Part shown: in pieces, positions 1 to 64,000 of the stretch
Layout of the letters: every line of letters begins with the position of its first letter
Numbering within the stretch: position 1 is the stretch's first letter
Source of the DNA: an uncultured Rhodothermales bacterium
GTDB lineage: Bacteria > Bacteroidota > Rhodothermia > Rhodothermales > UBA10348
Reading direction: 5' to 3'
DNA: 64,000 nucleotides
Assembly: GCA_964383365.1 (NCBI GenBank)
Contig: CAYLHF010000008.1
Coordinates: forward strand, 42,036-106,035
Made by a program: the position numbers and the translations under genes
The notes under the pieces: generated by a model
Database searches by the model: none
What the model was told of the DNA's origin: nothing
The model's input: the letters and a program-made list of their open reading frames with translations, nothing else

Positions 1-1094
1 GCTTCTCCCTGGTCAATCATCGGTTCGAATCGGATATTCAGGCCGTCGTCACATACGCACCCGGTCTGGATGACGCCCTCTCTGGATCGGGCAGGATTCG
101 TGCCAAAGAGTATGCCATTTACGTTCAGGATCTATGGAAACCGACGGACCGGATAACGGCTCTGGGAGGACTCAGGGGTAGTTTTTTTGAATCGGGGTCC
201 TATACCCGCCTCAGCCCGCGACTCAGTATTCAGTACGCCGCAGATCCCAGGTTGCTCGTTCTGCGGAGTGCCATCACGTCGCAGGTTCAATATCTACAGC
301 GAATTCGAGATCGATTCTCATTTCTGTACGACCTGGTCTCCAGTCGATGGATTCCTTCCGACAGCAGTGTCGTACCGTCCCGAGGCGTTCAATTTACCGT
401 GGGCGCAGAATCGAGACCTCGACCCTGGGTTCGGCTGAATGTGGATGCGTATGCCCGAAAGAGCGACCATGTACTCCTGCCCAGAGACCAGTTTCAGACC
501 AAGAACGGGTTACTCGGACCGGGCATAGAAATAAGTACGCTGCTCGGACAGTATGCGAGAGGAGAAGAACGCTCACTGGGAATCGAGCTGGGGGTAGATG
601 TCACGCTTCGATCCTGGAACCTGTTGTTCTCCTATACGGGTAGCCGTTCCGACAGTCGGATATCTTCCGATGGAATTCCCGGGTATCGCCCCACCCGGTT
701 CGATACGCCAAGATCAATCTCTGCTGTCATCCAACATTCCGTTGCGCAGTGGAAGTTTTCGACGTCTGCTACATGGAGGTCCGGTTATCCGGTTACTGTC
801 CCCGAAGCCAGATATTCGCTGAACGACCCGATCACGAATGAACCGACGTACTATTTTTTCCGACCTACTATCAACAACGGTAGACTCCCCCCGTATTTTC
901 GCGTGGATACCAGTCTCGGCTACGTCTTCAGATTCCTTGATGCGGACTGGTCGGCGCAGATTCATGTATACAATATATCCGGAAGGAGAAACGTGGTCGA
1001 TCAGTCGTTCGATCCGTCTACAGAGGGGTTCAAACCCAAAAATCGACTGGGCCTTCCGCTCTTACCACTGTTCGAAATCGAGATGAGACTCTGA
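1..1094 (+). CDS. TonB-dependent outer-membrane receptor, C-terminal beta-barrel part (5' end outside window)
   Basis: Frame 3 is open from the window edge ('FSLVNHRFESDIQAVVTYAPGLDD...AIYVQDLWKPTDRITALGGLR'). The sequence has the alternating beta-strand pattern typical of TBDR barrels. The listed ORF 252..1094 is only the Met-initiated tail. Confidence 0.75.
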   Translation, partial: FSLVNHRFESDIQAVVTYAPGLDDALSGSGRIRAKEYAIYVQDLWKPTDRITALGGLRGSFFESGSYTRLSPRLSIQYAADPRLLVLRSAITSQVQYLQRIRDRFSFLYDLVSSRWIPSDSSVVPSRGVQFTVGAESRPRPWVRLNVDAYARKSDHVLLPRDQFQTKNGLLGPGIEISTLLGQYARGEERSLGIELGVDVTLRSWNLLFSYTGSRSDSRISSDGIPGYRPTRFDTPRSISAVIQHSVAQWKFSTSATWRSGYPVTVPEARYSLNDPITNEPTYYFFRPTINNGRLPPYFRVDTSLGYVFRFLDADWSAQIHVYNISGRRNVVDQSFDPSTEGFKPKNRLGLPLLPLFEIEMRL

Positions 1095-1999
1095 TGAGAC
1101 GAGCCGAATCATTGTTGCTGGTTCTCCTGTTTGTAGCCGTCGGTTGCGATACGGTTCAACCATCAGGAGAGGGAACGCTGGTGGTCGAATCATTCATCAA
1201 TTCAGATGAAGCGCCTCCGCGAATCCGGATACAGCGCACCGTGTCGGTGGATACACCGCTCCGGGGGTCCATGAACGGCGTGGATAACGCTGTGGTGACA
1301 CTGAACGTCGCCTCGGTTCGCCTCGATTATGTGCCAATTCCGGATAGCAGCGGGTACTATCGAGCGCTCCGACCGGAACTCCTTCCGAAGATTCCGGCAC
1401 GCTCGGAATTCGTCCTTCGAGTTCAGACTCCGGTGGACCAGGCGATCGTGACCGGGCGTGTCCCACCGGTCATCCATCTGAGAAACGTGTCCTTTGAAAT
1501 CCCTGATTTAGCTGTTGAGGCCGTTCTTGTAGACACCCTTGATCTTGGACTCGATTCCCTGAATCTGGGGCTCGATGCTCAACTCGGGTTCATTTATCCG
1601 GTCAAAGTATCACTGGATTGGGATAGCCCTGATGGAGATGTCCCGGGCGACGAATCCTTCTGGGTAGAGACCCGGTTACTTCCGGTCAACCGATTTTCGT
1701 CTTCCATTATCGATTTTTTCCTCCTTCCGGACCAGATTCTCCCCGAAAACTCTATCCGCTCCGATGTACTGGGTGTCAGGAGATGGACCGGAGTCTACGC
1801 CGTGCCGGTAGATGCTATCAACTCACCATTCCCGGAACACGACTTGAAAGTATCGGTCCTCCGTGGGAATGACGTGTTTGCCCGTTTTGCCACCAGTCGG
1901 CGTGATCCTCAAAACCGGGAGCCGGTCTCCAATGTATCAGGGGGAATCGGATTTGTAGGTGGAGTCTCCATAGACTCGCTCCGGCTTTTGGTTCAATGA
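1094..1999 (+). CDS. DUF4249-like lipoprotein (typical partner of Bacteroidota TonB-dependent receptors)
   Basis: Lipoprotein signal 'LLLVLLFVAVGCDT'. C-terminal 'GGIGFVGGVS' motif. Start overlaps the receptor stop by 1 nt. Confidence 0.55.
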   Translation: MRRAESLLLVLLFVAVGCDTVQPSGEGTLVVESFINSDEAPPRIRIQRTVSVDTPLRGSMNGVDNAVVTLNVASVRLDYVPIPDSSGYYRALRPELLPKIPARSEFVLRVQTPVDQAIVTGRVPPVIHLRNVSFEIPDLAVEAVLVDTLDLGLDSLNLGLDAQLGFIYPVKVSLDWDSPDGDVPGDESFWVETRLLPVNRFSSSIIDFFLLPDQILPENSIRSDVLGVRRWTGVYAVPVDAINSPFPEHDLKVSVLRGNDVFARFATSRRDPQNREPVSNVSGGIGFVGGVSIDSLRLLVQ

Positions 2000-2715
2000 A
2001 ATATCCGAGTACAATCGTGTCCAATCCGGATCGTGGAATGAGTCGACATCAATCGGAGGAAACCCCCTCTCCCGGAACGATCACAGGCATTGTCCAGCAG
2101 AAGAAGGACCATGACCGGTGTTCGATTCACATAGACGATACGTTCGCTTTTGGTATCCACTCCGAACTGCTGCTGAAGGAAGGACTCCATCGTGGTATGA
2201 GTCTGGATACAGAGACCATTGAGCGGCTCTTGATGGAAGATGCGTATTGGCGGGCGTGGAAAAGGATCACTCATTATATCTCCTATCGCCCCCGGGCCGA
2301 ACTGGAGATTCGACGGCGCCTCGAGCGAGATCGAGTCGAAGAGTCAGTTATTGAACGCGTGCTCGTCCGTCTGACGGAACTCGGTTTGATCGATGATCGG
2401 AGTCTGGCGATAGAATTTACACGCTCGCGTATCAGGTCCAAGGGGTACGGACCCTTCAGAATCCGAAGAGACCTTATGCGAATGGGTATCCACCGGACGT
2501 TATGTGACGAAACGATCGCCGAGATCGTTACTCCCGGGGAACTCGACGCACTGGCTGAACGGGCCGGGGAGAAACTCTGGAAAAGATACTCGAAAGAATC
2601 GGACACGCTGCGCCGGCGTCAGAAATGGTCAGCGGCGATGCTCCGGAGAGGATTCTCCAGTGCCGATGCCAGTAGAGTATGGGATAAAGTGGAGCGAGAA
2701 CACGAGAATAGTTAG
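1996..2715 (+). CDS. recX: Regulatory protein RecX
   Basis: Repeated three-helix RecX pattern 'YISYRPRAELEIRRRLERDRVEESVIERVLVRLTELGLIDDRSLAIEFTRSRIRSKGYGPFRIRRDLMRMGI'. ATGA overlap with the upstream gene. An alternative start at Met 2038 is possible. Confidence 0.8.
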   Translation: MKYPSTIVSNPDRGMSRHQSEETPSPGTITGIVQQKKDHDRCSIHIDDTFAFGIHSELLLKEGLHRGMSLDTETIERLLMEDAYWRAWKRITHYISYRPRAELEIRRRLERDRVEESVIERVLVRLTELGLIDDRSLAIEFTRSRIRSKGYGPFRIRRDLMRMGIHRTLCDETIAEIVTPGELDALAERAGEKLWKRYSKESDTLRRRQKWSAAMLRRGFSSADASRVWDKVEREHENS

Positions 2716-2724
2716 ATTGCCTGT

Positions 2725-5424
2725 ATGACTCTGGGAGAATATCGCGTTCGATTTAAGCCGACCGTACTGGACTACGTAGTAACAGCGCTTGCCGTCGTTT
2801 CTATCGGTCTGTATGTCCTGTTCCTCCCGACGAATCACCCGGTCTCCGGTGCCAGATTTGCTTTGACGGAATCCGAGGTCATCGAGAAAGCCAACATTTT
2901 TCTGGCCACTCAGGGATATTCGACAGAAGACCTGATCGTCGATGCAGAATTGACCAGACAGGCGACGCTTCTTGCTGACCTTCAAAACGATCTCGGACGA
3001 AGGAACGCCTTTGAAATAATCCGGTCCGACGACGGCGACTTCCTTCCGGTCTACTACTGGAGGATTCGTTATGACATACTCGATCCGGATTCTTCAGACG
3101 ATGATCTTTTGCCGTCATCCTCCACGGTTTTCACGGTGCACATGAACCAGGACGGGGTCGTCTGGTCATTCCTGAATACCACATCACGCATCGGACCGTC
3201 GGCAGGTCTCCTGGGTTCAGCCCGGAATTCGGTCAATCGGATTGCCCTCGCGAACGCCATACGCCCTGCAGACTCTACGCTGCGACAGACCCTCGATGCC
3301 CTCAGAACGGTGCCTGACTCGCTCTTGCTGGCGAACCTGCGATTCGATCGTAGTTCGTCTGCCACCCCGAGTACTGAGGCGAACCAGACTGGTGACGATT
3401 CAGTGCGAGAAGGAGACAACTCGGTTTTTCTTCAGATGATTTTGGGACGCTACGTTCGCCTGAAAGAAGATGTACTCGAGTCCCTCGCCCAATATCATGC
3501 TCCTGACCTGCTCCCGGATAGTGCCCGGTGGAGGGTCGATTCGGTTCAGGTCCTTCCCGCACGAAACGACCAGCTTGCCAGAGTCAGATTAACCTCTACC
3601 TCAACCATTCATCTGCAAGAGGTGAGAGCAGACGTAACGGTATCCGCCGTGGGCAGCGTTCAGAGCCTGGCCGTCTCCTACAATCCTGATCGAGTGCGGT
3701 CGACCGATGTAGAACAGCTCATCGGAATAATTCTTGTGACGATCTACATCATTTTGGGGCTGGTTCTGGTCATTGTTTTCTTTCGCCGGGTCATGGCAAG
3801 ACTGGTGGATATCAAGAGTGCGCTTCTCGACGGGATCATCATCGGATCGCTCTTTGCCATGTTTATCGTTTTGTCCAGGCAGAATTTCGACTTTGGGCAT
3901 GCCCCGGTGTGGGTCTCCGTCGGACTGCGTCTCCTTGTTTTTTCAGGGGTTGCGGGTGCCATGACTCTCCTTACGTTTATGTTCTCAGCCGTCTCGGAAT
4001 CACTTTCTCGGGACGTGTGGCCCAAAAAGTCGCTCACTCTTTCGCTGCTCAGACGGGGTGAATTGAGAAACACCGTCGTGGGCAGCAGTCTTCTCAGAGG
4101 GGTGGCACTGGCGGCCATTCTTCTTGGTCTGTCGATGCTGTTCCTGATTCTATTCCAGGATGTCTCACTCCGAACGGAAGCCAACCTCTTGACAGGCAGT
4201 TCGAGAAGGCCGCTGGTGTACGCAGCCGCCGGAAGCGCCAGCAGGGTCTATCTGATCCTGTTAATCATTCTCCTCGGTCTGGGCACCTTCATTCGACGTC
4301 TGGGTGGACATTCATTACTCGTCGTCCTCGTCATCACGCTGTTTGGTGGTCTCCTCCAGTTGGCTCCAATAGGTGTCGAGCTCGGATGGTATTCGTTCGG
4401 ACTGTCCGCTGCAAGCGCACTGGTAATCAGTCTATTCTTCGTCAGATATGACTTTTTGACTGCGTATACGGGATTGGCTGTCGCCCAGTTCGTGTGGGCG
4501 TTATCCGAGGGCTTCCTGGTCTCCGGGTCTCCTGCCTGGATCGATTCCTATCTCGGGGGCGCGGGCGTGATGGGGGTCATCGGCATCGGCCTCGTAGGGA
4601 CTTTCAGTAAGAGAAGCGGTCGCGACCTGAGAGAATTCGTACCCGAATATATTGTCGAGATGACGGGTCAGGAACGAATAAAGCGCGAGCTTGAGATCGC
4701 CCATCAGGTCCAGGCTTCGTTTCTTCCCCGGACCATGCCAGATATAGTCGGTCTGGATCTGGCCGGAATGTGTCTCCCTGCGAATGAAGTAGGAGGAGAT
4801 TATTTTGATTTTATTGAATTATCAGACCGGCGCCTCGCGTTCGTTGTCGGAGATGTCAGCGGGAAAGGGACCCAGGCTGCATTCTACATGACCCTCGTGA
4901 AAGGCATGATTCAGACACTTTCCGGTCTCGATTATTCGCCAGATGAAGTGATGTGCCGACTGAACGGTCTTTTCCGGAAAAATGCTCCCGCAGGAACGTT
5001 CATCTCACTCATTTATGGCGTCGTTGACGTCCCGTCTGGAGTATTCACCTTCGCGAGAGCCGGACATAATCCGGCTATTCTGAAGCGGAAAGGGGAATCT
5101 TCAGCTTCGGCCCTTCAGCCGCGTGGAATGGCCATCGGATTTGCTGATGCCAACGTATTCGATCACAATATTGAACAACTATCGGTCTCTCTTAAAGCGG
5201 GTGACGTACTGGTTTTTTATACCGACGGCTTTTCCGAAGCCATGAATTCAGCCCGGGAATTGTACAGCGACGAACGGCTCGTTGACAAGCTGTCACACGT
5301 TGGAGACCGATCTGCCGGTGGCATCCTCAGATCTATGACCGAAGCGGTACATCATTTTATCGAAGGTGCCGGTCGAAGCGATGACATGACCATGGTCGTC
5401 TTGAAAATGGCGGCGGATGCATGA
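2725..5424 (+). CDS. Polytopic membrane protein with C-terminal PP2C/SpoIIE-type serine phosphatase domain
   Basis: About 10 hydrophobic helices in the middle of the protein. C-terminal motifs 'EVGGDYFDF', 'FVVGDVSGKG', 'ARAGHNPAIL', 'FYTDGFSEAMN' and 'DDMTMVVLKM' match RsbU/SpoIIE phosphatases. Confidence 0.85.
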   Translation: MTLGEYRVRFKPTVLDYVVTALAVVSIGLYVLFLPTNHPVSGARFALTESEVIEKANIFLATQGYSTEDLIVDAELTRQATLLADLQNDLGRRNAFEIIRSDDGDFLPVYYWRIRYDILDPDSSDDDLLPSSSTVFTVHMNQDGVVWSFLNTTSRIGPSAGLLGSARNSVNRIALANAIRPADSTLRQTLDALRTVPDSLLLANLRFDRSSSATPSTEANQTGDDSVREGDNSVFLQMILGRYVRLKEDVLESLAQYHAPDLLPDSARWRVDSVQVLPARNDQLARVRLTSTSTIHLQEVRADVTVSAVGSVQSLAVSYNPDRVRSTDVEQLIGIILVTIYIILGLVLVIVFFRRVMARLVDIKSALLDGIIIGSLFAMFIVLSRQNFDFGHAPVWVSVGLRLLVFSGVAGAMTLLTFMFSAVSESLSRDVWPKKSLTLSLLRRGELRNTVVGSSLLRGVALAAILLGLSMLFLILFQDVSLRTEANLLTGSSRRPLVYAAAGSASRVYLILLIILLGLGTFIRRLGGHSLLVVLVITLFGGLLQLAPIGVELGWYSFGLSAASALVISLFFVRYDFLTAYTGLAVAQFVWALSEGFLVSGSPAWIDSYLGGAGVMGVIGIGLVGTFSKRSGRDLREFVPEYIVEMTGQERIKRELEIAHQVQASFLPRTMPDIVGLDLAGMCLPANEVGGDYFDFIELSDRRLAFVVGDVSGKGTQAAFYMTLVKGMIQTLSGLDYSPDEVMCRLNGLFRKNAPAGTFISLIYGVVDVPSGVFTFARAGHNPAILKRKGESSASALQPRGMAIGFADANVFDHNIEQLSVSLKAGDVLVFYTDGFSEAMNSARELYSDERLVDKLSHVGDRSAGGILRSMTEAVHHFIEGAGRSDDMTMVVLKMAADA

Positions 5425-6296
5425 CCGTCGATAATCCATCCATTCAGGCTGCTACTCAATTCGTTCGGGCCAGATGCCAGGCGGTACCGGATATCGCGCT
5501 CATTCTGGGGTCCGGTCTCGGGGCGGTGGCAGATTCCGTCGAAGATGCGGCCTCTTTCGACACATCGGACGTACCCGGATTTCCTTCGGGCACCGTGGTC
5601 GGTCATCGTGGACGATTGGTACTCGGCTCACTCGGGGACCGAACCGTTCTGGTCGTTCAGGGGAGACTCCATATGTACGAAGGGCACCCGCTCTCGTCCG
5701 TTCTATTCCCGATGACGCTGGCCCGATCCCTCGGAGCGCAGTCGGTGTTCGTAACCAATGCGGCCGGTGGGATCAACCGCTCGTTTAAACCAGGTACACT
5801 GATGTGGATCCGGGATCACATAAACTGGACAGGAACGTCCTGTTGGTCTGTGACACCTGATCGCACCAAGAATCGAGACCAGGTGGCCACTCGTCAGATG
5901 CGTTCGTCGGACCCTGATCTGTTCTCGAGAACCAGACGAAAAGGAAGCCCCTACGACGATGCGTGGACGAATCGCGCATCGGCCATCTGTATCGAAAAAG
6001 GCGTTGACACCCGGAACGGGACGTATCTCTGGACACGCGGTCCGAGCTACGAGACACAGGCGGAAATCAGGTCGTTCTCACGACTCGGGGCAGATGCTGT
6101 GGGAATGAGCACGGTTCCCGAAGTAATTCACGCCTCTCAACTGGGGATGGCGGTGGTCGGGTTGTCTACAATCACGAACTATGCGGCTGGCCTGAGTGAC
6201 GAATTGCTGGATCATACGGAAGTTCTTGAGATCGGACGCAACGTCCGCTTCAGTCTCGAAACCGTGGTCCGTGCGGTGATCGCGACAGCACCGTAA
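5421..6296 (+). CDS. Purine nucleoside phosphorylase (PNP family I, inosine/guanosine type)
   Basis: Motifs 'ILGSGLG', 'GRLHMYEGH', 'VTNAAGGIN', 'GPSYETQAEIR' and 'GADAVGMSTVPEV'. ATGA overlap with the upstream phosphatase gene. Confidence 0.85.
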   Translation: MTVDNPSIQAATQFVRARCQAVPDIALILGSGLGAVADSVEDAASFDTSDVPGFPSGTVVGHRGRLVLGSLGDRTVLVVQGRLHMYEGHPLSSVLFPMTLARSLGAQSVFVTNAAGGINRSFKPGTLMWIRDHINWTGTSCWSVTPDRTKNRDQVATRQMRSSDPDLFSRTRRKGSPYDDAWTNRASAICIEKGVDTRNGTYLWTRGPSYETQAEIRSFSRLGADAVGMSTVPEVIHASQLGMAVVGLSTITNYAAGLSDELLDHTEVLEIGRNVRFSLETVVRAVIATAP

Positions 6297-6454
6297 AGCC
6301 GCCGGCACCGCATCCGGTATGTCCGTCGGTATGTACAACCCGGGCGCCAGGTCCGCCACCACCTTTGTATTTCCCGCTATTGTTCGCATATTGCCCATGA
6401 TGGTGTCTACAGCACCTCGTTCCATGAGGAATCCGGAAGACGCGAGGGATAGCA

Positions 6455-6850
6455 ATGAGTCAGGATCAGGATAGCGAACAAGCCGTTCCCAACGGAAATG
6501 ACAACAAGGACATGGAGAACCGTCCGAGCGGACGCGGCCGCTATCGGGACGAAGTTTTTTCACGGCGCGTTCCAGCAGGAAAAAGGACGTACTTCTTCGA
6601 TATCAAGACGACCAGGTCAGGTGAGGACTTTTTCCTGACGATTACGGAGAGCAAACGAGTCGACGAGTCCCGGTATGAAAAACACAAAATCTTTCTTTAT
6701 AAGGAGGATTTTGGAAAGTTTGTATCCGCCTTTCATGAGGCTATCCGTTTTGTTCGTGACGATTGCTTACCCGATTACGAATTCAGGGATCTGCCGAATC
6801 TCTCCGAGAGCACAGACGTTCCCGAGTCATCGTTAGTGGTTGATCCGTGA
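6455..6850 (+). CDS. PUR-alpha-like DNA/RNA-binding protein (DUF3276 family)
   Basis: 'GKRTYFFDIKTTRSGEDFFLTITESKR...YEKHKIFLYKEDFGKF' is the signature of the Bacteroidota PUR/DUF3276 family. Confidence 0.75.
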   Translation: MSQDQDSEQAVPNGNDNKDMENRPSGRGRYRDEVFSRRVPAGKRTYFFDIKTTRSGEDFFLTITESKRVDESRYEKHKIFLYKEDFGKFVSAFHEAIRFVRDDCLPDYEFRDLPNLSESTDVPESSLVVDP

Positions 6851-6888
6851 ACAGCTCCGGGTGATTTCCGGGGAATAGCTCCAGCTAC

Positions 6889-7983
6889 ATGTCCAAAAAA
6901 ACCTTGGAATCGGTCGAACAATTCGTGAGACCTGAGATCCGTTCGGAGGCCCCTTATCTCGTCAAGGGGGCCACGGATGTCGCCGTAAAATTGAACCAGA
7001 ATGAATCTCCGTTTGATCTGCCGGGAAAAATCAAACGGGAATTATTGGAATCTTTCTTTCAGATTCCATTCAATCGATATCCGAGAGAACAGCCTTTTTC
7101 CCTCGTATCCGAGCTGGCACATATCCTGAATCATCCCGCCGACGGAATTCTCGTCGGAAACGGATCGAATGAACTAACCCATTCACTGGGACTTTCTTTC
7201 ATTTCGAAAGGATCGAGTGTCGTACTCCCTCGACCCATGTTCGCCCTCTACGCATCAGTCTCGAGGATGTACGGGGGACGTACCGTGGAAGTACCCCCGC
7301 TCGACGATCTCCACTTCGATGCACCCGCCATTGTCCGCGCTGTTCGCGACAACCGTCCCGTACTTACGATTCTGACCTCTCCGAATAATCCCACCGGAAA
7401 GTCGATGAAATTCGAAGATATCAGTCGGATTTGCCAGGCCAGCGACGGTATCGTGGTCGTCGACGAAGCCTACCATGAATTCAATTCAAGACCGAGTGCA
7501 ACCACTCTATTCGGTGAATATCCGCATCTTATCGTGATGCGAACGCTCTCGAAGGCATTCGGTCTGGCTGGAATACGCATCGGGTATATGCTTGGAAATA
7601 CGACCCTGATCCAGGAAATTTTCAAGTCCAGACTTCCATTCATGGTCGACCGATTCTCGGAAATGACCGCTCTGACCATGCTAAGAAATCCGGATCTGAT
7701 TGCAGAACGCGTCTCGACCATTCGCGACAGTGTCACGGATCTTTACCATTGTCTCCGGGATATCGTCGGGGTGGACGTTCTGGAATCCGATACCAATTTT
7801 CTTCTTTTCCGAACGAAGATCGAACCAGACGTTCTCTCCAGGAAACTGATCGATGAACAGATTCTGGTGCGAAATATGTCTGGATATCCAGATCTGCACG
7901 GATACTTGAGGGTCACAGCGGGAACGGAATCTGAGAACAACGCATTCGTCAGGGCGTTAAAATATGTTCTCGGCGGTAAGTAA
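6889..7983 (+). CDS. hisC: Histidinol-phosphate aminotransferase
   Basis: 'KLNQNESPFDLP' and 'NRYP' motifs. PLP-lysine motif 'RTLSKAFGLAGIRIGY'. Length 364 aa. Confidence 0.85.
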   Translation: MSKKTLESVEQFVRPEIRSEAPYLVKGATDVAVKLNQNESPFDLPGKIKRELLESFFQIPFNRYPREQPFSLVSELAHILNHPADGILVGNGSNELTHSLGLSFISKGSSVVLPRPMFALYASVSRMYGGRTVEVPPLDDLHFDAPAIVRAVRDNRPVLTILTSPNNPTGKSMKFEDISRICQASDGIVVVDEAYHEFNSRPSATTLFGEYPHLIVMRTLSKAFGLAGIRIGYMLGNTTLIQEIFKSRLPFMVDRFSEMTALTMLRNPDLIAERVSTIRDSVTDLYHCLRDIVGVDVLESDTNFLLFRTKIEPDVLSRKLIDEQILVRNMSGYPDLHGYLRVTAGTESENNAFVRALKYVLGGK

Positions 7984-8038
7984 TCGGAAACGGTCCCAGC
8001 GCACGAAATTTCCACGGCTGTGGAGTAAACGCTTCGGT

Positions 8039-8632
8039 ATGGAATACATTCAAGTCGACATTATTGGACTTTCTACCAGTCCGTCAAGTGGCGGTGCTTA
8101 TGCACTCGTTCTGGGCGAAGTCGACGGAAACAGGAGATTACCCATTATCATCGGCGCGTTCGAGGCTCAAGCCATCGCTCTTGAGTTAGAAAAAATACAG
8201 CCTCCGCGACCAATGACGCACGATCTTATTCGTGATCTCTTCGACGCAGTCGGAGGTGAAGTCATGGACGTCGTGATCGATGAGTTGAAAGAAGGTACCT
8301 TCTTCGCTAAAATCAGGTACACGCTCAACGGCTCGGAAGACCGGCTTGATGCACGACCGAGCGATGCTGTTGCTCTTGCCGTCCGTACAGGATCGCCTGT
8401 TTTTGTGTCTGCCCCGGTCCTGGAGGAAGCCGGTATACCAACCGACGATGACGCAGATCTCTCCGAAGTAGTCTCCGGCGATACACCTCCTGCTGTCGAG
8501 GAAGAGGCCGAGCCCAAGTCCGATATGGATCGACTCCAAGAGCAACTGGACCAGGCAATAAACGATGAAGATTATGAGGCCGCTGCCAGACTTCGGGATG
8601 AAATTAATAAAATGAAAGGGCAGCAGAACTGA
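8039..8632 (+). CDS. Bifunctional nuclease (DUF151) domain protein with C-terminal UVR motif
   Basis: 'RRLPIIIGAFEAQAIALELEKIQPPRPMTHDLIRDLF' and 'DARPSDAVALAVRTGSPVFV', plus a UvrB/C-like 'INDEDYEAAARLRDEINKM'. I chose Met 8039 (MEYIQVD) because the 7964 start overlaps hisC. Confidence 0.8.
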   Translation: MEYIQVDIIGLSTSPSSGGAYALVLGEVDGNRRLPIIIGAFEAQAIALELEKIQPPRPMTHDLIRDLFDAVGGEVMDVVIDELKEGTFFAKIRYTLNGSEDRLDARPSDAVALAVRTGSPVFVSAPVLEEAGIPTDDDADLSEVVSGDTPPAVEEEAEPKSDMDRLQEQLDQAINDEDYEAAARLRDEINKMKGQQN

Positions 8633-8692
8633 CGAATTCAACCCGTTCGCAGTAGTCTGCTCCCACGGTATAATCCTTCTCTCGGAACTCAA

Positions 8693-10324
8693 ATGGAGAA
8701 CAAGAGCGCGTCCCGGCACGCTTTTTCAGATTTTTCTTCCTTTTCCCGCTTATTCTCGTCGTATACGCAGGACTTCGAATCGCTTGCCACGTATTTCGCG
8801 GGAGATTTCAGAGATCCGCGACAACGCGGGCAGATCGCCAGGCAAGTAGCGGAGCATTTTTCCGGGCGTAAAGAGTTGGTCGCTATTCTGCACGAACAGA
8901 ATACCCGATTCGGAACCGGAGATGCCACCCGTACCAATATCGATCGGCTGGGGAGCGACGATGCTGTCGCCATTGTAACGGGTCAACAACTCGGTCTCTT
9001 CGGCGGGCCGTTGTATACGATTCTCAAGACCATCACGACGATTCAGCTCGCCCGGAGACTGGAAAAGGACACGGGACGGTCGGTGGTACCGGTATTCTGG
9101 TTAGAGGGAGAGGATCATGATTTTGAGGAAGTTTCGACCGCATGGGTCTTCTCAGGCCAGCGGGTTGGTTCCGTCGCTTATACCGACGGCGACCATAGAG
9201 ACTCGAAAAATCCAGTTGGCCGTATCCTCTTCGATGACCGCATTCAGGCCACGATTAACCAACTTACGGACCTTCTCCCGCCGACTGATTTCCGGCCGGA
9301 GCTGTTGCGTTTACTGGAGTCGTGCTACCGCCCGGGTACGTCTTTTCTCGACAGTTTTGCCCGTCTGATGTGCACCTTGTTTTCGGACCAGGGGCTGGTT
9401 TTCATCTCAGGCGACGACCCGAGATTCAAGCAAAAAGCGAGCGGTCTTTTCAGGAAGGAAATTCTAGAATTCAAAAAACCGGAAGCCCTCCTGAACGAGA
9501 CGTCCCGGAAACTGAAAGAGGGCTTCCATGCCCAGGTTGCTTCTACTCCTCCCAATCTGTTTCTCCTGACGGACGAAGGACGATTTGCGGTCGTTGCGAC
9601 CAGATCCGGATTCGAATTAAAGGGAACCGGGCAGTCCTATTCCAGCGACGAGCTGATCGCTCTTCTTGACGCCGAACCGGAGCGATTCAGTCCGAACGTG
9701 GTTCTCCGACCACTGTATCAGGATACGCTCCTCCCGACAGCAGCGTATGTCGGAGGTCCCGGGGAAATTTCGTATTTCGCCCAATTCAGACAGATCTACG
9801 AGTGGGCCGGTATTCCCATGCCGATAATCTATCCGCGGGCAAGTGTGACCCTGGTCGAGAAGAAAATTGCGAAGGTATTGACTCAAATTGAAGCTCCACT
9901 ACCTTCGTTCTCGAAACCGGTAGATGCGCTGTTCCATGAACTGGTTGTCGAGGGGATGAAATTCGACCCGGACGCTCTCTTCGACGGAGCGTCCAGACAT
10001 ATCGGGCTGGCTATCGATGAGGTGCTACCGACTGTTGAGGAAATCGATCGGTCGCTAAAGAAGTCTGCGGAATCTACCAGGGCGTTGTTGCTCAAAGAAT
10101 GGGGCCGCCTGAAAGATCGAGTCATCAAGGCTGAAAAGAGGCGAAGTGAGCAGATGAAAGGCCAGCTTGAAAAGGTCGCAATAAACGTTTTTCCGAACGG
10201 AACGCTACAGGAACGGGTTATATCACCGTTGTACTTCCTGAACAAGTATGGTCCGGGGCTGATCTCGACGTTGCTGGATAACATCGACCTGGATACATCA
10301 CGACATCAGGAAATTCATCTCTGA
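8693..10324 (+). CDS. bshC: Bacillithiol biosynthesis cysteine-adding enzyme BshC
   Basis: 'IVTGQQLGLFGGPLYTILKTITTIQLARRLE', 'PVFWLEGEDHDFEEV' and 'SPNVVLRPLYQDTLLPTAAYVGGPGEISYFAQ'. Confidence 0.85.
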   Translation: MENKSASRHAFSDFSSFSRLFSSYTQDFESLATYFAGDFRDPRQRGQIARQVAEHFSGRKELVAILHEQNTRFGTGDATRTNIDRLGSDDAVAIVTGQQLGLFGGPLYTILKTITTIQLARRLEKDTGRSVVPVFWLEGEDHDFEEVSTAWVFSGQRVGSVAYTDGDHRDSKNPVGRILFDDRIQATINQLTDLLPPTDFRPELLRLLESCYRPGTSFLDSFARLMCTLFSDQGLVFISGDDPRFKQKASGLFRKEILEFKKPEALLNETSRKLKEGFHAQVASTPPNLFLLTDEGRFAVVATRSGFELKGTGQSYSSDELIALLDAEPERFSPNVVLRPLYQDTLLPTAAYVGGPGEISYFAQFRQIYEWAGIPMPIIYPRASVTLVEKKIAKVLTQIEAPLPSFSKPVDALFHELVVEGMKFDPDALFDGASRHIGLAIDEVLPTVEEIDRSLKKSAESTRALLLKEWGRLKDRVIKAEKRRSEQMKGQLEKVAINVFPNGTLQERVISPLYFLNKYGPGLISTLLDNIDLDTSRHQEIHL

Positions 10325-10329
10325 AAGAC

Positions 10330-11016
10330 ATGTCATCAGTCGTTGATACGCCTTCATTCTTCAGCCCGCTGATCGAATTGGCAACCGAACTCTCCTCCCA
10401 GTGGCACGACGGAACGTACAGGAAGAATCGTTGGCGGGATCGTCCGTTCGAGACTCCGGGAAATGAGCATGTAAGAGTCCCGGTAATGGCTCATGTGACA
10501 AGCGTGGCCATGATCGTTCAACGAGCCGGATGGGATGACGTAACCATCGCTGCCGCGTTCTTGCACGACGTCATCGAGGACGCTAACCGATTCGGGTCCG
10601 AGTTGAGAGCGCAGGATCTGGCATCCACCATCGGCACGGAAGTAACAGAGCGGGTGCTGGAAGTTACCGAGGACAAATACGATACCCAGGGGAAACCGCG
10701 TCCGTGGAAAATCCGAAAAGTGGACTATTTGTCCCGACTCGAGACGGCATCGGACGAAGGAGTCGCGATCAGTGTCGCCGACAAATTGCATAATTGCTGG
10801 ACCATGAACCGGGCCATGGCACGCGGCATGAACATCTTCGTACGAGGTCCTCATCGCTCTGCGCTCAATGCGGGACCGGAAGAGCAGATCTGGTATTTCA
10901 GAGAGGTGCTCAGAATTGTCCACTCCCGAACCGATGACCGGCTGACACGGCTGGGGGTCCGCCTGGCTGACGAAGTCGACCGATTCGAAGAATATGCCCG
11001 GTCATTCGAGGTCTGA
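10330..11016 (+). CDS. HD-domain hydrolase, RelA/SpoT-like (small alarmone hydrolase-like)
   Basis: 'AAFLHDVIEDA', 'VLEVTEDK' and 'VADKLHN' follow the SpoT/Mesh1 HD hydrolase motif order. Confidence 0.65.
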   Translation: MSSVVDTPSFFSPLIELATELSSQWHDGTYRKNRWRDRPFETPGNEHVRVPVMAHVTSVAMIVQRAGWDDVTIAAAFLHDVIEDANRFGSELRAQDLASTIGTEVTERVLEVTEDKYDTQGKPRPWKIRKVDYLSRLETASDEGVAISVADKLHNCWTMNRAMARGMNIFVRGPHRSALNAGPEEQIWYFREVLRIVHSRTDDRLTRLGVRLADEVDRFEEYARSFEV

Positions 11017-11064
11017 ACGTGCTGTCTTTCGCTACATTCCTGTATTGATCTTCTGAACCCAAGT

Positions 11065-13770
11065 ATGGCTGACTACCCATTTTCATCGATAGAATCCCGC
11101 TGGCAATCCTTTTGGGAAGAGAATCGGACATTCAGAGTCGCCGATGTCCCCGATACGTCCAGACCAAAATTTTACGTGCTGGACATGTTTCCTTATCCCA
11201 GCGGTGTCGGACTGCATGTAGGGCATCCACTTGGATATATCGCGACCGATATCGTGGCCCGGTATAAGAGGATGAAGGGGTTCAACGTGTTGCACCCCAT
11301 GGGATTCGATGCATTCGGACTTCCCGCAGAGCAGTTTGCCGTCGAACATGGTGTGCATCCCAAGGTCACCACCGAGAAGAACATCGATAATATGCTCCGA
11401 CAGCTCAAGGCCATCGGCTTGAGCTATGACTGGGACCGAAAGATTGCCACGACGGACGTCGATTACTATCGGTGGACGCAATGGATTTTCCTCAAGCTGT
11501 ACAACAGCTATTACGATGACGAAAAAGGAGTAGCCAGGCCCATCGAGTCCCTGGTGGAACATCTGGAAAAACAGGACGAGACATTCAGATCATCAACGCA
11601 TTCGGAGCGCGAGCAGATCCTGTCAGGATATCGTCTGGCCTATCTCGCCGAGGTTCCGGTGAACTGGTGTCCCGCTCTGGGAACGGTCCTCTCGAACGAA
11701 GAGGTCACGAATGAAGGACGTAGCGACCGGGGGAATCATCCGGTCTTCAAGCGTCCATTGAAGCAGTGGATGCTTCGCATAACGAAATATGCGGATCGGC
11801 TTCAGGATGATCTCGATGGGGTAGACTGGCCGGAGCCTACCAAAATAATGCAACGCAACTGGGTCGGACGGAGTGAAGGCGCTCATGTCGATTTCGACGT
11901 TGCGGGGTTGGACGCCACCATCCGCGTGTTCACAACGAGACCCGATACCCTCTTTGGCGCAACGTACATGGTGCTCGCGCCCGAACACGAACTGGTCGAC
12001 CGTCTCGTTTCTCCCGACTATGCTGACGCAGTCCATGCGTACCGGAAGGAGGCATCCGCCCGGACCGACCGGGACCGGATGGCCGACTCCAGGAATAAGA
12101 CCGGGGTATTCACGGGATGCTTTGCAATCAACCCGGTCAATCAATCGAAAATCCCGATCTGGATTGCCGACTATGTCCTCATGGGGTACGGTACGGGGGC
12201 CATCATGGCCGTCCCGGGGCAGGACGAAAGGGACTGGGAATTTGCGAAGACATTTAGTCTTCCGATCATTCGAACGGTCCAGCCACCGGCTGATTTCGAC
12301 GGCGATGCCTATACAGGACCGGGGCCTGCCATCAATTCGGCATTTCTGGATGGACTCCAGATCGAGGAAGCCAAGTCCAAAATGATAGACTGGCTGGTGG
12401 AAAAAGGGCTGGGAGAAGGAACCATCACGTATAAGCTGCGGGACTGGTTGTTCAGTCGTCAGCGTTATTGGGGAGAGCCGTTTCCCATACTTCACGCGCC
12501 GGACGGATCCATCCGGGCGGTCGAGGAGACCGATTTACCGGTCACGCTTCCGCCCATGGACGACTTCCGTCCGACCGCATCAGACGACCCTGACGCCCCG
12601 CCGCGCCCGCCCCTCAGCCGCGCTCCTCAATCGTGGCGATACCCGGTGATCGATGGCGTCCGATACGAACGGGAATTAAATACGATGCCCCAGTGGGCGG
12701 GCTCTTGCTGGTACTATCTGAGATTTATCGACAACAACAATCAGGATCGGTTTATTGACCCTGGCAAGGAAGCCTACTGGATGGGGGACAACGGGGTCGA
12801 TCTGTATATCGGTGGGGTTGAACACGCAGTTCTACATCTGCTTTACGCACGATTCTGGCACAAAGTACTGTTTGATCTGGGGTACGTATCGTCGTCCGAA
12901 CCATTTGGCCGTCTGTTCAATCAGGGATACATTCAGGCCTATGCGTACCGGGATGCCCGTGGAATCGCCGTAGACGCAACGCGCGTCGTGGACCAGGACG
13001 GACACCCGGCGAATGAAGTTCAGGATCAGCCGAATCGCGAATTCTCGATCGATGGAGAACCGGTCACGCAGGAATATGGCAAGATGGGCAAAAGCCTGAA
13101 GAATGCGGTCGGTCCGGATGAAATCAACGAACGCTATGGCTGCGATACCCTTCGACTGTACGAGATGTACATGGGGCCGCTGGATGCATCCAAACCGTGG
13201 AATACCCGGGATATCATCGGAGTCAATCGCTTTCTGAGGCGCGTTTGGAGAAACTTCGTCGATGAGGATACCGATACGACCCTGGTCGGAGACGTAGAGG
13301 CGACGACGGAACTCCAGAAAGAACTCCATCGAACAATCGCGCGTGTATCGACCGATATGGAGCGTATGAGCTTCAACACGGCGATCGCCGCCCTCATCGA
13401 GTTTACGTCGCATCTTGTTCCTCTGGATTTGCTCCCGGTGACCGTTGCCGAACCGTTCGTCCTGATGTTGGCGCCGTTGGCCCCTCACATGGCAGAGGAA
13501 TTGTGGCATCGAATGGGGCATGCCGAATCCCTCGCCCATGAAGACTGGCCCGTCGTGAACCAACAGTTGCTCGCTTCAGATTCTGTCCGGATGGCCGTAC
13601 AGGTAAACGGTAAAGTCCGAACGACTATATCCGTAGGTCCGGAAGAGACAAAAGACGCTGTACTGGAACGCGCTAAAGCGGACGAGAATGTGGCGAGACA
13701 TCTGGAGGGAAAACAGATCCGACGGGAAATCGTGGTTCCGGGAAGAATCGTCAACCTGGTGGTCGGATGA
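11065..13770 (+). CDS. leuS: Leucyl-tRNA synthetase
   Basis: 'FPYPSGVGLHVGHPLGY' (HIGH region) and 'KMGKSLKN' (KMSKS region). A CP1 editing region is present. Length 901 aa. Confidence 0.97.
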   Translation: MADYPFSSIESRWQSFWEENRTFRVADVPDTSRPKFYVLDMFPYPSGVGLHVGHPLGYIATDIVARYKRMKGFNVLHPMGFDAFGLPAEQFAVEHGVHPKVTTEKNIDNMLRQLKAIGLSYDWDRKIATTDVDYYRWTQWIFLKLYNSYYDDEKGVARPIESLVEHLEKQDETFRSSTHSEREQILSGYRLAYLAEVPVNWCPALGTVLSNEEVTNEGRSDRGNHPVFKRPLKQWMLRITKYADRLQDDLDGVDWPEPTKIMQRNWVGRSEGAHVDFDVAGLDATIRVFTTRPDTLFGATYMVLAPEHELVDRLVSPDYADAVHAYRKEASARTDRDRMADSRNKTGVFTGCFAINPVNQSKIPIWIADYVLMGYGTGAIMAVPGQDERDWEFAKTFSLPIIRTVQPPADFDGDAYTGPGPAINSAFLDGLQIEEAKSKMIDWLVEKGLGEGTITYKLRDWLFSRQRYWGEPFPILHAPDGSIRAVEETDLPVTLPPMDDFRPTASDDPDAPPRPPLSRAPQSWRYPVIDGVRYERELNTMPQWAGSCWYYLRFIDNNNQDRFIDPGKEAYWMGDNGVDLYIGGVEHAVLHLLYARFWHKVLFDLGYVSSSEPFGRLFNQGYIQAYAYRDARGIAVDATRVVDQDGHPANEVQDQPNREFSIDGEPVTQEYGKMGKSLKNAVGPDEINERYGCDTLRLYEMYMGPLDASKPWNTRDIIGVNRFLRRVWRNFVDEDTDTTLVGDVEATTELQKELHRTIARVSTDMERMSFNTAIAALIEFTSHLVPLDLLPVTVAEPFVLMLAPLAPHMAEELWHRMGHAESLAHEDWPVVNQQLLASDSVRMAVQVNGKVRTTISVGPEETKDAVLERAKADENVARHLEGKQIRREIVVPGRIVNLVVG

Positions 13771-14528
13771 GCATGGATCGTGATCTCACCTATGATGTCC
13801 TCGCATTCGCGGCGCATCCCGACGATGTCGAACTCTTTGCAGGAGGCACCGTTTGCCGGCTCGTCGAACTCGGATACCGGGTCGGTGTCGTTGACCTGAC
13901 GCGGGGGGAGCTGGGGTCGCGAGGAACCCCTGAGATACGTGCCGATGAGGCGCGCGCAGCGACGTCTGCCATGGGCATAGGTGGACGATGGAATCTGGGG
14001 CTTTCGGATGGAGACATTCAGAATACGCCGGAGAATCGTCTACTCGTGATAAGGGAATTGCGGCGACATCGGCCCGATCTGCTGCTCATCAATGCACCTG
14101 AATGTCGCCATCCTGATCACGGCGCGGCCGCCAGGCTCGTCGGCGACGCCGTGTTTTACAGCGGACTGACTCGAATAGCGTGCGGGACTGAAGAAGGCGA
14201 CGAACTGCCCCCCTGGCGGCCGCACCACGTCCTGCACTACATGCAGAACGTGCCATTCGTGCCTACGCTCATCGTTGATGTCAGTGAATCGTGGGAGCGT
14301 CGAATGAAAGCAGTCATGTCGTATGCTTCTCAGTTTTACGATCCCGGGTCAGACGAGCCAGAAACGTTTATCTCGAATCCCGATTTTCTGAAGTGGATCG
14401 AGGCGCGGGCGCGAACGTATGGATACCGAATCGGAGCCACGTACGGAGAACCTTTCCTGTACCGCCATGGTCCCATGGGGACCGATGATCCGGTTGCCAT
14501 GTTAAGGAAGAAAAAACCCTTCAGATAG
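13767..14528 (+). CDS. bshB1: PIG-L family N-acetylglucosaminyl deacetylase, bacillithiol BshB1-like
   Basis: 'VLAFAAHPDDVELFAGGT', 'DLTRGELGSRGT' and 'HPDH'. Overlaps the leuS stop (ATGA). Confidence 0.75.
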   Translation: MSMDRDLTYDVLAFAAHPDDVELFAGGTVCRLVELGYRVGVVDLTRGELGSRGTPEIRADEARAATSAMGIGGRWNLGLSDGDIQNTPENRLLVIRELRRHRPDLLLINAPECRHPDHGAAARLVGDAVFYSGLTRIACGTEEGDELPPWRPHHVLHYMQNVPFVPTLIVDVSESWERRMKAVMSYASQFYDPGSDEPETFISNPDFLKWIEARARTYGYRIGATYGEPFLYRHGPMGTDDPVAMLRKKKPFR

Positions 14529-14533
14529 GGAGT

Positions 14534-16423
14534 TCAATTGTCCCAACTCAGCACGAATCGTGTGATTCCCTGAGATAGCTCGGGAAGTACCACCCGGACG
14601 GATTTATTGTCGTCATTCTCGTAGACTTTGCCGTCCCCCCCACTGATTCTGAAGTCACCCAGGTCCTTCTGTCTCGGAAATCGGATCTCCAGCGTTACTC
14701 CTGAAATGGGATCCGGCCAGTCATAATCGATATCTACGTACATCTCGTCCCTACCCAGAGATGTGATCAATGGACGAACGTGCGAACGCTTTCGCCACCA
14801 GATCAAAATTTCTGAAACGCTCGTGATCCAAGACCCGTCGAGACGCGCCCGACTCAACGTCGCCTCGAAATCAGCCGCCCGTACCGATCGGGCGTCATAG
14901 AGTTCAGGATAAAACGGAACCACGTACATCCCCCGCGCTTCGCGGATGATTTCATAGGTCGCTTCGAACGACGATGCCAGGTCCTCGGCCAGTGGAATCG
15001 TCGAGATAATCTTGGGGAGTGGAGGAGGGCCCGCCGGCGCCGCCTCTGCTGTCTGGCCGGGGACGAAGAGTGATACGGTTTCATCCGGTTCTTCCGGTTC
15101 TTTCAGCCGCTCCCGGTAGTCCACCTGGGACCACCAGTCCACGATACCCGGAGTCAGGCTGGGTGTGCCGGAGAGGACCATGTATTCGAGGCCCATGTTA
15201 TCCATTGTACGAACCGTATTGCCGTCATAGAATCCTCCAGGAGGATATAATCCGTGGGGTTTAGGAAGACCCAATTCCCCCATCGCCTGCATCAGTCGAC
15301 TGCGTTGAACTTCAAAAGGCTGACCTTTCAGGACGTGATCGTCCTCTCCGGCCAGGCCGATTTCGCCGTCATTGATGGCCCGTCCGTACAGATCCTGAAA
15401 CGACGTGATCTCGTCTGACGTGAAGAAAAATGTGGTATGGACGTGCTGTTCTTCGAGCACATCGAGCATATGCTCCAGACCATCGATATACTGAAGCGCA
15501 TTGAACCCGACGGAGGGAAGTGATGCAACGGAAAATGCGGTAGGATTCCCGTTCGGCCACGGCCCGACTGAAACAGTCGTCGAACCGACCAGGTCGGCTA
15601 TCGCGTTCACGACGAGTGTCTGATAGTGCTGCTGTTGCTCGGGTTCCTTGCTGACTTCGTGCGGATGAAAGCGAGACCAGAAATAACGTCCCTTTTCGCT
15701 TTCGCCGGTAAGAAGTAACGTTACATCGTCAAACGCTGCCTGATCATCCGGCTGATAGGCGGTCGGTCTCCCGACTGCTCGACTGGTACCCGGACGCGCT
15801 GCGGACATCGGGATCTGGGCGGCAATATTGAGACGGTACCCCATGGGAATTCCGTCCCCCAAAGGCGTATTTCCATCAATCGACTGGAGAATTCCAAACG
15901 GCTGCGACGGCAGGTTTTCCACATACTCGGCGCCGAACAGTTCTTCGAAGACGGCACCTCCACGTCGGACACCCTCTTCATCATAGACCCCGGTACGACC
16001 CGATGCGATAACACCGCCACCATCGTGCAGATAATCCACGATGCGATCTTTCTGCCTTTCGGACATCGACGCCACGCCCGGCAGAATAATCACCTTGTAA
16101 TCGGAGGAAATACCTCGCGAGAGATCTCGATCGTCCAGGACCCGGTACTTGAGCCGTAGTCCGAGCAGCAGCAGTTCCCAATAATACACGGCATCACGCA
16201 CGATGGCCTCTCCGTTGGGCACATACGTCGCCGTCTGATTGGACCGGAAGACGGCGATGTGAACGTCCGTATCCTCCCGCAACGCGTCAATATTGTGGGC
16301 TACGGTCCTCGATGGGGCTTCCATCTGAACGAATTGAGCGACCGCCTGCGCCCTGGCGGTCCTGACGCCGGGCGCACCCAGGAGAACAACCAGCAGTGGT
16401 ACTATGAATCGAGTCTTACGCAT
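14534..16423 (-). CDS. Secreted EPS-locus protein with an N-terminal class-I GATase/Glyco_hydro_42M-like domain and a NodB (polysaccharide deacetylase)-like domain
   Basis: Signal peptide 'VPLLVVLLGAPGVRTARAQA'. 'VIILPGVASMSERQKDRIVDYLHDGGGVIASGRTG' resembles GATase-like folds. 'HTTFFFTSDE...GRAINDGEIGLAGEDDH' has NodB-like spacing, but no canonical TFDDG motif is evident. It is a paralog of the adjacent 768-aa protein and the last gene of the operon. Confidence 0.55.
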   Translation of the reverse strand: MRKTRFIVPLLVVLLGAPGVRTARAQAVAQFVQMEAPSRTVAHNIDALREDTDVHIAVFRSNQTATYVPNGEAIVRDAVYYWELLLLGLRLKYRVLDDRDLSRGISSDYKVIILPGVASMSERQKDRIVDYLHDGGGVIASGRTGVYDEEGVRRGGAVFEELFGAEYVENLPSQPFGILQSIDGNTPLGDGIPMGYRLNIAAQIPMSAARPGTSRAVGRPTAYQPDDQAAFDDVTLLLTGESEKGRYFWSRFHPHEVSKEPEQQQHYQTLVVNAIADLVGSTTVSVGPWPNGNPTAFSVASLPSVGFNALQYIDGLEHMLDVLEEQHVHTTFFFTSDEITSFQDLYGRAINDGEIGLAGEDDHVLKGQPFEVQRSRLMQAMGELGLPKPHGLYPPGGFYDGNTVRTMDNMGLEYMVLSGTPSLTPGIVDWWSQVDYRERLKEPEEPDETVSLFVPGQTAEAAPAGPPPLPKIISTIPLAEDLASSFEATYEIIREARGMYVVPFYPELYDARSVRAADFEATLSRARLDGSWITSVSEILIWWRKRSHVRPLITSLGRDEMYVDIDYDWPDPISGVTLEIRFPRQKDLGDFRISGGDGKVYENDDNKSVRVVLPELSQGITRFVLSWDN

Positions 16424-16432
16424 TCGCTTCCG

Positions 16433-18739
16433 TTAGTTCTTGGCGAAGCGGGCGGAGTACTCCGGTCCCAGCAGGTCGATGTGGAAAATCCGATACTGTT
16501 GCGGTTTCAGCTCTTTGATAGACAGTTCCAGCACGGTCCCGTTTTCTTTGAGCTGGTATGGTGGAATATCGATATCGTCGGGTATCGGTTTGAAAATATT
16601 GATCAACTCCGGTCGGATGTGAACCGACGTCGCGGGTAGGCCAAGCGAAATACTCACCGTCGCGTGTTCGGCTGTGTGTCCGTTGTCATTCGACACCCGG
16701 ACAAAAATACGAGATGGGCTTCTCTGTTCAACATCCGCATTCAATCCCTTGTGAATGCGCCACCAGGCAGCAATCGAATCGCCTGATGCGATCCAGAAAT
16801 TGTCCTGCTTCAGTCGGCGAACGATCGTTCTGAGCGTCCCCAGATTGGACGTATTTCCGAGCAGTTCGGGAGAGTAAATAAGGTTGTAGAGACTGCCTTC
16901 GTATTGAATACGATTCAAACTTTCGAGCATGAGACCGGATACCAGGTCGGGGGATTGACCCTCCAGACCGTTCATGATATCCCGGTCACTCTTGACCGTC
17001 ACGCCGATCCTTGTAAGAGTTTCAAATGGAAATCCCATAATTTTCGGAACGTTTCGACGGCCGATGGAATCAGGAATGAAGTAGGTGTAGTCGGATTCGG
17101 TCAGGCCGCCCATCGTGTTCCGGCCCAGTATTCCCCGTTCGGTCGAACGATAGCCGCGTACCGGTCCACCCACGACTCCCTCGAGCATGGTTCGAAGTCG
17201 ATTCAGGCGCCGCTGCTGTTTCTCCACGGTTCCGTCCGCCTCGACGCGAAGTGAGTCATAGACCCCGACGTCTCCCTGTTTATAGAGTCGTCGCAGGAGT
17301 TGACCATGTCTGGAAGCCTGTTCGGGCGGAACCAGGTAGGTACCGGGAACGCCCTCCTCATCGAGTACGTCTGCAACCGCCCTGAACCCGTCAATCGCAT
17401 TCTCTGTGGTTCCCGTAATCATGGCTGCGGCTTCATGCGGGTACGGCCAGTCGTGCATCCATATGATGGGCTGACGGCGGAGATAATTGATCACGTTCGC
17501 AGAGAAAATTCCAAGCCTTTGCCAGTCCTCAACGTCCCGGGGGCCCGTTCCCATGGCATTTCTCTGGAACCCCATGTACACAAATCGACCCTTTCCGTAT
17601 GTCCCGTAAACGAGACCGGTCGAACCGTCTATTATATCGCTTCCGCCGAAGTCATCCGTAGCAAAATCATACCAGAAACCGGCAGCTGCGACTCGGTCGG
17701 GTTCCCGGACACTCACCCGGACTCCCGGATTGTACACCTGGATTTTTACCCGATAACCACTCGGAATTACCGCCGTAAGTGGTGTATTTCCGCGCCATGT
17801 AAAACGTCTTATCCCGGCACTCGTCCGGGGATAGGGAATTTCCTGTTTGCGATCACCGCCCGTCCAGGTAAAATAGGTTACCAGTACGGCATCCTGTACT
17901 TCTACGCGCCCATCCAGCCCCCTGAGAGGTGCCGTAATATTCCAGGCCCGGGCAAAATCAACCGTCGGACGAGCCGAATTCAACGTGTCAAACCACGCGT
18001 AATCCTGCAATGGTGCGAAATCGGCGTCTTCTGCCAGACGCTGGTTTACCTCTCTGAGTTGTGCCTGTTCTTCATCAACCGGAGCGAAAACGCCTTCATT
18101 ACTCTTATTGAAAATATAATCCGGCACATAGATTCCTTCGGGGGTATGACCCGGGAACGTGTCTGCATAGATTCGATAGTTTCCGACTCCGCGCTCGACA
18201 AACCCTTCGAAATTGACTCCGAACGTATCCTCGATAAAGTCCCAGCCACGCCAGGTCCCGTCTTCGTAGTAGACTCCGGCAGTCCAGGAAGCGAGGACGC
18301 TGCCGCCGTTATTCATGAACTCCTGAATGCGTGCAATCTCACGATCGCTCATGGCCCGAACAGACGGAAGAATCAGCACATCGAATTTGTCCAGATCGCC
18401 ATACTCCAGATCCTCGTCGTTGATATCCATGAACGGAATTCGACGATCCTTGTCGATTAAAAATTCACGCCAGGACAGGAGGGTCTGGTCGACCCAGGTC
18501 GTTGTCGTATCCCGTAGATTCAGCGCTCTGTGGGCGCGTCGGGTATAGTCGCTGTTAAGAAGAGCTACCCGCGGGCGGTTGTCTACACCGATCTGCGTCG
18601 GAGAGGCCTCCGTTATACTGAATGCGCCGAGGGCACTCTCGAGAAGCAAAATGTATACAAGGATTCCTGCCGCCAGTGCCGTCACACCCAGCGTCAGGAA
18701 CCAGAATACATTTATTCTATCGAGTCGTGCTACCCGCAT
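16433..18739 (-). CDS. Membrane-anchored EPS-locus protein, paralog of 14534..16423 (GATase-like plus degenerate NodB-like domains)
   Basis: N-terminal anchor 'FWFLTLGVTALAAGILVYILLL'. 'DVLILPSVRAMSDREIARIQEFMNNGGSVLASWTAG' parallels the neighbouring protein. The region 'AAAMITGTTEN...GVPGTYLVPP...KQGDVGVYD' aligns to NodB motif positions but is degenerate. Confidence 0.55.
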   Translation of the reverse strand: MRVARLDRINVFWFLTLGVTALAAGILVYILLLESALGAFSITEASPTQIGVDNRPRVALLNSDYTRRAHRALNLRDTTTTWVDQTLLSWREFLIDKDRRIPFMDINDEDLEYGDLDKFDVLILPSVRAMSDREIARIQEFMNNGGSVLASWTAGVYYEDGTWRGWDFIEDTFGVNFEGFVERGVGNYRIYADTFPGHTPEGIYVPDYIFNKSNEGVFAPVDEEQAQLREVNQRLAEDADFAPLQDYAWFDTLNSARPTVDFARAWNITAPLRGLDGRVEVQDAVLVTYFTWTGGDRKQEIPYPRTSAGIRRFTWRGNTPLTAVIPSGYRVKIQVYNPGVRVSVREPDRVAAAGFWYDFATDDFGGSDIIDGSTGLVYGTYGKGRFVYMGFQRNAMGTGPRDVEDWQRLGIFSANVINYLRRQPIIWMHDWPYPHEAAAMITGTTENAIDGFRAVADVLDEEGVPGTYLVPPEQASRHGQLLRRLYKQGDVGVYDSLRVEADGTVEKQQRRLNRLRTMLEGVVGGPVRGYRSTERGILGRNTMGGLTESDYTYFIPDSIGRRNVPKIMGFPFETLTRIGVTVKSDRDIMNGLEGQSPDLVSGLMLESLNRIQYEGSLYNLIYSPELLGNTSNLGTLRTIVRRLKQDNFWIASGDSIAAWWRIHKGLNADVEQRSPSRIFVRVSNDNGHTAEHATVSISLGLPATSVHIRPELINIFKPIPDDIDIPPYQLKENGTVLELSIKELKPQQYRIFHIDLLGPEYSARFAKN

Positions 18740-18753
18740 CAGTTGTTTCGTTC

Positions 18754-19167
18754 TTATAGCCAGGCATATCCGTCATCTGGCTTCCGCTCAGACTCCCGAT
18801 TATCTTCCTGGCGGCCAGGTTCTTCAGGACGAACGGGCACGAAGCCCTCGTCCGTGTATTCCCAGAAAAGAGAATTTTGCGGTTCAGGCGCCTGAACCTG
18901 AGGCTGGACTACAACCGGGGGCGCTGTTGTCTGCGTCGCCGGTGCGACGTAGACATTGGTCTGCGCCGGCTGGGCCTCGATGGCCGCGACCTGCTGCTGA
19001 GGAGTCAACAACACGTGCGGCTCGCGCTGAGCAATGGACGTGGCACCGCCTTCCTGATACGAGCGACGCTCGCGGATCTTGTACAGGATGTACGCGGCAA
19101 CGGCCAGGATAAATGTCGCGATCGTACCGACAAGGATGATCGTTGATAAAATTGGAACGAGTTCCAT
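18754..19167 (-). CDS. Small single-pass membrane protein with Q/P-rich tail (possible PgaD-like accessory subunit)
   Basis: 'MELVPILSTIILVGTIATFILAVAAYILYKIRERR' followed by the low-complexity 'QQQVAAIEAQPAQTN...PPVVVQPQVQAPEPQ'. The stop is 14 nt upstream of the next gene's start. Start chosen at Met 19167; the listed ORF begins at 19224. Confidence 0.5.
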   Translation of the reverse strand: MELVPILSTIILVGTIATFILAVAAYILYKIRERRSYQEGGATSIAQREPHVLLTPQQQVAAIEAQPAQTNVYVAPATQTTAPPVVVQPQVQAPEPQNSLFWEYTDEGFVPVRPEEPGRQEDNRESERKPDDGYAWL

Positions 19168-19195
19168 GGTAACGGAGAGTCTATTCGAAAACGGG

Positions 19196-19381
19196 CTAAA
19201 TGCTTGTCGATCCTTCAACCGCAATCATTGTGCCCAAAACGCGTAATGAGTGATAAATGACCTTTTCAGGGTGTTTGCGACCCATAGTTCGTCTCATTTC
19301 CGGCATTTGATCCGTTATGAGACAAATCGAATCGGGAGAAAGGCGCTGACCGCTGTCAATATGTTCCAGGGCTGATTTCAT
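19196..19381 (-). CDS. Hypothetical 61-aa ORF immediately downstream of the GT2 synthase
   Basis: Its ATG lies 7 nt after the GT2 stop and it fills the gap to the next gene. I recognised no motif, so it may be non-coding. Confidence 0.3.
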   Translation of the reverse strand: MKSALEHIDSGQRLSPDSICLITDQMPEMRRTMGRKHPEKVIYHSLRVLGTMIAVEGSTSI

Positions 19382-19388
19382 GCAGTCA

Positions 19389-20930
19389 TCATTTTGGAGA
19401 ACCGGAGCCGATGCGCTCCAACTTGCCCCAGTTCATTCCGAATCCGAGAAATTCTTCAACGGTGGCGAGCGTCTTGCACACGTCCACGATCAAAATGAAG
19501 AAGAGCCGATAGAACAGGGAATAAAAAACGAGTCGGACTTCTTCTTTCTCAACCGCTACGCAATACAGTGCTGCGATCAGATCCAGAATGGTCAGCGACA
19601 ACCACCAGTAGACGATGTAGTAACTCATCTTGAATACCAGTGCGATAAAAATAAAATAGGCGTTCGCAAAAATGTTCATGATGGGCCAGATCAATGCTTC
19701 AAAAGCCATCGACCACATCACGATCGTTCCACCAAAATTGATCGTAGGATTAAAAAACAGGTCCCGATGTTTGCGGACAGCCTGAATGATTCCTCGCGTC
19801 CAGCGATACCGCTGCTTCAGAAGGTCAACGATCGTATCCGGGGCTTCGGTGTACGAGCGGGCGTCCGGCTCATATTCTACCCGCCAGCCGGCACGGATAA
19901 TTTTCAACGTGATGTCGGCATCCTCTGCAAACGTATCCGAGCTGTACCAGCCGGCATCGACGATCGCCTGCTTGCGAAACATCCCGAGCGGTCCAGGAAT
20001 GATGTTGACGAGTTTCACGATGCTCTGCGCCGAACGGGCCATATTCAAACCTTCGACGTACTCAAGCGCCTGAAGCGTCGTCCAGATATTATTCCTGTTC
20101 AGAACCTTAACGTTACCGGCGATGGCCCCCAGACGAGGGTCCACAAAATGCCGGATAGTTTTCCTGAGCGTGTCTGGAGAGAGTAGAGAGTCTCCATCGA
20201 CATTCAGTACAAAATCATATCGAGAAACCTGGATTCCGGCATTCAAGGCAGTAGCTTTCCCTCCATTCGGCTTCTGAACGAGTCGCACATCGACCGCACC
20301 GTCCCGATACGTGCCGATCACACCCTGGCCGACCCCTCTCGTATCGTCGGTTGAGCCATCATCGACCAGCAGGATCTCGTACCGCGGATAATCCATCTCG
20401 AGCAGAGATGCAACGGTACTTCGGAGAAGCTTACCCTCGTTGTAGGCCGGTACGATGATGGATACCGGTGGCAGGAAGGTATGGTCGTGTCCGGTTTCGA
20501 TCGTGTGTTTGGTCGTATTCAAATACGCCATGTTCATCAACGACAGATACCGGAACAGCAGAATTACGAGAAATAGTACGAGTGCAACGATCGAGGAATA
20601 CACAATCAATCCGCTCCAGCGGAGCTTACTCTCCCATCCGGTCAGCTTTAACAGATAGCCACCCGGATCGCGCACGAAAATATAAATGATGGCAAACAGG
20701 ATGAGCGAAATCAATCCGTATACGACGATTCGCCGGAGTAGCTGTGATTCCGATTCTCGTGCCGTCGGGCGATCGTCCTCTGGCCTCTTGATGGGCTGGA
20801 AAACCGTCTTTTCGACAGACTGTCCGGTCGACGTAACGAGAGCGGTTCCAGTGGAATGTTCCACAGGAACCAATCGCTCACGGGCATTCGACTCGCTGTC
20901 AGGTGATATGTTGTTTTCAGTTTCCATCAT
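19389..20930 (-). CDS. Family-2 processive glycosyltransferase (PgaC/IcaA/cellulose-synthase-like EPS synthase)
   Basis: 'VSIIVPAYNEG', 'LLVDDGSTDDT', 'GGKATALNAG', 'NVDGDSLL', 'FAEDADIT' and 'QRYRWTRG' (QxxRW). Transmembrane helices lie before and after the catalytic domain. Confidence 0.85.
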   Translation of the reverse strand: MMETENNISPDSESNARERLVPVEHSTGTALVTSTGQSVEKTVFQPIKRPEDDRPTARESESQLLRRIVVYGLISLILFAIIYIFVRDPGGYLLKLTGWESKLRWSGLIVYSSIVALVLFLVILLFRYLSLMNMAYLNTTKHTIETGHDHTFLPPVSIIVPAYNEGKLLRSTVASLLEMDYPRYEILLVDDGSTDDTRGVGQGVIGTYRDGAVDVRLVQKPNGGKATALNAGIQVSRYDFVLNVDGDSLLSPDTLRKTIRHFVDPRLGAIAGNVKVLNRNNIWTTLQALEYVEGLNMARSAQSIVKLVNIIPGPLGMFRKQAIVDAGWYSSDTFAEDADITLKIIRAGWRVEYEPDARSYTEAPDTIVDLLKQRYRWTRGIIQAVRKHRDLFFNPTINFGGTIVMWSMAFEALIWPIMNIFANAYFIFIALVFKMSYYIVYWWLSLTILDLIAALYCVAVEKEEVRLVFYSLFYRLFFILIVDVCKTLATVEEFLGFGMNWGKLERIGSGSPK

Positions 20931-21001
20931 GTGGCGACGGAGAGTCCATCACACCGGACCTCTGGCCGGGTGTCTATTCGTTGTCGGCAATAAAAGTGAA
21001 A

Positions 21002-24000
21002 TCATAAGGTCCAGTACAATGCCGCCGAAAATGTAAACGTGTTATACCGATCGATGAATGACCCGGCCCCACTACCGAGCGTCCGGGTTGACTGGCTCAT
21101 CGCCGTCCGCGCAGTGAGCGAAAAATTGCCTCCTAGCCGCTTGATTAGATCGGCCTCTATGCGTCTATTTACAAATCCTGCACTCTGCGCGATGACACCG
21201 ATCGATCCCCTGACCCGGATGTACCACTTGGTTCGAAGCTCGCGTTCATACTCGAGAAACATGTCGTACGTCGTGTACGCTCGGGGCGAGAAATACGTAT
21301 CGACGGTCGTTCGATAGTTGATCGCGTAATATGTCACTCCGAGATACGTGTAATCCACGATGCGGTACCCACCTTCGAGCCGAAGCGACGTTCCGAAGTT
21401 CGTATCGCTGTTTGACGCTGTATTGCCAAAGTTATCGCTCACGATATTGAAGGCCAGCGCACCTTGTACCCGGAGTACCGAGTCGGCCATGATGGTCGCA
21501 CTGCTTCCTTTCAAATCAAACTGTGTCAGCCGCAAATTGAATTGCCCGCCTCCCGGTGACCAGAGTTCAATCGAACCTTCGCCGGTATGCACCCCTATCG
21601 AGGCCTGATATTTTCCAAGCTCCTGTTTCCAGTATCGAAGACCACCGTAACCGACGGTCCTGGCACCCTCATAGTCATACAATCCGATCTCCCCGGATAT
21701 CCGGTTGGAAAAACTCGCCCGATCCGACGGCACAGGTGGCGTCAGGTCGATGTATCCACCGGCAAATATCTGATTGACGCGGCCGCGAACGATTTCTGAT
21801 CCAGGAACCAGACGGCGCGAACCACTGATGAAATGCGAGTTGACACCGGCCGTCAATACGACATCGATCGGTATCGTCACCTGTGTCTGCATTCCCTGGG
21901 CCCAGCGATCATACCGGGTGCCCCCGCCACGACTCCGAACGGCGTCGGTTGTCGGCACAACGATACCGGCAAAATCATAGCCGAGCCATTCGCCACTCTC
22001 GAGAAGAGTGGTCCTGACATCGGCACCGATCGCCACTTTGGTGTCTTCGATCATCTTCGAGTCTTCGGCCAGCATCTGGGCTTCGTTGTAGATGTCCTCC
22101 GCCTCGGCATAGAGGCCCAGGGCACGAAGTGCGTCCGCCTGCATGAATCGAACTTCGTAATCTCGCGGGTTTCTCACCTGAAGCTGTTCGAGCGCAGACA
22201 GTGCTCCTGAGTAATCTTTCCTCAGAATGCGGGTTCGTGCCATTTCTTTACCTACATCGTAGGCGAACTGCTGCTGCTGAAGCGCCTCAAGAATAGCCAA
22301 CGCATCGTCATATTTCGCCGCTGCCGTATAGACCTGGGCCAGTTCTTTGAGTTCGGCACGCGTGCGGCGTCCTCTCAATTCGAAATATCGGTCGTATGAA
22401 GCAATGGCATTGTCATACCGTTTCGCTGCCGTATAGCGCCGGGCCTCGTTGAGCACCGCTACCTGCGCCTCCTCATTGAGACGGATCTTTTCTCTGGCGA
22501 TCAAATGCCGGAGTGTCTGTATTTTTTCTATAAACCGTGGATCTCCTACTCTCTCGGCCATATCCACAAGGCGGCTCGCATCCTCGACGGCTGTTTGAAG
22601 CAATCGGTAATCGGCCGCGTCGAGAATGAGTTCACTATCCTCTGCGTACGGTCCGGCGAGAAGCGATGCGAGGTAATTTTCGCCCCGGTCATCGAGTTCT
22701 CTGTTCGACAATTCGGAGAGAACGAAGAGCCGTTGAAACTCCGTGTTGTCTGGATTCTGATCTACCAGGTACCTCGCCTGTTCGACGGCCTGTTTCCGGT
22801 ATCCATTCAGCCTGAGCGTATCCACATAGCGGGCCCGGAGCGGAAAATTTTCGGGCTGGAGGCCGATAAGCTGTACATACGCACGAATGGCATCGTCTAT
22901 TCGATCAACGATCTGGTATTGATCGATAATCTCGAGGAGTTCGTCTGTCGCGCTCGAATCCGAAGCAATTATGGGTTCGAGTTCTCGAATTCTGCGACGC
23001 GCATAATCGAGTCGCGCTGCCTTGATGGCTACCAGTCTTCCCCGATATCCTTCCTCGGCTGGATTGGTATGCGCAGGATCAACGAGTACATCGAGAGCTT
23101 CAGAGAATCGCTTGGCGTTGACGAGTTCATCGACGAGCTGATAGCGCGTCATGATGTCGTCGGGCTGGAATCGGAGTCGATACGTCAGACGGTCTATCGG
23201 AAAGAGCGGCGACTTCCCGCCGGTCGAGACGAATCCATTGTCGGTCTGGATAAAGAGTGAGAGCCACCGATCCGTCGTGCCGTAGTCTTTTTCCAGTTTC
23301 AGCAGTTGATCGTAGGCTTCTCCGTAGCGCTTGTACTTGTTCAGTTGCTCAACGAGTTTGAAGCGGGTTTCGGCGTTTCCGGGATCCCGTTCAAGAGCCC
23401 GGTAGAGTCGGTCAACGATGAATGTCGACGGCCTGTTTGGAGAGGGCTCTGTCTGCAGCCTGTTTTCGACCAGGAGCGATCGTTTCGTCCATTCAGGAGA
23501 TCCCTGATACCGTGGTTTCAGGTACGTCAGATTCTGCTGGGCTTCAAAATATCTTCCGTCATCGATCAGTAAATCGATCAACTGGAATCGTTTCCCATCC
23601 TGATTGGGGTCTGCCCGGAGTTCCCGGGTAAGTACGTCGATCGGATACTGAGATTGTGTTCCTGCGAGTCCGGGTTGGTCTCCATAATCAGAACACTTTT
23701 CCGCCTCTGTGTTATTCGGATTCAGTCGGAGTGCCTGTTCGCAGGCTTCCTTGGCCAGACGATATTTCCCCTGCCAGAGACGGAAATAGCCGAGTCGCAT
23801 GTACAGATCATCGTTGTTCGTGTAGATCTTTACATATTTCTGAGCGGTTCTCTCGCCCAGCGCGTTGTCTCCCTCGTAATTGGCGATCGCTATCAGATAG
23901 GACTGTACAACGTCCGGGGTTCCCTGTGTCTTTCGGAGATACTCTCCATACTGATCGGCAGCCTGTCTGAACAGTCGTGCCTCAAACAGGGCATCTGCAT

Positions 24001-24415
24001 ACCGAATTCGATACGATAAATTGGTCGGGTTAGCGGCGACGAGCCGCCTCATACTCTCCAGGTTGCCCCGGTTTCGTGCGACGGTCTGCTGCTGAGATCG
24101 GCGGAGTCCATTCCGAGCCTCCACGTGGGCGGGATTCAATTCCAGAATTCGCTCATAGTCCTTTGCTGCAGAAGCGAAATCGCGCCGACCCTCATGCGCG
24201 GCGGCCCGTATCAATAGCGGACGAGGGTCCTTCGATTCGGGTGTAATCAAGGTGTTCAGCAGGGCAATTGCCTCCTGAAAACGTCCTTGCGTTACCAGAC
24301 GTTCTGCACGGTCCTGTGCGGCGATATCCTGTGAAAAGGCTTCTCCCACCGGGACGAGAACCCAGATGGAGACCAGGACTACCAGCACTGTCAATCGGCG
24401 GATCATAGCGATCAC
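21002..24415 (-). CDS. Large TPR-repeat protein with C-terminal beta-barrel (PgaA/BcsC-like EPS export porin)
   Basis: Signal peptide 'LTVLVVLVSIWVLVPVGEAFSQD'. About 750 aa of TPR-like helical repeats. The last ~350 aa show an alternating beta-strand pattern ('GTSLRLEGGYRIVDYTYLGVTYYAINYR...FTFSAALYWTL'). Confidence 0.7.
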   Translation of the reverse strand: MIAMIRRLTVLVVLVSIWVLVPVGEAFSQDIAAQDRAERLVTQGRFQEAIALLNTLITPESKDPRPLLIRAAAHEGRRDFASAAKDYERILELNPAHVEARNGLRRSQQQTVARNRGNLESMRRLVAANPTNLSYRIRYADALFEARLFRQAADQYGEYLRKTQGTPDVVQSYLIAIANYEGDNALGERTAQKYVKIYTNNDDLYMRLGYFRLWQGKYRLAKEACEQALRLNPNNTEAEKCSDYGDQPGLAGTQSQYPIDVLTRELRADPNQDGKRFQLIDLLIDDGRYFEAQQNLTYLKPRYQGSPEWTKRSLLVENRLQTEPSPNRPSTFIVDRLYRALERDPGNAETRFKLVEQLNKYKRYGEAYDQLLKLEKDYGTTDRWLSLFIQTDNGFVSTGGKSPLFPIDRLTYRLRFQPDDIMTRYQLVDELVNAKRFSEALDVLVDPAHTNPAEEGYRGRLVAIKAARLDYARRRIRELEPIIASDSSATDELLEIIDQYQIVDRIDDAIRAYVQLIGLQPENFPLRARYVDTLRLNGYRKQAVEQARYLVDQNPDNTEFQRLFVLSELSNRELDDRGENYLASLLAGPYAEDSELILDAADYRLLQTAVEDASRLVDMAERVGDPRFIEKIQTLRHLIAREKIRLNEEAQVAVLNEARRYTAAKRYDNAIASYDRYFELRGRRTRAELKELAQVYTAAAKYDDALAILEALQQQQFAYDVGKEMARTRILRKDYSGALSALEQLQVRNPRDYEVRFMQADALRALGLYAEAEDIYNEAQMLAEDSKMIEDTKVAIGADVRTTLLESGEWLGYDFAGIVVPTTDAVRSRGGGTRYDRWAQGMQTQVTIPIDVVLTAGVNSHFISGSRRLVPGSEIVRGRVNQIFAGGYIDLTPPVPSDRASFSNRISGEIGLYDYEGARTVGYGGLRYWKQELGKYQASIGVHTGEGSIELWSPGGGQFNLRLTQFDLKGSSATIMADSVLRVQGALAFNIVSDNFGNTASNSDTNFGTSLRLEGGYRIVDYTYLGVTYYAINYRTTVDTYFSPRAYTTYDMFLEYERELRTKWYIRVRGSIGVIAQSAGFVNRRIEADLIKRLGGNFSLTARTAMSQSTRTLGSGAGSFIDRYNTFTFSAALYWTL

Positions 24416-24498
24416 GGAGTGATGGATAATGAATACTCACAGGAACCGTTATCGGCCGGAAATGCCAATCCTTTGATTAATCCAACGAAATAATTCCG

Positions 24499-25944
24499 TT
24501 AAGACTGATCCAGGGCGTAGCTGAGAAACTCCTCTGCCGACTGAAAAGGCCGCCCATCTGGAACAACAATGGCAGAAACAGAATGAAGGAGATGATCGGC
24601 CTGTTGCGGAGAATCCTGCCGGAGTCGTTCTTTCAGTCGCGCGAAGAAACTCTGGGCTTCCTCGGGGCGACTTTCGCCAAGAAATACAATCAAGCGCTCC
24701 TGTGATAGATCAGAGAGCATATCATCCTGTGGACGAAGCGCGGCCCGGACCAGGTCCATCAAAAAATCAAAGTCGAACGGACGAGCCGAGGCGTCTTTCC
24801 GATCCATCCTCATGGCCAGCAGAAGAAACGGCTGTAGACCTGATTCACGCATCAGAAACTTCTGCTGCAGACGTAACCGGAACGTCTCACGATCGGTCAC
24901 ATCTGGTAGTCGATCGGTCGCTGTCGGCTGCTCAATTTCGGCTTCCGTAGCTGAACTATGAACGAATTCATCGGCCGGAGGAGGCGTAGTGGGTGAGGGT
25001 ACGTCAGCCGAAGGAGGGGCGTATGGCTCGGTCGGAGCATATGCAGCAGGCCGCTCTGGCGGCGCGGAATACGTTGGAGGTGCGGGCTGCGCTGCCGCCT
25101 GGTAAGCCGGTTGCGTGGGGCCCGGGGAAGTCTGTGTTGCGGGGCCCTGGGAAGCCTGTGTTGCAGGCCCGGGTTCTGCATAGACCGTATGTGCCTCCGT
25201 TGGCGCTCCGCCGCGATCGGGTGTCCCCGAAGTCGACGCGTCTTCGACCACATCCTCGAGGTCCCAGTAGTCCACGACCTGTCGTTTGATGTGTCCGATG
25301 TGCGGAACAAGCGTCACACGACGCTTCGTCGTTGTCGGATTCTCGTCCGCCAGTTCGATATGAATTGATCCGGTCATCTGCATCGACATGAAATCAATCA
25401 CGCGGCGCGACTGCTGATTTGCGGGTTCGGGCATGACGACCATCAGTGTCGTCTCGAGCGAGTCGATCTGTTCCAGAAACTGGATAAACTCGACTCTGAA
25501 TCGATCGAAGGACCGGAAGGCTACAAACGGAAGAAAGTCGTTCATCACCAGACGGGTCGGACGGTGCTTCCGGATAAGACCGATGAGATCCCAGAGTGCC
25601 TTGGATACCCCGTCATCTCCCATCTGCTGTACGTTCATGAGGGGTGGGACGCGCATGAGTCGAACGATACCACTCTCGTAAGCATGTCTGAGATTGAATC
25701 CGATCGAAGCGGCCTGAATGATGAGGTCCTTCTGGCGATCGGCTGAGATAAAGAGGGTTGGTTCCCGAAGCGTCGCCCCGGTTCGTGCGAACATAAGCGT
25801 TAACAGCCCACGACCACTGGCCGCTTTACCATAAACGAGGTAGGACCCACCGCGATACAATCCACCCCAAGCGTTGTCGATCACATCGATGCCCGACAGG
25901 TGCTTTGGAGCAAATGCTACTGAGGAGACTGTAGTCGCGTTCAT
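24499..25944 (-). CDS. RecA/KaiC-like domain (degenerate P-loop), Pro-rich linker, and degenerate GGDEF-like domain with RxxD; putative c-di-GMP-sensing EPS regulator
   Basis: The N-terminus 'GIDVIDNAWGGLYRGGSYLVYGKAASGRGLLTLMF' resembles KaiC/Rad55, but the Walker A is GKAASGRG with no GK[ST]. The linker is 'GPATQASQGPATQTSPGPTQ...'. The C-terminus 'RPQDDMLSDLSQERLIVFLGESRPEEAQSFFARLKERL' aligns to GGDEF-domain 'RxxD-x5-GGDEF-vvil...' with GGDEF replaced by LSQER. Confidence 0.55.
   Translation of the reverse strand: MNATTVSSVAFAPKHLSGIDVIDNAWGGLYRGGSYLVYGKAASGRGLLTLMFARTGATLREPTLFISADRQKDLIIQAASIGFNLRHAYESGIVRLMRVPPLMNVQQMGDDGVSKALWDLIGLIRKHRPTRLVMNDFLPFVAFRSFDRFRVEFIQFLEQIDSLETTLMVVMPEPANQQSRRVIDFMSMQMTGSIHIELADENPTTTKRRVTLVPHIGHIKRQVVDYWDLEDVVEDASTSGTPDRGGAPTEAHTVYAEPGPATQASQGPATQTSPGPTQPAYQAAAQPAPPTYSAPPERPAAYAPTEPYAPPSADVPSPTTPPPADEFVHSSATEAEIEQPTATDRLPDVTDRETFRLRLQQKFLMRESGLQPFLLLAMRMDRKDASARPFDFDFLMDLVRAALRPQDDMLSDLSQERLIVFLGESRPEEAQSFFARLKERLRQDSPQQADHLLHSVSAIVVPDGRPFQSAEEFLSYALDQS
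25117..25164 (-). repeat. Intragenic 24-nt tandem repeat (2 full copies plus a partial) encoding the octapeptide GPATQ(A/T)S(Q/P)
   Basis: Plus-strand units 'ggggcccggggaagtctgtgttgc' and 'ggggccctgggaagcctgtgttgc' are 22/24 identical and are followed by a partial third unit. Confidence 0.8.
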
Positions 25945-25963
25945 TGCGAACTGTTTCGAATTA

Positions 25964-26007
25964 CAAAAATAGGGATACCGATCGAGTACCTAACAAACGG
26001 TGTGCCG
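25964..26007 (-). promoter_or_regulatory. Candidate promoter for the EPS operon
   Basis: On the minus strand, 'TATTTTTG' (reverse complement of 25964..25971) matches the Bacteroidota -7 motif TAnnTTTG and lies 22 nt before the ATG. A 'TTTG' sits 22 nt upstream of it. An overlapping 'cGGCACaccgtTTGt' is an imperfect sigma-54 -24/-12-like element. Confidence 0.25.
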
Positions 26008-26344
26008 AGTTTCGGAAAACAAGCGCAAACGGTCTGATATGGACAATTTCCTACGTCCCGCCCTCTATTATCGCCTGAAATCTCACTTTTTCAACCCCCG
26101 GGATCACTATTTCGAGACCAAAGACCAATCTCTATTTGAGATTATCCTTCCCAGAACGGGGAAGTTCCGGTTGAAAACCATCACAATGCACAGTTGTTGC
26201 TACCTGGGACTATGGATATTTGATTTTGGTCCGATACTTGTCTTTACATAATGAGCCAACGTGCTCCAACACGCCACACAACCTGTTCCAGTGTCGAAAG
26301 CCACAACGACCATCATGCACAGATATTCTCGATTAGGGATCCAT

Positions 26345-28192
26345 ATGCACCGAACGACCCGATCGGTCCTTCCCGCTGTTCTATTCGGACTCTATCTGGT
26401 CCTGGCCTCCGGTTGCGACATATTCGGTACGGCCATCGATGATCGCGCACCGACCATCAACATCATAAAGCCATTTGATCAGGCGACGGTTGCCGGGAAA
26501 AATGTTCTTATTTCGATCACGGCACAGGCTATCGGCACCGACAATTTCATCTCCTTCATCAACGTGAATGTGAACGGTGTAAGGGCTGGAGAAGCCGTTC
26601 TCGACAGCGCCCGGTTTAATTTCCGACTCAACACACTCGACCTCGAAGACGGTCTGTATAGAGTAGAAGCGGTCGCGTTCGACCATTTTCAATCCAGAGG
26701 AATCTCCGCTCCTGTGCTGATTACCGTCGCCAACAAGAGTGATGGTCCCGGACCCGAAATGCAGATTATCACCCCGGACAATAATGAGCAGGTCGGAGGA
26801 TTGGTCCGTGTGGTATCTCGAACCGCCCCCGCTCAACCGTTCGTGACCCGGGTCGATCTTCTTGTCGATGGTATTGCCGTTGCATCTACGAACAATGTAG
26901 TCGGTGGCAATTCATTTGTGTTCGACTGGAATGCCCTCAATGAAACGCCCGGGGAACACATCATCGAAGTGAAGGCCTATTCGGGTCCGACGACGTTTCG
27001 ACTGTCTGAATCAAAAACAGTAATCGTCCGTGGTGACGGAACGAGCGGCGGTATCGGAAAGCCTGGTACCGTTCGGTGGCGAGCCGCCGGGTTCAAGGGC
27101 GATGTGAAAGGTTCGGTAGCGGTGGGCTTCAATAACGATATTTACGTCGGTACGGCTTCAGACACGCTCTATGCGTTTTCGAATCTCGGTGCTCTGAAAT
27201 GGAAATTTGCGACCCGGGGTCCCATCCGGTCATCCCCTCTTGTCGGAAATAATGAAGATGTCTTCGTGACCAGTGAAGATGGTAGACTCTATGGACTTAA
27301 CTCGACGGGCGCAGAACTGTGGCCAGCCTATAACACGGGTGCTCTTCTTCGATCTTCCCCCACGCTCGGTGTCGAAGGGCGGCTCTATTTCGGTGACTCG
27401 AATGGTAGGGTGCATGCGGTAAATTCCTTCAACGGTCTGTCGACCGGGGGACGTTGGCCGGTAAGCGTGTCGAGTTCGCCGATCGTAGTTCCACCGGTTA
27501 TAGCCCGGGATCGTACGATTGTCGTGGCCACAACGGACGGCTTCCTTCACGCCCTGGCACCGGACGGAACGCTTCTCTGGACGACGACTCAGAACGTCGG
27601 AAGTATTATGGTCGGAATGGCGCTCATCGAACGTCAGCTGACGGTAACGCTGCCAACGGGTGAATCCAGGACGTCTACTGCCGTCATTGTATACGCCGTT
27701 TCAAATGACGGTATCATTTACGCCATTGCAGCAGAAGACGGATCCATCTTGTGGAGTTATCCATTGACGGGTCCACTGCGATCAGGACCGGTCGTCGGGA
27801 CGGACGGGGCCATCTACGTAGGCACATCGACTGGACTCATTGCCCTGAATGAGGATGCTGACGCCTTCACGCCGCGACTCCGTTTTGTATTTCCGGCACC
27901 GGACGTAGGCACGCCCGTCGTCGACGCGAGCGAGGTGGTCTATTTTGTGAGCGGACGAACCGTATTTGCCATCAATCCGAATAATACTCCATTCTGGGAA
28001 TTCGATCTCGGAACGCAGTCGGACGGCCCTCCGACTATCAATCGCGAAGGGGGACTGTTGGTCGCCGGGCAGAATGGATTGATGACATCGCTCGAGACGG
28101 GCTCGGTAGGACTCGCTCCAGGAAAATGGCCCATGTTCCAGCGAAATGCGAGGCACACCGGACGCCTTGGAATCGACGCCGACGACGGATAG
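26345..28192 (+). CDS. Lipoprotein with N-terminal Ig-like domains and C-terminal PQQ/BamB-like beta-propeller repeats
   Basis: Lipobox 'LYLVLASGCD' after Met 26345; the ORF is also open from GTG 26261. Ig-like segments 'INIIKPFDQATVAGKNVLISI' and 'MQIITPDNNEQVGGLVRVV'. Repeats 'LYAFSNLGALKWKF', 'GRLYGLNSTGAELW', 'FLHALAPDGTLLW' and 'IIYAIAAEDGSILW'. Terminal 'WPMFQRNARHTG'. Confidence 0.75.
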   Translation: MHRTTRSVLPAVLFGLYLVLASGCDIFGTAIDDRAPTINIIKPFDQATVAGKNVLISITAQAIGTDNFISFINVNVNGVRAGEAVLDSARFNFRLNTLDLEDGLYRVEAVAFDHFQSRGISAPVLITVANKSDGPGPEMQIITPDNNEQVGGLVRVVSRTAPAQPFVTRVDLLVDGIAVASTNNVVGGNSFVFDWNALNETPGEHIIEVKAYSGPTTFRLSESKTVIVRGDGTSGGIGKPGTVRWRAAGFKGDVKGSVAVGFNNDIYVGTASDTLYAFSNLGALKWKFATRGPIRSSPLVGNNEDVFVTSEDGRLYGLNSTGAELWPAYNTGALLRSSPTLGVEGRLYFGDSNGRVHAVNSFNGLSTGGRWPVSVSSSPIVVPPVIARDRTIVVATTDGFLHALAPDGTLLWTTTQNVGSIMVGMALIERQLTVTLPTGESRTSTAVIVYAVSNDGIIYAIAAEDGSILWSYPLTGPLRSGPVVGTDGAIYVGTSTGLIALNEDADAFTPRLRFVFPAPDVGTPVVDASEVVYFVSGRTVFAINPNNTPFWEFDLGTQSDGPPTINREGGLLVAGQNGLMTSLETGSVGLAPGKWPMFQRNARHTGRLGIDADDG

Positions 28193-28206
28193 AATTGACG
28201 GAAACG

Positions 28207-28848
28207 CTATTCCCGGACAATCAGAATATCAGATCGTCCAGATATCCGGATCGTTGATTCATCTTTATCGAGGGCCTCGATCCACGCCTCGACGTGTCCA
28301 CCCTGCAGGGCAGCAAAATCGCCGCCCGACATGGACGTGGACGACGTCTCGAACATGAAGAGCTCGCGACCGGATGTACGAGCCTGAATATGGACTCGAT
28401 ACCTTTCGGCACCGGGGATTGATCTCCAGTTGAGCCCGAACTGAGAAACGAGAACACGTGGAGTCCAGAAAGTATTGGTTTGGGCCGGAATACCGGTAGC
28501 TGGCTCTTTCCGTTCCTGGTAGACGTGCACGAAGAGACTGATCGCCAGCACGGTGACCGCCAGGGCAACGGCCGTGATGGACTTCCAGATCGTCGTCGAC
28601 GGAATAAAATCAGATGCCGTGTAGCCTATCCGGCCGGAAGGCTCGACAGATCTCGAATAGTTTGCAAAACTGGCTCCGTCACCCGATTCGGCAACTTCGA
28701 GCGCTTCGGTAGCCATCCCCAGGAGTTCGCGCGCACCCCTGTGTCGGTTCAGATAGATGGAGATCTCCTTTCTGAGACTGTCCGGCACGTCACCGGACAT
28801 GTACGCGGCGAGTAGATATTCGTCGAATTTATCGGTTTTACGGGACAT
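28207..28848 (-). CDS. Single-pass membrane protein, anti-sigma-factor-like, lacking the zinc motif and lacking an adjacent sigma gene
   Basis: The N-terminus 'DEYLLAAYMSGDVPDSLRKEISIYLNRHRGARELL' resembles anti-sigma N-domains but has no H-x3-C-x2-C. TM helix 'ITAVALAVTVLAISLFVHV'. The C-terminal domain 'LNWRSIPGAERYRVHI...EAWIEALDKD' resembles the periplasmic domain of the anti-sigma at 57286. Confidence 0.45.
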   Translation of the reverse strand: MSRKTDKFDEYLLAAYMSGDVPDSLRKEISIYLNRHRGARELLGMATEALEVAESGDGASFANYSRSVEPSGRIGYTASDFIPSTTIWKSITAVALAVTVLAISLFVHVYQERKEPATGIPAQTNTFWTPRVLVSQFGLNWRSIPGAERYRVHIQARTSGRELFMFETSSTSMSGGDFAALQGGHVEAWIEALDKDESTIRISGRSDILIVRE

Positions 28849-28919
28849 TCAGTTCCTGCTCCCCACAAGATGCAAGGGAAATTCCGAGCGGTTCCTTGAT
28901 GATGTTGATTCCAGTTAGA

Positions 28920-28950
28920 TAGAACGCAAAAAAGTTAATTTTTCGTTCTA
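28920..28950. promoter_or_regulatory. 31-nt near-perfect palindrome in a divergent promoter region
   Basis: 'TAGAACGcAAAAAagttaaTTTTTCGTTCTA' lies between divergent genes (28848 minus-strand start, 29042 plus-strand start). Confidence 0.3.
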
Positions 28951-29041
28951 ATGCAGACATCCAACTCCGAATAGTATGACCCGGTTGAATGGTATCGGAA
29001 TAGACTGCATATTGGGTGCATCTATATTTTTATCTGATATC

Positions 29042-30739
29042 ATGGATTCTGATCTCCTCTCCATCCAGCAGGCCCGCTCGTTCCTCGCCGCGAGTGCCGA
29101 TGCCCAGAAAACGTTCAAGGAATTTTCCCAGAGCAGCGTCGACGGGATCGTAAACGACATGGTCGCTGCGGGTATTTCGGAGGCAGAGCGTCTGGCCGTC
29201 ATGGCCCACGAGGAGACGGGATTCGGCCGGGTTGAGAGTAAAATTGAGAAGAATCTGTTCGCCACACGAACACTCCTGGATCGCATGGAGGGAATGAAAA
29301 CATGCGGCATTATCCGGAAGAAGGAACATGATACGGTCTGGGAGATCGCGACTCCCATGGGTGTGGTCGCTGCCCTCGTCCCGTCGACCAATCCCACATC
29401 GACAGCCATGTACAAGGCCATCATAGCGGCGAAGGCCCGATGCGGCGTGGTCATGAGTCCCCACCCACGAGCAGCAAAATCGACTGCAGAAGCGCTTCGC
29501 GTGGTGGCCGAAGCCGCTTACAGGGCAGGAGCGCCTACAGGCCTCTTCGCCTGTATGACCGAAATTTCGGTACAGGGAACCAATGCCCTGCTGGAGGACC
29601 CGAAGACCGATGTCATTCTTGCGACGGGTGGTTCGGCGATGGTTCGAGCGGCCTACTCGAAAGGGAAGCCTGCGTATGGCGTCGGCTCGGGAAACGTTCC
29701 TGTCTACGTAGACCGTTCGGCAGACCTCGAGAAAGCGGCCAAGGACATCGTTCATGGGGCTTCCTTTGACTTTGGAACCCTCTGCTCGACCGAGCGGAGT
29801 ATCGTCTCGGATCTGCCCGTCAAGGCAAAGCTGTTGGAGCATCTGCGCCAGGCCGGTGGATATCTGCTTGACGAGAAGCAAAAAAATCAGCTCCGGGCCT
29901 TCATCTGGAAAGACGGACGCCTCAACGTCGAACAGGTAGGTAAGAGTCCTGCATTTATTGCCGAAAAGGCAGGGTTTTCAGTTCCTCCGAAGACCCGGGC
30001 CCTGATCGCCGAGGTAGATACGGTGGGTCCCGACGAGCCCCTGTCCGCAGAGACACTTTCCCCCATTCTTTCTCTGTATACGACAGATGGATGGGAGTCC
30101 GGTTGTTCACGATGCAAGGAAATTCTTGATTTCGGAGGAATCGGCCATACCCTCGGACTGCACTGTGGAAACGACCGGGTAATTGAGGCCTTCGCACTCG
30201 AAAAGCCAGCGATGCGGATCGTGGTCAATACCGTCTGTGCTCTCGGGTCCGTAGGCTTCTCGACGAGACTCTTTCCGGCAATGACGCTCGGTCCCGGAAC
30301 GATAGGAGGTTCAATAACCAGCGACAATATCTCCCCTCTCCATCTGGTGAACATCAAACGCCTGGCTTTCGAGACAAACCCCGTAAATCCATCGAAGACT
30401 GCACCCCGTATAAAGCCTGCAAACGGCTCTCATCTACCGGAGAAAAAGGGAACTCGCCCCTGGATGGCAGAAATAGACGAACGACTCAGGAAGCGTGCAG
30501 GCAATCCTCCTGTCAGGCGCGGGACCGGGAAGGGCGGAGATGGCGAGAGTGGCCCGACCACGGGAAATCTCCCTACCCCTGCAGACGCTTCTTCGGAGGA
30601 TACGGTGCCCGGTACGCCAGCCGATTCGTCACGAACTGCACCTGAAATGACCCCTCGGGTGGCGTCGGTCACGGAAAAATCCATGTCCGGTCTCTCAGAC
30701 ACACAGATAGCCGATATCGTCGAACGGTTCAGAAAGTAG
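29042..30739 (+). CDS. Acylating (CoA-dependent) aldehyde dehydrogenase, EutE/PduP/AdhE-N-like, with a long C-terminal extension
   Basis: 'VPSTNPTST', 'ATGGSAMVRAAYSKGKPAYGVGSGNVP' and the catalytic Cys in 'GTLCSTERS'. Start chosen at Met 29042 (MDSDLLSIQQAR). A ~120-aa low-complexity tail follows 'IKRLAFE'. Confidence 0.8.
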   Translation: MDSDLLSIQQARSFLAASADAQKTFKEFSQSSVDGIVNDMVAAGISEAERLAVMAHEETGFGRVESKIEKNLFATRTLLDRMEGMKTCGIIRKKEHDTVWEIATPMGVVAALVPSTNPTSTAMYKAIIAAKARCGVVMSPHPRAAKSTAEALRVVAEAAYRAGAPTGLFACMTEISVQGTNALLEDPKTDVILATGGSAMVRAAYSKGKPAYGVGSGNVPVYVDRSADLEKAAKDIVHGASFDFGTLCSTERSIVSDLPVKAKLLEHLRQAGGYLLDEKQKNQLRAFIWKDGRLNVEQVGKSPAFIAEKAGFSVPPKTRALIAEVDTVGPDEPLSAETLSPILSLYTTDGWESGCSRCKEILDFGGIGHTLGLHCGNDRVIEAFALEKPAMRIVVNTVCALGSVGFSTRLFPAMTLGPGTIGGSITSDNISPLHLVNIKRLAFETNPVNPSKTAPRIKPANGSHLPEKKGTRPWMAEIDERLRKRAGNPPVRRGTGKGGDGESGPTTGNLPTPADASSEDTVPGTPADSSRTAPEMTPRVASVTEKSMSGLSDTQIADIVERFRK

Positions 30740-30961
30740 GCCCGAGGCGACCGTTATACTGATCGCGTACAGATGTGGGAGCAAATAATTGTCGCAGCCG
30801 GGCCACGCAGTACCAGATAACATGGTATCTTCGCGGACTTGAAATTGACTCCGAACCCCCTGAGACGGTATATTTTCCGGTCTTACCGGTTCAGTGTCCC
30901 GTAGACGGGAGTTGAATCCCACCAGAGCATATTCCCGGAATTTCAAATCCTCCTCCAGTTC

Positions 30962-31528
30962 ATGGCTGATACAAGCAGCTTTCGCAATGGTTTTTCGATG
31001 ATATGGAACGGCGATGTCTGGTCCATCGTTGAGTTTATGCACGTCAAACCTGGCAAAGGAGGCGCGTTTGTTCGCACGAAACTGAAGAATATTCGATCCG
31101 GACGAATCGTCGATAATACCTTCCGGGCGGGTGAGAAAGTAGAAGAAGCGCGTGTTGAGCGGCGTAAGTACCAGTATCTGTACGAAGATGATCTGGGCCT
31201 TCATTTTATGAATACAGAGACCTACGATCAGATATCCATGCCGATCGCGTCGATTCCGGGTCGACAGTATATCAAGGAGGGGGGAATGATAGATATCATT
31301 TTCCACGCCGAAACCGAGGAAGCCCTCACGACAGAAATTCCTCTGAGTGTCGAACTGCTTGTCACGGAGGCAGAGCCGGGAGTAAAGGGGGACTCTGCTA
31401 CCGGAGCAACCAAGCCTGCCAAGCTGGAAAGCGGAGCCGTAGTCAATGTCCCGTTATTCGTCAATGAGGGCGATACGATTCGGGTCAACACCGAGAAAGG
31501 TGAGTACATCACCAGGGTGAGCGCCTGA
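30962..31528 (+). CDS. efp: Elongation factor P
   Basis: 'VEFMHVKPGKGGAFVRTKLKNIRSGRIVDNTFRAGEKVE'. Length 188 aa. Confidence 0.95.
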   Translation: MADTSSFRNGFSMIWNGDVWSIVEFMHVKPGKGGAFVRTKLKNIRSGRIVDNTFRAGEKVEEARVERRKYQYLYEDDLGLHFMNTETYDQISMPIASIPGRQYIKEGGMIDIIFHAETEEALTTEIPLSVELLVTEAEPGVKGDSATGATKPAKLESGAVVNVPLFVNEGDTIRVNTEKGEYITRVSA

Positions 31529-31586
31529 AGAACGGGTTGTACTCGATTCTTAATCGTGCAGTAAGCACCCACAAACAGAGAGCATC

Positions 31587-32021
31587 ATGGATCTTGATCG
31601 AATTCGAGAAATCATCGACTTGATTGCGGAAAGCGGCGTATCAGAGATAGAAGTAGAGGAAGAAGGACTCCGGATCGTCGTTCGAAAGCATCAGCAGATG
31701 ACAGGTCCCGGGCCGGTCGAGGTTCAACACATCCAGGCTGCTCCTCCTCCACCCCCGTCCGACCAGCCGGAAATTGAAGTGGTAGCCGGGACCGAGGTCC
31801 GTGCCCCCATTGTAGGAACGTTTTTTCGGGCTCCATCTCCGGATGCCGATGCGTTCGTGAACGTGGGAGACCACGTCAAACCTGGTGACGTTCTATGCAT
31901 CATCGAGGCCATGAAACTGATGAATGAAATTGAGTGTGAAGTCGACGGTATGGTGAAAGAAATTCTGATTGAGAACGCCAGTCCCATAGAGTACGATCAA
32001 CCCCTCTTCATAATCGGATAG
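31587..32021 (+). CDS. accB: Acetyl-CoA carboxylase biotin carboxyl carrier protein
   Basis: Pro-rich hinge and biotinylation motif '[12 protein letters not shown]'. Located upstream of accC. Confidence 0.9.
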
Positions 32022-32081
32022 TCTGTTCTCCGTTGTTCACTACCTACTCGAAAACGGCGGAGTCCGTCTCATCCCACCCGC

Positions 32082-33431
32082 GTGATTAAAAAGATTCTCA
32101 TCGCCAACAGGGGGGAAATTGCCCTCCGCATCATGCGATCCTGCCACGAGATGGGGCTGGAGACGGTTGCTGTGTATTCCACAGCAGATCGCGATTCTCT
32201 ACATGTACGTTTTTCTGACGAGGCCGTCTGTATCGGGCCACCAGCCAGCCGCGACAGTTACCTGAAACCGGACCGGATTATCGCTGCTGCAGAAGTCACG
32301 GGAGCCGATGCAATACATCCCGGGTATGGTTTTCTGGCAGAAAATGCTGATTTCAGTGCTATATGTCAGGATCATGATCTGAAATTCATTGGTCCCCCAC
32401 CGGAGACGATCCGATTGATGGGTGATAAGAGCCTCGCGAAGGACACCATGCGCACAGCCGGGGTTCCGGTCGTGCCGGGCTCTGATGGCATTGTGACCAC
32501 GTCTTCCGAAGGAAAGCGGGTCGCAGCAGAAATTGGCTATCCGGTGATGATAAAGGCGAGCGCCGGAGGCGGTGGTCGTGGGATGAGAATCGCCTGGTCA
32601 GAAGACGAATTTGATCACGCGATGGAGGCTGCCAGTACCGAGGCAGAAGCTGGATTTGGAGATGGGAGCGTGTATATCGAGCGATTTGTTACCGGACCCA
32701 GGCACATAGAAATTCAGCTTCTTGGGGATGGCAAGGGAAACGTCCTTTCATTCGGTGAGCGCGAATGTTCAATCCAGCGCCGGCACCAAAAACTGCTGGA
32801 AGAGTCTCCCTCTCCCGTGGTGGATCAGGAACTTCGAAACAGGCTCGCAGAGGCAGCCATGACCGGCGCGCGAGCCGTCAACTATGAAGGAGCGGGCACC
32901 GTGGAGTTTCTACTCGATGACCGGGGGAATTTCTATTTCATGGAAATGAATACCCGTATTCAGGTTGAGCATCCGGTGACGGAAGAAGTCACCGATTCAG
33001 ACCTGATCGAGTATCAGATTCGAGTCGCTATGGGCGAATCGGTTCGGGAACGGGATATCCCCATTGACGGCCATGCCATCGAGTGCCGGATCAACGCCGA
33101 AGATCCGTTCCGTAATTTTGCACCGTCACCGGGCACAATTACTGCATTCCATCCAAGTGGAGGACATGGCGTCCGTGTAGACACGCACGTGTATTCCGGG
33201 TACAACGTACCGCCCCATTACGATTCGATGATCGCGAAGCTCATTGTGAAGGGGAGAACGCGCGGTCTGGCTATTCGCAAAATGCTCCGAGCGCTTGATG
33301 AATTTGTGATCGAAGGGATTCGAACCACCATCCCGTTCCATCAACAACTGCTTCAAAACGATATATTCCGATCTGGCGAGTTCGACACGTCGTTTCTGGA
33401 TTCCTTTCAGATGACAGAGCCGAGCGCCTGA
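32082..33431 (+). CDS. accC: Acetyl-CoA carboxylase biotin carboxylase subunit
   Basis: '[14 protein letters not shown]', '[10 protein letters not shown]', 'GGGGRGMR' and '[16 protein letters not shown]'. GTG start. Confidence 0.95.
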
Positions 33432-33451
33432 ACCTTAATTCTGATTCAACA

Positions 33452-33835
33452 ATGAATTTTCCTGACGACTTACATTACACGGATGACCACGAGTGGCTGC
33501 GCGTCGAGGACGACGGGACGGCAACGATAGGTATTACGGACTTTGCACAGTCTGAACTCGGCGACATCGTCTACGTAGAGATTGACACGCTGGACGCCGA
33601 AGTTGCCGCCGGTGAGGTATTTGGTACGGTTGAAGCAGTCAAAACGGTATCCGAATTGTTTATGCCGGTAACCGGAACAATCACGGAATTTAATGAAGGC
33701 CTGGAGGATGCTCCTGAGCAGGTCAACGATGACCCGTATGGAAGCGGCTGGTTGATCAAGACCACGATCGGTGATCCGTCCCAGGTCGAGGGCCTTCTGA
33801 CTTCCGAGCAGTATGCCGAGCAGATAGCAGGATAG
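33452..33835 (+). CDS. gcvH: Glycine cleavage system H protein
   Basis: 'YTDDHEWLRVEDDGTATIGITDFAQSELGDIVYVE' with the lipoyl-lysine in 'VEAVKTVSELF'. Confidence 0.93.
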   Translation: MNFPDDLHYTDDHEWLRVEDDGTATIGITDFAQSELGDIVYVEIDTLDAEVAAGEVFGTVEAVKTVSELFMPVTGTITEFNEGLEDAPEQVNDDPYGSGWLIKTTIGDPSQVEGLLTSEQYAEQIAG

Positions 33836-33850
33836 ACGGGCGGCGGGTTC

Positions 33851-35419
33851 ATGCATCAACGAATCGTTATTCTTGATTATGGTTCTCAGTACACCCAACT
33901 GATAGCCCGTCGCGTCCGGGAAACCGGTGTATACTCTGAAATTCATCCGTACTCCGTCGATCTTCAAGCGCTCACGGCGCTTCGTCCTGCCGGCCTGATC
34001 CTGTCCGGTGGACCCAGTTCTATTTATGACAACGATGCGCCACAGGTCGACCCCGGACTGCTGCGGATGGTCCGGGAAGATGGTTCACCGTTACCTGTTC
34101 TGGGTATATGTTACGGGTTGCAGGGAATTGTTCACCTCTGTGGAGGCCGCGTCGAACAGACGGATCACCGAGAATTCGGACGGGCCCACCTGAACGTAGA
34201 CGACGATTCAACTCTGTTTCGGAACGTAACGGAGGGATCGACGGTCTGGATGAGTCACGGAGACAGACTAACCGCCCTCCCCGACGATTTTGACATCATC
34301 GGACATACGGACAATGCCCCCATCGCCGCCATCCGGTCAAAAGTGCTTCCTCTCTTCGGCGTACAGTTTCATCCGGAGGTTGTCCATTCCGAACCGGGCC
34401 GCCAGATCCTTGAGAATTTCTCTCACGTCATCTGCGGGTGTGCCGGCGACTGGTCTCCTGCTTCATTTATCGACGAAAAAACCGAGGAGATCCGATCTCA
34501 GGTCGGTGATGATCACGTAATTCTCGGCCTTTCCGGGGGCGTAGATTCTTCAGTTGCCGCGGTGCTTCTGCATCGGGCGATTGGAGATCAACTCACGTGT
34601 ATTTTCGTCAATAATGGGCTGCTGAGAAAGAATGAATGGGAGGACGTTCAGTCCACGTTTCGGGATCATTATCATATCCGACTCCAGGCGATTGATGCGT
34701 CAGACCTCTTTCTCGACCGCCTGGGTGGTGTAACAGACCCGGAGCAGAAGCGGCGAATCATTGGCAACACATTTGTTGAGGTGTTTGACGGTGCGACGGA
34801 CGGCATCGTGAACGAACTCGGCAGAAAGCCGAAATATCTTGCCCAGGGCACGCTGTATCCCGACGTAATCGAGAGCGTTTCGTTTAAAGGACCGTCGGCG
34901 ACGATCAAGACGCACCACAATGTCGGCGGCCTCCCTGACGAAATGGATTTCGAGGTCCTGGAACCGTTCAGAGAATTGTTCAAGGATGAGGTCCGAACCA
35001 TCGGACGTCTGTTGGAGGTACCACCGTTGATTGTCGATCGTCACCCGTTTCCCGGTCCCGGACTCGGAATACGGGTAATCGGTGACGTAACAAGGGAGAG
35101 CCTCAGACTCCTACGCGATGCCGATGCAATTTTTATCGAGGAACTGGTCTCCCACGGACTCTATGATCAGACCTGGCAGGCCTTCGCCGTTCTGCTCCCC
35201 ATTCAGACGGTGGGTGTCATGGGCGATGAGCGAACGTACGAGAATGTCTGTGCGCTCCGAGCCGTAACCAGCGTTGACGGAATGACGGCCGACTGGGCGC
35301 AGCTACCACACGCGTTCCTCGCCACGGTATCGAGCAGGATCGTAAACGAAGTCAGAGGTATCAACCGCGTCGTATACGATATCAGTTCAAAACCGCCGGC
35401 TACCATAGAGTGGGAGTGA
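33851..35419 (+). CDS. guaA: GMP synthase (glutamine-hydrolysing)
   Basis: '[20 protein letters not shown]', the GATase Cys in 'GICYGLQ', the PP-loop '[10 protein letters not shown]', and the C-terminal 'PPATIEWE'. Confidence 0.97.
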
Positions 35420-35438
35420 GCACCGATCTCCAGGAATC

Positions 35439-36935
35439 ATGACAACTGTCCCCAACGATATTCGCTCCTGGTCCATGCGTACGAGTCGCATGGTTTCCGG
35501 TCTGTTCCGGTTGAAATCATGGGGGCTGTTTCTGGTATTACTGTTGATCGCCTGCCCTGCCCTCTCCAGGCAGATAGATCCGCGCGTCCCCCGTATCGCG
35601 CAGGCAGACTCGGCGTTCTCCCGGGGACTCGTACTTTTTGATAGAGGATCGTACGAGGCGGCCCGTGGTCAATTTGAACAAATTTCGCGTGTTTTCCCGC
35701 TCAATCGAAGCTCGACTTCGGCGCTTCTCATGCAGGGAAAATCGTCGTTCCGTCTCGGTCAATTCGATCGAGCCATCAGTGAACTGACGGCGCTTCTCGA
35801 GCGTTATCCATCCAGTGGGTATGTCGCCGCTGCTCGCCGGACAATTTCCTTTTCCGAGTCTGCCCGTAGGTCCATCCGGGATACTCCCGTCTCGATAGGA
35901 ATCGTTTTGTCTCTGGATCCTGATGAAGTGGTCCAGACGCAGCAGTTATTCAACGGTATTCATCTTGCTGTAAATGACTACAACGCATCTATTCCTGCAG
36001 TCGGGCAGCTACCCCGCATCAGGATGGTCTTTCGGCAGATCGAAAGAGATCCGCTCCAGATTCGAGCCGCCTTGCAGAGCCTGGCCGATGAAGACGTGGC
36101 ATTTGTCGTCGGCGGCTTGTTCAGTGATCAGGCCAGACTCGTTGCCACTGAAGCCGAGCGTCAGCATATCGTCTATGTCGCACCGCTGGCGACAGATAAG
36201 CGCGTGAGTGAAGGAAATGCATTCGTTTTTCAGGCCAATCCGACAATCAGCATGCGGGGGAAACTCATGGCCCGTTTCGCGGTGAATGGCCTCCTGCTGA
36301 AAACATTTGGAGTCATCGCGCGGGAAGACGACCAGCAGATCGGCGTTCGTATGGCCGACGCGTTCGTGGAGGAGGTTTCCCGACTCGGGGCAGAAATTAA
36401 TTATATCTCACTGCTACCTGACGAAGGGTCGTGGTATCGAATCAGAGACTCTCTCTCGGCCGATACCTTGCAGTACATAGAAGCCATGTACACGCCGATA
36501 AGCGCAAACGACCCTGATGCAATTGCCGGAACCGTACTGAATGCGTTTGACAGACTTGGAAACAGAAATGTACGGGTTCTGGGTAATTCTGCATGGCATA
36601 ACCTACCGATGCGAGGCCTGGCCTCCCGGTTCCTCACCACCTATACCAATGATTTCGTCCAGGACTCGACCAGAGCGGGCGTCATCAGATTTCGACAGGA
36701 TTATGCGTCGCTTTCTGGAGAGAATCCGGGGCGACTCGCCTATTCCGGGTACGATCTGACCCGGTTTCTGATCGATGCGCGCCTCGATGACCCTGTACGG
36801 GGATTTTCAGAGGTTCTCCATCGAACAGCTCCGTATGATGGCCTGGCCTCCAGATTCGATTTTTCTGGAGGAAACGTCAACCGGGCTCTTTTCTATCATC
36901 GGTACCGTGACGGTGCCGTAACACTCATCCGGTAG
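35439..36935 (+). CDS. Exported TPR plus type-I periplasmic-binding-protein-fold protein (LivK/LpoA-like)
   Basis: Signal/anchor 'LFLVLLLIACPALS', a TPR-like region, then 'VSIGIVLSLD...FNGIHLAVNDYN', which is typical of PBP-I proteins. Confidence 0.5.
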   Translation: MTTVPNDIRSWSMRTSRMVSGLFRLKSWGLFLVLLLIACPALSRQIDPRVPRIAQADSAFSRGLVLFDRGSYEAARGQFEQISRVFPLNRSSTSALLMQGKSSFRLGQFDRAISELTALLERYPSSGYVAAARRTISFSESARRSIRDTPVSIGIVLSLDPDEVVQTQQLFNGIHLAVNDYNASIPAVGQLPRIRMVFRQIERDPLQIRAALQSLADEDVAFVVGGLFSDQARLVATEAERQHIVYVAPLATDKRVSEGNAFVFQANPTISMRGKLMARFAVNGLLLKTFGVIAREDDQQIGVRMADAFVEEVSRLGAEINYISLLPDEGSWYRIRDSLSADTLQYIEAMYTPISANDPDAIAGTVLNAFDRLGNRNVRVLGNSAWHNLPMRGLASRFLTTYTNDFVQDSTRAGVIRFRQDYASLSGENPGRLAYSGYDLTRFLIDARLDDPVRGFSEVLHRTAPYDGLASRFDFSGGNVNRALFYHRYRDGAVTLIR

Positions 36936-36978
36936 CAGTGACGGAACAGCACCACCCTGGTATCGTTTACGGCGCCTG

Positions 36979-37008
36979 AACCGGGTAACTAACAGGCCCG
37001 GTTTTTTT
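36979..37008 (+). terminator. Rho-independent terminator
   Basis: Stem 'AACCGGG'/'CCCGGTT' followed by a T7 tract, 44 nt after the stop at 36935. Confidence 0.6.
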
Positions 37009-37089
37009 ATGCACGAATACCGCCCGCTCATTCGTTCTAACGAGATCGAACACCATCTGTCCCGTGCTGAAAGTCGCACGACGTTTATC

Positions 37090-37914
37090 ATGTCCGCAAC
37101 GCGCTCCCGAATTCAATTCGCCACCATTCTGTCCCTGCTCGTTTCCACGCTGCTTCTGTCAGCCTGTGGGTCCTCTTCCCGTCTCGCATACGACACGCCG
37201 GAGGAAGCGTGGACAAAAGGGAAAGAATATTATGAACAGAAAAAATACTCCCGGGCTATCGAATATCTCCAGGGTGTATTCGATTTCGGCAGAACCCATC
37301 AGTGGGCGGCCAACGCGCAACTGTTCCTCGCCAGAAGCTACCGTGCAAATAAAGAGTATTTGTTGGCGGCCAATGAGTTTACGCGGTTTTCCCAGATTTA
37401 CCGGAGTGACCCGCGGGTCCCCGATGCCGAATACGAACTCGCACTGACGTATTTCGATCGGAGTCCGGCATTTGACCTGGACCAGTCGGATACGGAGCAC
37501 GCCATTAACCAGTTCAGACTATTCATCAATCGATATCCGGACAGCGAGTTGGTCCTCGAGGCGCAGAGCCGCATCCGGGAATTGAGGGAAAAACTCGCCC
37601 ACAAAGCATTCTCTGTCGCCAGACTCTATGAGCGTCGCGAGCTTTTTCAGGCTGCGGCCGTTTCATATGAGGCGGTTTTTGACACCTACTATGATTCTCC
37701 ATGGGCAGATGATGCCCTCGTTGGAGCCATGAAAATGTACCTGGCCTTCGCCAGGCAGAGTATTTTTTCCAAACAGGAAGAACGGCTCAAGGCCGCCGTG
37801 ACCAACTATGATCGATTGATCCAGATTTTCCCGGACAGTCCAGAAGTGAAAAATGGCGAGCTTATTTATGAGGAAGTCCAGAGAATGCTGAAAAACATTC
37901 AGACGCTGCCGTGA
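37090..37914 (+). CDS. bamD: Outer membrane protein assembly factor BamD (YfiO)
   Basis: Lipobox 'LLLSACGSS' and TPR-like 'GKEYYEQKKYSRAIEYLQGVF...AQLFLARSYRANKEYLLAANEF'. Start set at Met 37090 because the 37009 ATG lies inside the upstream terminator T-tract. Confidence 0.8.
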   Translation: MSATRSRIQFATILSLLVSTLLLSACGSSSRLAYDTPEEAWTKGKEYYEQKKYSRAIEYLQGVFDFGRTHQWAANAQLFLARSYRANKEYLLAANEFTRFSQIYRSDPRVPDAEYELALTYFDRSPAFDLDQSDTEHAINQFRLFINRYPDSELVLEAQSRIRELREKLAHKAFSVARLYERRELFQAAAVSYEAVFDTYYDSPWADDALVGAMKMYLAFARQSIFSKQEERLKAAVTNYDRLIQIFPDSPEVKNGELIYEEVQRMLKNIQTLP

Positions 37915-37915
37915 T

Positions 37916-38527
37916 ATGAAGCGGGTGAGCATATTCGGCGGCTCGTTCAATCCGCCGCATCTGGCCCACGCCAGGATTGCTGAGTCCGCTGCCGTCCAGT
38001 TTCAGCTAGACGAAGTGTGTTGGATTCCGGCCGGGAAACCACCACACAAGACGATTACCGGAATATCGACCTCGGACCGAATGGCCATGACACGCCTCGC
38101 GACCGGGAAAAGTGACCTGTTCTCCTCCAGTTCAATAGAGGTCGAAAGAGACGGCCCCTCGTTCACAGTCGATACGTTGCGTGCGCTGGCTGAACAGTTG
38201 CCAGATACCCAGCTCTTCCTGCTCATCGGGCAGGATAGCCTGGCCGATTTTTCTGCGTGGCGACAACCGGCCCAGATACTACAACTAGCCAGACTGATCG
38301 TATATCCTCGTTTTGCGGACCCATCAGAGGCCACGATACTCGGTGACATTCAGATGGACGCTGGTATACCGGGCGAACGATCGTGGTCGGCGCTCAGGGG
38401 TGAGTTACTGCCCATTTCCAGCTCGGATATCAGGAGACGGGTACGGCATCACGAGTCGATTGCACATCTGGTTGAACCGGAGGTTTACTCGTATATCGAA
38501 TCGCACGGATTGTATCTTCCTCGGTAG
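37916..38527 (+). CDS. nadD: Nicotinate-nucleotide adenylyltransferase
   Basis: 'IFGGSFNPPHLAH' and 'ISSSDIRRR'. Confidence 0.9.
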   Translation: MKRVSIFGGSFNPPHLAHARIAESAAVQFQLDEVCWIPAGKPPHKTITGISTSDRMAMTRLATGKSDLFSSSSIEVERDGPSFTVDTLRALAEQLPDTQLFLLIGQDSLADFSAWRQPAQILQLARLIVYPRFADPSEATILGDIQMDAGIPGERSWSALRGELLPISSSDIRRRVRHHESIAHLVEPEVYSYIESHGLYLPR

Positions 38528-38547
38528 GGTACCATCCCAAATCTGAT

Positions 38548-40161
38548 ATGCCCCGGACGGTCTTATACGACAAAGTTTGTCAACTCCTTTTCCCGAGACT
38601 GGGTTCGAACATGAATCCGGTCATTACTGCTGAAGAGGATGCGGACAGGATCGAATCACTCCTCGAACGATGTCCGATCGGTGGCCTTGTTCTGTTCAAT
38701 GGAAGCCGCTATCGTACGCCACAAACACTGGCCCGCCTTCAGGCGGCAAGTCCGTATCCACTGCTCATCGCTACCGACATGGAGCGTGGTCTCGGCCAGC
38801 AATTGACCGGTGCAACGGTTTTCCCACACGCGCTCGCCTTCGATACGCTCGGAGACGAAGCCGACGAAATGATCGCCGTCTGTGCCCGGGCAGCAGCTAG
38901 AGAAGCCATCGCTGCAGGGGTTCACATCACGTTTTCTCCGGTCGCCGATGTCCACTCGAATCCGGCCAATCCAATCATCTCGACGCGGGCATTCGGGCGC
39001 ACTTCGACCGACGTGTCCGAGCGAATTGCGGCCTACATAGAAGGATGCCATGCCGAAGGGCTCCTCACGACCGCCAAACATTTTCCGGGTCACGGCGATA
39101 CCGATTGCGATTCACATGAGACGATTCCCGTTGTCGAACGAAAACGCGAAGGATTGGACAAGATCGAACTTCCGCCGTTTCGACGAGCCATAGAAGAGGG
39201 GGTCGATCTGATCATGACGGCTCACGTATCGTATCCCGCACTCGATGAAAGCGGGCGCATTGCTACCGAATCGTCGGCCATCCTGATCGACCTGCTCAGG
39301 GATGAATTCGGGTTCAAAGGGGCGGTCATCTCGGACAGTCTGCTCATGACCGGTGCAGACTCATCGCGATATAGTGAGGGAGAACGAGCGGCAAATCTGA
39401 TTAATGCAGGCATTGACATCCTGCTCGATATTTCCGATCCGGAGTTGGTGGCCGATTACCTCGTCACATCGATTCGGGGCGGTGGGATATCAGAAAATCG
39501 TATTGACGAGGCTTTTAACCGGGTCTGCGCTTTGAAAAGAACCCTCAGCACCCGTTTCGGGTCGAGTTTCTTTTTGGATCCGTCTGACGCCATGCCGCTG
39601 AGCGTCGTCGGATGCGACGAGCATCGGGCTACGGCGCGCGAAGTGGCCTCGCGATCTATACGCGTTGTATCGGGTTCCCTCGACGGAGTTCGTCTGACCA
39701 CACAGGGGATCGCTTCAAACGGATTCCTCGTGTTGTACGTACGGCCACACACGACCTATAATGACCCAACGGCCAGTTCGTTTGAATTGGCGGTTCAACG
39801 AACGTTTTCATCCGTTCGGTTCGAGGAGATCGGGCCGGATACACCGCAGGGTGTTCTGGATGGTTTGTTGGAGATTGCCCGATCGTTCGAAGGTGTTCTG
39901 GTAGCCGCTGCCGTGAAGCCGGCCGCATGGCATCGATTCGGTCTGTTACCCGAACAGAAAGCATTCATCCGGTCACTGACACAAGCCTGTCCGGTGATTG
40001 TTGGCGCGCTGGGATGCGAGGAAATGCTCCTTGATTTTCCTGATACAGCACTCGGATTCTGTACGTATAGTGACGTGGAGGATTCCCAGCGCGCCCTCCT
40101 GGATCGAATACAATCACTCGTTCGAACACCGGGACCCTTCCCGTCCATGACTTTCAGATGA
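38548..40161 (+). CDS. Glycoside hydrolase family 3 (NagZ-like beta-N-acetylhexosaminidase) with extra C-terminal domain
   Basis: 'TDMERGLGQ', 'KHFPGHGDTDCDSH' and 'GAVISDSLLM'. Confidence 0.8.
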   Translation: MPRTVLYDKVCQLLFPRLGSNMNPVITAEEDADRIESLLERCPIGGLVLFNGSRYRTPQTLARLQAASPYPLLIATDMERGLGQQLTGATVFPHALAFDTLGDEADEMIAVCARAAAREAIAAGVHITFSPVADVHSNPANPIISTRAFGRTSTDVSERIAAYIEGCHAEGLLTTAKHFPGHGDTDCDSHETIPVVERKREGLDKIELPPFRRAIEEGVDLIMTAHVSYPALDESGRIATESSAILIDLLRDEFGFKGAVISDSLLMTGADSSRYSEGERAANLINAGIDILLDISDPELVADYLVTSIRGGGISENRIDEAFNRVCALKRTLSTRFGSSFFLDPSDAMPLSVVGCDEHRATAREVASRSIRVVSGSLDGVRLTTQGIASNGFLVLYVRPHTTYNDPTASSFELAVQRTFSSVRFEEIGPDTPQGVLDGLLEIARSFEGVLVAAAVKPAAWHRFGLLPEQKAFIRSLTQACPVIVGALGCEEMLLDFPDTALGFCTYSDVEDSQRALLDRIQSLVRTPGPFPSMTFR

Positions 40162-40162
40162 T

Positions 40163-41083
40163 ATGATTCGTCCACTCGTACTCGCCTGCTTCGTCCTTTT
40201 GTTGAATCAGGGCTGCCAACCCGCGGAAAAATCCATGGACCGTTCGAAGTCGATCAACGATGCGATAGACCCACTTCTGGCGGACTACCCCGACGCAACG
40301 GTAGCCGTTTTTATCGATGATCCGGCGACGAACACGCAGGTATCTGTCAATGGGGATCGTCTCTTTCATGCTGCCAGCACGATGAAGATTCCCGTTCTGA
40401 TCGAGCTGTACAGACGGGTAAAGAGTGGTGATGTCTCCCTGGAGGATTCCGTACGGGTCGAAAACCGGTTTCGATCTATCGTCGACGGGTCACCATTCTC
40501 TATCGCAGACGACTCGGATGACGAAATTTATCATCGTCTTGGTCAGCAAATGTCCTTCAGGGACCTGGCGTATCAGATGATTACGGTATCGTCAAACCTG
40601 GCTACCAATATTCTCATTGAAAGGCTGAATGCCGATTCGGTACAGGCCACAAGCGAGCGGCTGGGAACAGAGAACATGCAAACATTGCGCGGCGTCGAGG
40701 ACCTCAAGGCGTATGACCTGGGTCGGAATAACCGCGCCACGGCACGGGATCTGGGTACGCTCCTGACCGCTCTTCGAGACGGTAAAGCCGTGACCGAAAC
40801 GGCAGATTCGGCGATGATCGATATGCTTCTTGATCAGCACTTCAACGACATGATTCCGGCCGGACTCCCTCCTGACGTTCGCGTTGCCCACAAGACCGGT
40901 TCCATCACCAGGATACATCACGATGCAGCGATCATCTATCCCCCCGACTCACCGGCGTATGTTCTGGTCGTGATGACCGAGGGAATCGAAGAAGACTCCG
41001 TATCATCGGTACTCGGATCGCTCCTCTCTGAGCGTGTACTCGGCGTACTCCGGGGCACCCCGATTTCCGCCGAATCAAAATGA
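40163..41083 (+). CDS. Class A beta-lactamase-related serine hydrolase
   Basis: Signal peptide, S-x-x-K 'HAASTMKIPVLIELY', an SxN-like 'TVSSNLATN', and 'HKTGS'. Starts 1 nt after the GH3 stop. Confidence 0.65.
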   Translation: MIRPLVLACFVLLLNQGCQPAEKSMDRSKSINDAIDPLLADYPDATVAVFIDDPATNTQVSVNGDRLFHAASTMKIPVLIELYRRVKSGDVSLEDSVRVENRFRSIVDGSPFSIADDSDDEIYHRLGQQMSFRDLAYQMITVSSNLATNILIERLNADSVQATSERLGTENMQTLRGVEDLKAYDLGRNNRATARDLGTLLTALRDGKAVTETADSAMIDMLLDQHFNDMIPAGLPPDVRVAHKTGSITRIHHDAAIIYPPDSPAYVLVVMTEGIEEDSVSSVLGSLLSERVLGVLRGTPISAESK

Positions 41084-41141
41084 TTGAACCGAAATAGGTA
41101 TCTTGACCGGTGTCCTAGTCAATAATTGAGAACGCATAGTC

Positions 41142-41909
41142 GTGCTTCGTCGTCTTCTATCCAGGTTGTCCAATCGCAAATCGACGACATCTGAAGGTCG
41201 CGTAGATCGAGTCGTCCTGGAGCGACTTACGGGTCATTCCATCAGGAACCTTGCGATCTACGAGCGTGCACTCACCCATCGGTCGCTTCTTCGGTCTGAA
41301 AAAGACGCACTCCTTCGATCAAACGAGCGACTGGAGTTTCTCGGCGATGCCATCCTGGGTATGTTCGTGGCCGAGCATCTTTTCCACACGTTTCCCGATC
41401 GCGACGAAGGATATCTGACACGGCTACGAGCCAAGCTGGTCAGCGGGAAGGCGCTGGCAAAGCGCGCGACGAACATCGGACTCGGAGCGTTCATCCTAAC
41501 CGGACCGGGGACACTCGACGCGAACGGACACCTTACAGGTAGTATTCTGGCAGATGCGTTTGAGGCAGTAATAGGCGCCATTTATATAGATCTGGGTGGA
41601 GAAGCAGCGAGGGAATTTGTCCATCGAACCGTGATCGATGGAGTTGATCTCGAACACCTGGCAGAGACCAAAGACAACTACAAGAGTCTGTTTCTGGAAT
41701 ATGCCCAGGCCAATAAATGGCCACAACCCACGTACCGGGTCACCAGTGAAGAAGGCCCGAGCCACCGAAAGGTATTCGAGGTCGAGGTGATGCTCGATGG
41801 AAAGTGTCTTGGATCCGGTTCGGCTAAAAGCAAGAAAACGGCCGAGCAGCGTGCCGCAAGACACGCCCTGGACGTCTTGCGGTCTGAGAATGGATCAGAT
41901 CCCGTGTGA
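41142..41909 (+). CDS. rnc: Ribonuclease III
   Basis: 'NERLEFLGDAILG' and 'LADAFEAVIGAIY', with a C-terminal dsRBD 'GPSHRKVFEVEVMLDG...GSGSAKSKKTAEQRAA'. GTG start. Confidence 0.92.
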   Translation: MLRRLLSRLSNRKSTTSEGRVDRVVLERLTGHSIRNLAIYERALTHRSLLRSEKDALLRSNERLEFLGDAILGMFVAEHLFHTFPDRDEGYLTRLRAKLVSGKALAKRATNIGLGAFILTGPGTLDANGHLTGSILADAFEAVIGAIYIDLGGEAAREFVHRTVIDGVDLEHLAETKDNYKSLFLEYAQANKWPQPTYRVTSEEGPSHRKVFEVEVMLDGKCLGSGSAKSKKTAEQRAARHALDVLRSENGSDPV

Positions 41910-42084
41910 AGACATCGCAGAAATGGACGCGACCTCGTGAATCTGCCGAGTATTCTTTTCGATCCTGAAAGCACATTCAACACCGTCGACGTAAGTTCGC
42001 GGCCGACGGGACTCACGCCGCTACCGTTCCGACTTCAGTTCGATCTAATTGTATGCGCCTATCGCGCGCCGAATCAGTACTGAC

Positions 42085-44979
42085 ATGGCCATTTCACTTT
42101 CGCCGACCGACCGTTTCAAGGACAGACACACGGGGTCTTCTCCGGCACAGGTTGCCGACATGCTCGAGACACTCGGCATAGAGTCTCTCGATCGGTTGAT
42201 CGAGCAGACCATTCCGGCGTCCATTCGGATGGAGGGCGATCTGCGTCTACCCGAACCTCTGACCGAGAGTGAGCTTCTCGAGCAACTCGCCACACTTGCG
42301 TCGAAGAACATGCGCTTCCGATCCTATATCGGAATGGGGTACTCCGGGACGATTACGCCTCCGGCCATTCAACGGGGCATACTCGAAAATCCGTCCTGGT
42401 ATACCCAGTACACACCGTATCAGGCAGAGATTTCCCAGGGGAGACTGGAAGCTCTCCTGAACTTTCAGACCGTCATTCTGGATCTGACCGGAATGGATAT
42501 CGCCAATGCCTCTCTGCTGGATGAGGGAACGGCCGCCGCAGAAGCCATGATGATGATTCGTCGCATGGACCGAAAGGGAGGTCGAACAAGATTTCTGATT
42601 TCTGACGCGTGCCACCCCCAGACCATTGCGGTCGTCGCAGCCCGGGCCCGGCCCATCGGAATCGACGTCGAAGTAGGTCCGGTGGATGGGTTTTCGTTCG
42701 ATACGACCGTCATTGGTGCCCTCGTTCAGTATCCGGACACGCACGGTGAAATCTGTGATTATGCACCGCTGTGTGCATCGGCCCATGAGCAAGGATCGTT
42801 CATCGTCGTCGCAGCCGATCTCCTGAGCCTGACCCTTCTGACTGAGCCGGCCACGTTTGGGGCTGATGTCGTCGTCGGAAGTACCCAACGATTCGGTGTG
42901 CCCATGGGATTCGGAGGTCCCCACGCCGCCTTCTTCGCCGTAAAAGAGCGGTTCAAGCGGCAGACTCCGGGAAGAATTATAGGTATCTCGACGGACGCTG
43001 ACGGAAAACCGGCGCTTCGGATGGCCCTGCAGACACGAGAGCAGCATATTCGTAGAGACCGAGCGACCTCCAACATCTGTACGTCCCAGGTGCTTCTCGC
43101 CGTGATGGCGAGTATGTATGCCGTCTACCATGGTCCGGGAGGGCTCCGGGCGATTGCGCGTCGTATTCATGATGCCACACGGGTTCTTGCCGCAGGCCTG
43201 AGGCGGTATGGGTATAGCTTGCGTTCCGACCGTTTTTTCGACACGCTCGTCGTCGATGTGTCGAGCCAGACGCAGTCGATCCTCCGGGAGCGGGCGCTCA
43301 CGAGTGAGATCAACCTCAGATATTTCGAGAATGGCAGTATCGGCATCTCTCTGGATGAAACGGTCACGGTCGATGATCTTCGGGATCTGCTCTCCATTTT
43401 CAACATCGATAGCGCCCGTTCCGACGATCCTCGTGTCGATATCTCCGAACTCATCGACTCCCCGGAAAAGGAAGCCGAACTGGCCCTGCCGAGAACCACC
43501 GCATTCATGGAGCATGAGGTATTCCGTCTGTACCACTCGGAGACTGAACTGACGCGGTATATGTATCGCCTGTCATCGAGAGACCTCTCGCTTACGGCCA
43601 GCATGATTCCACTCGGTTCTTGTACCATGAAGCTCAACGCTGTAGCGGAACTCGCGCCGATAAGCTGGGCTGGATTCAACAGCATACACCCTTTTGTACC
43701 CGAGAATCAGGTAAAAGGCTATCGTGAATTGACTACCCAGCTTGAATCCTGGCTCGCCGAGATTACCGGATTTTCGCGTACATCACTCCAGCCGAACAGC
43801 GGCGCTTCGGGCGAATACACCGGGCTGTTGACCATCCGGGCCTTCCAGGCGAACAGCGGCCAGGGCAAACGAGATATCTGTCTGATTCCTTCATCAGCCC
43901 ACGGAACGAACCCGGCATCGGCCATCATGGCCGGATTGAAAGTGATCGTTGTCGCATGCGATGATGCCGGAAACATCGATGTCGAAGACCTGCGCCGACT
44001 GGCCGGCGAACACGCCGATAATCTGGCCGCGTTCATGGTCACGTATCCATCGACTCATGGCGTCTTCGAGGAATCGATCAAAGAGATCTGTTCGATTGTG
44101 CACGAACACGGGGGACAGGTCTACATGGACGGTGCGAACATGAATGCCCAGGTCGGATATTGCCGTCCCGGAGATATCGGTGCCGATGTCTGCCACCTGA
44201 ATCTGCACAAGACATTCGCCATTCCTCACGGTGGGGGCGGGCCGGGAGTCGGGCCGATCTGCGTCGCCAGCCATCTGGCTCCGTATCTTCCGTCACATCC
44301 CGTCATGCCGGCTGATCAGGAGACGACGGCTATCGGTCCGGTCGCTGCGGCTCCGTTCGGAAGCGCGAGTATTTTGCCAATTTCATGGGCCTACATCGCC
44401 CTGCTCGCAACGGAAGGACTCAAGAGATCGACGCAAATGGCGATTCTCAACGCCAACTATATGGCCCACCGACTCGCTCCGTATTTCGACATCCTCTATA
44501 CCGGATCGAACGGCCGCGTCGCACACGAATTCATTCTGGATCTGAGGCACGTTCGACACGACACAAAGCTCACGGAAGTTGATGTGGCCAAACGACTTAT
44601 GGATTATGGAATTCATGCTCCCACGATGTCCTGGCCGGTGGTCGGAACCATGATGGTCGAACCCACCGAGAGTGAATCGCAGCCCGAACTGGACCGCTTC
44701 TGTGATGCCATGATTTCCATTCATGCGGAATTGAAGCGGGTCCTGTGCGGTCAGGTTAGTTCCGAAGACAGCATTCTCGCCAATGCCCCGCATACGGCCG
44801 AAATGACAAGCGCCAATGCGTGGACCCAGGTCTACTCCCGGGAAGAGGCAGCATACCCGTCCACAGCTTCCCGCCGATTCAAGTTCTGGCCGAGCGTCAG
44901 GCGTATCAACGATGCGGCCGGAGACCGGAACCTGATCTGCTCGTGTCAGAGCGTCGAGGCGTACGCAGAACCGAGTTGA
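42085..44979 (+). CDS. gcvP: Glycine dehydrogenase (decarboxylating), single-chain P protein
   Basis: '[29 protein letters not shown]' and '[16 protein letters not shown]' (PLP lysine). About 965 aa from Met 42085. Confidence 0.95.
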
Positions 44980-45002
44980 GGCATACGCGGAAGAGATTGA
45001 AT

Positions 45003-45063
45003 CTCAGAAACCCGCGCCAGGCCGAAACCCGAACAACTCAGAAACCGGCGCCAGGCCGAAACC
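45003..45063. repeat. Two 27-nt direct repeats (26/27 identical, 34-nt period) in a convergent intergenic region
   Basis: 'CTCAGAAACCCGCGCCAGGCCGAAACC' (45003..45029) and 'CTCAGAAACCGGCGCCAGGCCGAAACC' (45037..45063). Confidence 0.85.
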
Positions 45064-45092
45064 AGCGATTCTCAACCTCAACCCAACCGGGC

Positions 45093-46010
45093 TCAGGACA
45101 GGTTATACAGTTTCCCGCTCAACGGTCGCCCCAGAAATTTGGATACACTTCGGGAACAGGCCGATACCCCGGGAATGGAAATTCCGGAATCGATACCCAA
45201 CTGATCGAGTAGCCAGACGGTGTCTTCTGTGGCAATGTTACCCGTCGCTCCGGGAATGAACGGGCATCCTCCCAGGCCACCCATCGACGTGTCGAAACGC
45301 GTGACGCCCATTTCGAGGGCAGCGGTCACATTGGCCAGTCCGAGGCCACGGGTGTCATGAAGATGAAGAACCAGATCTAGATCCCCGGTAATTGTACGCA
45401 CGGCCTCTATAGTGCGTCGTATGGATTCCGGGTTTGCCAGTCCGGTAGAATCCGCCAGGGAAAGAGACTCGAGCCCTGCTTCGGCGAATACCCCGGCCAT
45501 CATCAAAATGTCTTCGAGGGGCGTGTCGCCCGGCTTTGAGTAGCCGAAAACGGTCTGAAATCCCAACTGAATGTTCAGTCCTTCACGATGCCCGAGGTCT
45601 ATCATCCTGTGAGCGGCATCGATTCCCTCTCTGACGGACATATTGGTATTATCCATACCATGTCTCTCGTTCGTGGCAATCGACAGATCCACATGCGTCA
45701 GGCCCGATGCCGCGGCGCGCTCAACGCCCCTGGCGTTGAGCGCCAGACCGGAAAAACGCACCCCCGGTACCGTGCGGAATACATCCACGAGTTGCTCGGC
45801 ATCAGCCATTTGAGGGACTCGTTCCGGGTGAACAAATGACGTCAACTGGATTCTGGAAATGCCAGCGCTAACCAGATCCCGGACAATTTCGATCTTGAGA
45901 CTCGTGGGAATCGGTTTCTCCTCGAACTGGAAACCGTCCCTCGGACCGACTTCGCACAACTCGACGTGTCGGGGGTACTGCATAGTGTCAATTTTGATGA
46001 CTCGTTCCAT
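45093..46010 (-). CDS. Hydroxymethylglutaryl-CoA lyase
   Basis: 'CEVGPRDGFQ', 'HLHDTRGLGLANVTAALEMGVTRFDTSMGGLGGCPF' and 'GNIATED'. Start chosen at Met 46010; the longer listed ORF would overlap the divergent neighbour. Confidence 0.85.
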   Translation of the reverse strand: MERVIKIDTMQYPRHVELCEVGPRDGFQFEEKPIPTSLKIEIVRDLVSAGISRIQLTSFVHPERVPQMADAEQLVDVFRTVPGVRFSGLALNARGVERAAASGLTHVDLSIATNERHGMDNTNMSVREGIDAAHRMIDLGHREGLNIQLGFQTVFGYSKPGDTPLEDILMMAGVFAEAGLESLSLADSTGLANPESIRRTIEAVRTITGDLDLVLHLHDTRGLGLANVTAALEMGVTRFDTSMGGLGGCPFIPGATGNIATEDTVWLLDQLGIDSGISIPGVSACSRSVSKFLGRPLSGKLYNLS

Positions 46011-46120
46011 TTCTCGAACGTAACTTAAGAATTGCCAGGCCTTATTATCAGGATGTGTTCCCCCGGGTCGTAGGGCCGACAATCGCGATCCCTTCTCGTG
46101 TGTTTCCCGATAGATTCTAA

Positions 46121-48187
46121 ATGAAAATGAAAAAAATAGCCATTGTTGCTGCCACCACGGTCTGCATGATCGGCACGGCACAGGCCCAGCGAGCGACCAT
46201 TTCGGATACGCCTCTGAGTAACCGACAGGTGTCTTATCGGATGAATGTATCGCTCGATACGGATACCAGGACGGTGTCGGGAACGGAGCAGCTGACCTGG
46301 CGAAATCCAGACAGTAAACCGGTGACCGAACTCCAGTTTCACCTGTATCTGAATGCGTTCAAGAACAACCGGTCGACGTTTATGAAAGAGAGCGGTGGCG
46401 TTCACCGCGGATTCAAGGCGGATGACGATAATCCGTGGGGAGGAATTGATGTCCTGCGTATGCAGATCGCCGGAGATGACATCTCCCCCTCCATACCCTC
46501 CGGGGGAGGGACGGATCTGACCGATCAGATCCGATTTATTCAGCCGGATGACGGTAACGAAGACGATCAATCGGTAATCGCCGTCACGCTTCCCCGCCCC
46601 CTGGATCCGGGAGAGTCGATAACACTCGACATCGATTTTGAATCGCGACTCCCCGAAATCGTTGCCCGGACCGGCTGGAGTATCGGAGACTCGGGAGAAC
46701 CGTTCTTCATGGTCGCCCAGTGGTTTCCGAAGATCGGCGTTTATGAGATTCCGGGCCAGCGATTTGTCCCTGGCGACGCAGAGCACGGCCGGTGGAACAC
46801 CCATCAGTTCCATTCCAATACCGAGTTCTATGCCGACTACGGGACCTATGATGTCACGCTTGAAGTACCGGCTGACTATACGGTTGGCGCATCGGGGGTT
46901 CGAACAGGCGAGTCCGAGGCAGGTGGGACAAAAACCGTTCAGTACCGGGCCGAAGATGTACACGATTTTGCTTGGACGACCAGCCCGGATCTACTCGTTT
47001 TCGAAGATAAATGGGAGCACGTAACAATCCGTGTGCTGCTTCAGCCGGCACATGAAGCCCAGGCTCAGCGGCACATCGATGCGGCGAAAACCAGTCTGCA
47101 ATACTACGCAGACTGGGTGGGAGAGTATCCGTATACCACCCTGACCGTGGTAGACGGACTCGGTGGATCGAACGGAATGGAATATCCCACCCTCATCACC
47201 GCGGGAACCACCTACAAGTTACCGACCTGGTTACGAATGCTCGAACTCGTAACCATCCACGAATTCGGACATCAATATTTCTACGGGCTGATCGGGAGCA
47301 ACGAGTTCGAAGAGGCCTGGCTCGATGAAGGGATGAATTCCTATATCGAAACCCGTATTGTCGACGACAAGTACGGCCCGGGGAGTGTGATCGATTTCGC
47401 AGGACTCCAGATCAGCGATATCGGCGGCCAGCGGGTAGCCTACGCCATGGGCAATCCGACCCGAAGTGCCATGTTTACCAATGCATGGGAATACGTACCG
47501 GCGGCGGATTATTCGACCAACTCCTACATGAAACCGGCCACTGTGATGCACACGCTGGAACGGTATCTGGGCTGGGAAACGATGCAGGAATTCCTTCATG
47601 CATACTACAATAAATGGCGATTCAGGCATCCGACTTCGTACGATCTCCAACAGGTCGCGGAGGACGTCTCCGGGCAAGACCTGGATTGGTTTTTCGATCA
47701 GTTCATCTTCGGGAAGCGAGCGGTCGACTACGCGGTCTCGAGTCTGTCCAACCGACGGCTACTCTCGGAGAAAGATAGCCTGGCAGCAGTATCGGACTCG
47801 GATACGTCGGGAGATTCGTTATCAGCATCGAATGACCTCGAAGAAGACCACACCGCCGAAGACCGGATGTACCATTCCAGTGTCTGGATAGAACGCAAAG
47901 AAGAGGGTGTTTTCCCCCAGGAACTCAGGGTGACTTTCGATGACGGATCGACACAGGATCGATCCTGGGACGGAGCCGAAAAATGGATCGAGTTCACGTT
48001 CAAGAACTCCTCGAGAGTCGTACAGGCGGAGGTCGACCCTGACAATAAAATTCTTCTCGATGTCAACCGACTCAACAATCGAAAAGTGCTCGCTTCCCGG
48101 GCGGATACCGGACTGGCTCGTCACGTCCAGCTTCGGTTGATCACATTCTTGCAACAGGCCTTCGTCCTGATATCTGGTCTGCTCTGA
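46121..48187 (+). CDS. Secreted M1-family zinc metallopeptidase
   Basis: Signal peptide 'IAIVAATTVCMIGTAQAQ'. 'HEFGHQYFYG...AWLDEGMNSY' gives HExxH-x18-E with the WLxEG motif. Confidence 0.85.
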   Translation: MKMKKIAIVAATTVCMIGTAQAQRATISDTPLSNRQVSYRMNVSLDTDTRTVSGTEQLTWRNPDSKPVTELQFHLYLNAFKNNRSTFMKESGGVHRGFKADDDNPWGGIDVLRMQIAGDDISPSIPSGGGTDLTDQIRFIQPDDGNEDDQSVIAVTLPRPLDPGESITLDIDFESRLPEIVARTGWSIGDSGEPFFMVAQWFPKIGVYEIPGQRFVPGDAEHGRWNTHQFHSNTEFYADYGTYDVTLEVPADYTVGASGVRTGESEAGGTKTVQYRAEDVHDFAWTTSPDLLVFEDKWEHVTIRVLLQPAHEAQAQRHIDAAKTSLQYYADWVGEYPYTTLTVVDGLGGSNGMEYPTLITAGTTYKLPTWLRMLELVTIHEFGHQYFYGLIGSNEFEEAWLDEGMNSYIETRIVDDKYGPGSVIDFAGLQISDIGGQRVAYAMGNPTRSAMFTNAWEYVPAADYSTNSYMKPATVMHTLERYLGWETMQEFLHAYYNKWRFRHPTSYDLQQVAEDVSGQDLDWFFDQFIFGKRAVDYAVSSLSNRRLLSEKDSLAAVSDSDTSGDSLSASNDLEEDHTAEDRMYHSSVWIERKEEGVFPQELRVTFDDGSTQDRSWDGAEKWIEFTFKNSSRVVQAEVDPDNKILLDVNRLNNRKVLASRADTGLARHVQLRLITFLQQAFVLISGLL

Positions 48188-48220
48188 TTCTTTTTTACAC
48201 CCACTTTTACCGTTATTGAT

Positions 48221-49177
48221 ATGTCACAGCGTTTTATACAGTACGGCGTGAATACTGCGCGGTCCCGTCCGGGGCTCGCGGGACTGCTGTACGGGCTGAA
48301 TCTGATTGTCGGTCTTGTCCTGACGATCCCCATCTATATCGTTCTCAGCAGTGTCACCGCCGAAAGCGGCTTTGCCCCCGATCTGAGCAATCAGTTCGAC
48401 ATCATGTTGTGGACGAATATCATGCAGGATGCCGGGCCCGTGTTTCAGGCCCTGGTTGCACAATTGATCTGGATCACTCCCGTGTTTCTGGTTTGGAAGA
48501 TCGCATCGTCCGTAGGCATCCTGCACACGCTGGGAACGGATGGTAGCCGATCATTCTGGCAAGGCGTCGGAGAGTATACGCCACGGGGCCTCCTCGTCGG
48601 TCTGCTTTTTCTCGTTCCTCTCGTCGTGTTTCTGGTCGGTTTTGCGATCGTTGCCGGAGTCTTGTCGTGGGCTTTTCCGGGAGAAGTCGCCTCCTTCTGG
48701 ATTCGTCTCACCGTCCTCCCCATCTTCCTGATTCTGGGCATCGCGTTGCTGGACCAGATGCATGACTACGCCCGGATGGCACTCGTCATCGGACATCGTC
48801 CCGTGGTGGAATCATTTCTGTCCGGACTGAAATTCCCTTTCCAATTTGGGCTGTCAAGTACCATCTATATCATCTGGTTTGTCGTAGGCGCGAGTATTCT
48901 GATCCTGCCCACACTGATAGCTCAGTGGATGGGAGGTCTGTGGGTCGTTTTTCTGATCCAACAGGTCGTGTTGTTTGTCCGCGCCGGAGTCTCCGTGGGG
49001 TGGTTCGCCAGTGAACATGCCCTGTATGAAGCAGCCATAGCGCCCCCTGCAATCGCGGAAAATACGTATGCGGCATCTCCGGCGAGCACTGTGGAGACGT
49101 CTCCGGGGAGCACTCCGGCGACGCCTCCGGGGAGCACCAACGATACGTCCAGCGGGAGCGACGACGAAACAGCCTGA
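48221..49177 (+). CDS. Polytopic membrane protein of unknown function with S/T/P-rich tail
   Basis: At least 6 hydrophobic segments. C-terminal 'SPASTVETSPGSTPATPPGSTNDTSSGSDDETA'. I recognised no family. Confidence 0.5.
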   Translation: MSQRFIQYGVNTARSRPGLAGLLYGLNLIVGLVLTIPIYIVLSSVTAESGFAPDLSNQFDIMLWTNIMQDAGPVFQALVAQLIWITPVFLVWKIASSVGILHTLGTDGSRSFWQGVGEYTPRGLLVGLLFLVPLVVFLVGFAIVAGVLSWAFPGEVASFWIRLTVLPIFLILGIALLDQMHDYARMALVIGHRPVVESFLSGLKFPFQFGLSSTIYIIWFVVGASILILPTLIAQWMGGLWVVFLIQQVVLFVRAGVSVGWFASEHALYEAAIAPPAIAENTYAASPASTVETSPGSTPATPPGSTNDTSSGSDDETA

Positions 49178-49208
49178 ATCGGCACCGAGACATTCAGCAG
49201 AAACGAAC

Positions 49209-49244
49209 GAGCGCGCCGGGAGCTGTGTAGCACCCGGCGCGCTC
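49209..49244. terminator. Strong GC hairpin between convergent genes (terminator-like, no T-tract)
   Basis: Perfect 12-bp stem 'GAGCGCGCCGGG'/'CCCGGCGCGCTC' with a 12-nt loop. Confidence 0.5.
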
Positions 49245-49322
49245 TGTCGAAGATGCGACGCTGATTCACCCACCAAGATTTAAGCGTCGCAAAGCTGGAG
49301 GAGGTAGCTTTTCTTCAGACAA

Positions 49323-49580
49323 TCAATGTGTTGACCCGCGCATATCGGTGAGAATATCTCTGGCCTCTTCAGGCTGCGGAACGTTCAGCTTGTCTCTCCC
49401 ATCGACGATCATGTCATTCATAAACCGGGCGAACGCAATCCGCTCGTTCTGACTGATTCCGATGGCATCGAATGTTTTCATGATTTTATTGAACGCCCTG
49501 TCGGTGATCTGTCCGTTCACGTATCGAGCAAAAAGCGTCGAAAATGAACTGGCGGCCGGAGCCGGGAAAGTAGCCTGCAT
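49323..49580 (-). CDS. Hypothetical 85-aa protein
   Basis: A GGAGG Shine-Dalgarno sequence lies 10 nt upstream of the ATG on the minus strand. I recognised no family. Confidence 0.45.
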   Translation of the reverse strand: MQATFPAPAASSFSTLFARYVNGQITDRAFNKIMKTFDAIGISQNERIAFARFMNDMIVDGRDKLNVPQPEEARDILTDMRGSTH

Positions 49581-49990
49581 AATTTTTTGACCCTCCAGAC
49601 GGTGACTGTATCACCGCACTGTTGCAACGTGTCTGATTACTCCCGGATCAAATACCGGGCCCTTTTCCTACAGACACATACAAACAGCTTGCCATAACCT
49701 CTCGTGGGAAAAATATTTGACGACGGGGAGTATTGTATTCTGATTCGTCACAGGGTCTAAAACGGGCTCTTACGCGCGATTTAATCGTCGCAAATACAAC
49801 CATAACTCATTGATAATAAATCACTTACGATTACCATGAATGATATCCACGTATTTTCCTGCAAACACGGACGAGTGGTTAGGTGATGGTGACGCCAGAG
49901 AAAAGGCATATTTTTCCCAATCCGTTCCGAGATCTTCCTCTGAACAGGGCTGATTCCTGGCGGATTTAGTGGACAACTGTCCGAAAAATG

Positions 49991-51556
49991 CTACGCAGAC
50001 CGATCGGGAGCAAGGTTGAACCAGGAGGAAACGTCGATGTCAGGACCCGTATCTACGTTTACGCTGCAAGCGGCTGCAGTCTCGCCGCTGTTAAGAGAAT
50101 CGGCCGCGCCGTCTCCGCTCCCTTTCGAGAGACACGAAAACTCATTCGTATGGTGGTTGTACCGATACCCATCACTGAACGCATCGATATTCAAAACCAT
50201 CTCTTCGAGGGAGTCCAAGAGATAGTCAACCTCGTCGTCGGTCATCGTCGGATGTAAAGACAGGCGAACCCATCCCGGCTTTGCCGAGAGATCGCCATGA
50301 TCGATCTGATCGGTTATCGACTGCGAGGACCTCGGATCAACATGAAGTAGATAATGACCATAGGTTCCGGCGCAGGAACACCCTCCCCTGACCTGAATAC
50401 CGTACACGTCATTAAGCACTTTTACGATCAGGTTATAGTGGACATTCTCCACATAAAAAGACAACACCCCGAGTCGATCCTCGATGTGGTCGGCGAGAAT
50501 ATGCAGACCGGGTATCTCGCGCATGCGCGGAAATACGCGCCGGAGTAATTCTTCCTCTCGCTGCATCATGTTGTCGACGCCCATCTCTTCCTTCAGTCGG
50601 ATGGCCATTGCTGCTCTGATGGTCTGAAGGAAGCCAGGAGTCCCACCGTCTTCGCGGTCTTCGAGGTTGGATACGAACCGGTGTTCTCCCCACGGATTCG
50701 TCCAGTCTACCGTCCCGCCTCCAGGATTGTCTGGAACACGATTGGTGTCCAGACTCGCATCGAATACCAGAATGCCGGCAGAACCCGGGCCACCGAGAAA
50801 CTTGTGTGGTGAAAAAAAGATGGCGTCCAAATGGGCTTCCTTTTCCGGAGGATGCATGTCGATGGTCTCATAGGGCGCCGACGCCGCAAAATCCACGAAA
50901 CATACCCCGCCATACCGGTGCATGATCTTCGCATATTCGTGATACGGTGTCCGAACCCCTGTAACATTGGAGCACGACGTGAACGATCCGATGAGTGGCC
51001 GGGAGTCGTATTTTGAGATTTCTGTCTCCAGACTTTCCAGGACGCACCGTCCCGACTGATCAGGCTTCAACCAGACGACATCGGCAATCGTCTCCAGCCA
51101 CGATGTCTGATTGGAATGATGTTCCATGTGGGTAATAAACACCACTGGACGCCTGGCATCATCAATCTGGATATATTTCTGGGCACGCTCTGGAATTCGC
51201 AGACCCAGGATGCGTTGCAGTTTGTTGACCACGCCGGTCATGCCGCTACCCGCTGCGATGATTGCATCGTTTGGACCGGTGTTGACGTGGGCCTTGATGA
51301 TTCGTCTGGCTTCGTGGTACGCTCTCGTCATCGACGTTCCGGTTACGCTCGACTCAGAGTGCGTATTGCCGACGAGCGGTCCGATCTCCCGATACATTCG
51401 TTCTTCTATGGGCCCATACAATCTCCCGCTGGCGATCCAGTCCGCATAGATGATCTGCTTCTCACCACTCGGAGATCGGAACGTGTGGTTCCGACCGACC
51501 GTGTGCTTGCGATACGGCTCGAAATACGCTTCCAGGGAACTCGGGACGGTGCTCAT
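49991..51556 (-). CDS. Class V aminotransferase-fold PLP enzyme (cysteine desulfurase/selenocysteine lyase-like)
   Basis: 'ITHMEHHSN', 'FVDFAASAPY' and the PLP-lysine context 'FFSPHKFLGGPGSAGILVF'. Start overlaps the rpoN stop (TGATG). Confidence 0.75.
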   Translation of the reverse strand: MSTVPSSLEAYFEPYRKHTVGRNHTFRSPSGEKQIIYADWIASGRLYGPIEERMYREIGPLVGNTHSESSVTGTSMTRAYHEARRIIKAHVNTGPNDAIIAAGSGMTGVVNKLQRILGLRIPERAQKYIQIDDARRPVVFITHMEHHSNQTSWLETIADVVWLKPDQSGRCVLESLETEISKYDSRPLIGSFTSCSNVTGVRTPYHEYAKIMHRYGGVCFVDFAASAPYETIDMHPPEKEAHLDAIFFSPHKFLGGPGSAGILVFDASLDTNRVPDNPGGGTVDWTNPWGEHRFVSNLEDREDGGTPGFLQTIRAAMAIRLKEEMGVDNMMQREEELLRRVFPRMREIPGLHILADHIEDRLGVLSFYVENVHYNLIVKVLNDVYGIQVRGGCSCAGTYGHYLLHVDPRSSQSITDQIDHGDLSAKPGWVRLSLHPTMTDDEVDYLLDSLEEMVLNIDAFSDGYRYNHHTNEFSCLSKGSGDGAADSLNSGETAAACSVNVDTGPDIDVSSWFNLAPDRSA

Positions 51557-53034
51557 CAGCCTATGGTTATTTCTTTTCGAAGCCGGGCGACCGGAATACC
51601 GAGCTGCTCCCGATACTTGGTGACAGTACGACGCGCAATCTTGAATCCTTTCTCCGATAAAAGGGTGGCCAGTCGCTGATCCGAGAGGGGCTTCTGTTTG
51701 TCTTCCCCGGAGATGATACCGTCGATAATGGCTTTTACTTCCTTGTTGGAGACATCCTCTCCGTCGGACGTCGAGAGTCCTTCCGAGAAGTAATACTTCA
51801 ACTCATACACGCCAAAATCCGTCTGGACATATTTCCCGTTAACCACGCGACTGATGGTAGAGATATCCATTCGAATCATCTCCGCTATATCCTTGAGGAT
51901 CATTGGTTTGAGATGCCCCTCTCCCCTTCGGAAAAAGTCTTCCTGCCTGTTTACAATCGCCTCCATGACCTTCATCATCGTCTGTCGGCGTTGGTTGATT
52001 GAATTAATGAACCATCGGGCGGATTCGAACTTGGTTTTCAGAAAATGCTGCGTGTCGGAATCATACCCATCCGGTTTGCCTCGCTGTTTGTTCGAAACCA
52101 TCGTCTCGAGCATCTGTCGGTACGAACGCGAGACTCTGAGCTGAGGAGCATTTGCCCCATTGAGACTGATGATGAATTCCCCGTCGTCATTCCGAACGGT
52201 AAAATCCGGAGTGATATAGTTCTGTGCCTCCGAAAAAACGCCCTCACCCGGCTTGGGATCGAGACGCTGGACAAGAGAATAGGCCTCCTGAAGTTCTTCC
52301 CCGTCGACCCGTAGTCGGCGCATGATTGCGTCGTAGTGCTTCATCGTGAATTCCTTGTAGGCTCGCTGAAGCATGGCTATCGCGACCTCACGACCTACTG
52401 TCTCTTCCGGCAACGACTCGAGTTGGACGAGCAGACATTCTTTCAGATCTCTCGATCCAATCCCTATTGGATCCAATCGCTGAATTCGATCGAGTACGCT
52501 CTCGACATCGTCTTCAGAGAGCAAGATCCCCTGATTGAATGCAATATCATCTATGATAGACTCGAGTGGACGGCGCAGGTAACCGTCTTCATCTATAGAT
52601 CCCAAAATCTGCTCAGCGATCAGACCATCCGCTTCCGAGAGTTGAAGAAAAGCAAGCTGCTCCCGAACGCTTTCCAGGATCGACGACTGGGCACGCATCG
52701 GAATCTCCCGCCGGTCCTCATCGTCTCCGGAATCGACCTGTGCCTTATATCCGTACAGGTCATCACTGTTGTCGAGCAGGTCCTCCCACTGAAACTCATC
52801 GTCTATTTTGTCGGGTTCCTCAGCCGTCTCCACGGTGGACTCAGCCGTATCCGTGGACGCATCGGTAATCTCATCGGGCTCTTCTTCACCCTCCTCCAGC
52901 AGCGGATTGACCTCCATCTCCGCTTTGATCCGTTGTTCGAGGGCAAGCGTCGGCAGTTGCAGCAGCTTTATATACTGGATCTGCTGCGGAGACAGCTTTT
53001 GCTGAAGGGACTGACGTTGCGAAAGATTCAGCAT
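51556..53034 (-). CDS. rpoN: RNA polymerase sigma-54 factor
   Basis: 'LSQRQSLQQKLSPQQIQYIKLLQLPTLALEQRIKAEMEVNPLLEE', an acidic region II, and the C-terminal RpoN box 'ARRTVTKYREQLGIP'. Confidence 0.93.
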   Translation of the reverse strand: MLNLSQRQSLQQKLSPQQIQYIKLLQLPTLALEQRIKAEMEVNPLLEEGEEEPDEITDASTDTAESTVETAEEPDKIDDEFQWEDLLDNSDDLYGYKAQVDSGDDEDRREIPMRAQSSILESVREQLAFLQLSEADGLIAEQILGSIDEDGYLRRPLESIIDDIAFNQGILLSEDDVESVLDRIQRLDPIGIGSRDLKECLLVQLESLPEETVGREVAIAMLQRAYKEFTMKHYDAIMRRLRVDGEELQEAYSLVQRLDPKPGEGVFSEAQNYITPDFTVRNDDGEFIISLNGANAPQLRVSRSYRQMLETMVSNKQRGKPDGYDSDTQHFLKTKFESARWFINSINQRRQTMMKVMEAIVNRQEDFFRRGEGHLKPMILKDIAEMIRMDISTISRVVNGKYVQTDFGVYELKYYFSEGLSTSDGEDVSNKEVKAIIDGIISGEDKQKPLSDQRLATLLSEKGFKIARRTVTKYREQLGIPVARLRKEITIG

Positions 53035-53037
53035 GGG

Positions 53038-53625
53038 TCAGCGCGATGTTTCCTGAAAGAGCTCTTCCCGTTCACTGCAGGCTTCCCTGAAGCGTCCGTA
53101 CCATTCCGTTCCGAACTTACGACTCAGCGGCCGTTCCAGATACTCGATTAGAGTCATTCCTTGACGTGTTCCGGATTTTCGTCCGGACGCACAGATGCCA
53201 ATCTGCTCGTAATTTATTGCCTGAAACTCACCAAGGTCTTCCACACGCAGGGGATAGAGGTGACACGAGATCGGTTTGGGAAAGGTCACCTCGCCTCGCT
53301 CGTGAGCCTGTTGAATGGCACATTTTGCCACCGGTCCTTCGTAAACGACAAAAACGCACTCCGCCGATCCGACGCAGGTTGTGGCATACGACCCACCAGA
53401 GGCAAATTCCCAGACACCACGTTCCTCGATTACCTTTCGAGCCTCGGGCCTGAGACGATGTTCGACGACGGGCAGCACTTTTTCTAGTTCCGCGCACTCG
53501 TCGGCCTCGAGCGGTGCACCCGAATCTCCCTGTACACAGCAGGCCCCTAGACAGGCACCCAGATTGCAGGAGAAAGAAGCCCCAATCAGTTCGTCAGAAA
53601 TGAGTATTTTATCTACAGCAAACAT
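53038..53625 (-). CDS. DUF3109 family Cys-rich protein
   Basis: 'FSCNLGACLGACCVQGDSGAPLEADE'. About 195 aa. Its stop lies 3 nt from the rpoN start. Confidence 0.65.
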   Translation of the reverse strand: MFAVDKILISDELIGASFSCNLGACLGACCVQGDSGAPLEADECAELEKVLPVVEHRLRPEARKVIEERGVWEFASGGSYATTCVGSAECVFVVYEGPVAKCAIQQAHERGEVTFPKPISCHLYPLRVEDLGEFQAINYEQIGICASGRKSGTRQGMTLIEYLERPLSRKFGTEWYGRFREACSEREELFQETSR

Positions 53626-53687
53626 GATGCCTTATTCTAGAGTACGCCCGCATGTTTGTCAACTTGCATCTTTATAAATCCGTTTGA

Positions 53688-54740
53688 ATGCCGCCGCGAG
53701 CGGGAACGCCGATGATAGAGCGTGATGCCTCACTGGATCCCACGACACCGCCCGGTGAAGAAGACATTGAACGGGCTCTCCGGCCCCACAGCCTGGACGA
53801 GTTCATAGGGCAGGAAAAAATCAAGGAAAACCTGTCCATCTTCATGACGGCAGCCCGGCACCGTGGGGAATGCCTGGACCACGTTTTGTTGTCGGGACCT
53901 CCGGGCCTCGGAAAAACAACGCTGGCCTACATCATCGCCTCCGAGATGGGTGCCAGCATCAAGACCACATCAGGCCCCGTCCTGGACAAACCCGCAAGCA
54001 TTGCCGGACTCCTGACCAATCTGAACGAGGGTGATGTGCTTTTCATCGACGAAATACATCGCCTTTCGTCGGTCGTAGAAGAGTATCTCTACGCTGCGAT
54101 GGAGGATTATCATATAGATATCCTCATCGACTCCGGACCAAATGCCCGGAGTGTCAAAATTACGCTTCCACCATTCACACTGGTAGGAGCAACGACGCGT
54201 AAGGGCCTGTTGACTGCTCCCCTCCGAGCGCGATTCGGAATCGACTTCAGGTATGATTACTACTCGGCGGCGAAACTGACCCGGATCGTCGAACGATCTG
54301 CACGCATTCTGGGAGTCGATTGCACGTCGGACGGAGCCATCGAAATGGCGCGGAGAAGCCGCGGGACTCCCCGTATAGCCAACCGTTTGCTCAGACGGAC
54401 CCGTGATTTTGCCGAGGTCCAGGGCGATGGCTCGATTTCCCAGGCCATCGCAGACCATGCCCTGAATGCCCTGAACGTGGATCAGGAAGGACTCGACGAG
54501 ATGGACGCCCGAATACTGGTCACCCTGATCGAAAAATTTGGTGGTGGCCCCACGGGCTTATCGAACCTCGCTGTATCCGTAGGCGAAGAAGCGGGAACGA
54601 TCGAAGAAGTCTACGAACCTTATCTGATTCAAGAGGGCTACATCGAGCGAACTCCCCGTGGGCGTATCGCTACCGCGCTCGCATATAAGCATTTTAAACT
54701 CGGCCCACCCCCTGAAACTCCTGACCTGTTTGCCTCATGA
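53688..54740 (+). CDS. ruvB: Holliday junction branch migration helicase RuvB
   Basis: '[13 protein letters not shown]', '[14 protein letters not shown]', 'LFIDEIHRL' and '[13 protein letters not shown]'. Confidence 0.96.
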
Positions 54741-56284
54741 TTAAAACTACACAGCGCGTAACGCTTCTATTGCTGGTCGCCCTTGTCGCGGCCCTGCCGC
54801 TTCCTGTCCGTGGCCAGGCCGATCTGGCGGCGCTCCGCACACATTTTGAGGACGCGCGTCAGAGCTGGGATATTCCCGGTTTTGCCGTCGCCATCGTAAA
54901 AGACGGAGCGGTCGTATACGAAGAAGGATTCGGAGTTCTCAAGGCCGGGAAGCCGGAGAAAGTAGACGAGAACTCGCTGTTTGCCATCGCATCCAACACC
55001 AAGGCCTTCATTTCCGCCTCCCTTGCATCGCTCGTGGATGAAGGGAAAATATCCTGGGATGACCCTGTCCGGAAATACCTCCCCTACTTTACGCTCTATG
55101 ACTCCTATGTGAGCGACCACGCCCGAATTCGAGACCTGTTGAGTCATCGACTGGGACTGGGCACGTTCAGTGGAGATGTCGTCTGGTACAAGAGTACCTA
55201 CACGGCGGAAGAAGTGGTCCGTCGAGCACGCTTTCTCGAACCCGCATACGAATTCAGAGCCGGGTATGGATATTCCAACGTTATGTTTGTCGCAGCCGGA
55301 GAAGTGATCCGAAAAGTAACTGGTATGCCGTGGAGCGATTACGTGAAGGAGCGATTTTTCGCACCCCTCCACATGAATAGAACACAGACCACCACAGAGA
55401 CGCTTCCCTCGCTCCCAAACGTCGCATCGCCACACAAGCGGATAGATGGAGAAAACACACCCATTCGCTGGGTCAACTGGGACAACATGGGCGCTGCCGG
55501 TGGGATCATTTCCAGCGTCCATGACATGGCCCGGTGGCTCAAGCTACAACTGAACCGTGGAATCAGCGGATCCGACACCCTTTTCACGCCCCGATCACAG
55601 TCGGTGATGTGGCAACCCCATAATTCATTTCGCGTCTCCGAGTCGACTCGCGATTTCTACCCCGGTCGTAATTTTTCGGGGTATGGACTTGGCTGGGGAA
55701 CGGCTGAATACAGGGGGCTTTTTCTCGCAACGCATTCGGGAGGATACGATGGAATGTACAGCCGGGTGGGCCTCGTCCCGGAGAAGGGTCTGGGTATCGT
55801 CGTGCTCACCAACGGTATGCAGAGTATTGGCACGTGGTTGATGTACGACATCATCGATGCGTATCTCGGTACCCCCACCCGTGACTGGAGCGCCGAAGGA
55901 CAGCGACGCGATGTCCAGGGTCGGGCCAATTTTCAGAAACGGATCGATGAGGAAAAGGCATTACGCCGCGCGGGTACATCCCCACGGTTCACTGCAGAAG
56001 ATTATGTAGGGACGTATAGCGACGAATTCTACGGAGATATCCAGATTTCCTCGTCCGGTGGTGATCTTCGCATCGAATTCCCGAAGGCACCTCATCTGAG
56101 TGCCACGCTGAGACAGTGGCAATATGATACCTATGAACTACTCTGGGATGAAGTCCATGCCTGGTTCTCATTCGGGACGGTCCAGTTTACAATCGACAAT
56201 CTGGGACGCGTCGATGGCCTCCGATTTGACGTCCCGAACAACGACATCTTCTTTGAAGAAATACACCCGATAAAAGTACGCTGA
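54737..56284 (+). CDS. Beta-lactamase class C-related serine hydrolase with C-terminal DUF3471-like domain
   Basis: Signal peptide, '[10 protein letters not shown]' (SxxK), 'GYGYSNVMF' (YxN), 'THSGGYDG', and the C-terminal '[26 protein letters not shown]'. Confidence 0.8.
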
Positions 56285-56292
56285 CAGGCACA

Positions 56293-56323
56293 GAAGGGCG
56301 GTACCCCTCTACACCCGCCCTTC
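56293..56323 (+). terminator. Terminator-like hairpin
   Basis: 9-bp stem 'GAAGGGCGG'/'CCGCCCTTC' starting 9 nt after the stop at 56284. No long T-tract. Confidence 0.45.
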
Positions 56324-56361
56324 CGATCGCTCGTCCTGACCGCAACCGGGAGCCCCACACC

Positions 56362-56388
56362 GGAACGAGATATCCGCATAATGTGCCA
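56362..56388 (+). promoter_or_regulatory. Candidate ECF-type promoter upstream of the sigma gene
   Basis: 'GGAAC'-N16-'GTGCC' about 100 nt upstream of ATG 56470. The match to the generic ECF -35 GGAAC / -10 GTC-like pattern is weak. Confidence 0.2.
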
Positions 56389-56469
56389 AAATGGCAGTCA
56401 CTGGCGATGGTTTTCGCTTTACAAGACCCACTCTGGACGGTATACTGATCCGCGGAACGTGCCGACAGA

Positions 56470-57264
56470 ATGGGGAGAATCAGGCTGAATCGACCGGAAG
56501 AAATATCTGTACTGACGCGGTTGCTCGATACACCGGTTGATCGACATGGATCATGGGTTACGTTCCTTCAGCAGTACTCACGACTGTTGATTAAAATCAT
56601 CAGGCAGTTCGAGAAGGACCATGACGCGATCATGGAGAAGTATGTGTTCGTCTGCTCGCGTTTGGTCGATGATGATTTTTCGCTACTGCGCAAATTCAAG
56701 CCCGGACCGGCTCGCTTTACCACCTGGCTCGTCGTAGTGGTCCGAAATCTGTGCATTGAGGAGCATCGAAATACGGTTGGAAGATTTCGGTACCCGGCGT
56801 TACTTAAAGGGGCTTCAGAAATGGAACGTAAGGTGTACGCCCTCCGCTTCTGGAAAGGTTATTCCAACCATGAAATCGTTGAAATGCTGACAGCAGACGG
56901 AGTGGCATCGCTCGCGTCGGTACAGGCCGCTCTCGACCGCCTCGAAACCATGGACCTCCGACCGTCCAAGACGTGGGAGAGGCATCGTCTGCAGCATGTA
57001 CATCTAAAGGACGAGTTTTATTCGACAGATCGGGATGAAACGCTGGTAGCATTCGAGAATCTGGATGAAATTGAACACCTGATCTCCAGTCTGTCCGACG
57101 AAGAACGAACCGTCGTGCGATTACGGTACTGGGGAGAGCTCACGGCGCGGGACATATCGACCGTGACCGCTCTTCCGCAGCGTCGTGTCTACTCGGTTCT
57201 GACGTCGGCAATTAATCAACTGAAAAACCGGCACCGGATAGAAGCGCGTAAAACGGCCTCGTGA
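56470..57264 (+). CDS. Sigma-70 family (ECF-like) sigma factor with two tandem region-4-like HTH segments
   Basis: Region 2: 'FTTWLVVVVRNLCIEEHR'. First sigma-4-like segment: 'SEMERKVYALRFWKGYSNHEIVEMLT...SVQAALDRL'. Second: 'LSDEERTVVRLRYWGELTARDISTVTALPQRRVYSVLTSAINQLK'. Confidence 0.7.
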   Translation: MGRIRLNRPEEISVLTRLLDTPVDRHGSWVTFLQQYSRLLIKIIRQFEKDHDAIMEKYVFVCSRLVDDDFSLLRKFKPGPARFTTWLVVVVRNLCIEEHRNTVGRFRYPALLKGASEMERKVYALRFWKGYSNHEIVEMLTADGVASLASVQAALDRLETMDLRPSKTWERHRLQHVHLKDEFYSTDRDETLVAFENLDEIEHLISSLSDEERTVVRLRYWGELTARDISTVTALPQRRVYSVLTSAINQLKNRHRIEARKTAS

Positions 57265-57285
57265 TGACCATGTCCTATCCATAAG

Positions 57286-58053
57286 ATGCAGTCCCTCTCT
57301 TCATATCACCATCCTGTTGATCCTCAGACGTCCGAGTCTGACTCAATCAGATCTTGCCCAGGCGAATCCCGCCCGGCCGGGCGTCACCTCTCTGAGACAG
57401 ACATCGCCCGCTATGTTGACAATACGGTCGACTCACTGGATCGAACCGTGATTCACGCGCACCTGGCAGGCTGTTCAGTGTGTGCCCGAACTATCGGTGA
57501 TGTGATCCGGTCGACCCGCGATCTCAGGATGATTACAGAGAACAGGGCACCCTCCGAAGGTCGAACGGAGATGGTTTCCCCGGATTCGGAGATACGAAAG
57601 AAAGTCGAGTCCCTGGTTTTGAAACCCGAACACGCTTTCGACCGGACGACCAGACGGCGACGAATGATCCGGGCGTTGAGAATCGGTATTCCGGTAGCTG
57701 CTGTAGCATTCTTCTGGATTTTTCGACTTACGGGCTCCGATCCTGTCTCCCGCTTCAGATCCTCCGACACCCCTCGTTCGATTCATCTCACCCTGCCACG
57801 CGACGGCTCCATACTGGGAGATAAAGACTGGCGATTCGAAGTCGAAGAAATCGAAGATGCCCTGGCCTACCGATTCACAATTTCGACCCTGTCGGGTGAT
57901 CTCACGTACCGCGACGAACGTGCCGCTCCGGCCGTGACCGTCCCGGACTCAATCCCCCGTACACCGGGTCGGTATGCATGGACGGTCGACGTAGTGCTAA
58001 AGGACGGTCGCGTGCTGAAATCCGACATGGGCACATTTGTTGCCAATCGATGA
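57286..58053 (+). CDS. Membrane anti-sigma factor (zf-HC2 type)
   Basis: 'IHAHLAGCSVCARTIGD' (H-x3-C-x2-C), TM helix 'IGIPVAAVAFFWIF', and a ~100-aa extracytoplasmic domain. Starts 21 nt after the sigma gene. Confidence 0.7.
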   Translation: MQSLSSYHHPVDPQTSESDSIRSCPGESRPAGRHLSETDIARYVDNTVDSLDRTVIHAHLAGCSVCARTIGDVIRSTRDLRMITENRAPSEGRTEMVSPDSEIRKKVESLVLKPEHAFDRTTRRRRMIRALRIGIPVAAVAFFWIFRLTGSDPVSRFRSSDTPRSIHLTLPRDGSILGDKDWRFEVEEIEDALAYRFTISTLSGDLTYRDERAAPAVTVPDSIPRTPGRYAWTVDVVLKDGRVLKSDMGTFVANR

Positions 58054-60713
58054 CCAGGTACATTCCGGTCTTCCTCCTGCTCATACTCGGATCCTGTCGT
58101 TCAGAGGCTCCGCACAGACCATTGTTGTCAGATGCCGAACGGCTGTTTGACACCGGTCGAATGGCAGAGGCACTCACCGTTCTCGACGCGCTGGATCTGT
58201 CCGTTCCCGTAGCCCTGTTGAGAGCGCATACGCTCTTTTTTACCGCTCCTGCTGATTCTGCGTACCGCGCAGCGGACCGAATCGCTGCGCGTCTGGAACG
58301 TGCCATTTCCGACGGCGATTCGACCTCCCTCACGCTCGTTCATCTGGGAAGAGCGCTGCACATCAAGGGGCTCGCCCGATTCAATACGGGCAACCTCCGG
58401 CTCGCTGATCAACTACAACAACAGAGTCTCGGACTGGCGCGGAAGGCAGGTGACGAGCGGCTGCAGGCCGACGCTCTCCGCCAACTGGGAGTCCTCGAAT
58501 GGTATCGCGGACGAGTCGATTCGGCCGAAAAAAACTTTTACAATCCGGCTCTGGAACTGTATCGACGCCTCGGTGATCGGGCTGGAGAAGCCACAACCCT
58601 GAGTGACATCGGCCTCCTTGCGTGGCAGAAGAAGGATTGGACGACGCATACAGATTATCAGATGCGCGCCCTGGCTATCCGAAAGGAAATCGACGATTGG
58701 GTTGGTCTGGCCGACTCGTACAATTTTCTGTCTTCCATCCCGAGAACGCTGGGTGCTGCGAATCTTCCGTTTGAACTGGAATACCTGAAACGAAGTCTCG
58801 ATCTGAGTGCTCGTGCAGGCTACGCATGGGGTGAGAATCTGGCTCGACAGGCGCTCAGAACTCTCCTGACACGCCATTTCACAAATTGGGGAGTCTCTGA
58901 TGATACGACTCTCACAATTGTTCGAGACGGCAACAAGGAATTTGAGATCATCAATTTGATGATACGCGCATCGGCCGATCTGGCTGCAAAGAATTGGACC
59001 GGCGCTCGAAAAGTCCTTGACCGGGTCATCCGTATGGCGGACGAGGGGGACTTCCTGAACTTTCGCGTTCACTCCCGATTGCTGCTTTCTGAATACTACG
59101 CCCGATCCGGGCGTGTGACGGACGCCGAACTCGTGCTCGATCAGATGTCCGGTCTGCTATCCGCCTACGCCGTGCCAAACGTCTCGGTCGCCGTTAGAGC
59201 GCGCATCGCAGAACTGAGGTTTCGGAGAACCGGTGACAGGACGTCCCGCCGGCTGTTGGACTCGCTGACAATCGCCTCTGACCGAATCTATTTGAGCTTC
59301 ATGAACGGTTCTTCAGGTGGCATCGCACTCGCGGACGAGATGGTCGAAGCGTACCGGCTCCGCCGGATGATCTACGGGTCCACCATCTCGGCAGTTGAGT
59401 CCGACGAAGCCATTAACCCATCGGATCGAGATCGGGAGATCCTGCTGCTGATGGACCGGGAACGCCTGCTTCCTCTGTGGGCGACGTCGGCCGGATGGGA
59501 CGACGACAATCCGCTCGCTATTCGCATCCGAAAACTGGTTGAAACTGCCGATTATTCGAATCGGCGTATGGACCGGCTTCTCGTCACTATCGGTGAAATG
59601 CAGCAGACGCTCTCAGAACGCGAGCATTCTATTACATCAGCCATGCAGCGGCTCGGCTATCCCCGGGCATTGCCTACGGATTCGCTCGCCCGCCTATTGG
59701 AACCAGCGGAGGCATATGTTTCTTATCGACTGGTCCGAAACAGGCTCTATATCGGTGTCATACGCCGCGATACGACGGTTGTCCTCTCGAAGTCTGTGTC
59801 CAGAAGCAAACTGATCTGGCTCACCGGACTCCTCCACGCAGCATTCCTTCGTGCAAAAAAGAAGCCGTTCGACCCAAGCTGGAGAACTCCAGCCAACACC
59901 CTGTTTCAGGAATTGTGGGAACCGCTCCGAGAGGCGAATCTGATTCACACCGGGGATCATGTGATCGTCGCGCCCGATTACCAACTTTATGGAATCCCGA
60001 TTCATGCACTTTCATCGGGGACGGCCACGGGTTCGGCGCTCGTGATCGATTCTGTTGACGTGTCGTATGCGACCTCATTGACGAGGCTCATGGCCGTGCG
60101 GTCTGACCATCGCAACGGGTCAGACAGAATTGAGGTGTTTGCCCCGCAGTCGAAACAGCTTCCCTTCACGGCCAAGGAGACGGCCTCCATCGCTGCGCTA
60201 GGGGGAGACAGAGTACGGGCCTATGTGGACGGTGAGGCCACCGGCCATCGAGTCATGGATGGCTTCCGGAATGCGTCGATCGTTCATCTGGCCGCACATG
60301 GCCATATAAACACGAGCTTTCCGTTATTTTCCCGATTTGAACTCGCTGATGGATCGGTTTATCTCCGGGATCTTGTGGGCGCGTCGGTCGACGCAAACCT
60401 GATCGTGCTGAGCGCCTGTGAATCAGGTGTGGGATTGAACTGGAGTGGGGACGAATCGACGAGTGAGGGACTGATCAGCTTTCCGAGAGTATTTCTGGAA
60501 GCCGGGGCAGAGGGAGTCATCTCGTCGCTCTGGCCGGTCGAGGATGCTGCCACGGCGAGACTCATGGAGGCCTTCTACGAGACCGGATCGCTTAGCCGAG
60601 CGATGAGACGCTACCGGGACCGGGCCCTCGAGCGGGGAGAGTCAATTCATCCTCTTTTCTGGGCCGGGTTTAAGCTCACGGGCGTCCTACGCCCATCGGT
60701 CGTTACCGAATAA
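58050..60713 (+). CDS. Lipoprotein with TPR repeats and C-terminal CHAT (caspase-like) protease domain
   Basis: Start 'MTRYIPVFLLLILGSCRSE' (lipobox) overlaps the anti-sigma stop as ATGA. TPR_12-like repeats ('ATTLSDIGLLAWQKKDW...'). CHAT His/Cys dyad contexts 'IVHLAAHGHIN' and 'LIVLSACESGVG'. Confidence 0.8.
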   Translation: MTRYIPVFLLLILGSCRSEAPHRPLLSDAERLFDTGRMAEALTVLDALDLSVPVALLRAHTLFFTAPADSAYRAADRIAARLERAISDGDSTSLTLVHLGRALHIKGLARFNTGNLRLADQLQQQSLGLARKAGDERLQADALRQLGVLEWYRGRVDSAEKNFYNPALELYRRLGDRAGEATTLSDIGLLAWQKKDWTTHTDYQMRALAIRKEIDDWVGLADSYNFLSSIPRTLGAANLPFELEYLKRSLDLSARAGYAWGENLARQALRTLLTRHFTNWGVSDDTTLTIVRDGNKEFEIINLMIRASADLAAKNWTGARKVLDRVIRMADEGDFLNFRVHSRLLLSEYYARSGRVTDAELVLDQMSGLLSAYAVPNVSVAVRARIAELRFRRTGDRTSRRLLDSLTIASDRIYLSFMNGSSGGIALADEMVEAYRLRRMIYGSTISAVESDEAINPSDRDREILLLMDRERLLPLWATSAGWDDDNPLAIRIRKLVETADYSNRRMDRLLVTIGEMQQTLSEREHSITSAMQRLGYPRALPTDSLARLLEPAEAYVSYRLVRNRLYIGVIRRDTTVVLSKSVSRSKLIWLTGLLHAAFLRAKKKPFDPSWRTPANTLFQELWEPLREANLIHTGDHVIVAPDYQLYGIPIHALSSGTATGSALVIDSVDVSYATSLTRLMAVRSDHRNGSDRIEVFAPQSKQLPFTAKETASIAALGGDRVRAYVDGEATGHRVMDGFRNASIVHLAAHGHINTSFPLFSRFELADGSVYLRDLVGASVDANLIVLSACESGVGLNWSGDESTSEGLISFPRVFLEAGAEGVISSLWPVEDAATARLMEAFYETGSLSRAMRRYRDRALERGESIHPLFWAGFKLTGVLRPSVVTE

Positions 60714-60767
60714 TCAACGATCCGCATCGTTCCCTGGCACATCGACCAGAGGGATCAATTATGCATT

Positions 60768-60799
60768 GGGCCTGGGATTGATTGATCAATCCCAGGCCC
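60768..60799. terminator. Near-perfect 32-nt palindrome/hairpin between convergent genes (bidirectional terminator-like)
   Basis: 'GGGCCTGGGATTGATTGATCAATCCCAGGCCC' has a stem of 13 bp or more. No T-tract on either side. Confidence 0.5.
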
Positions 60800-60879
60800 G
60801 AGGTCCGTCCACGCATCTCAGGTGAAGCGTCCCCTCCGCAAAACCGCGCAATGACGAAGGGCGACGCAACACATGAGTT

Positions 60880-61371
60880 TTACCACACCTTACAGCCGAC
60901 CGGTGGGGAGTTTTTTCCAACGTCCATCCCTGCGTTCTTCCAGGTCCCGCTTATTTTTCGGGCCCGTTGGACCTTTATGCAATCGGAATAGCGTCCGTAC
61001 ATGAACACGCGCACTCGCAGGTTCGTATTTGATTTCGGCTTTACCTCAAAGTAGGGCCGCTTGCTGTTTTTGCTCTTGAGTTGTCTCGTATACAGGTCGG
61101 AATCGGCTTTCGTACCGTTTCCATTGGTTTCATTGTACCCCAGTTGACCCAACTTCAGTCCCTTCAGATATTTCGCGTCGTTCCCGCCGCCGAAAGCTGC
61201 GGCTTTTCCCTTCCAGCTGATGGCGTCCGAGGCCATTCTCAAGCCTTCCGCCGTTATGTTTTCGTAGAGTGCCTTTTCCTGATTCTCGCCGAACATAAGC
61301 GTTCCGGCTGCGACAGCCACGGTGACCAGGAGAATTCCGACACCGAGTATGAGAAGTTGCTGCTGACCCAT
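60880..61371 (-). CDS. Hypothetical Lys-rich protein with N-terminal hydrophobic helix
   Basis: 'MGQQQLLILGVGILLVTVAVAAGTLMF' anchor or signal. Lower GC and more basic than its neighbours. C-terminal 'GTWKNAGMDVGKNSPPVGCKVW'. Confidence 0.45.
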   Translation of the reverse strand: MGQQQLLILGVGILLVTVAVAAGTLMFGENQEKALYENITAEGLRMASDAISWKGKAAAFGGGNDAKYLKGLKLGQLGYNETNGNGTKADSDLYTRQLKSKNSKRPYFEVKPKSNTNLRVRVFMYGRYSDCIKVQRARKISGTWKNAGMDVGKNSPPVGCKVW

Positions 61372-61583
61372 TGTTTCTTCACGTTAATTGCAATGTCAAA
61401 GGAACAGGGTCTTGTTCTTGCATCGGTCTTGGATTGCGGTTGATAATCGACGCTCCTGGAAATGCGTAGAACTACGTAGTTGGGACGCAGATAATTCGAA
61501 CGCTCGAGACGACTATCCTCTTGTAGATACACCCGACATCCTGTATGCTTGAGACGGGTAGTAACCTTTTTTTCTCTCTCGGC

Positions 61584-63821
61584 ATGCAAATACCAAAGAA
61601 TGGCGGTGGATGGCATTCGATCGGTTACACGATTCACAAGGTACGCGAGGCACATGGAACGCGTCGGCTGTGGAACGCCCTTCGTAGCCGGAACACGTGC
61701 AAGACATGCGCTCTCGGAATGGGCGGACAACGAGGCGGAATGGTCAATGAGATCGGTCATTTCCCCGAGGTCTGTAAGAAGAGTATCCAGGCGATGGTTG
61801 CCGACATGCAGCCGGCCATACCCTCTGAGTTCTGGAGTGAATGGCCTGTCGCTCGGCTGAAACGTCTCTCGCCGAGAGAATTGGAGATGTGCGGTAGGCT
61901 GTCGGAGCCGGTTCGTTATTCCGAACGTACCGGTCGGTACGAGCCCATCTCGTGGGAAGCGGCTCTTAATGCAATCGCTGTCAAACTCAGGAGGCTCGAT
62001 CCCGACGAGTCGTTCTGGTATTTCTCCGGCCGAAGCAGTAACGAAGCCGGATTCCTTCTACAACTCTTCGCCCGACTCTACGGGACCAACAACGTCAATA
62101 ACTGCAGCTACTACTGCCATCAGGCCAGCGGTGTCGGACTCTCGAGTTCGATAGGATCAGGAACGGCCACGATTACCCTCGAAGACCTGAACAAAACCGA
62201 CCTGATATTCGTCATCGGAGCCAATCCTGCAAGCAATCATCCGCGTCTGATGCGATCGCTCATGACCATCCGTCGTCGGGGCGGAAAGGTCATCGTGATC
62301 AATCCCATCCGGGAAGTAGGTCTTGAATCATTCCGCATTCCCTCCGACGCGCGAAGCCTCTTGCTCCGTAGCGACATAGCCACAGACTACATCCAACCTC
62401 ACATCGGTGGTGATCTGGCTCTTCTTACAGGTTTGGCAAAAAGAGTGGTCGAACTGGGCGGACACGACGTGGATTTCCTGTCGGATCACTGCAACGGATC
62501 GACGGACTACCTGAGCCACCTGCAGGGGCAGGATTGGAAAACGATCGCCGATCGAGCCGGAGTTTCTCGAGAGCAAATAGACCGGGTGGCACGGACCTAC
62601 GTGGAGAGCGAGCACGTGGTGTTCAGCTGGGCGATGGGGATCACACACCATATGCACGGAACCGAGAACGTTCAGTCCATTGCAAACCTGGCGCTTCTAA
62701 GGGGAATGGTCGGCAAACCCGGAGCAGGTCTCATGCCCATCAGAGGGCACTCCAATGTTCAGGGCATGGGGTCGGTTGGTGTCACGCCGAGACTGAAAGA
62801 TGCGATCTTCCACGGCCTGTCGACCCGGTTCGGCCTGACCCTACCGACCGGAAACGGACTGGACACGATGGCCTGCATGGAAGCGGCGTCAGAGGGACGA
62901 CTAAAATTCGGTTTCTGCCTCGGCGGAAATTTGTATGGCTCCAATCCCGATTCCACATTCGCGGCCCGGGCACTCTCGACATTGGATCAGCTCGTCTTCC
63001 TGAGTACGACGCTGAATACCGGGCATACGACGGGATTGCCCGACGGTACGATCATTCTTCCGGTGAAAGCTCGCGACGAGGAGAACCAGTCGACAACGCA
63101 GGAATCGATGTTCAACTATGTCAGGCTCAGTGACGGCGGGCCCTCTCGAATAGACGGCACCAGAAGCGAAATCGACATCATCGCGGATCTGGCGAGACGC
63201 GTCCTTGGTACGATCGCCCTCGAACCAAAGGAAGAATCGGCCGATCACGCGGACGGGATACTGCCCACGTGGGAAGTGCTGGGGACGACACGAGGAATCA
63301 GGCAGATGATCGCCCAGGTCGTTCCGGGATACCGTAAGATTGCAGCAATAGGTGAGACCGGAGAGGAGTTTCAGATTGATGGCCGAACATTTCATCACCC
63401 TCAATTCAACACTCCGGATGGTCGGGCCAGACTACAGACGCACGATCTGGCCGTGACGGAGAAACCCGACGCAACTTCCCGGCAACCGACCTTCAGACTC
63501 ATGACGATCCGAAGCGAAGGCCAATTTAATACCGTCGTCTACGAGGAAGAAGATGTCTACCGCGGCATCAAGAGTAGAGACGTCGTCCTGGCCCACTCCA
63601 AAGATCTGAGTCGCCTGTCACTCACGTCCGGAGATCGGTGCACGATCTCGGGGCCGGGGGGCTCCATGACCGGGATCAGAATCTGTTCTTTCGACCGTAT
63701 TCGTCCAGGAAACGTGGCTATGTATTTCCCCGAAGCAAATGTCCTCCTGGATCACCGCGTGGATCCGATGAGTCGCACCCCTGCCTTTCGTGGCGTTCGG
63801 GTCAGACTGGCATCGGAGTAG
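61584..63821 (+). CDS. Molybdopterin oxidoreductase, FdhF/YdeP family
   Basis: 'GGGWHSIGYT' and the Cys cluster 'RNTCKTCALGMGGQRGGMVNE...PEVCKKS'. 'NCSYYCHQASG' and 'VIGANPASNHPR'. Start chosen at Met 61584. Confidence 0.8.
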   Translation: MQIPKNGGGWHSIGYTIHKVREAHGTRRLWNALRSRNTCKTCALGMGGQRGGMVNEIGHFPEVCKKSIQAMVADMQPAIPSEFWSEWPVARLKRLSPRELEMCGRLSEPVRYSERTGRYEPISWEAALNAIAVKLRRLDPDESFWYFSGRSSNEAGFLLQLFARLYGTNNVNNCSYYCHQASGVGLSSSIGSGTATITLEDLNKTDLIFVIGANPASNHPRLMRSLMTIRRRGGKVIVINPIREVGLESFRIPSDARSLLLRSDIATDYIQPHIGGDLALLTGLAKRVVELGGHDVDFLSDHCNGSTDYLSHLQGQDWKTIADRAGVSREQIDRVARTYVESEHVVFSWAMGITHHMHGTENVQSIANLALLRGMVGKPGAGLMPIRGHSNVQGMGSVGVTPRLKDAIFHGLSTRFGLTLPTGNGLDTMACMEAASEGRLKFGFCLGGNLYGSNPDSTFAARALSTLDQLVFLSTTLNTGHTTGLPDGTIILPVKARDEENQSTTQESMFNYVRLSDGGPSRIDGTRSEIDIIADLARRVLGTIALEPKEESADHADGILPTWEVLGTTRGIRQMIAQVVPGYRKIAAIGETGEEFQIDGRTFHHPQFNTPDGRARLQTHDLAVTEKPDATSRQPTFRLMTIRSEGQFNTVVYEEEDVYRGIKSRDVVLAHSKDLSRLSLTSGDRCTISGPGGSMTGIRICSFDRIRPGNVAMYFPEANVLLDHRVDPMSRTPAFRGVRVRLASE

Positions 63822-63835
63822 ACGGTTCGATGTGC

Positions 63836-64000
63836 TCAATCTTCTTCGTCGTCTCCACCATCATCTCCACCATCGTTGCCACCTCCCATACCCTCTCCTC
63901 CGTTGTTTGAATTCGACGATCCAGCCCACGTCTTGCATCCTGGTGGGGCACCGCTATCTCCGGTATCGGCATCAACCCAGTTGCCGCCAACCAGTCGCCC
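63836..64000 (-). CDS. 3' end of a minus-strand gene entering from the right edge (hypothetical, acidic G/D-rich tail)
   Basis: The reverse-complement frame is open from the window edge: '...GGNWVDADTGDSGAPPGCKTWAGSSNSNNGGEGMGGGNDGGDDGGDDEED*'. It is absent from the ORF track because no Met-initiated segment reaches the length listed there. It shares a motif with the 60880..61371 product. Confidence 0.35.
   Translation of the reverse strand, partial: GRLVGGNWVDADTGDSGAPPGCKTWAGSSNSNNGGEGMGGGNDGGDDGGDDEED

Follow-up and report, generated by a model that had tools for sequence, protein, structure and literature searches.

The locus and its genes

The locus lies in a 64,000-nt stretch of DNA from an uncultured Rhodothermales bacterium, referred to here as the window. 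Seven open reading frames run on the minus strand, at 24499-25944, 21002-24415, 19389-20930, 19196-19381, 18754-19167, 16433-18739 and 14534-16423, and in gene order successive frames are 83, 71, 7, 28, 14 and 9 nt apart, as the first-pass annotation had them. Its description of a seven-ORF locus holds for the frames, all of which exist, but not for the genes. The 61-aa ORF (19196-19381, minus strand), which falls between the synthase gene and the small gene that follows, has no counterpart in any of ~100 related loci, and most Rhodothermales-type spacers carry no ATG-initiated ORF of 30 aa or more at its place. It is probably not a gene and is best taken as a chance frame; without it, the unit has six genes. 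The products are called P1, P2, P3, P5, P6 and P7, in gene order.

The cassette runs from a KaiC-like/GGDEF-like regulator (P1) through a TPR protein (P2), a processive membrane GT2 (P3) and a single-pass small protein (P5) to one or two GATase1-like/CE4-like periplasmic proteins (P6 and P7 in the window). The analysis bore out the domain calls made earlier: KaiC/RecA-like, TPRs, GT2 motifs with TM helices, a weak CE4 and GH42M/GATase1-like.

The true spacer between the GT2 and P5 genes is 221 nt long and carries a sigma-54-type -24/-12 element, GGCACAATGATTGC (19221..19234, minus strand), which lies 53 nt before P5 begins. This element is the sole conserved block in an alignment of the spacer; 20 of 21 Rhodothermales-type loci have it, 19 of them at a distance of 45-57 nt from the start of P5. 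A second element found by pattern match, GGCACACCGTTTGT (25993..26006, minus strand), is a putative promoter 49 nt upstream of the P1 start; of 13 Rhodothermales-type loci, 9 have its equivalent ahead of the KaiC-like gene, as do loci L002 and L003. The background of the sigma-54-type pattern is one match per 24 kb, and the strict pattern has three matches in the window versus 0.31 expected. Because there are two such conserved elements, the single operon proposed from the short gaps is doubtful; the elements suggest two transcription units. Transcription would probably start from two sigma-54-type promoters, one serving P1-P2-P3 and the other P5-P6-P7, and would then need an enhancer-binding protein encoded elsewhere.

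The regulator P1

P1 (24499..25944, minus strand) is a predicted cytosolic regulator of 481 aa, composed of a KaiC/RecA-fold domain (residues ~10-240), a variable, proline-rich linker (~240-345) and a GGDEF-like domain (~350-481). The first of these is well supported: P1 matches PF06745 at 53.9 bits and KaiC among PDB sequences with E 1.2e-23, and Foldseek aligns its AF2 model (pLDDT 82.9) with KaiC CI, FlaH and PH0186 at TM 0.70-0.75. Both nucleotide-binding motifs are degenerate, Walker A reading G39xxxxG44-R45-G46 and Walker B N135-D136-F. In the C-terminal domain, R404-x-x-D407 sits five residues before ‘LSQER’, the equivalent of GGDEF; in the model the RxxD lies just ahead of strand beta2 and the GGDEF-equivalent residues fall in the beta2-beta3 hairpin. 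GGDEF_2 is matched by 15 of 16 members of the P1 family (best E 9e-5), and P1 of the window itself scores 16.8-17.1 bits, under the Pfam cut-off of 24.5.

BcsE, too, combines a RecA-like N-terminal domain with a degenerate GGDEF domain whose I-site is an RxxD, and it is the single-pass protein BcsF that recruits it (PMC7439463). P1 shares this architecture, as the earlier suggestion of a BcsE-like sensor implied, and the cassette likewise encodes a short single-pass membrane protein. The two systems differ in that P1 has a long proline-rich linker in place of the REC* domain, P3 has no PilZ domain, and BcsQ, BcsR, BcsB and BcsG are absent from the cassette. Neither hhalign nor Pfam detected homology between P1 and BcsE, the only trace being sub-threshold CBP_BcsE matches in two distant family members. 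Judged by sequence, P1 is an analogue of BcsE and not a detectable homologue. PelD and receptors of the PssE/YdaK type also pair a degenerate GGDEF domain that retains its I-site with an exopolysaccharide synthase, and two P1 family members give weak PelD_GGDEF matches (best E 8.7e-4). P1, in contrast, is soluble, with a KaiC-like domain in place of TM/GAF domains, and the synthase of the cassette is a GT2, not the GT4 PelF that accompanies PelD.

The RxxD motif is restricted to the Rhodothermales-type clade of P1; a larger, distant clade has ‘KKDK’ there. Sensing of c-di-GMP cannot, therefore, be the ancestral role of P1. In Rhodocaloribacter litoris P1 stands by itself, and in L002 and L003 its sole companion is the TPR protein; it may thus act independently of the synthase. 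These observations bear on a possible, if doubtful, alternative, in which P1 is a nucleotide-dependent KaiC-like switch (ATP-binding or autokinase) or a factor that helps the secretion complex to assemble, its GGDEF-like domain serving only as a protein-interaction module and not as a receptor of c-di-GMP. It fits with the KaiC-like domain being the universally conserved part of P1, with the survival of P1 where synthase genes are missing, and with the distant clade, which retains DE in Walker B and G(R/K)T in Walker A, has no RxxD and gives no Pfam GGDEF match in its C-terminal domain. The clade of the window points the other way. Almost all of 119 homologues have other residues in place of the Lys and Thr of Walker A and of the catalytic Glu (R45 in 116; G, D or S at position 46), whereas D407 (99%), E416 (99%) and R417 hardly vary and 78% have R404, with Gly at position 404 in 22% of close homologues. 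Moreover, degenerate GGDEF domains bearing RxxD, those of BcsE and PelD, are proven receptors of c-di-GMP (PMC7439463). P1 would most likely be such a receptor, by virtue of the I-site-type RxxD that it retains.

Periplasmic paralogues P6 and P7

P6 (16433..18739, minus strand; 768 aa) is a membrane-anchored periplasmic protein with a TM segment at residues 9-44, a GATase1-like region, a CE4-like domain without catalytic residues and a C-terminal beta domain; its matches to GH42M and to XrtA-type deacetylase are weak. Its paralogue P7 (14534..16423, minus strand; 629 aa) is secreted and consists of a signal peptide, a GATase1-like domain (~50-285), a CE4/NodB-like domain (~290-545) and a beta-sandwich (~549-628). 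Most other lineages have one copy only, and it resembles P6, which is the core, widely conserved paralogue.

The CE4 domain of P7 matches PF01522 weakly (29.9 bits against a cut-off of 23.1), and a profile of the CE4 region matches deacetylases in the PDB (3rxz, E 2.4e-16). All catalytic motifs have been lost from the P7 domain and the catalytic residues from that of P6, in agreement with the earlier view that the modifying protein is duplicated and degenerate. Distant homologues keep most of these residues, L023 and L025 having HSDDH/HGDDH, RPP and the His of motif 5. These sequence comparisons indicate that P6 and P7 descend from CE4 deacetylases. Four acidic residues of the CE4-like domain, E354, D400, D435 and E507, could form a different active site.

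To our knowledge, every characterised synthase-dependent system has a periplasmic hydrolase or lyase, and the cassette offers no other candidate for one. This consideration, together with the invariance or near-invariance of the four acidic residues, raises the prospect that P6 and P7 are no passive chaperones but active enzymes (glycoside hydrolase, lyase or non-canonical esterase) working in a re-purposed CE4 groove, like the hydrolase modules of PgaB (GH153), PelA or BcsZ. We hold this to be unlikely, if a serious contender. P6 and P7 conserve different residues, and neither resembles the catalytic domain of a glycoside hydrolase; Foldseek aligned the P7 model (pLDDT 82.5, pTM 0.82) with GH42 and GH164 enzymes (E 6.5e-11), but solely over their non-catalytic domains. 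P6 and P7 would rather be pseudo-deacetylases derived from CE4, each with a GATase1-like domain and a beta-sandwich as fusion partners, and would probably not deacetylate the polymer.

Synthase, small partner and putative exporter

P3 (19389..20930, minus strand) is a membrane-bound processive GT2 of 513 aa, assigned by Pfam GT2 families, TM segments and alignment. Two TM segments precede the catalytic region and about three or four follow it. The full processive signature claimed for it is there (DDGS, DGD, AED and QRYRWTRG, with the flanking helices), and its C-terminal tail, EEFLG..M.WGKLER.G, is conserved. P3 groups with the processive synthases PgaC/IcaA, NodC and hyaluronan synthase: PgaC_IcaA is its best NCBIfam match (202 bits; cut-off 422.3), NodC scores 127 bits, identity to E. 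coli PgaC is 32% (E 1e-40), and full-length PDB matches are to hyaluronan synthases. These enzymes all use UDP-GlcNAc, and the polymer of the cassette is probably based on N-acetylglucosamine.

P5 (18754..19167, minus strand) has 137 aa from its ATG; the mechanically called ORF begins at a TTG, 19224. Its highly conserved N-terminal TM helix is followed by KIRERR, which predicts an N-out/C-in topology. The predicted cytoplasmic tail is variable and Q/P-rich and ends in a conserved ...GFAWL; the N-terminus and the penultimate Trp are kept across clades. P5 has no match in Pfam or NCBIfam and no BLASTP similarity to BcsF or to PgaD (E 0.71 for the latter), as expected of a small partner unrelated to PgaD.

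P2 (21002..24415, minus strand; 1137 aa) is exported, having an N-terminal hydrophobic signal peptide, TPRs over residues ~30-800 that match Pfam models, and a C-terminal domain of ~310 aa. This domain is conserved, rich in Gly, Ser, Thr and aromatic residues, and alternates in hydrophobicity; scored against shuffles it gives z=3.84, and the TPR part z=-0.69. P2 ends in ...ALYWTL, and the last residues of family members are aromatic or hydrophobic. The domain has no sequence match in Pfam or the PDB; hhalign gives a weak match to the C-terminal region of E. coli BcsC (probability 30%, E 5.6e-4), co-linear around a YYSPQ-like motif. The domain is probably an outer-membrane beta-barrel porin, as far as composition and periodicity can predict it. 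P2 thus resembles the exporters BcsC, PgaA and PelB in its signal peptide, long TPR region and C-terminal domain of beta-barrel character (~300 aa), but differs in that no family HMM is matched at cut-off, PgaA included (32.5 bits against 366.65).

The parallel with PgaA, PgaC, PgaD and PgaB drawn earlier is supported at the level of layout. As in Pga/Ica, a synthase homologous to PgaC is followed directly by the gene for a small membrane partner, and is joined by a CE4-derived periplasmic protein and by a TPR protein with a C-terminal domain, which would serve outer-membrane export. A divergent pga operon making poly-beta-1,6-GlcNAc (PNAG), with P3 as PgaC, P2 as PgaA, P5 as a replacement of PgaD and P6/P7 as diverged PgaB, would account for this parts list, for the CE4 ancestry and for the top NCBIfam match, yet we think it improbable. 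P3 falls below the PgaC equivalog cut-off, and GT2s of the cassette are closer to each other across phyla (43-54% identity) than to PgaC (26-32%). No significant hhalign match links the cassette to PgaA or PgaB, nor a BLASTP match to PgaD; P5 has one TM helix. P6 and P7 have a GATase1-like fusion and no GH153 domain, and have lost the deacetylase residues, whereas export of PNAG in E. coli requires deacetylation by PgaB. The KaiC-like/GGDEF-like regulator, absent from Pga systems, and the sigma-54-type promoters are further differences. Nor is the locus a local mosaic, as ‘assembled from pga-like and bcs-like parts’ would imply: of its products, the GT2 alone shows detectable homology to any pga or bcs protein.

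Conservation of the cassette

The gene order is common to 10 of 10 Rhodothermales loci with enough sequence, and recurs in WOR-3, in GCA_030834565.1, in Acidobacteriota (where there is no adjacent KaiC-like gene) and in many metagenome contigs. A metagenome scan found at least 516 relatives of the GT2. Where the surroundings could be evaluated, a KaiC-like gene lies upstream in 32 of 34 loci, a large ORF just before the GT2 in 31 of 34, and a small gene immediately behind the GT2, with a CE4-like gene downstream, in 53 of 54. The genes are therefore strongly co-conserved, in related genomes and across phyla alike, and the cassette is an old, coherent unit. That it is instead two separable neighbours, a P1-P2 regulator/outer-membrane module and a GT2-P5-P6-P7 synthesis module, is the least probable reading, since the solitary P1-P2 and P1 genes, the Acidobacteriota locus and the sigma-54-type promoter of each half are outweighed by two observations. 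Of 34 evaluable loci across phyla, 32 have the halves side by side and in one order; and the exceptions look like decay, in that L017 and L020 carry truncated remnants of P7 at the same PIG-L/LeuRS site.

A working model

In the model that we favour, P3 would polymerise and translocate the polymer at the inner membrane, most likely from UDP-GlcNAc or a related HexNAc, with P5 as its obligatory single-pass partner. P6, anchored in the membrane, and the soluble P7 would receive and guide the chain in the periplasm, and P2 would contribute its TPRs as a scaffold and probably also the beta-barrel through which the polymer leaves across the outer membrane. P1, whose KaiC-like domain in this clade is without ATPase motifs, would control activity post-translationally, docking on the synthase complex, perhaps by way of P5 and its cytoplasmic tail, in the manner of BcsE on BcsF.

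No named exopolysaccharide system matches this gene set, as the first-pass annotation had remarked, and the cassette, with its own kind of regulator and periplasmic helpers, is apparently undescribed in the literature searched. We consider it fairly probable that these genes together specify an entire machine for synthase-dependent exopolysaccharide secretion, of an unnamed type.

Gene content and distribution of the cassette

Seven ORFs occupy the minus strand of positions 14534-25944, separated by gaps of 83, 71, 7, 28, 14 and 9 nt; the first-pass annotation was correct on these points, and most of its domain calls are upheld by HMM scans. The regulator P1 (24499-25944, minus strand) contains a KaiC/RecA-type domain (PF06745, 53.9 bits), the outer-membrane candidate P2 (21002-24415, minus strand) carries TPRs throughout, and P3 (19389-20930, minus strand) is a GT2 synthase matching Glyco_tranf_2_3 with 115.9 bits. 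The periplasmic protein P7 (14534-16423, minus strand) scores 29.9 bits against Polysacc_deac_1 (PF01522), just over the cut-off of 23.1, and both it and its paralogue P6 match, weakly, the ‘trimerisation’ domain of GH42 enzymes, which is GATase1-like. The 61-aa ORF and the small membrane protein P5 gave no match in the Pfam and NCBIfam scans.

The count of seven genes has to be revised. When all window proteins were compared by tblastn with 20 related loci, P1, P2, P3, P5, P6 and P7 were found in identical order in every Rhodothermales locus with sufficient sequence. The 61-aa ORF (19196-19381, minus strand), which lies in the spacer between the GT2 gene and P5, had no counterpart in any of the 20, and most of the related spacers contain no ATG-initiated ORF of at least 30 aa at this position. 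It is therefore probably a chance ORF and not a gene, leaving a unit of six genes in the window.

Homologues of P1 number 154 at E≤1e-3 and belong to Rhodothermales or Bacteroidota wherever they are named; those of P7 number 33, and the two sets have contigs in common. A genome scan with a P7 profile recovered 15 loci, all in Rhodothermales or ‘Bacteroidota’ MAGs and all next to LeuRS and a convergent PIG-L gene. When the same profile was run with HMMER over the full set of 1.84 billion representative proteins, it gave 3409 matches at E≤1e-3, 215 of them at E≤1e-30, and the same cassette surrounds distant matches in candidate division WOR-3 and in GCA_030834565.1. It is present too in an Acidobacteriota MAG, with the KaiC-like gene not adjacent. 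In metagenomes, the confirmed relatives recovered with a GT2 profile number at least 516, and 80 loci were retrieved and mapped with component HMMs. Where at least 7 kb of upstream sequence was present, a KaiC-like gene was found in 32 of 34 loci and an ORF of 700 aa or more directly before the GT2 gene in 31; where at least 3 kb was present downstream, 53 of 54 had both the small gene with a TM helix and a gene of P6/P7 type. Two P6/P7 paralogues occur in only 12 metagenome loci. Judged from these gene maps, the core of the cassette is five genes, and the P6/P7 duplication is mainly a feature of the Rhodothermales-type clade, with a minority of other loci. A lack of co-conservation in related genomes, on which the first-pass annotation was prepared to give up its reading, is clearly not what the locus counts show.

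Partial cassettes were also encountered. Rhodocaloribacter litoris has P1 alone at the syntenic LeuRS/PIG-L site, and two further loci (L017 and L020) hold a truncated P7 remnant only, beside PIG-L and LeuRS, which suggests lineage-specific decay. The state of another pair (L002/L003), in which P1 and the TPR protein are kept in a different neighbourhood, looks like decay as well.

LeuRS and the gene for a PIG-L family deacetylase (11065-14528, plus strand) point towards the end of the cassette in convergent orientation and are syntenic in all Rhodothermales loci. Membership of PIG-L in the cassette was considered and rejected, since R. litoris is without the cassette and still has PIG-L beside LeuRS. 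On the other side, P1 has a divergent neighbour (26261-28192, plus strand) whose product combines a PQQ-like beta-propeller with Big_7 Ig domains; one related locus (L004) has a gene like it upstream of P1.

The synthase and its small membrane partner

P3 has the features of a processive membrane GT2: D, DxD, (T/A)ED and Q(R/Q)xRW in a GT-A domain with flanking TM helices. In the alignment of cassette GT2s the motifs DDGS, DGD, AED and QRYRWTRG are invariant, and hydropathy places two TM segments at the N-terminus of P3 and several at the C-terminus. The best-scoring NCBIfam family is PgaC_IcaA (TIGR03937), although at 202 bits P3 is well under the equivalog cut-off of 422.3; NodC is next with 127 bits, and the full-length profile matches in the PDB are membrane hyaluronan synthases. 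The cassette GT2s share 43-54% identity between phyla, compared with only 26-32% to E. coli PgaC. UDP-GlcNAc is used by PgaC/IcaA, NodC, HAS and chitin synthase. As the nearest families of P3 use this substrate, and as P6 and P7 have a CE4 ancestry, our best guess is that the cassette polymer contains GlcNAc, its linkage not being predictable.

The cassette GT2s end in a strongly conserved cytoplasmic tail (residues ~486-513; 19389-19470, minus strand) with the pattern K..(A/S)(T/S).EEFLG..M.WGKLER.G, in which several residues are invariant; E. coli PgaC largely lacks it. P1 or P5 may dock at this tail.

By hydropathy, P5 spans the membrane once, with a TM helix at the N-terminus and KIRERR after it, which predicts an N-out/C-in orientation. 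The helix (MELVPILSTIILVGTIATFILAVAAYILYKIRER) is among the most conserved stretches of the whole cassette across phyla, and the penultimate Trp is conserved too. In a distant clade of loci, the P5 gene starts 8-44 nt after the GT2 gene. No similarity of P5 to PgaD or BcsF was detected by BLASTP (E 0.71 for PgaD). In topology BcsF, with a single pass and a cytoplasmic tail, is closer to P5 than is PgaD, which has two TM helices, and by analogy we hypothesize that P5 might recruit P1 in a BcsF-like manner.

The outer-membrane candidate

P2 begins with a hydrophobic segment that fits a signal peptide. Its last ~310 residues are conserved and rich in Gly, Ser, Thr and aromatics, and this C-terminal region shows alternating hydrophobicity (z=3.84 against shuffles, compared with z=-0.69 for the TPR part). 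The C-termini of the family, such as ALYWTL, AFWTIF and ALYVSF, are of alternating aromatic/hydrophobic character. A broad profile of the region aligned by hhalign with E. coli BcsC gives a weak co-linear match at a YYSPQ-like motif (probability 30%, E 5.6e-4), and the match to PgaA is weaker still. Profile searches with the region found no Pfam match and no PDB sequence match, and a homologue search with it returned 2 proteins only. The C-terminal domain of P2 is a likely porin, which would form an outer-membrane barrel.

The regulator

In the AlphaFold2 (AF2) model of P1 (pLDDT 82.9), two domains are predicted with confidence, a KaiC-like one (residues 10-240) and a C-terminal alpha/beta one (350-481), and the Pro-rich linker between them is disordered. 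The RecA fold of the first domain is supported by the PF06745 match, by a PDB profile match to KaiC (E 1.2e-23) and by Foldseek TM scores of 0.70-0.75 against KaiC CI, PH0186 and FlaH. The intact Walker motifs of KaiC/RecA-like ATPases are nonetheless absent from the window's clade. In 119 P1 homologues Walker A reads G39-x4-G44-R45-(G/D/S)46 and not GxxxxGK[ST], and Walker B reads N-D-F without the catalytic Glu, so the KaiC-like domain of this clade is a probable pseudo-ATPase.

The C-terminal domain is GGDEF-like. Against Pfam, GGDEF_2 was matched by 15 of 16 family members (best E 9e-5), GGDEF by nine and PelD_GGDEF by two; one homologue exceeds the curated cut-off (30.9 bits), the score of the window P1 itself being sub-threshold, and a profile of the domain found nothing significant among PDB sequences. 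The topology predicted by the AF2 model, beta-alpha-beta-beta-alpha-beta-alpha, agrees with that of the trimmed GGDEF* cores reported in BcsE and PelD (PMC7439463). In P1 (RPQD-DMLSD-LSQER) exactly five residues separate an RxxD from the hairpin equivalent to GGDEF that follows it, and among the 119 homologues R404 is conserved in 93, D407 in 118, E416 in 118 and R417 in 116. P1 thus combines the GGDEF-like fold with the RxxD spacing of degenerate GGDEF domains that act as c-di-GMP receptors through an I-site.

The large distant clade (loci L024, L026 and L043-L104) has the opposite arrangement. Its KaiC-like domain retains G(R/K)T and FDE, the sequence at the RxxD position is ‘KKDK’, and no GGDEF domain was matched by Pfam in its P1 proteins. 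The opposite motif states suggest a switch in what the regulator senses. Since the distant clade has KKDK and no Pfam-detectable GGDEF domain, any c-di-GMP sensing would be confined to the window's clade and not shared by the whole family.

The description of this regulator as ‘BcsE-like’ in the first-pass annotation holds as an analogy but not as membership of the family. BcsE is defined by a match to PF10995 (CBP_BcsE) and by a tripartite NTD(RecA*)-REC*-GGDEF* architecture; P1 has the same architecture without REC*, the AF2 model showing a disordered linker and no REC-like domain in between. There is no PF10995 match, and with an hhalign probability of 0.2% no sequence homology of P1 to BcsE is detectable. 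Separately, two distant KaiC-like proteins (L096:5629-6861 and L051:3993-5252) match the N-terminal part of CBP_BcsE at 13 and 11.9 bits, under the cut-off of 25, a faint hint that the BcsE NTD may be related to the KaiC-like domain of the cassette.

The periplasmic paralogues

Hydropathy indicates an N-terminal membrane anchor in P6. By eye the N-terminus of P7 resembles a signal peptide, although it went unflagged in the hydropathy scan. The P7 model from AF2 (pLDDT 82.5, pTM 0.82) is made up of three domains; the first is alpha/beta and GATase1-like, the second (beta/alpha) and NodB-like, and the third a beta-sandwich. Its best Foldseek matches are GH42 and GH164 enzymes over ~270-290 columns, which we read as matches to the non-catalytic domains of those enzymes. 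Among the best 50 Foldseek matches for the P7 and P1 models there were only matches to the N-terminal domains (GH42/GH164 and KaiC, respectively), and the CE4-like and GGDEF-like domains are therefore assigned by sequence profiles. For P7, NodB-domain homology is indicated by the PF01522 match and by the PDB hits of a profile of the CE4 region of the family, which are CE4 deacetylases (3rxz, E 2.4e-16; also PdaA and PgdA).

The catalytic motifs of CE4 enzymes, TFDD, H(S/T)xxH, RPPxG and LxH, are not preserved. At these positions P7 has AFSVA, GEIGLAGEDD, LYPPGG and PFYPE, and P6 has AAMITG, GDVGVYDSL, YRSTERG and LIYSPE, so that both paralogues of the window are without the Asp-Asp, His-His, Arg and His motifs. 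Most of the motifs are kept in distant homologues from the same gene context in two other loci (L023:2368-4221; L025:10001-11890 and 12342-14273). These retain HSDDH/HGDDH, RPP(Y/E/L) and the motif-5 His, with a single Asp only in motif 1, and they may be active deacetylases. The existence of such homologues, taken with the motif loss in P6 and P7, is the basis for our sequence-based view that the family is descended from deacetylases and consists of pseudoenzymes in many lineages, including that of the window.

We favour a role in which P6 and P7 would bind the polymer or guide it between the synthase and the porin. Several acidic residues are invariant, so some probability must be allowed to the alternative that the active site has been re-purposed.

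Transcription

The short gaps had led the first-pass annotation to propose a single operon. In Rhodothermales-type loci the spacer between the GT2 gene and P5 is 150-340 nt long, and the sole block conserved in its alignment, GGCAC-N5-TTG(C/T), is the -24/-12 consensus of sigma-54. In the window this element lies at 19221-19234 (minus strand), and a second, found by pattern match, lies at 25993-26006 (minus strand), 49 nt upstream of the P1 start. The P5 element is present in 20 of 21 Rhodothermales-type loci, 19 times at 45-57 nt upstream of the P5 start and once at 251 nt, against a background of one pattern match per 24 kb; the P1-upstream element is kept in nine of 13 loci. The strict pattern occurs three times in the window where 0.31 would be expected. 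The elements have the GG at -24, the GC at -12, the spacing and the conserved position of sigma-54-dependent promoters, although several copies carry TTGT or TTGA instead of TTGC.

Neither the TPR gene nor the GT2 gene was found to have such an element upstream. With conserved elements before P1 and P5 and none before these two genes, the locus is better read as two predicted sigma-54-type units, P1-P2-P3 and P5-P6-P7, than as one operon. The two elements would imply RpoN-dependent transcription and an enhancer-binding protein; no protein of that kind (GAFTGA motif) is encoded in the window. In a generic scan, sigma-70 promoters and terminators were no more numerous than in shuffled sequence. 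A riboswitch in the spacer was rejected, as no RNA family in Rfam matched 13500-27000 at E≤1 and RNAalifold gave no structure in the GT2-P5 spacer. The third exact match to GGCAC-N5-TTGC (53554-53567, plus strand) is 121 nt upstream of an ORF at 53688-54740 (plus strand) and may be another sigma-54 promoter.

Relationship to named systems

Few synthase-dependent polysaccharide systems have been characterized, among them those for cellulose, PNAG, Pel and alginate. Fourteen described synthase-dependent systems are counted in one recent survey tool. The cassette has the principle of synthase-dependent secretion in common with Pga, Bcs and Pel. A Pga system possesses a two-TM PgaD-type partner, a PgaB with active CE4 and GH153 domains, and PgaA (TIGR03939); this set is not found here, the PgaA model scoring 32.5 bits against a cut-off of 366.65 and the P7 family aligning to PgaB with an hhalign probability of 0.6%. 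Overall, hhalign comparisons with E. coli BcsE, PgaA and PgaB and BLASTP comparisons with PgaD and BcsF revealed no significant similarity. The cassette falls outside each of the named families on the defining features tested. Full-text literature searches returned no description of the gene set, which, coverage of the literature being incomplete, is absence of evidence only.

We tentatively propose that the cassette may represent a distinct and ancient family of synthase-dependent EPS systems found in several phyla (Rhodothermales, WOR-3, Acidobacteriota and abundant unassigned metagenome lineages), a proposal that we consider possible without yet leaning towards it. The family would be marked by two features: a KaiC-like regulator with a RecA fold would take the place of a receptor of PilZ or PgaD type, and a CE4-derived periplasmic protein would be fused to a GATase1-like domain. 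In Rhodothermales, an NTP-binding regulator would have become a pseudo-ATPase sensing c-di-GMP via a newly fixed I-site, and the deacetylase a pair of pseudoenzymes.

The interest of the cassette rests on its phyletic spread, on the KaiC-fold regulator and on the contrast between pseudoenzymes and motif-retaining homologues in one gene context. Conserved and widespread in little-studied environmental groups, Rhodothermales, WOR-3 and Acidobacteriota among them, it would supply these with a candidate matrix polymer. The KaiC-fold/GGDEF-like protein would be an additional class of regulator, directly comparable with BcsE and PelD, and the contrast between clades, one with ATPase-type motifs and no RxxD and the other with RxxD and no ATPase motifs, makes the role of the RecA-like half of BcsE-type regulators testable. 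Sharing a gene context, the motif-retaining and degenerate CE4 homologues would constitute a natural experiment in pseudoenzyme evolution, with the L023/L025-type homologues as natural controls for the pseudoenzyme reading.

Follow-up and report, generated by a model that had tools for sequence, protein, structure and literature searches.

A pseudo-KaiC protein with a PelD-like degenerate GGDEF domain as a putative regulatory subunit of a Pga-like exopolysaccharide synthase in Rhodothermales

Based on sequence, structural models and analogy with known systems, the product of a 481-aa ORF that leads an exopolysaccharide (EPS) operon in an uncultured Rhodothermales bacterium (UBA10348) is tentatively explained as a cytosolic subunit with an accessory or regulatory role in a Pga-like (PNAG-type), synthase-dependent EPS system, and its degenerate GGDEF domain may bind c-di-GMP. 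The occurrence of a dead KaiC domain and a dead GGDEF domain together in an EPS operon argues for a probable regulatory role of the protein, as one of the subunits of the secretion machine. The ORF begins with ATG and occupies positions 24499–25944 of the window, the whole 64-kb stretch of DNA that was analysed; it lies on the minus strand, as do all features given below, and the preliminary description had located it correctly without naming the strand. The product, which consists of a pseudo-KaiC domain, a Pro-rich linker and a degenerate GGDEF domain, is predicted to be soluble, with zero transmembrane (TM) segments and no signal peptide. The motif strings cited in that description (GKAASGRG, RPQD and LSQER) were all recovered by direct reading, and LIVFLGESRPEEAQSFFARLKERL directly follows LSQER, as it had reported. 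Its by-eye assignment of a KaiC-type N-domain and a GGDEF-type C-domain agrees with Pfam, profile search and AF2 with Foldseek, and therefore the domain calls are real and chance is excluded. Scans of the window for tRNA genes and Rfam families gave no matches.

The C-terminal domain (aa 351–481; 24502–24894) was identified mainly from its predicted structure. The AF2 model (pLDDT 88, pTM 0.83) has PelD (4dmz_A) as its best Foldseek match, with E=3.6e-5, and PelD is matched with TMq of 0.64–0.67 at 19–21% identity; GGDEF domains from over 30 structures of diguanylate cyclases follow, and Foldseek probabilities are 0.99–1.00 throughout these matches. By sequence, the domain shows a sub-threshold match to GGDEF_2 (PF17853; E=0.045, 14.4–17.1 bits versus a cut-off of 24.5), and the Pfam scan of the window protein gave no match to GGDEF (PF00990). 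Among 33 family members, GGDEF_2 is matched by 29 (best E=2e-6), GGDEF by 12, weakly (best 3e-4), and PelD_GGDEF by 8 (best E 0.003). An hmmsearch of PDB sequences with the C-domain profile returned nothing relevant and a full-length phmmer search of PDB returned KaiC and RecA only; since these sequence searches gave no GGDEF protein, the fold was settled by structure prediction and Foldseek alone. The position of the GG(D/E)EF motif, which was sought in the C-domain, reads LSQER (aa 413–417; 24694–24708) on the β2–β3 hairpin. Furthermore, the β1–α2 segment is about 7 residues shorter in hhalign, so that the GTP-binding P-loop/α1 element is missing. The C-domain is thus, as modelled, a catalytically dead GGDEF/nucleotidyl-cyclase fold; the preliminary description had proposed such a fold devoid of the GG(D/E)EF motif, and structure prediction upheld this and placed PelD nearest. 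GGDEF_2, a non-catalytic GGDEF-like fold whose Pfam model is matched by most family members, is the GGDEF-like domain of PucR/CdaR-type regulators, which carry an HTH and act on transcription. In contrast, the 481-aa protein has no DNA-binding domain and stays below the curated GGDEF_2 cut-off.

The family is compact in its architecture. A profile of the C-domain retrieved 166 clusters only from 1.84 billion proteins; the domain stands at the extreme C-terminus in every match, and nearly every full-length match carries the same KaiC-type N-domain. The two domains are joined by a disordered Pro/Ala/Thr-rich linker (aa 241–350; 24895–25224; AF2 pLDDT <50), in which the 114 residues from aa 236 to 349 comprise 22% Pro, 19% Ala and 13% Thr, and which is 29 to 420 aa long across the family. 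Literature searches for a prior description of this family found no paper describing it.

In PelD and BcsE, a degenerate GGDEF domain with an I-site acts as the receptor for an EPS synthase (PMC8461298; PMC7439463), and the present family belongs, as a variant, with such degenerate GGDEF partners: a non-catalytic GGDEF fold, recognized by Foldseek, is encoded beside an EPS synthase in about 35 loci. The C-domain is most similar in structure to PelD of Pseudomonas aeruginosa (PDB 4dmz, 4dn0, 4etz and 4euv). The GGDEF motif and the P-loop/α1 segment are missing from both, both have an RxxD before the hairpin with an Arg further downstream, and the gene of each belongs to a synthase-dependent EPS operon. 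On the other hand, PelD is a membrane protein with four TM helices and a GAF domain and works with a GT4 enzyme (PelF), whereas the 481-aa protein is soluble, carries a pseudo-KaiC domain and is encoded together with a GT2 enzyme; sequence similarity is marginal (PelD_GGDEF in 8/33), and the RxxD is not family-wide here. In PelD, these residues are R367, D370 and R402, of which R402 is required (PMC8461298).

In the 481-aa protein, the RxxD at the I-site position reads RPQD (R404–D407; 24724–24735). It is located in the α2–β2 loop, immediately before β2 in the AF2 secondary structure, and is separated from LSQER by exactly five residues (DMLSD), the spacing given in the preliminary description. 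In hhalign, R404 and D407 coincide with the DgcZ I-site, and R436 in helix α3 (24637–24639) coincides with an Arg of the DgcZ α3 helix; these correspondences are not significant alone, the alignments to DgcZ alone and to four PDB GGDEF sequences having probabilities below 1%, and they were used for register only, beside the secondary structure of the model. We take this DgcZ Arg to occupy the position of PleD R390 and PelD R402, the secondary I-site Arg. The I-site had been called intact, which is correct for this protein, in which R404 and D407 are present, and does not extend to the family. Conservation of the RxxD is mixed: R404 is Arg in 93/119 close homologues (78%) and in 136/246 members of the extended family (55%), R436 is Arg in 98/119 (82%) and 140/247 (57%), respectively, and the complete R404/D407/R436 triad is found in 95/247 extended-family members (38%). 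In Ignavibacterial orthologues, the site reads D-K-K-D with no RxxD while the whole operon is kept, and therefore the canonical I-site cannot be the universal mechanism of the family.

This pattern lends some weight to a c-di-GMP-independent adaptor or scaffold, in which dead folds would serve for protein contacts, with an oligomerizing pseudo-KaiC domain, a partner-binding degenerate GGDEF domain and an RxxD that is a relic in some lineages. This explanation is somewhat unlikely. It could account for the loss of the I-site Arg from 45% of the extended family and from all operon-keeping Ignavibacteria, and for the fact that the best-conserved charged residues, R379 (β1) and R417 (hairpin/β3, within LSQER; conserved in 94% of the family), lie away from the I-site, on the side of the former active site. 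These two residues and a strongly conserved C-terminal segment (SAIVVPDGRPF...EFLxYALD) are the best-conserved candidates for a contact surface. A precedent is provided by the degenerate GGDEF domain of BcsE, which binds BcsQ independently of c-di-GMP (PMC7439463). When ORFs in all six frames, from the window and from 76 related loci (1.28 Mb), were searched by phmmer and hmmsearch with GGDEF queries, there was no canonical GGDEF gene, and so no diguanylate cyclase, which also agrees with a scaffold; this sample is small and redundant, and too weak for inferring the absence of c-di-GMP enzymes from the genomes. Likewise, Pfam scans of 30 further window ORFs gave no GGDEF, EAL, HD-GYP or PilZ domains, and literature searches on c-di-GMP in Rhodothermales or Ignavibacteria yielded nothing usable. 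Against a mere relic, R404 (78%) is better conserved among close homologues than its neighbours P405 and Q406 (about 45–54%), R404 and R436 tend to be retained or lost jointly (odds ratio 3.4 across the family, uncorrected for phylogeny), and the nearest structure, PelD, is a proven c-di-GMP receptor. The 481-aa protein is thus possibly a c-di-GMP sensor, and plausibly it is c-di-GMP-responsive in the UBA10348 source organism.

The N-terminal domain (aa 10–240; 25225–25917) has a KaiC/FlaH fold. Residues 17–207 match Pfam KaiC (PF06745) with E=2.1e-14 (53.9 bits versus a cut-off of 26.6), and the family profile matches KaiC chains of PDB with E=3e-24. The AF2 model has pLDDT >95 over aa 10–240, and its top Foldseek matches are FlaH (4yds) and KaiC with E~1e-11. 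The domain thus resembles KaiC and FlaH (ArlH) in passing the PF06745 cut-off and in its RecA-like fold (TMt 0.75 to FlaH). In contrast to them, the Rhodothermales protein has kept neither the Lys/Thr of Walker A nor the Asp of Walker B nor the Glu pair, and its gene has no clock or archaellum context. When the active-site features of KaiC (Walker A GxxxxGK[ST], Walker B Asp and E77/E78) were sought by alignment, all were found substituted: in the degenerate Walker A GKAASGRG (aa 39–46; 25807–25830), R45 replaces the P-loop Lys and G46 the Ser/Thr, N135 occupies the Walker B Asp position, and D69/R70 occupy the positions of E77/E78. The KaiC/RecA fold with a degenerate P-loop had been recognized in the preliminary description, and the replacement of the Walker B Asp and the Glu pair adds to it. 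Judged from these motifs, each of which is substituted, the N-domain of the Rhodothermales form is a pseudo-ATPase, predicted to be catalytically dead. The combination of Lys to Arg, Thr to Gly, Asp to Asn and Glu-Glu to Asp-Arg normally abolishes Mg-ATP binding.

Conservation of the degenerate P-loop, a check that had been proposed, is strong. Position 45 is Arg in 116/119 homologues, position 46 is Gly in 92, Asp in 15 and Ser in 6 of 119, G44 is invariant, and R70 is kept in 116/120. The altered loop is itself conserved, and therefore it is unlike the pattern expected of a decaying site. Such conservation could reflect a nucleotide-sensing switch, in which ATP, GTP or another phosphorylated ligand would bind without hydrolysis in the pocket of the N-domain or at the former active site of the GGDEF domain, and would couple EPS production to energy or precursor status. 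Ignavibacterial orthologues keep a Walker A G(K/R)T and a Walker B hhhhDE, the catalytic Glu pair not being kept; the conserved R379 and R417 line the former A-site; and FlaH, which is structurally the best match, is a regulator that binds ATP but hydrolyses it little or not at all. However, the four substitutions occur together in the Rhodothermales form, and its degenerate GGDEF domain is without the P-loop/α1 segment that holds GTP, which makes a nucleotide switch improbable.

The operon encodes, in order, the pseudo-KaiC–GGDEF protein, a TPR-porin, a PgaC-like GT2, p156, p768 and p629. The second gene (21002–24415) encodes a TPR protein of 1137 aa with a signal peptide, TPR repeats and a β-barrel-like C-terminus, corresponding to an export component of the PgaA/BcsC/PelB type. 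It is followed by the 513-aa GT2 synthase (19389–20930), which has 2+3 predicted TM helices and PgaC/IcaA as its closest family; its score against PgaC TIGR03937 (202 bits) is below the equivalog cut-off (422), and this is still the best-scoring family. p156 (18754–19167; 137 aa from M20) is a small protein that crosses the membrane once; its TM helix is very conserved, and its C-terminal part contains the motifs YTDEGFVP and AWL. p768 (16433–18739; 768 aa) is anchored in the membrane by its N-terminus and contains a GH42M-like region and a weakly recognized polysaccharide-deacetylase region, and p629 (14534–16423; 629 aa), the last gene product of the block, is secreted with a signal peptide and has a CE4 polysaccharide deacetylase domain; these two deacetylase-bearing proteins are regarded as periplasmic. 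The operon therefore shares with PgaABCD/IcaADBC a TPR and β-barrel exporter, a PgaC-like GT2 with 2+3 TM helices, CE4 deacetylases and a small membrane protein gene located 3' of the synthase gene. It differs in that the GT2 fails the PgaC equivalog cut-off, and in that p156 has one TM helix instead of the two of PgaD, to which no similarity was detected. In E. coli, c-di-GMP binds PgaC–PgaD directly, and there is no soluble degenerate GGDEF partner (PMC8461298). Upstream of the ORF, in a divergent intergenic region of 316 bp, a σ70-like promoter match (10/12; 26067–26094) was found, which reflects nothing beyond agreement with the consensus, since this region contains just as many such matches as chance predicts.

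The order of this operon is conserved in about 35 loci of Rhodothermales and Ignavibacteria, two phylum-level lineages whose proteins are only 24–33% identical to each other. On the other hand, in about nine Rhodothermales loci (L005 of Rhodocaloribacter litoris, L017, L025, L030, L031, L037, L053, L055 and L078 of Roseithermus), an intact gene lies directly beside a PIG-L/leuS pair and the five-gene EPS block is missing. The gene keeps its conserved motifs at these solo loci, and a search for a p768 homologue in their named species found none. Partial loci (L006 and L044–L048) keep the TPR gene as the sole gene of the block, and in L011, L032 and L055 p156 still adjoins the pseudo-KaiC–GGDEF gene, the rest of the block being gone. 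The checkpoint for EPS secretion envisaged in the preliminary description is thus consistent with a gene of the EPS operon in about 35 loci, but as an EPS-only role it is insecure because about nine Rhodothermales genomes keep the gene without the block. The solo and partial loci could instead indicate a general regulator that is not dedicated to EPS and stands beside the block only in some genomes. This is slightly more improbable still than a nucleotide switch, in view of the persistence of gene order at such low identity, of the position of the gene, which is always first and co-oriented with the block, with short intergenic gaps and no terminator match in the intergenic regions scanned, and of the near absence of the C-domain from any other architecture. 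Enzymatic activity, whether as a diguanylate cyclase or as a KaiC-like ATPase or kinase, is suggested by the folds alone and is highly improbable; such activities were rejected because the catalytic motifs are replaced, LSQER with R417 standing for GG(D/E)EF, the P-loop/α1 being missing, and the Lys of Walker A, the Asp of Walker B and the two catalytic Glu residues being substituted.

A parallel with BcsE had also been drawn. BcsE combines a degenerate RecA-like N-terminal domain with a degenerate GGDEF domain that carries an I-site, has a REC-type domain with a second I-site between these two modules, and is recruited by the small single-pass membrane protein BcsF (PMC7439463). The parallel holds in that BcsE had been described correctly and the modular logic is alike: BcsE (PF10995) and the present protein are soluble products of the leading gene of their operons, and in each a RecA/KaiC-like N-domain whose Walker A is destroyed is combined with a degenerate GGDEF domain that has an RxxD at the I-site; the present operon also encodes, in p156, a possible analogue of BcsF. 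It fails in the middle of the protein, where a disordered Pro-rich linker takes the place of the REC-type domain. Furthermore, Pfam and profile scans found no BcsQ- or BcsR-like genes in the operon, the synthase is PgaC-like rather than a BcsA with a PilZ domain, and the phyla differ. The two proteins had been described as showing no obvious sequence relatedness, which was confirmed by Pfam, hhalign and shuffling. The 481-aa protein gave no Pfam match to PF10995, and hhalign gave probabilities below 1%, with E. coli BcsE as well as with a profile built from 108 BcsE sequences. The best local alignment, which is not significant, places R404xxD407 on R415xxD418, R379 on R397 and R417 on R426. 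In a column-shuffle control with BcsE 349–523, in which the best alignment shrank to a 10-column β1 segment, 24/200 shuffles reached the score. Homology was therefore dropped, and no specific kinship to BcsE is claimed.

For the preferred reading, a regulatory subunit of a Pga-like synthase, a possible mechanism is proposed after PelD and BcsE. The pseudo-KaiC domain may act as an oligomerization and docking module, and the degenerate GGDEF domain could bind c-di-GMP at R404, D407 and R436 in the source organism and most Rhodothermales. The c-di-GMP-bound domain would then switch on the inner-membrane synthase complex, and the protein could dock on the conserved cytosolic tail of p156 as BcsE does on BcsF; the retention of p156 beside the gene in L011, L032 and L055 favours such a link. 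A bolder and distinctly unlikely version is that bacteria of the FCB group have independently built a BcsE-like checkpoint for a PNAG-type synthase, in which a ring-forming pseudo-KaiC would be tethered through the long disordered linker to a PelD-like degenerate GGDEF domain and anchored to the synthase via the p156 tail (YTDEGFVP...W), with a lineage-specific input, namely a nucleotide at the KaiC P-loop in Ignavibacteria, which keep G(K/R)T and hhhhDE but have no RxxD, and c-di-GMP at the I-site in Rhodothermales, in which the P-loop is destroyed and R404/D407/R436 are present.

Synthase-dependent EPS systems are the main targets of c-di-GMP control, and to our knowledge the soluble or membrane receptors of the degenerate GGDEF type (PelD and BcsE) are all from Proteobacteria. 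With the present family, regulation of this kind would reach Rhodothermales and Ignavibacteria as well as an EPS system of the PNAG-like type, for which control in E. coli differs in that c-di-GMP binds PgaC–PgaD directly. If c-di-GMP is not bound, the protein would still be an uncharacterized conserved subunit of a widespread EPS machine of marine and sediment bacteria. If dead RecA-like and dead GGDEF domains were paired twice independently, once in BcsE and once in this family, the combination would seem to have a functional rationale. Moreover, orthologues with an intact P-loop and no I-site and those with a dead P-loop and an I-site form a natural series, which could show how regulatory inputs are exchanged in evolution.

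The first gene of the EPS operon is an ATG-started 481-aa ORF (window 24499–25944, minus strand), the product of which, termed here the pseudo-KaiC–GGDEF protein, combines a pseudo-KaiC N-domain, a Pro-rich linker and a degenerate GGDEF C-domain. The motifs quoted in the preliminary description were all read directly in this ORF at the spacing claimed: GKAASGRG at aa 39–46, RPQD at aa 404–407 and LSQER at aa 413–417, the latter two separated by five residues (DMLSD) and the last followed by LIVFLGESRPEEAQSFFARLKERL. The ORF product has an identical counterpart both in a contig of a JGI marine metagenome and in an assembly from ENA, and its homologues carry annotations as MAGs of Rhodothermales or Bacteroidota. 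A JGI contig (3300002231; L001) shares 99.8% identity with window 14503–35943, differing by 35 mismatches and 5 indels. In that contig the TPR and p768 genes are broken up into several gene calls, owing either to assembly errors or to strain variation; the window ORFs are intact.

Evidence for the KaiC-type fold of the N-domain, as proposed in the preliminary description, is strong. Residues 17–207 match the Pfam KaiC family (PF06745) above the curated cut-off (E = 2.1e-14), a family profile of 61 sequences retrieved KaiC chains from the PDB (E = 3e-24), aa 10–240 have a pLDDT above 95 in the full-length AlphaFold model, and Foldseek ranked FlaH (4yds, TMt 0.75) and KaiC (E of about 1e-11) as the best structural matches. 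Residue alignment to KaiC shows that all catalytic motifs of this predicted domain are substituted, with R45/G46 in place of the P-loop Lys/Thr, N135 in place of the Walker B Asp and D69/R70 in place of the catalytic Glu pair (KaiC E77/E78). Because the substituted residues are highly conserved (G44 is kept in 119/119 homologues, R45 in 116/119 and R70 in 116/120), the domain represents a fixed pseudo-ATPase state, not decay. The linker that follows has a pLDDT below 50 in the full-length model (aa 241–350) and is composed of 22% Pro, 19% Ala and 13% Thr (aa 236–349, 114 aa); across the family its length varies from 29 to 420 aa with a Pro share steady at about 21%.

For the C-domain, sequence methods alone gave a marginal result: the Pfam match of the window protein to GGDEF_2 was sub-threshold (E = 0.045), and no relevant PDB sequence was matched by the C-domain profile. 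Of 33 diverse family members, 29 matched GGDEF_2 (best 2e-6), 12 matched GGDEF (best 3e-4) and 8 matched PelD_GGDEF (best 3e-3), all three being members of one Pfam clan. The AlphaFold model of aa 345–481 (pLDDT 88, pTM 0.83) has the topology α0-β1-α2-β2-β3-α3-β4-α4, and its best Foldseek match in the PDB is PelD (4dmz_A, E = 3.6e-5, TMq 0.64, 21% identity), after which come other PelD entries and over 30 GGDEF domains of diguanylate cyclases, with probabilities of 0.99–1.00 throughout. Model and structural matches together confirm the GGDEF fold; among solved structures, the closest is a c-di-GMP receptor of an EPS system. In hhalign comparisons active cyclases have about 7 residues more in the β1–α2 connection than the C-domain does, so the P-loop/α1 element is missing from it; the same deletion has been reported for both PelD and BcsE (PMC7439463). 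Enzymatic activity of the pseudo-KaiC–GGDEF protein was excluded on motif grounds.

The account of BcsE given at the outset is broadly accurate. The RecA-like NTD of BcsE was modelled on KaiC, and its Walker A motif is ruined; the degenerate GGDEF domain carries the I-site (the RxxD c-di-GMP inhibitory site) R415xxD418 and has PelD as its closest structural relative (PMC7439463). In contrast to the pseudo-KaiC–GGDEF protein, BcsE contains a degenerate REC domain between these two domains (PMC7439463). The best local alignment to BcsE falls in the structural register: the counterparts of R379, R404xxD407 and R417 are R397, R415xxD418 and R426, respectively, and these BcsE residues are invariant in the 108 enterobacterial sequences aligned; however, 24 of 200 column shuffles matched or beat its score. 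Membership of the BcsE family was rejected on account of this shuffling result, the absence of a PF10995 match in the ORF product, and hhalign probabilities below 1% against both E. coli BcsE and a BcsE profile of 108 sequences. No significant sequence relationship between the two proteins was found, as had been presumed, and their resemblance reflects either convergence or extreme divergence.

The second gene of the operon encodes a protein of 1137 aa that has a signal peptide and TPR repeats, its C-terminus being beta-barrel-like, and the GT2 synthase (513 aa, 2+3 predicted TM helices) is closest to PgaC/IcaA (202 bits, under the equivalog cut-off). GH42M-like and CE4 deacetylase regions are found in two large envelope proteins, membrane-anchored p768 and secreted p629. 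By these assignments the operon is predicted to be a Pga-like system in which a synthase makes an N-acetylated polymer; neither a PilZ domain nor any other known c-di-GMP module was found in it. Between the GT2 and deacetylase genes lies that of p156 (18754–19167, minus strand; 137 aa from M20), a small membrane protein whose single TM helix is 75–82% identical between Rhodothermales and Ignavibacteria, far above the conservation of any neighbour. Its tail is variable, low-complexity and disordered, and its conserved C-terminal motifs are (F/L)x(E/K)YT(D/S/E)EG(F/Y)(V/I)P (YTDEGFVP in the window) and a terminal W-L or W-R. The gene occurs in 34 of 35 full operons, and in three loci that lack the TPR, GT2 and deacetylase genes it directly follows the pseudo-KaiC–GGDEF gene (L011, 11485–12591; L032, 12162–12608; L055, ~424). 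Retention of the pair suggests that the two proteins may be directly linked. In addition, p156 recalls BcsF, likewise a single-pass membrane protein, which recruits BcsE via the BcsE NTD (PMC7439463); by analogy, p156 may serve as a membrane anchor for the regulator.

In the C-domain model, R404-P-Q-D407 is located in the α2–β2 loop right before β2 (aa 408–412), the hairpin comprises aa 413–416, and R417 is the first residue of β3. Alignment by hhalign to four canonical GGDEF domains, which was non-significant alone and served for register only, placed R404/D407 on the RxxE I-site of DgcZ, S414–L418 on GGEEF and R436 on the α3 Arg, which we take to be PleD R390 and PelD R402. Since R367, D370 and R402 are required for binding by PelD (PMC8461298), R404/D407/R436 form a complete candidate I-site. 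In the best-supported reading, which we hold tentatively, the pseudo-KaiC–GGDEF protein would regulate the Pga-like synthase as one of its cytosolic subunits: oligomerisation and docking would fall to the pseudo-KaiC domain, and the PelD-like domain would sense c-di-GMP at R404/D407/R436 in the window organism and thereby activate the GT2/p156 complex. Conservation of the I-site across the family is uneven. R404, D407 and R436 are kept in 93/119, 118/119 and 98/119 sequences of the close set (Rhodothermales level, 119–120 sequences) and in 136/246 (Gly in 51), 206/247 and 140/247 of the extended family (246–247 sequences), respectively, and the full triad in 95/247; in the extended family, R404 and R436 tend to occur together (odds ratio 3.4, uncorrected for phylogeny). 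An intact I-site acting as a c-di-GMP checkpoint is plausible for the window protein, and the folds and BcsE/PelD analogy of the preliminary description stand, but the I-site is not a conserved property of the family. This patchiness favours a less probable alternative, in which the same subunit would act as a c-di-GMP-independent adaptor, as do two further observations: D-K-K-D occupies the RxxD position in all Ignavibacterial orthologues, which nonetheless keep the whole operon, and the best-conserved charged residues of the degenerate GGDEF domain, R379 (β1, 95%; nt ~24808–24810) and R417 (start of β3, 94%; nt 24694–24696), are on the former active-site side, not at the I-site. A switch that senses nucleotides, either through the altered but conserved P-loop or through the former A-site, is improbable. 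A search of the window and of 1.28 Mb of related loci, a small and redundant sample, revealed no canonical GGDEF gene, and the literature searched yielded nothing informative on c-di-GMP in these organisms.

Among 1.84 billion representative proteins, only 166 clusters were matched by the C-domain profile, with the domain at the extreme C-terminus in every match and the same N-domain in nearly all full-length matches; the family is thus small and the pairing of its two domains obligate. Scanning a single genome for each GTDB species yielded 72 loci, solely from Rhodothermales/Bacteroidota MAGs or Ignavibacteria, in three synteny configurations. About 35 loci from both lineages carry the full operon (genes for the pseudo-KaiC–GGDEF protein, TPR protein, GT2, p156, p768 and p629), partial loci (L006, L044–L048) keep the TPR gene alone beside the regulator gene, and solo loci comprise L005 (Rhodocaloribacter litoris CP076718.1), L017, L025, L030, L031, L037, L053, L055 and L078 (Roseithermus sacchariphilus CP030158.1). 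In the solo loci the regulator gene directly adjoins a convergent PIG-L/leuS pair (cf. window 13767–25944), exactly as if the five-gene EPS block had been excised; it is intact there, with its conserved motifs present. A search with p768 returned only 100 homologues, none attributed to the named solo species. These loci suggest a role unconnected with EPS, which we consider very unlikely. The window has PIG-L and leuS on the flank of the EPS block, at 11065–14528 and near bshC. The PIG-L deacetylase gene (13767–14528, plus strand) abuts the block, and its proximity to the BshC homologue for bacillithiol synthesis (8693–10324, plus strand) indicates that it is probably bshB-like and outside the EPS operon. 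Signalling genes elsewhere in the window encode a protein of 899 aa that carries a SpoIIE/PP2C phosphatase domain at its C-terminus (2725–5424) and, at 56470–60713 (plus strand), in succession, a sigma-70 region-4 protein, an unassigned 255-aa ORF and a 911-aa TPR-CHAT (caspase-like) protein.

No description of this family was found in the literature searched. That synthase-dependent EPS systems can have degenerate GGDEF partners was already known; the new elements here are the architecture, the FCB-group lineage and the PgaC-like synthase as partner. In the Ignavibacteria/Ignavibacteriales MAGs (L058–L075), orthologues head the same operon, RxxD is absent and the hairpin is 2 residues shorter. 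The Ignavibacterial orthologues have near-canonical motifs at Walker A, G(K/R)T, and at Walker B, hhhhDE, but they too have lost the Glu pair. Their combination of P-loop and I-site is the opposite of the Rhodothermales form, and a lineage-specific exchange of regulatory input is suspected.

What the first reader, a model, noticed from the sequence alone, without database searches (positions are those of the whole stretch)
56470..60713. Operon of sigma factor, zf-HC2 anti-sigma factor and lipoprotein TPR-CHAT protease: a possible caspase-like switch for an ECF-type sigma without any CRISPR context
- **Layout.** Three co-directional genes with a 21-nt gap and then an ATGA start/stop overlap (58050..58053), which suggests translational coupling.
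- **The protease.** The third product has a lipoprotein signal ('LLILGSCRSE'), TPR repeats, and a CHAT domain with His and Cys dyad contexts ('HLAAHGH', 'LSACESG').
- **The anti-sigma factor.** It has a single TM helix and a ~100-aa extracytoplasmic domain, so protease and substrate domain would share a compartment.
- **Established background.** ECF sigma factors are released by regulated proteolysis of their anti-sigma (the DegS/RseP paradigm). In type III-E CRISPR systems, a TPR-CHAT protease (Csx29) cleaves Csx30, a partner of an RpoE-family sigma factor.
- **What stands out.** The same three-part logic (TPR-CHAT, sigma, sigma inhibitor) appears here as a stand-alone envelope module with no gRAMP/Cas genes in the window.
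- **Hypothesis.** The CHAT protease is the site-1 protease, or a signal-gated protease, for this anti-sigma factor.
Basis: partly seen in the sequence, partly recalled or inferred. Interest (0 to 1): 0.8.

Follow-up and report, generated by a model that had tools for sequence, protein, structure and literature searches.

The report
Sigma, anti-sigma and exported caspase-like protease
This is a real three-gene switch, conserved in several bacterial phyla, in which an exported caspase-like protease is paired with a membrane-spanning inhibitor of a transcription (sigma) factor; it is a two-protein version of the one characterised fused example (DdvA), which would make the still unproven idea that the protease cleaves the inhibitor easy to test.

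Summary
Three co-directional genes encode:
- a sigma-70-family/ECF-like sigma (56470-57264);
- a zinc-motif, single-pass anti-sigma (57286-58053);
- a TPR-CHAT protein with a signal peptide and lipobox (58050-60713), joined to the anti-sigma gene by an ATGA overlap.

**Conservation.** Starting from the sigma, 54 of 60 loci with enough downstream sequence keep sigma, anti-sigma and CHAT in that order (Rhodothermota, Bacteroidota, Ignavibacteriota, mostly Gemmatimonadota). Starting from CHAT, 6 of 6 orthologues have the pair upstream, and 2 distant TPR-CHAT proteins do not.

**Physical link.** Three Gemmatimonadota MAGs (metagenome-assembled genomes) fuse the anti-sigma and TPR-CHAT into one reading frame. 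This places CHAT in the periplasm and ties it to the anti-sigma ectodomain.

**Active site and candidate cleavage site.**
- H750 aligns with the Csx29 catalytic His, and C790 is invariant.
- A near-invariant Arg (R158) lies in a predicted disordered linker between the membrane helix and an FN3-like ectodomain.

**Closest known.** The closest system is Myxococcus DdvS/DdvA, a fused anti-sigma-TPR-CHAT protein for which the same self-cleavage idea is still untested.

**Limits.**
- Cleavage, the triggering signal and the regulon are not shown.
- 11 of 46 orthologues lack the catalytic His.
- No CRISPR array was found, and none of the ten ORFs scanned encodes a Cas or defence protein.

**Verdict.** New variant of a known kind, moderately to highly interesting.

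The parts
56418..56446 (+). Sigma-70-like promoter candidate TTTACA-17 nt-TATACT, 23 nt upstream of the sigma start codon
   Evidence: Consensus scan, 10 of 12 matches. This is a pattern match only. An inverted repeat (56293-56301 / 56315-56323) separates it from the upstream gene.
56470..57264 (+). Sigma-70-family (ECF-like) sigma factor, 264 aa, with sigma2 and sigma4 and a linker of about 95-100 aa between them
   Evidence: Pfam r2 and r4 hits and TIGR02937 at 67 bits against a 42.9 cut-off. There are 190 relatives in GTDB species genomes. The linker aligns collinearly with WhiG/FliA but without convincing residue matches.
57286..58053 (+). Class I zinc-type anti-sigma factor, 255 aa: N-terminal anti-sigma domain, one membrane helix, juxtamembrane linker and FN3-like ectodomain
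   Evidence: zf-HC2. Profile hits to RslA (E 5e-5), RsiW and the DdvA N-terminal domain. AlphaFold2 model. Orthologue alignments.
57460..57483 (+). H59-x3-C63-x2-C66 zinc motif (HLAGCSVC); H34 is also near-invariant
   Evidence: Translation. H59, C63 and C66 are invariant in A2 and A4.
57664..57729 (+). Membrane helix of the anti-sigma factor (residues 127-148), preceded by the basic stretch RTTRRRRMIR, which indicates N-in/C-out topology
   Evidence: AlphaFold2 helix at 127-148.
57748..57762 (+). Juxtamembrane motif SRFRS with near-invariant R158, in a predicted disordered linker; candidate cleavage or recognition site
   Evidence: Translation. pLDDT below 50 for residues 150-160. The Arg is conserved across clades (xRFRS in the Bacteroidota-related clade; LREP or xRD/xRG in Gemmatimonadota).
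57787..58044 (+). FN3/Ig-like beta-sandwich ectodomain (residues 168-253)
   Evidence: pLDDT above 90. Foldseek matches to FN3-like modules and CopC, E 6e-5 to 1e-3. Weak hit to an FN3 consensus protein.
58050..58053 (+). ATGA overlap of the anti-sigma stop codon and the CHAT start codon (translational coupling)
   Evidence: The same 4-nt overlap occurs in 34 of 58 loci and a 1-nt overlap in 6 of 58.
58050..60713 (+). Exported TPR-CHAT caspase-like cysteine protease, 887 aa
   Evidence: CHAT at 155.9 bits. AlphaFold2 pLDDT 82.5, pTM 0.78. Best structural matches are Csx29, separase and DdvA.
58050..58097 (+). Signal peptide with lipobox (MTRYIPVFLLLILGS-C16)
   Evidence: Sequence. A hydrophobic N-terminus is present in 53 of 58 orthologues and a lipobox pattern in at least 31. 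In the natural fusions this signal is replaced by a Pro/Ala-rich linker.
58116..59654 (+). TPR superhelix (about residues 23-535); presumed sensor or substrate-binding scaffold
   Evidence: TPR_12 and TPR_MalT hits. All-helical repeats in the model.
59886..60683 (+). CHAT protease domain (residues 613-878) with catalytic H750 (60297-60299) and C790 (60417-60419)
   Evidence: Pfam. H750 aligns with H585 of the Csx29 chain 7x8a_D in the CHG motif; that this is the catalytic His rests on my recollection of the literature. C790 aligns with the Cys of the Csx29 ACE motif. Translations. Cys is present in 46 of 46 orthologues and His in 35 of 46.

Best explanation
The three genes form one envelope-to-transcription signalling module.

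**Resting state**
- The anti-sigma factor holds the sigma factor at the inner membrane through its cytoplasmic zinc-type anti-sigma domain.
- Its FN3-like ectodomain, tethered by a short disordered linker, sits in the periplasm.
- The co-translated TPR-CHAT lipoprotein sits there with it.

**Activation (inferred)**
- An unknown periplasmic cue, probably sensed by the TPR scaffold, activates the His750/Cys790 dyad.
- The protease cuts the anti-sigma factor in the juxtamembrane linker, at or near R158.
- This site-1 cut removes the ectodomain.
- The remaining stub is cleared by the cell's intramembrane site-2 protease (RseP-type) and by cytoplasmic proteases.
- The sigma factor is then released.

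**Shown here**
- gene order, translational coupling and domain content;
- export signals on CHAT;
- conservation of the module;
- natural fusions of anti-sigma and TPR-CHAT;
- an intact dyad homologous to that of Csx29;
- a conserved Arg in a disordered linker.

**Inferred**
- binding of CHAT to the ectodomain;
- cleavage and its position;
- involvement of a site-2 protease;
- the signal and the regulon.

**My estimates**
- About 0.8 that CHAT acts directly with or on the anti-sigma ectodomain.
- About 0.45-0.5 that it does so as the site-1 protease.
For: **Synteny**
- From the sigma side, 54 of 60 loci with at least 3.5 kb downstream have sigma, anti-sigma and CHAT in that order and direction, across four or five phyla.
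- From the CHAT side, 6 of 6 orthologues at 25-34% identity have the pair upstream.
- Two distant TPR-CHAT proteins do not have it.

**Coupling**
- 40 of 58 loci have a 4-nt or 1-nt overlap between the anti-sigma stop and the CHAT start.

**Fusions**
- In L073, L078 and L085 one reading frame encodes the zinc anti-sigma domain, membrane helix, FN3-like domain, a Pro/Ala-rich linker and TPR-CHAT.
- The CHAT signal peptide is absent at the junction.

**Compartment**
- 53 of 58 CHAT orthologues have a hydrophobic signal, and many have a lipobox.
- The anti-sigma topology is N-in/C-out.

**Catalysis**
- The dyad aligns with the Csx29 active-site motifs.
- Cys is present in 46 of 46 orthologues and His in 35 of 46, including all Bacteroidota-related clade members.
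- The model matches Csx29 (E 4.6e-16), separase and DdvA (E 1.2e-12).

**Candidate site**
- A near-invariant Arg lies in a linker with pLDDT below 50, between the membrane helix and the fold.
- Many clan CD proteases (separase, metacaspases, gingipain R) cut after Arg. This is established knowledge, not tested here.

**Precedent**
- Csx29 cleaves Csx30 to free CASP-sigma (PMC10028731).
- DdvA without its TPR-CHAT domain becomes an RseP substrate (PMC11506125).
Against: - There is no direct evidence of binding or cleavage, and I could not run a co-fold.
- 11 of 46 orthologues have Tyr, Phe or Ser at the catalytic His position. This is the roughly 1075-aa Gemmatimonadota subgroup, and it includes the fused forms L073 and L078. 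At least there, canonical proteolysis is doubtful.
- Csx29 is not Arg-specific. Its cut lies at residues 427-429 of Csx30 and no single residue is essential (PMC10028731). The Arg argument is therefore weak for CHAT proteases specifically.
- For DdvA, dyad mutants and phage infection gave no evidence of autoproteolysis so far (PMC11506125).
- Six or seven sigma loci lack an adjacent CHAT gene.
- I found no shared ECF-type promoter and no regulon.
Confidence: 0.5

Rival explanations
1. **Sensor or shield model.** TPR-CHAT is a co-anti-sigma or ligand sensor that binds the FN3-like ectodomain. It sterically protects the anti-sigma factor from another site-1 protease or from RseP, as RseB does for RseA and as the bulky DdvA periplasmic domain does. 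A signal makes it dissociate or destroy itself. Its dyad is not used on the anti-sigma factor.
For: - The catalytic His is lost in 11 of 46 orthologues, including the natural fusions, while the module is kept.
- The DdvA TPR-CHAT domain blocks RseP, its active site is incomplete and no autoproteolysis was seen (PMC11506125).
- Fusions and translational coupling fit stable complex formation equally well.
Against: - Cys790 is invariant in 46 of 46 orthologues. His750 is kept in all Bacteroidota-related clade members and in most Gemmatimonadota. That argues for catalysis in most lineages.
- The conserved Arg in a disordered linker is more easily explained as a processing site.
Confidence: 0.25
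2. **Output model.** The CHAT protease is simply a target or effector of the sigma factor. It is co-transcribed in an autoregulated operon and acts on other periplasmic or surface proteins (quality control, cargo processing, defence or cell death), not on the anti-sigma factor.
For: - ECF operons often include the function they regulate (general knowledge).
- Neighbouring genes in Bacteroidota-related loci encode type IX secretion cargo.
- Gemmatimonadota loci carry a fourth Big_2 lipoprotein gene. Either could be a substrate.
Against: - In-frame fusions of the anti-sigma ectodomain to TPR-CHAT and 4-nt coupling specifically between these two genes indicate a physical partnership rather than mere co-expression.
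- The association is specific to this CHAT clade.
Confidence: 0.13
3. **Securin-like model.** Control runs in the opposite direction. The anti-sigma ectodomain or linker occupies the CHAT active site as a pseudosubstrate inhibitor. Destruction of the anti-sigma factor by another pathway then releases both the sigma factor and an active periplasmic protease.
For: - Separase, a structural relative, is held inactive by securin bound as a pseudosubstrate (cited in PMC11506125).
- The stoichiometric coupling and the fusions fit this model.
Against: - No independent site-1 protease or trigger is evident in the module.
- No known anti-sigma factor works this way.
- The model is purely analogical.
Confidence: 0.08
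4. **Chance adjacency or mis-annotation.** The three ORFs are unrelated neighbours.
For: None beyond the lack of experimental data.
Against: - 54 of 60 and 6 of 6 synteny across phyla.
- Conserved overlaps between the anti-sigma and CHAT genes.
- Natural fusions.
Confidence: 0.01

Closest known systems
[quoted passage not shown]
   Same: - Zinc-type N-terminal anti-sigma domain, single membrane helix and flexible juxtamembrane linker.
- A periplasmic separase/craspase-type TPR-CHAT domain with a His-Cys dyad.
- The same proposed logic: CHAT acts as site-1 protease, then RseP.
- The window's CHAT model matches 8rot_A (Foldseek E 1.2e-12) and its sequence matches 8rot_B (E 1.5e-3). The anti-sigma N-terminus weakly matches 8rlz (E 0.07).
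- Fused relatives of the window's module exist.
   Different: - Here the anti-sigma factor and TPR-CHAT are two polypeptides, and CHAT has its own lipoprotein signal.
- An FN3-like ectodomain sits on the anti-sigma factor. No such domain appears in the parts of the DdvA paper I read.
- The sigma factor is longer (264 aa). No chain named DdvS appeared among the PDB hits of the sigma profile, even at E up to 10.
- Similarity to the DdvA CHAT domain is only remote.
- No CBASS or CRISPR island lies nearby.
- The taxa differ: Rhodothermota, Bacteroidota, Ignavibacteriota and Gemmatimonadota, against Myxococcota plus one Comamonas as reported for DdvA-like proteins.
Type III-E CRISPR Craspase: Cas7-11/gRAMP-Csx29 (TPR-CHAT) cleaving Csx30 to free CASP-sigma (PMC10028731)
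   Same: - A TPR-CHAT protease, a sigma inhibitor and an ECF-like sigma factor are encoded together.
- Csx29 chains are the best structural matches (E 4.6e-16).
- The dyad residues align.
   Different: - There is no Cas7-11, crRNA or CRISPR array.
- The protein scores 31 bits against the Csx29 NCBIfam model, whose cut-off is 300.
- Csx29 is cytoplasmic and RNA-gated, whereas this protease is exported.
- Csx30 is soluble and unrelated to the zinc-type membrane anti-sigma factor here.
Regulated intramembrane proteolysis of anti-sigma factors (RseA-DegS-RseP in E. coli; RsiW-PrsW-RasP in B. subtilis)
   Same: - Single-pass anti-sigma factor with a cytoplasmic sigma-binding domain and an extracytoplasmic domain that must be removed first.
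- The anti-sigma profile hits RsiW and RslA.
   Different: - The proposed site-1 protease is a clan CD caspase-like cysteine protease encoded in the operon. It is not a DegS-type serine protease or a PrsW-type metalloprotease encoded elsewhere.
- Involvement of a site-2 protease is assumed, not tested.
Other protease-gated sigma modules in defence loci: CalpL-CalpT-CalpS, and SAVED-CHAT/PCaspase/PCc-sigma (bioRxiv 10.1101/2023.06.23.546230)
   Same: A dedicated protease encoded next to a sigma factor and its inhibitor. A CHAT or caspase-fold protease is used in the second system.
   Different: Those systems are cytoplasmic, triggered by cyclic oligonucleotides and linked to CRISPR or CBASS. 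None of that applies here.
Separase-securin (eukaryotes)
   Same: TPR-like scaffold plus a CHAT/caspase-fold protease. There are structural matches, and separase is Arg-specific at P1.
   Different: Eukaryotic, cytoplasmic or nuclear, and with unrelated substrates. This is an analogy only.

Membership tests
CHAT domain proteases (Pfam PF12770, clan CD) | Match to the CHAT profile above the gathering score | tested here: met
   155.9 bits against a cut-off of 24, residues 613-878.
CHAT domain proteases (Pfam PF12770, clan CD) | Catalytic His (HG) and Cys dyad | tested here: met
   H750 aligns with H585 of the Csx29 chain 7x8a_D and C790 with its active-site Cys motif. Codons verified. Cys is present in 46 of 46 orthologues and His in 35 of 46.
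CHAT domain proteases (Pfam PF12770, clan CD) | Proteolytic activity | not testable with these tools
   Needs an enzyme assay.
Separase/craspase-type TPR-CHAT architecture | N-terminal TPR superhelix followed by a C-terminal CHAT fold | tested here: met
   AlphaFold2 model, pTM 0.78. Foldseek top hits are Csx29, separase and DdvA.
ECF (group 4) sigma factors | Sigma2 and sigma4 domains present, and a match to the ECF superfamily model | tested here: met
   Pfam r2 and r4. TIGR02937 at 67 bits against a 42.9 cut-off.
ECF (group 4) sigma factors | Only two domains joined by a short linker (no sigma3) | tested here: inconclusive
   The linker is about 95-100 aa (264 aa in total). There is no Pfam r3 hit. 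The alignment to WhiG/FliA is collinear, but the middle part has no convincing matches. Gemmatimonadota relatives are shorter, about 220 aa.
ECF (group 4) sigma factors | Cognate anti-sigma factor encoded directly downstream | tested here: met
   21-nt gap in the window. An anti-sigma gene follows the sigma gene in 57 of the 60 loci with enough downstream sequence.
Class I zinc-binding anti-sigma factors (ZAS/zf-HC2) | H-x3-C-x2-C motif in an N-terminal helical anti-sigma domain | tested here: met
   HLAGCSVC. zf-HC2 at 23.7 bits against a 22.2 cut-off. Invariant H59, C63 and C66. Helices at residues 37-86. RslA hit at E 5e-5. Zinc binding itself was not tested.
DdvS/DdvA-type system | Anti-sigma domain, membrane helix and periplasmic TPR-CHAT in one polypeptide | tested here: not met
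   Two genes in the window. The feature is met in the relatives L073, L078 and L085.
DdvS/DdvA-type system | Periplasmic location of TPR-CHAT | tested here: met
   Signal peptide and lipobox by pattern. The topology follows from the fusions. No dedicated signal-peptide predictor was run.
DdvS/DdvA-type system | Controls an adjacent CBASS/CRISPR-Cas defence island | tested here: not met
   No arrays, no PADLOC defence hits, and the scanned neighbours with a Pfam match are housekeeping.
DdvS/DdvA-type system | Close sequence relationship to DdvA and DdvS | tested here: not met
   DdvA CHAT at E 1.5e-3 only. DdvA N-terminal domain at E 0.07. No chain named DdvS among the PDB hits of the sigma profile at E up to 10.
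Type III-E Craspase (Csx29) | Match to the Csx29 model at its cut-off, and association with Cas7-11/gRAMP | tested here: not met
   31 bits against a cut-off of 300. No CRISPR array was found, and none of the ten ORFs I scanned with Pfam (which include all four ORFs of 899 aa or more outside this operon) is Cas7-11.
Regulated intramembrane proteolysis cascade (site-1 then site-2 protease) | Sequential cleavage of the anti-sigma factor, ending with an RseP-type protease | not testable with these tools
   Needs immunoblots in protease mutants. I did not look for an RseP homologue in the 64-kb window.
Bacterial lipoproteins | Signal peptide ending in a lipobox with an invariant Cys | tested here: met
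   MTRYIPVFLLLILGS-C16 fits [LVI]-x-[GAS]-C. Lipidation itself was not tested.

The most novel reading that the evidence does not exclude
A widespread free-standing periplasmic caspase-like pathway. In Rhodothermota, Bacteroidota, Ignavibacteriota and Gemmatimonadota, an exported TPR-CHAT protease acts in trans as a dedicated, signal-gated site-1 protease. It would cut its partner anti-sigma factor at a conserved juxtamembrane Arg to switch on a sigma factor. DdvA would then be a rare fused derivative of this older two-protein design, and Craspase its cytoplasmic, RNA-gated counterpart. If so, caspase-fold proteases would count as a general class of bacterial transmembrane signal transducers, independent of phage-defence islands.
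Probability: 0.4. Interest if true: 0.75.

Novelty: new variant of a known kind. Interest (0 to 1): 0.6.

Why it matters
- **A tractable test of an open hypothesis.** Whether a TPR-CHAT domain can serve as the site-1 protease of an anti-sigma factor is an open hypothesis for DdvA. It has been hard to test because protease and substrate are one large membrane protein and the signal is unknown. Here they are separate proteins: a soluble lipoprotein and an ectodomain of about 105 aa with a single conserved Arg in its linker. Trans-cleavage, mutant and co-folding tests are therefore straightforward.
- **Wider distribution.** The comparative data extend TPR-CHAT-linked sigma control from a few Myxococcota to hundreds of genomes in at least four other phyla, outside any CRISPR or CBASS context. 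This points to a general envelope-signalling role for bacterial caspase-like proteases.
- **Possible applications.** If the module works as a compact protease-substrate-sigma unit, it could serve as an orthogonal synthetic switch.

Tried and rejected
- **Shared promoter.** I looked for a shared ECF-type promoter by counting spaced dyads in the regions upstream of the sigma gene in 82 loci, split into two clades. No motif stood out, so no regulon could be predicted.
- **Sigma3 homology of the long linker.** The profile-to-PDB alignment with WhiG/FliA is collinear, but the middle part has no real matches. I dropped the claim that this is a three-domain sigma factor.
- **ECF classification paper (PMC7826278).** The main text does not mention CHAT, and its supplements are not held. 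I cannot say whether an ECF group with a CHAT neighbour is already catalogued.
- **Literature searches.** Seven searches combining CHAT or TPR-CHAT with anti-sigma, ECF, zf-HC2, operon or periplasmic found only DdvA and CRISPR-linked systems.
- **Defence context.** PADLOC, the tandem-repeat scan and Pfam on neighbours gave nothing.
- **Co-folding.** Co-folding CHAT with the ectodomain, or modelling a natural fusion, was not possible.
- **Fused forms in the large databases.** The word-indexed homologue search with the anti-sigma profile returned no fused forms, and none appeared in the top 150 of the exhaustive search. Fusions are rare and are known here only from three MAG loci.
- **Source contig.** An exact-sequence look-up for the window's CHAT protein found no record. 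Cluster look-ups gave no names. The taxon is inferred only from the nearest relatives (Rhodothermales, Salinivenus).
- **Family size.** The counts are inflated by giant proteins carrying tandem copies of the same FN3-like domain. I did not use them as a census.

Full report

Yes. The window carries three co-directional ORFs:
- 56470-57264 (264 aa);
- 57286-58053 (255 aa);
- 57978/58050-60713 (911 aa from 57978, 887 aa from 58050).

The first two are separated by 21 nt. The second stop codon and the ATG at 58050 overlap as ATGA.

Domain content is as follows:
- Pfam finds Sigma70_r2 and Sigma70_r4 in the first protein.
- Pfam finds zf-HC2 in the second, just above its cut-off.
- Pfam finds a strong CHAT domain (2e-45) plus TPR repeats in the third.
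- NCBIfam places the first protein in the sigma70-ECF superfamily (67 bits against 42.9).
- NCBIfam gives the third protein only a sub-threshold Csx29 match (31 bits against 300).

A sigma-70-like promoter candidate (TTTACA-17-TATACT) lies 23 nt upstream of the first gene. An inverted repeat separates it from the preceding beta-lactamase-family gene.

The surroundings look ordinary:
- RpoN and RuvB were recognised from the ORF translations.
- DUF3109, a serine hydrolase, a molybdopterin oxidoreductase, LeuRS and GcvP were identified by Pfam.
- There is no CRISPR-like array and no PADLOC defence hit.

**2. Is the arrangement more than chance?**

I built a sigma alignment from the window and four loci found through CHAT orthologues. 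I then scanned one genome per GTDB species with it.
- 190 relatives were found and 80 loci kept.
- They come from Rhodothermales/Salinivenus, other Bacteroidota, Ignavibacteria/Melioribacteraceae and mostly Gemmatimonadota, with one Myxococcota MAG (metagenome-assembled genome).

I scanned the ORFs of these loci with HMMs built from the three proteins.
- Of 60 loci with at least 3.5 kb downstream of the sigma gene, 54 have sigma, anti-sigma and TPR-CHAT in the same order and direction.
- Three more have the anti-sigma gene only, and three have neither. The exceptions are listed.

From the CHAT side:
- All six full-length orthologues I looked up (25-34% identity) have the sigma and anti-sigma genes upstream.
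- Two more distant TPR-CHAT proteins do not.

The association is therefore specific to this CHAT clade and strongly conserved.

**3. Anatomy of the anti-sigma factor**

Orthologue alignments show a near-invariant H34 and an invariant H59-x3-C63-x2-C66 motif. The profile hits the zinc-type anti-sigma factors RslA and RsiW and, weakly, the DdvA N-terminal domain.

The AlphaFold2 model built with 30 homologues gives these features:
- anti-sigma-domain helices at residues 37-86 and 99-111;
- a membrane helix at 127-148, preceded by a very basic stretch, which indicates N-in/C-out topology;
- a disordered segment at 150-160;
- a confident beta-sandwich at 168-253.

The beta-sandwich matches FN3-like modules and CopC in the PDB.

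Within the disordered juxtamembrane segment lies the only strongly conserved residue outside the folded parts. It is an Arg: R158 in SRFRS here, xRFRS in the Bacteroidota-related clade, and LREP or xRD/xRG in Gemmatimonadota.

**4. Anatomy of the CHAT protein**

The favoured start at 58050 gives MTRYIPVFLLLILGS-C16, a signal peptide with a lipobox. Across the orthologues:
- 53 of 58 have a hydrophobic N-terminus;
- at least 31 have a lipobox pattern;
- 34 overlap the anti-sigma stop codon by 4 nt, and 6 by 1 nt.

The AlphaFold2 model (pLDDT 82.5, pTM 0.78) is a long TPR superhelix followed by a CHAT fold. Its best PDB matches are Csx29 in Craspase complexes (E 4.6e-16), then separase, then DdvA (8rot_A, 1.2e-12).

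In a sequence alignment with the Csx29 chain 7x8a_D, H750 (HLAAHG) falls on H585 of the CHG motif. That this is the catalytic His of that Csx29 is my recollection of the literature. C790 (LSACES) falls on the Cys of its ACE motif. DdvA is also hit, at E 1.5e-3.

In 46 orthologues the Cys is invariant and so is a second His, H746. The catalytic His is present in 35. The other 11 have Tyr, Phe or Ser at that position and form the roughly 1075-aa Gemmatimonadota subgroup.

**5. Natural fusions**

In three Gemmatimonadota MAG loci a single reading frame encodes, in order, the anti-sigma domain, the membrane helix, the conserved-Arg linker, the FN3-like domain, a Pro/Ala-rich spacer and TPR-CHAT.
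- The loci are L073, L078 and L085. L078 is an intact frame of 1354 codons. L073 appears frameshifted within the CHAT region. L085 is cut by the contig end.
- The signal peptide of the stand-alone CHAT proteins is missing at the junction.

This matters in two ways:
- It proves that TPR-CHAT belongs on the periplasmic side, next to the ectodomain.
- It is classic gene-fusion evidence for a direct functional partnership.

It also reproduces the architecture of DdvA. The fusions are rare. None appeared in the two large protein searches with the anti-sigma profile.

**6. Mechanism**

The best-supported reading is that the three proteins form one signalling module. The TPR-CHAT lipoprotein works on, or with, the anti-sigma ectodomain in the periplasm.

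On this view it cuts the disordered linker near R158, after which an RseP-type protease and cytoplasmic proteases free the sigma factor. The support consists of:
- the conserved dyad;
- the conserved Arg in an accessible linker;
- the translational coupling and the fusions;
- two precedents: Csx29 cleaving Csx30 to free CASP-sigma (PMC10028731), and DdvA, whose truncated form lacking TPR-CHAT becomes an RseP substrate (PMC11506125).

Three things count against certainty:
- No cleavage has been shown, either here or for DdvA.
- Csx29 has no Arg specificity.
- A whole subgroup, including the fusions, lacks the catalytic His.

The main rival is a sensor or shield role, in which TPR-CHAT protects the anti-sigma factor and leaves on signal. 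Less likely are a pure output role for the protease and a securin-like reverse control. The signal and the regulon remain unknown.

**7. Comparison with known systems**

The module works like DdvS/DdvA and like the Craspase-Csx30-CASP-sigma axis, but it is a member of neither.
- It fails the defining DdvA feature of a single polypeptide.
- It lacks DdvA's defence-island context.
- It is only remotely similar to DdvA in sequence.
- It lacks Cas7-11 and scores far below the Csx29 model cut-off.

It is a member of the CHAT family, of the zinc-type class I anti-sigma factors and of the sigma70/ECF superfamily. The caveat for the last is a sigma2-sigma4 linker of about 95-100 aa, whose relation to sigma3 I could not establish.

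The DdvA authors reported DdvA-like anti-sigma factors only in Myxococcota and one Comamonas. The split module, and the Gemmatimonadota fusions found here, widen that picture considerably.

I found no paper describing the split operon in the held library. I could not inspect the supplementary neighbourhood tables of the ECF classification.

**8. Verdict**

The finding is real and non-random. It is also less novel than claimed, because DdvA exists.

I rate it a new variant of a known kind, with interest 0.6. Its main value is that it offers a widespread, CRISPR-independent, two-protein version of a mechanism that is currently only hypothesised. That version is well suited to direct biochemical testing.

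Noticed in passing
L005 9230-13210, and about 40 other Gemmatimonadota loci (e.g. L022 5392-6633, L065 11546-13666, L083 11254-13551): The Gemmatimonadota versions of the module carry a fourth co-directional gene directly after CHAT. It encodes a lipoprotein with Big_2 Ig-like repeats (plus RCC1/WD40 in L005). It is absent from the window's clade. In two CHAT-less exceptions (L030, L056) it follows the anti-sigma gene directly. It could be a target, a co-sensor or a substrate.
   Followed up: partly
CHAT orthologues in L005, L027, L043, L050, L065, L067, L068, L073, L078, L082 and L083 (position equivalent to window 60297-60299): 11 of 46 orthologues have Tyr, Phe or Ser at the catalytic His position (HLATYG). 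They keep the upstream His (H746) and the catalytic Cys. This subgroup includes the natural anti-sigma::CHAT fusions. They may be pseudo-proteases or use a different general base.
   Followed up: partly
Proteins P0201-P0212 and others: The FN3-like ectodomain of the anti-sigma factor belongs to a repeat family that also occurs in giant proteins of 1200-4489 aa, with up to 33 tandem copies. The ectodomain is therefore a borrowed, common extracellular module.
   Followed up: no
L001 11434-12324; L002 1604-4366 and 8928-11402; L004 1-1060 and 2073-4400; L086 7116-7640; L087 6516-7064 and 7061-8355: In loci of the Bacteroidota-related clade, genes for type IX secretion cargo (Por_Secre_tail) flank the module. 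In L086 and L087 a pair of genes (about 670-685 aa, then about 175-182 aa with Por_Secre_tail) follows CHAT. These are possible regulon members. Nothing equivalent lies next to the window's operon.
   Followed up: no
Locus pairs L054+L075, L046+L078, L060+L085 and L034+L069: Several Gemmatimonadota MAGs hold two paralogous copies of the module on different contigs, sometimes one split and one fused. This suggests diversification for different signals.
   Followed up: no
window 57286-57381: The window's anti-sigma factor has a disordered N-terminal extension of about 32 aa before the conserved 'HL.E' start seen in most orthologues (which begin MHL...). P0124, which is 58% identical and of almost the same length (257 aa), probably shares it; I did not inspect the alignment.
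   Followed up: partly
window 60880-61371 (- strand), promoter-like site at 61399-61370: A convergent 163-aa ORF lies just downstream of CHAT. It has a hydrophobic N-terminus (MGQQQLLILGVGILLVTVAVAAG), no Pfam match, and its own TTGACA-18-AACAAT site. Its function is unknown.
   Followed up: no
window 56293-56301 / 56315-56323: A 9-bp GC-rich inverted repeat (GAAGGGCGG ... CCGCCCTTC) lies right after the beta-lactamase-family gene, with no T-run. It probably marks the end of the upstream transcription unit.
   Followed up: no
window 2725-5424 (+) and 21002-24415 (-): Elsewhere in the window there is an 899-aa protein with a C-terminal SpoIIE/PP2C phosphatase domain and an 1137-aa all-TPR protein. 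Neither is connected to the operon by any evidence here.
   Followed up: no
L016 3111-3755, then 3955-4815: In one Ignavibacteria MAG the sigma and anti-sigma pair, with the same ectodomain and conserved Arg, is followed by what looks by eye like a PurU-type gene (not scanned) rather than CHAT. The protease can therefore be encoded elsewhere or be dispensable in some lineages.
   Followed up: no
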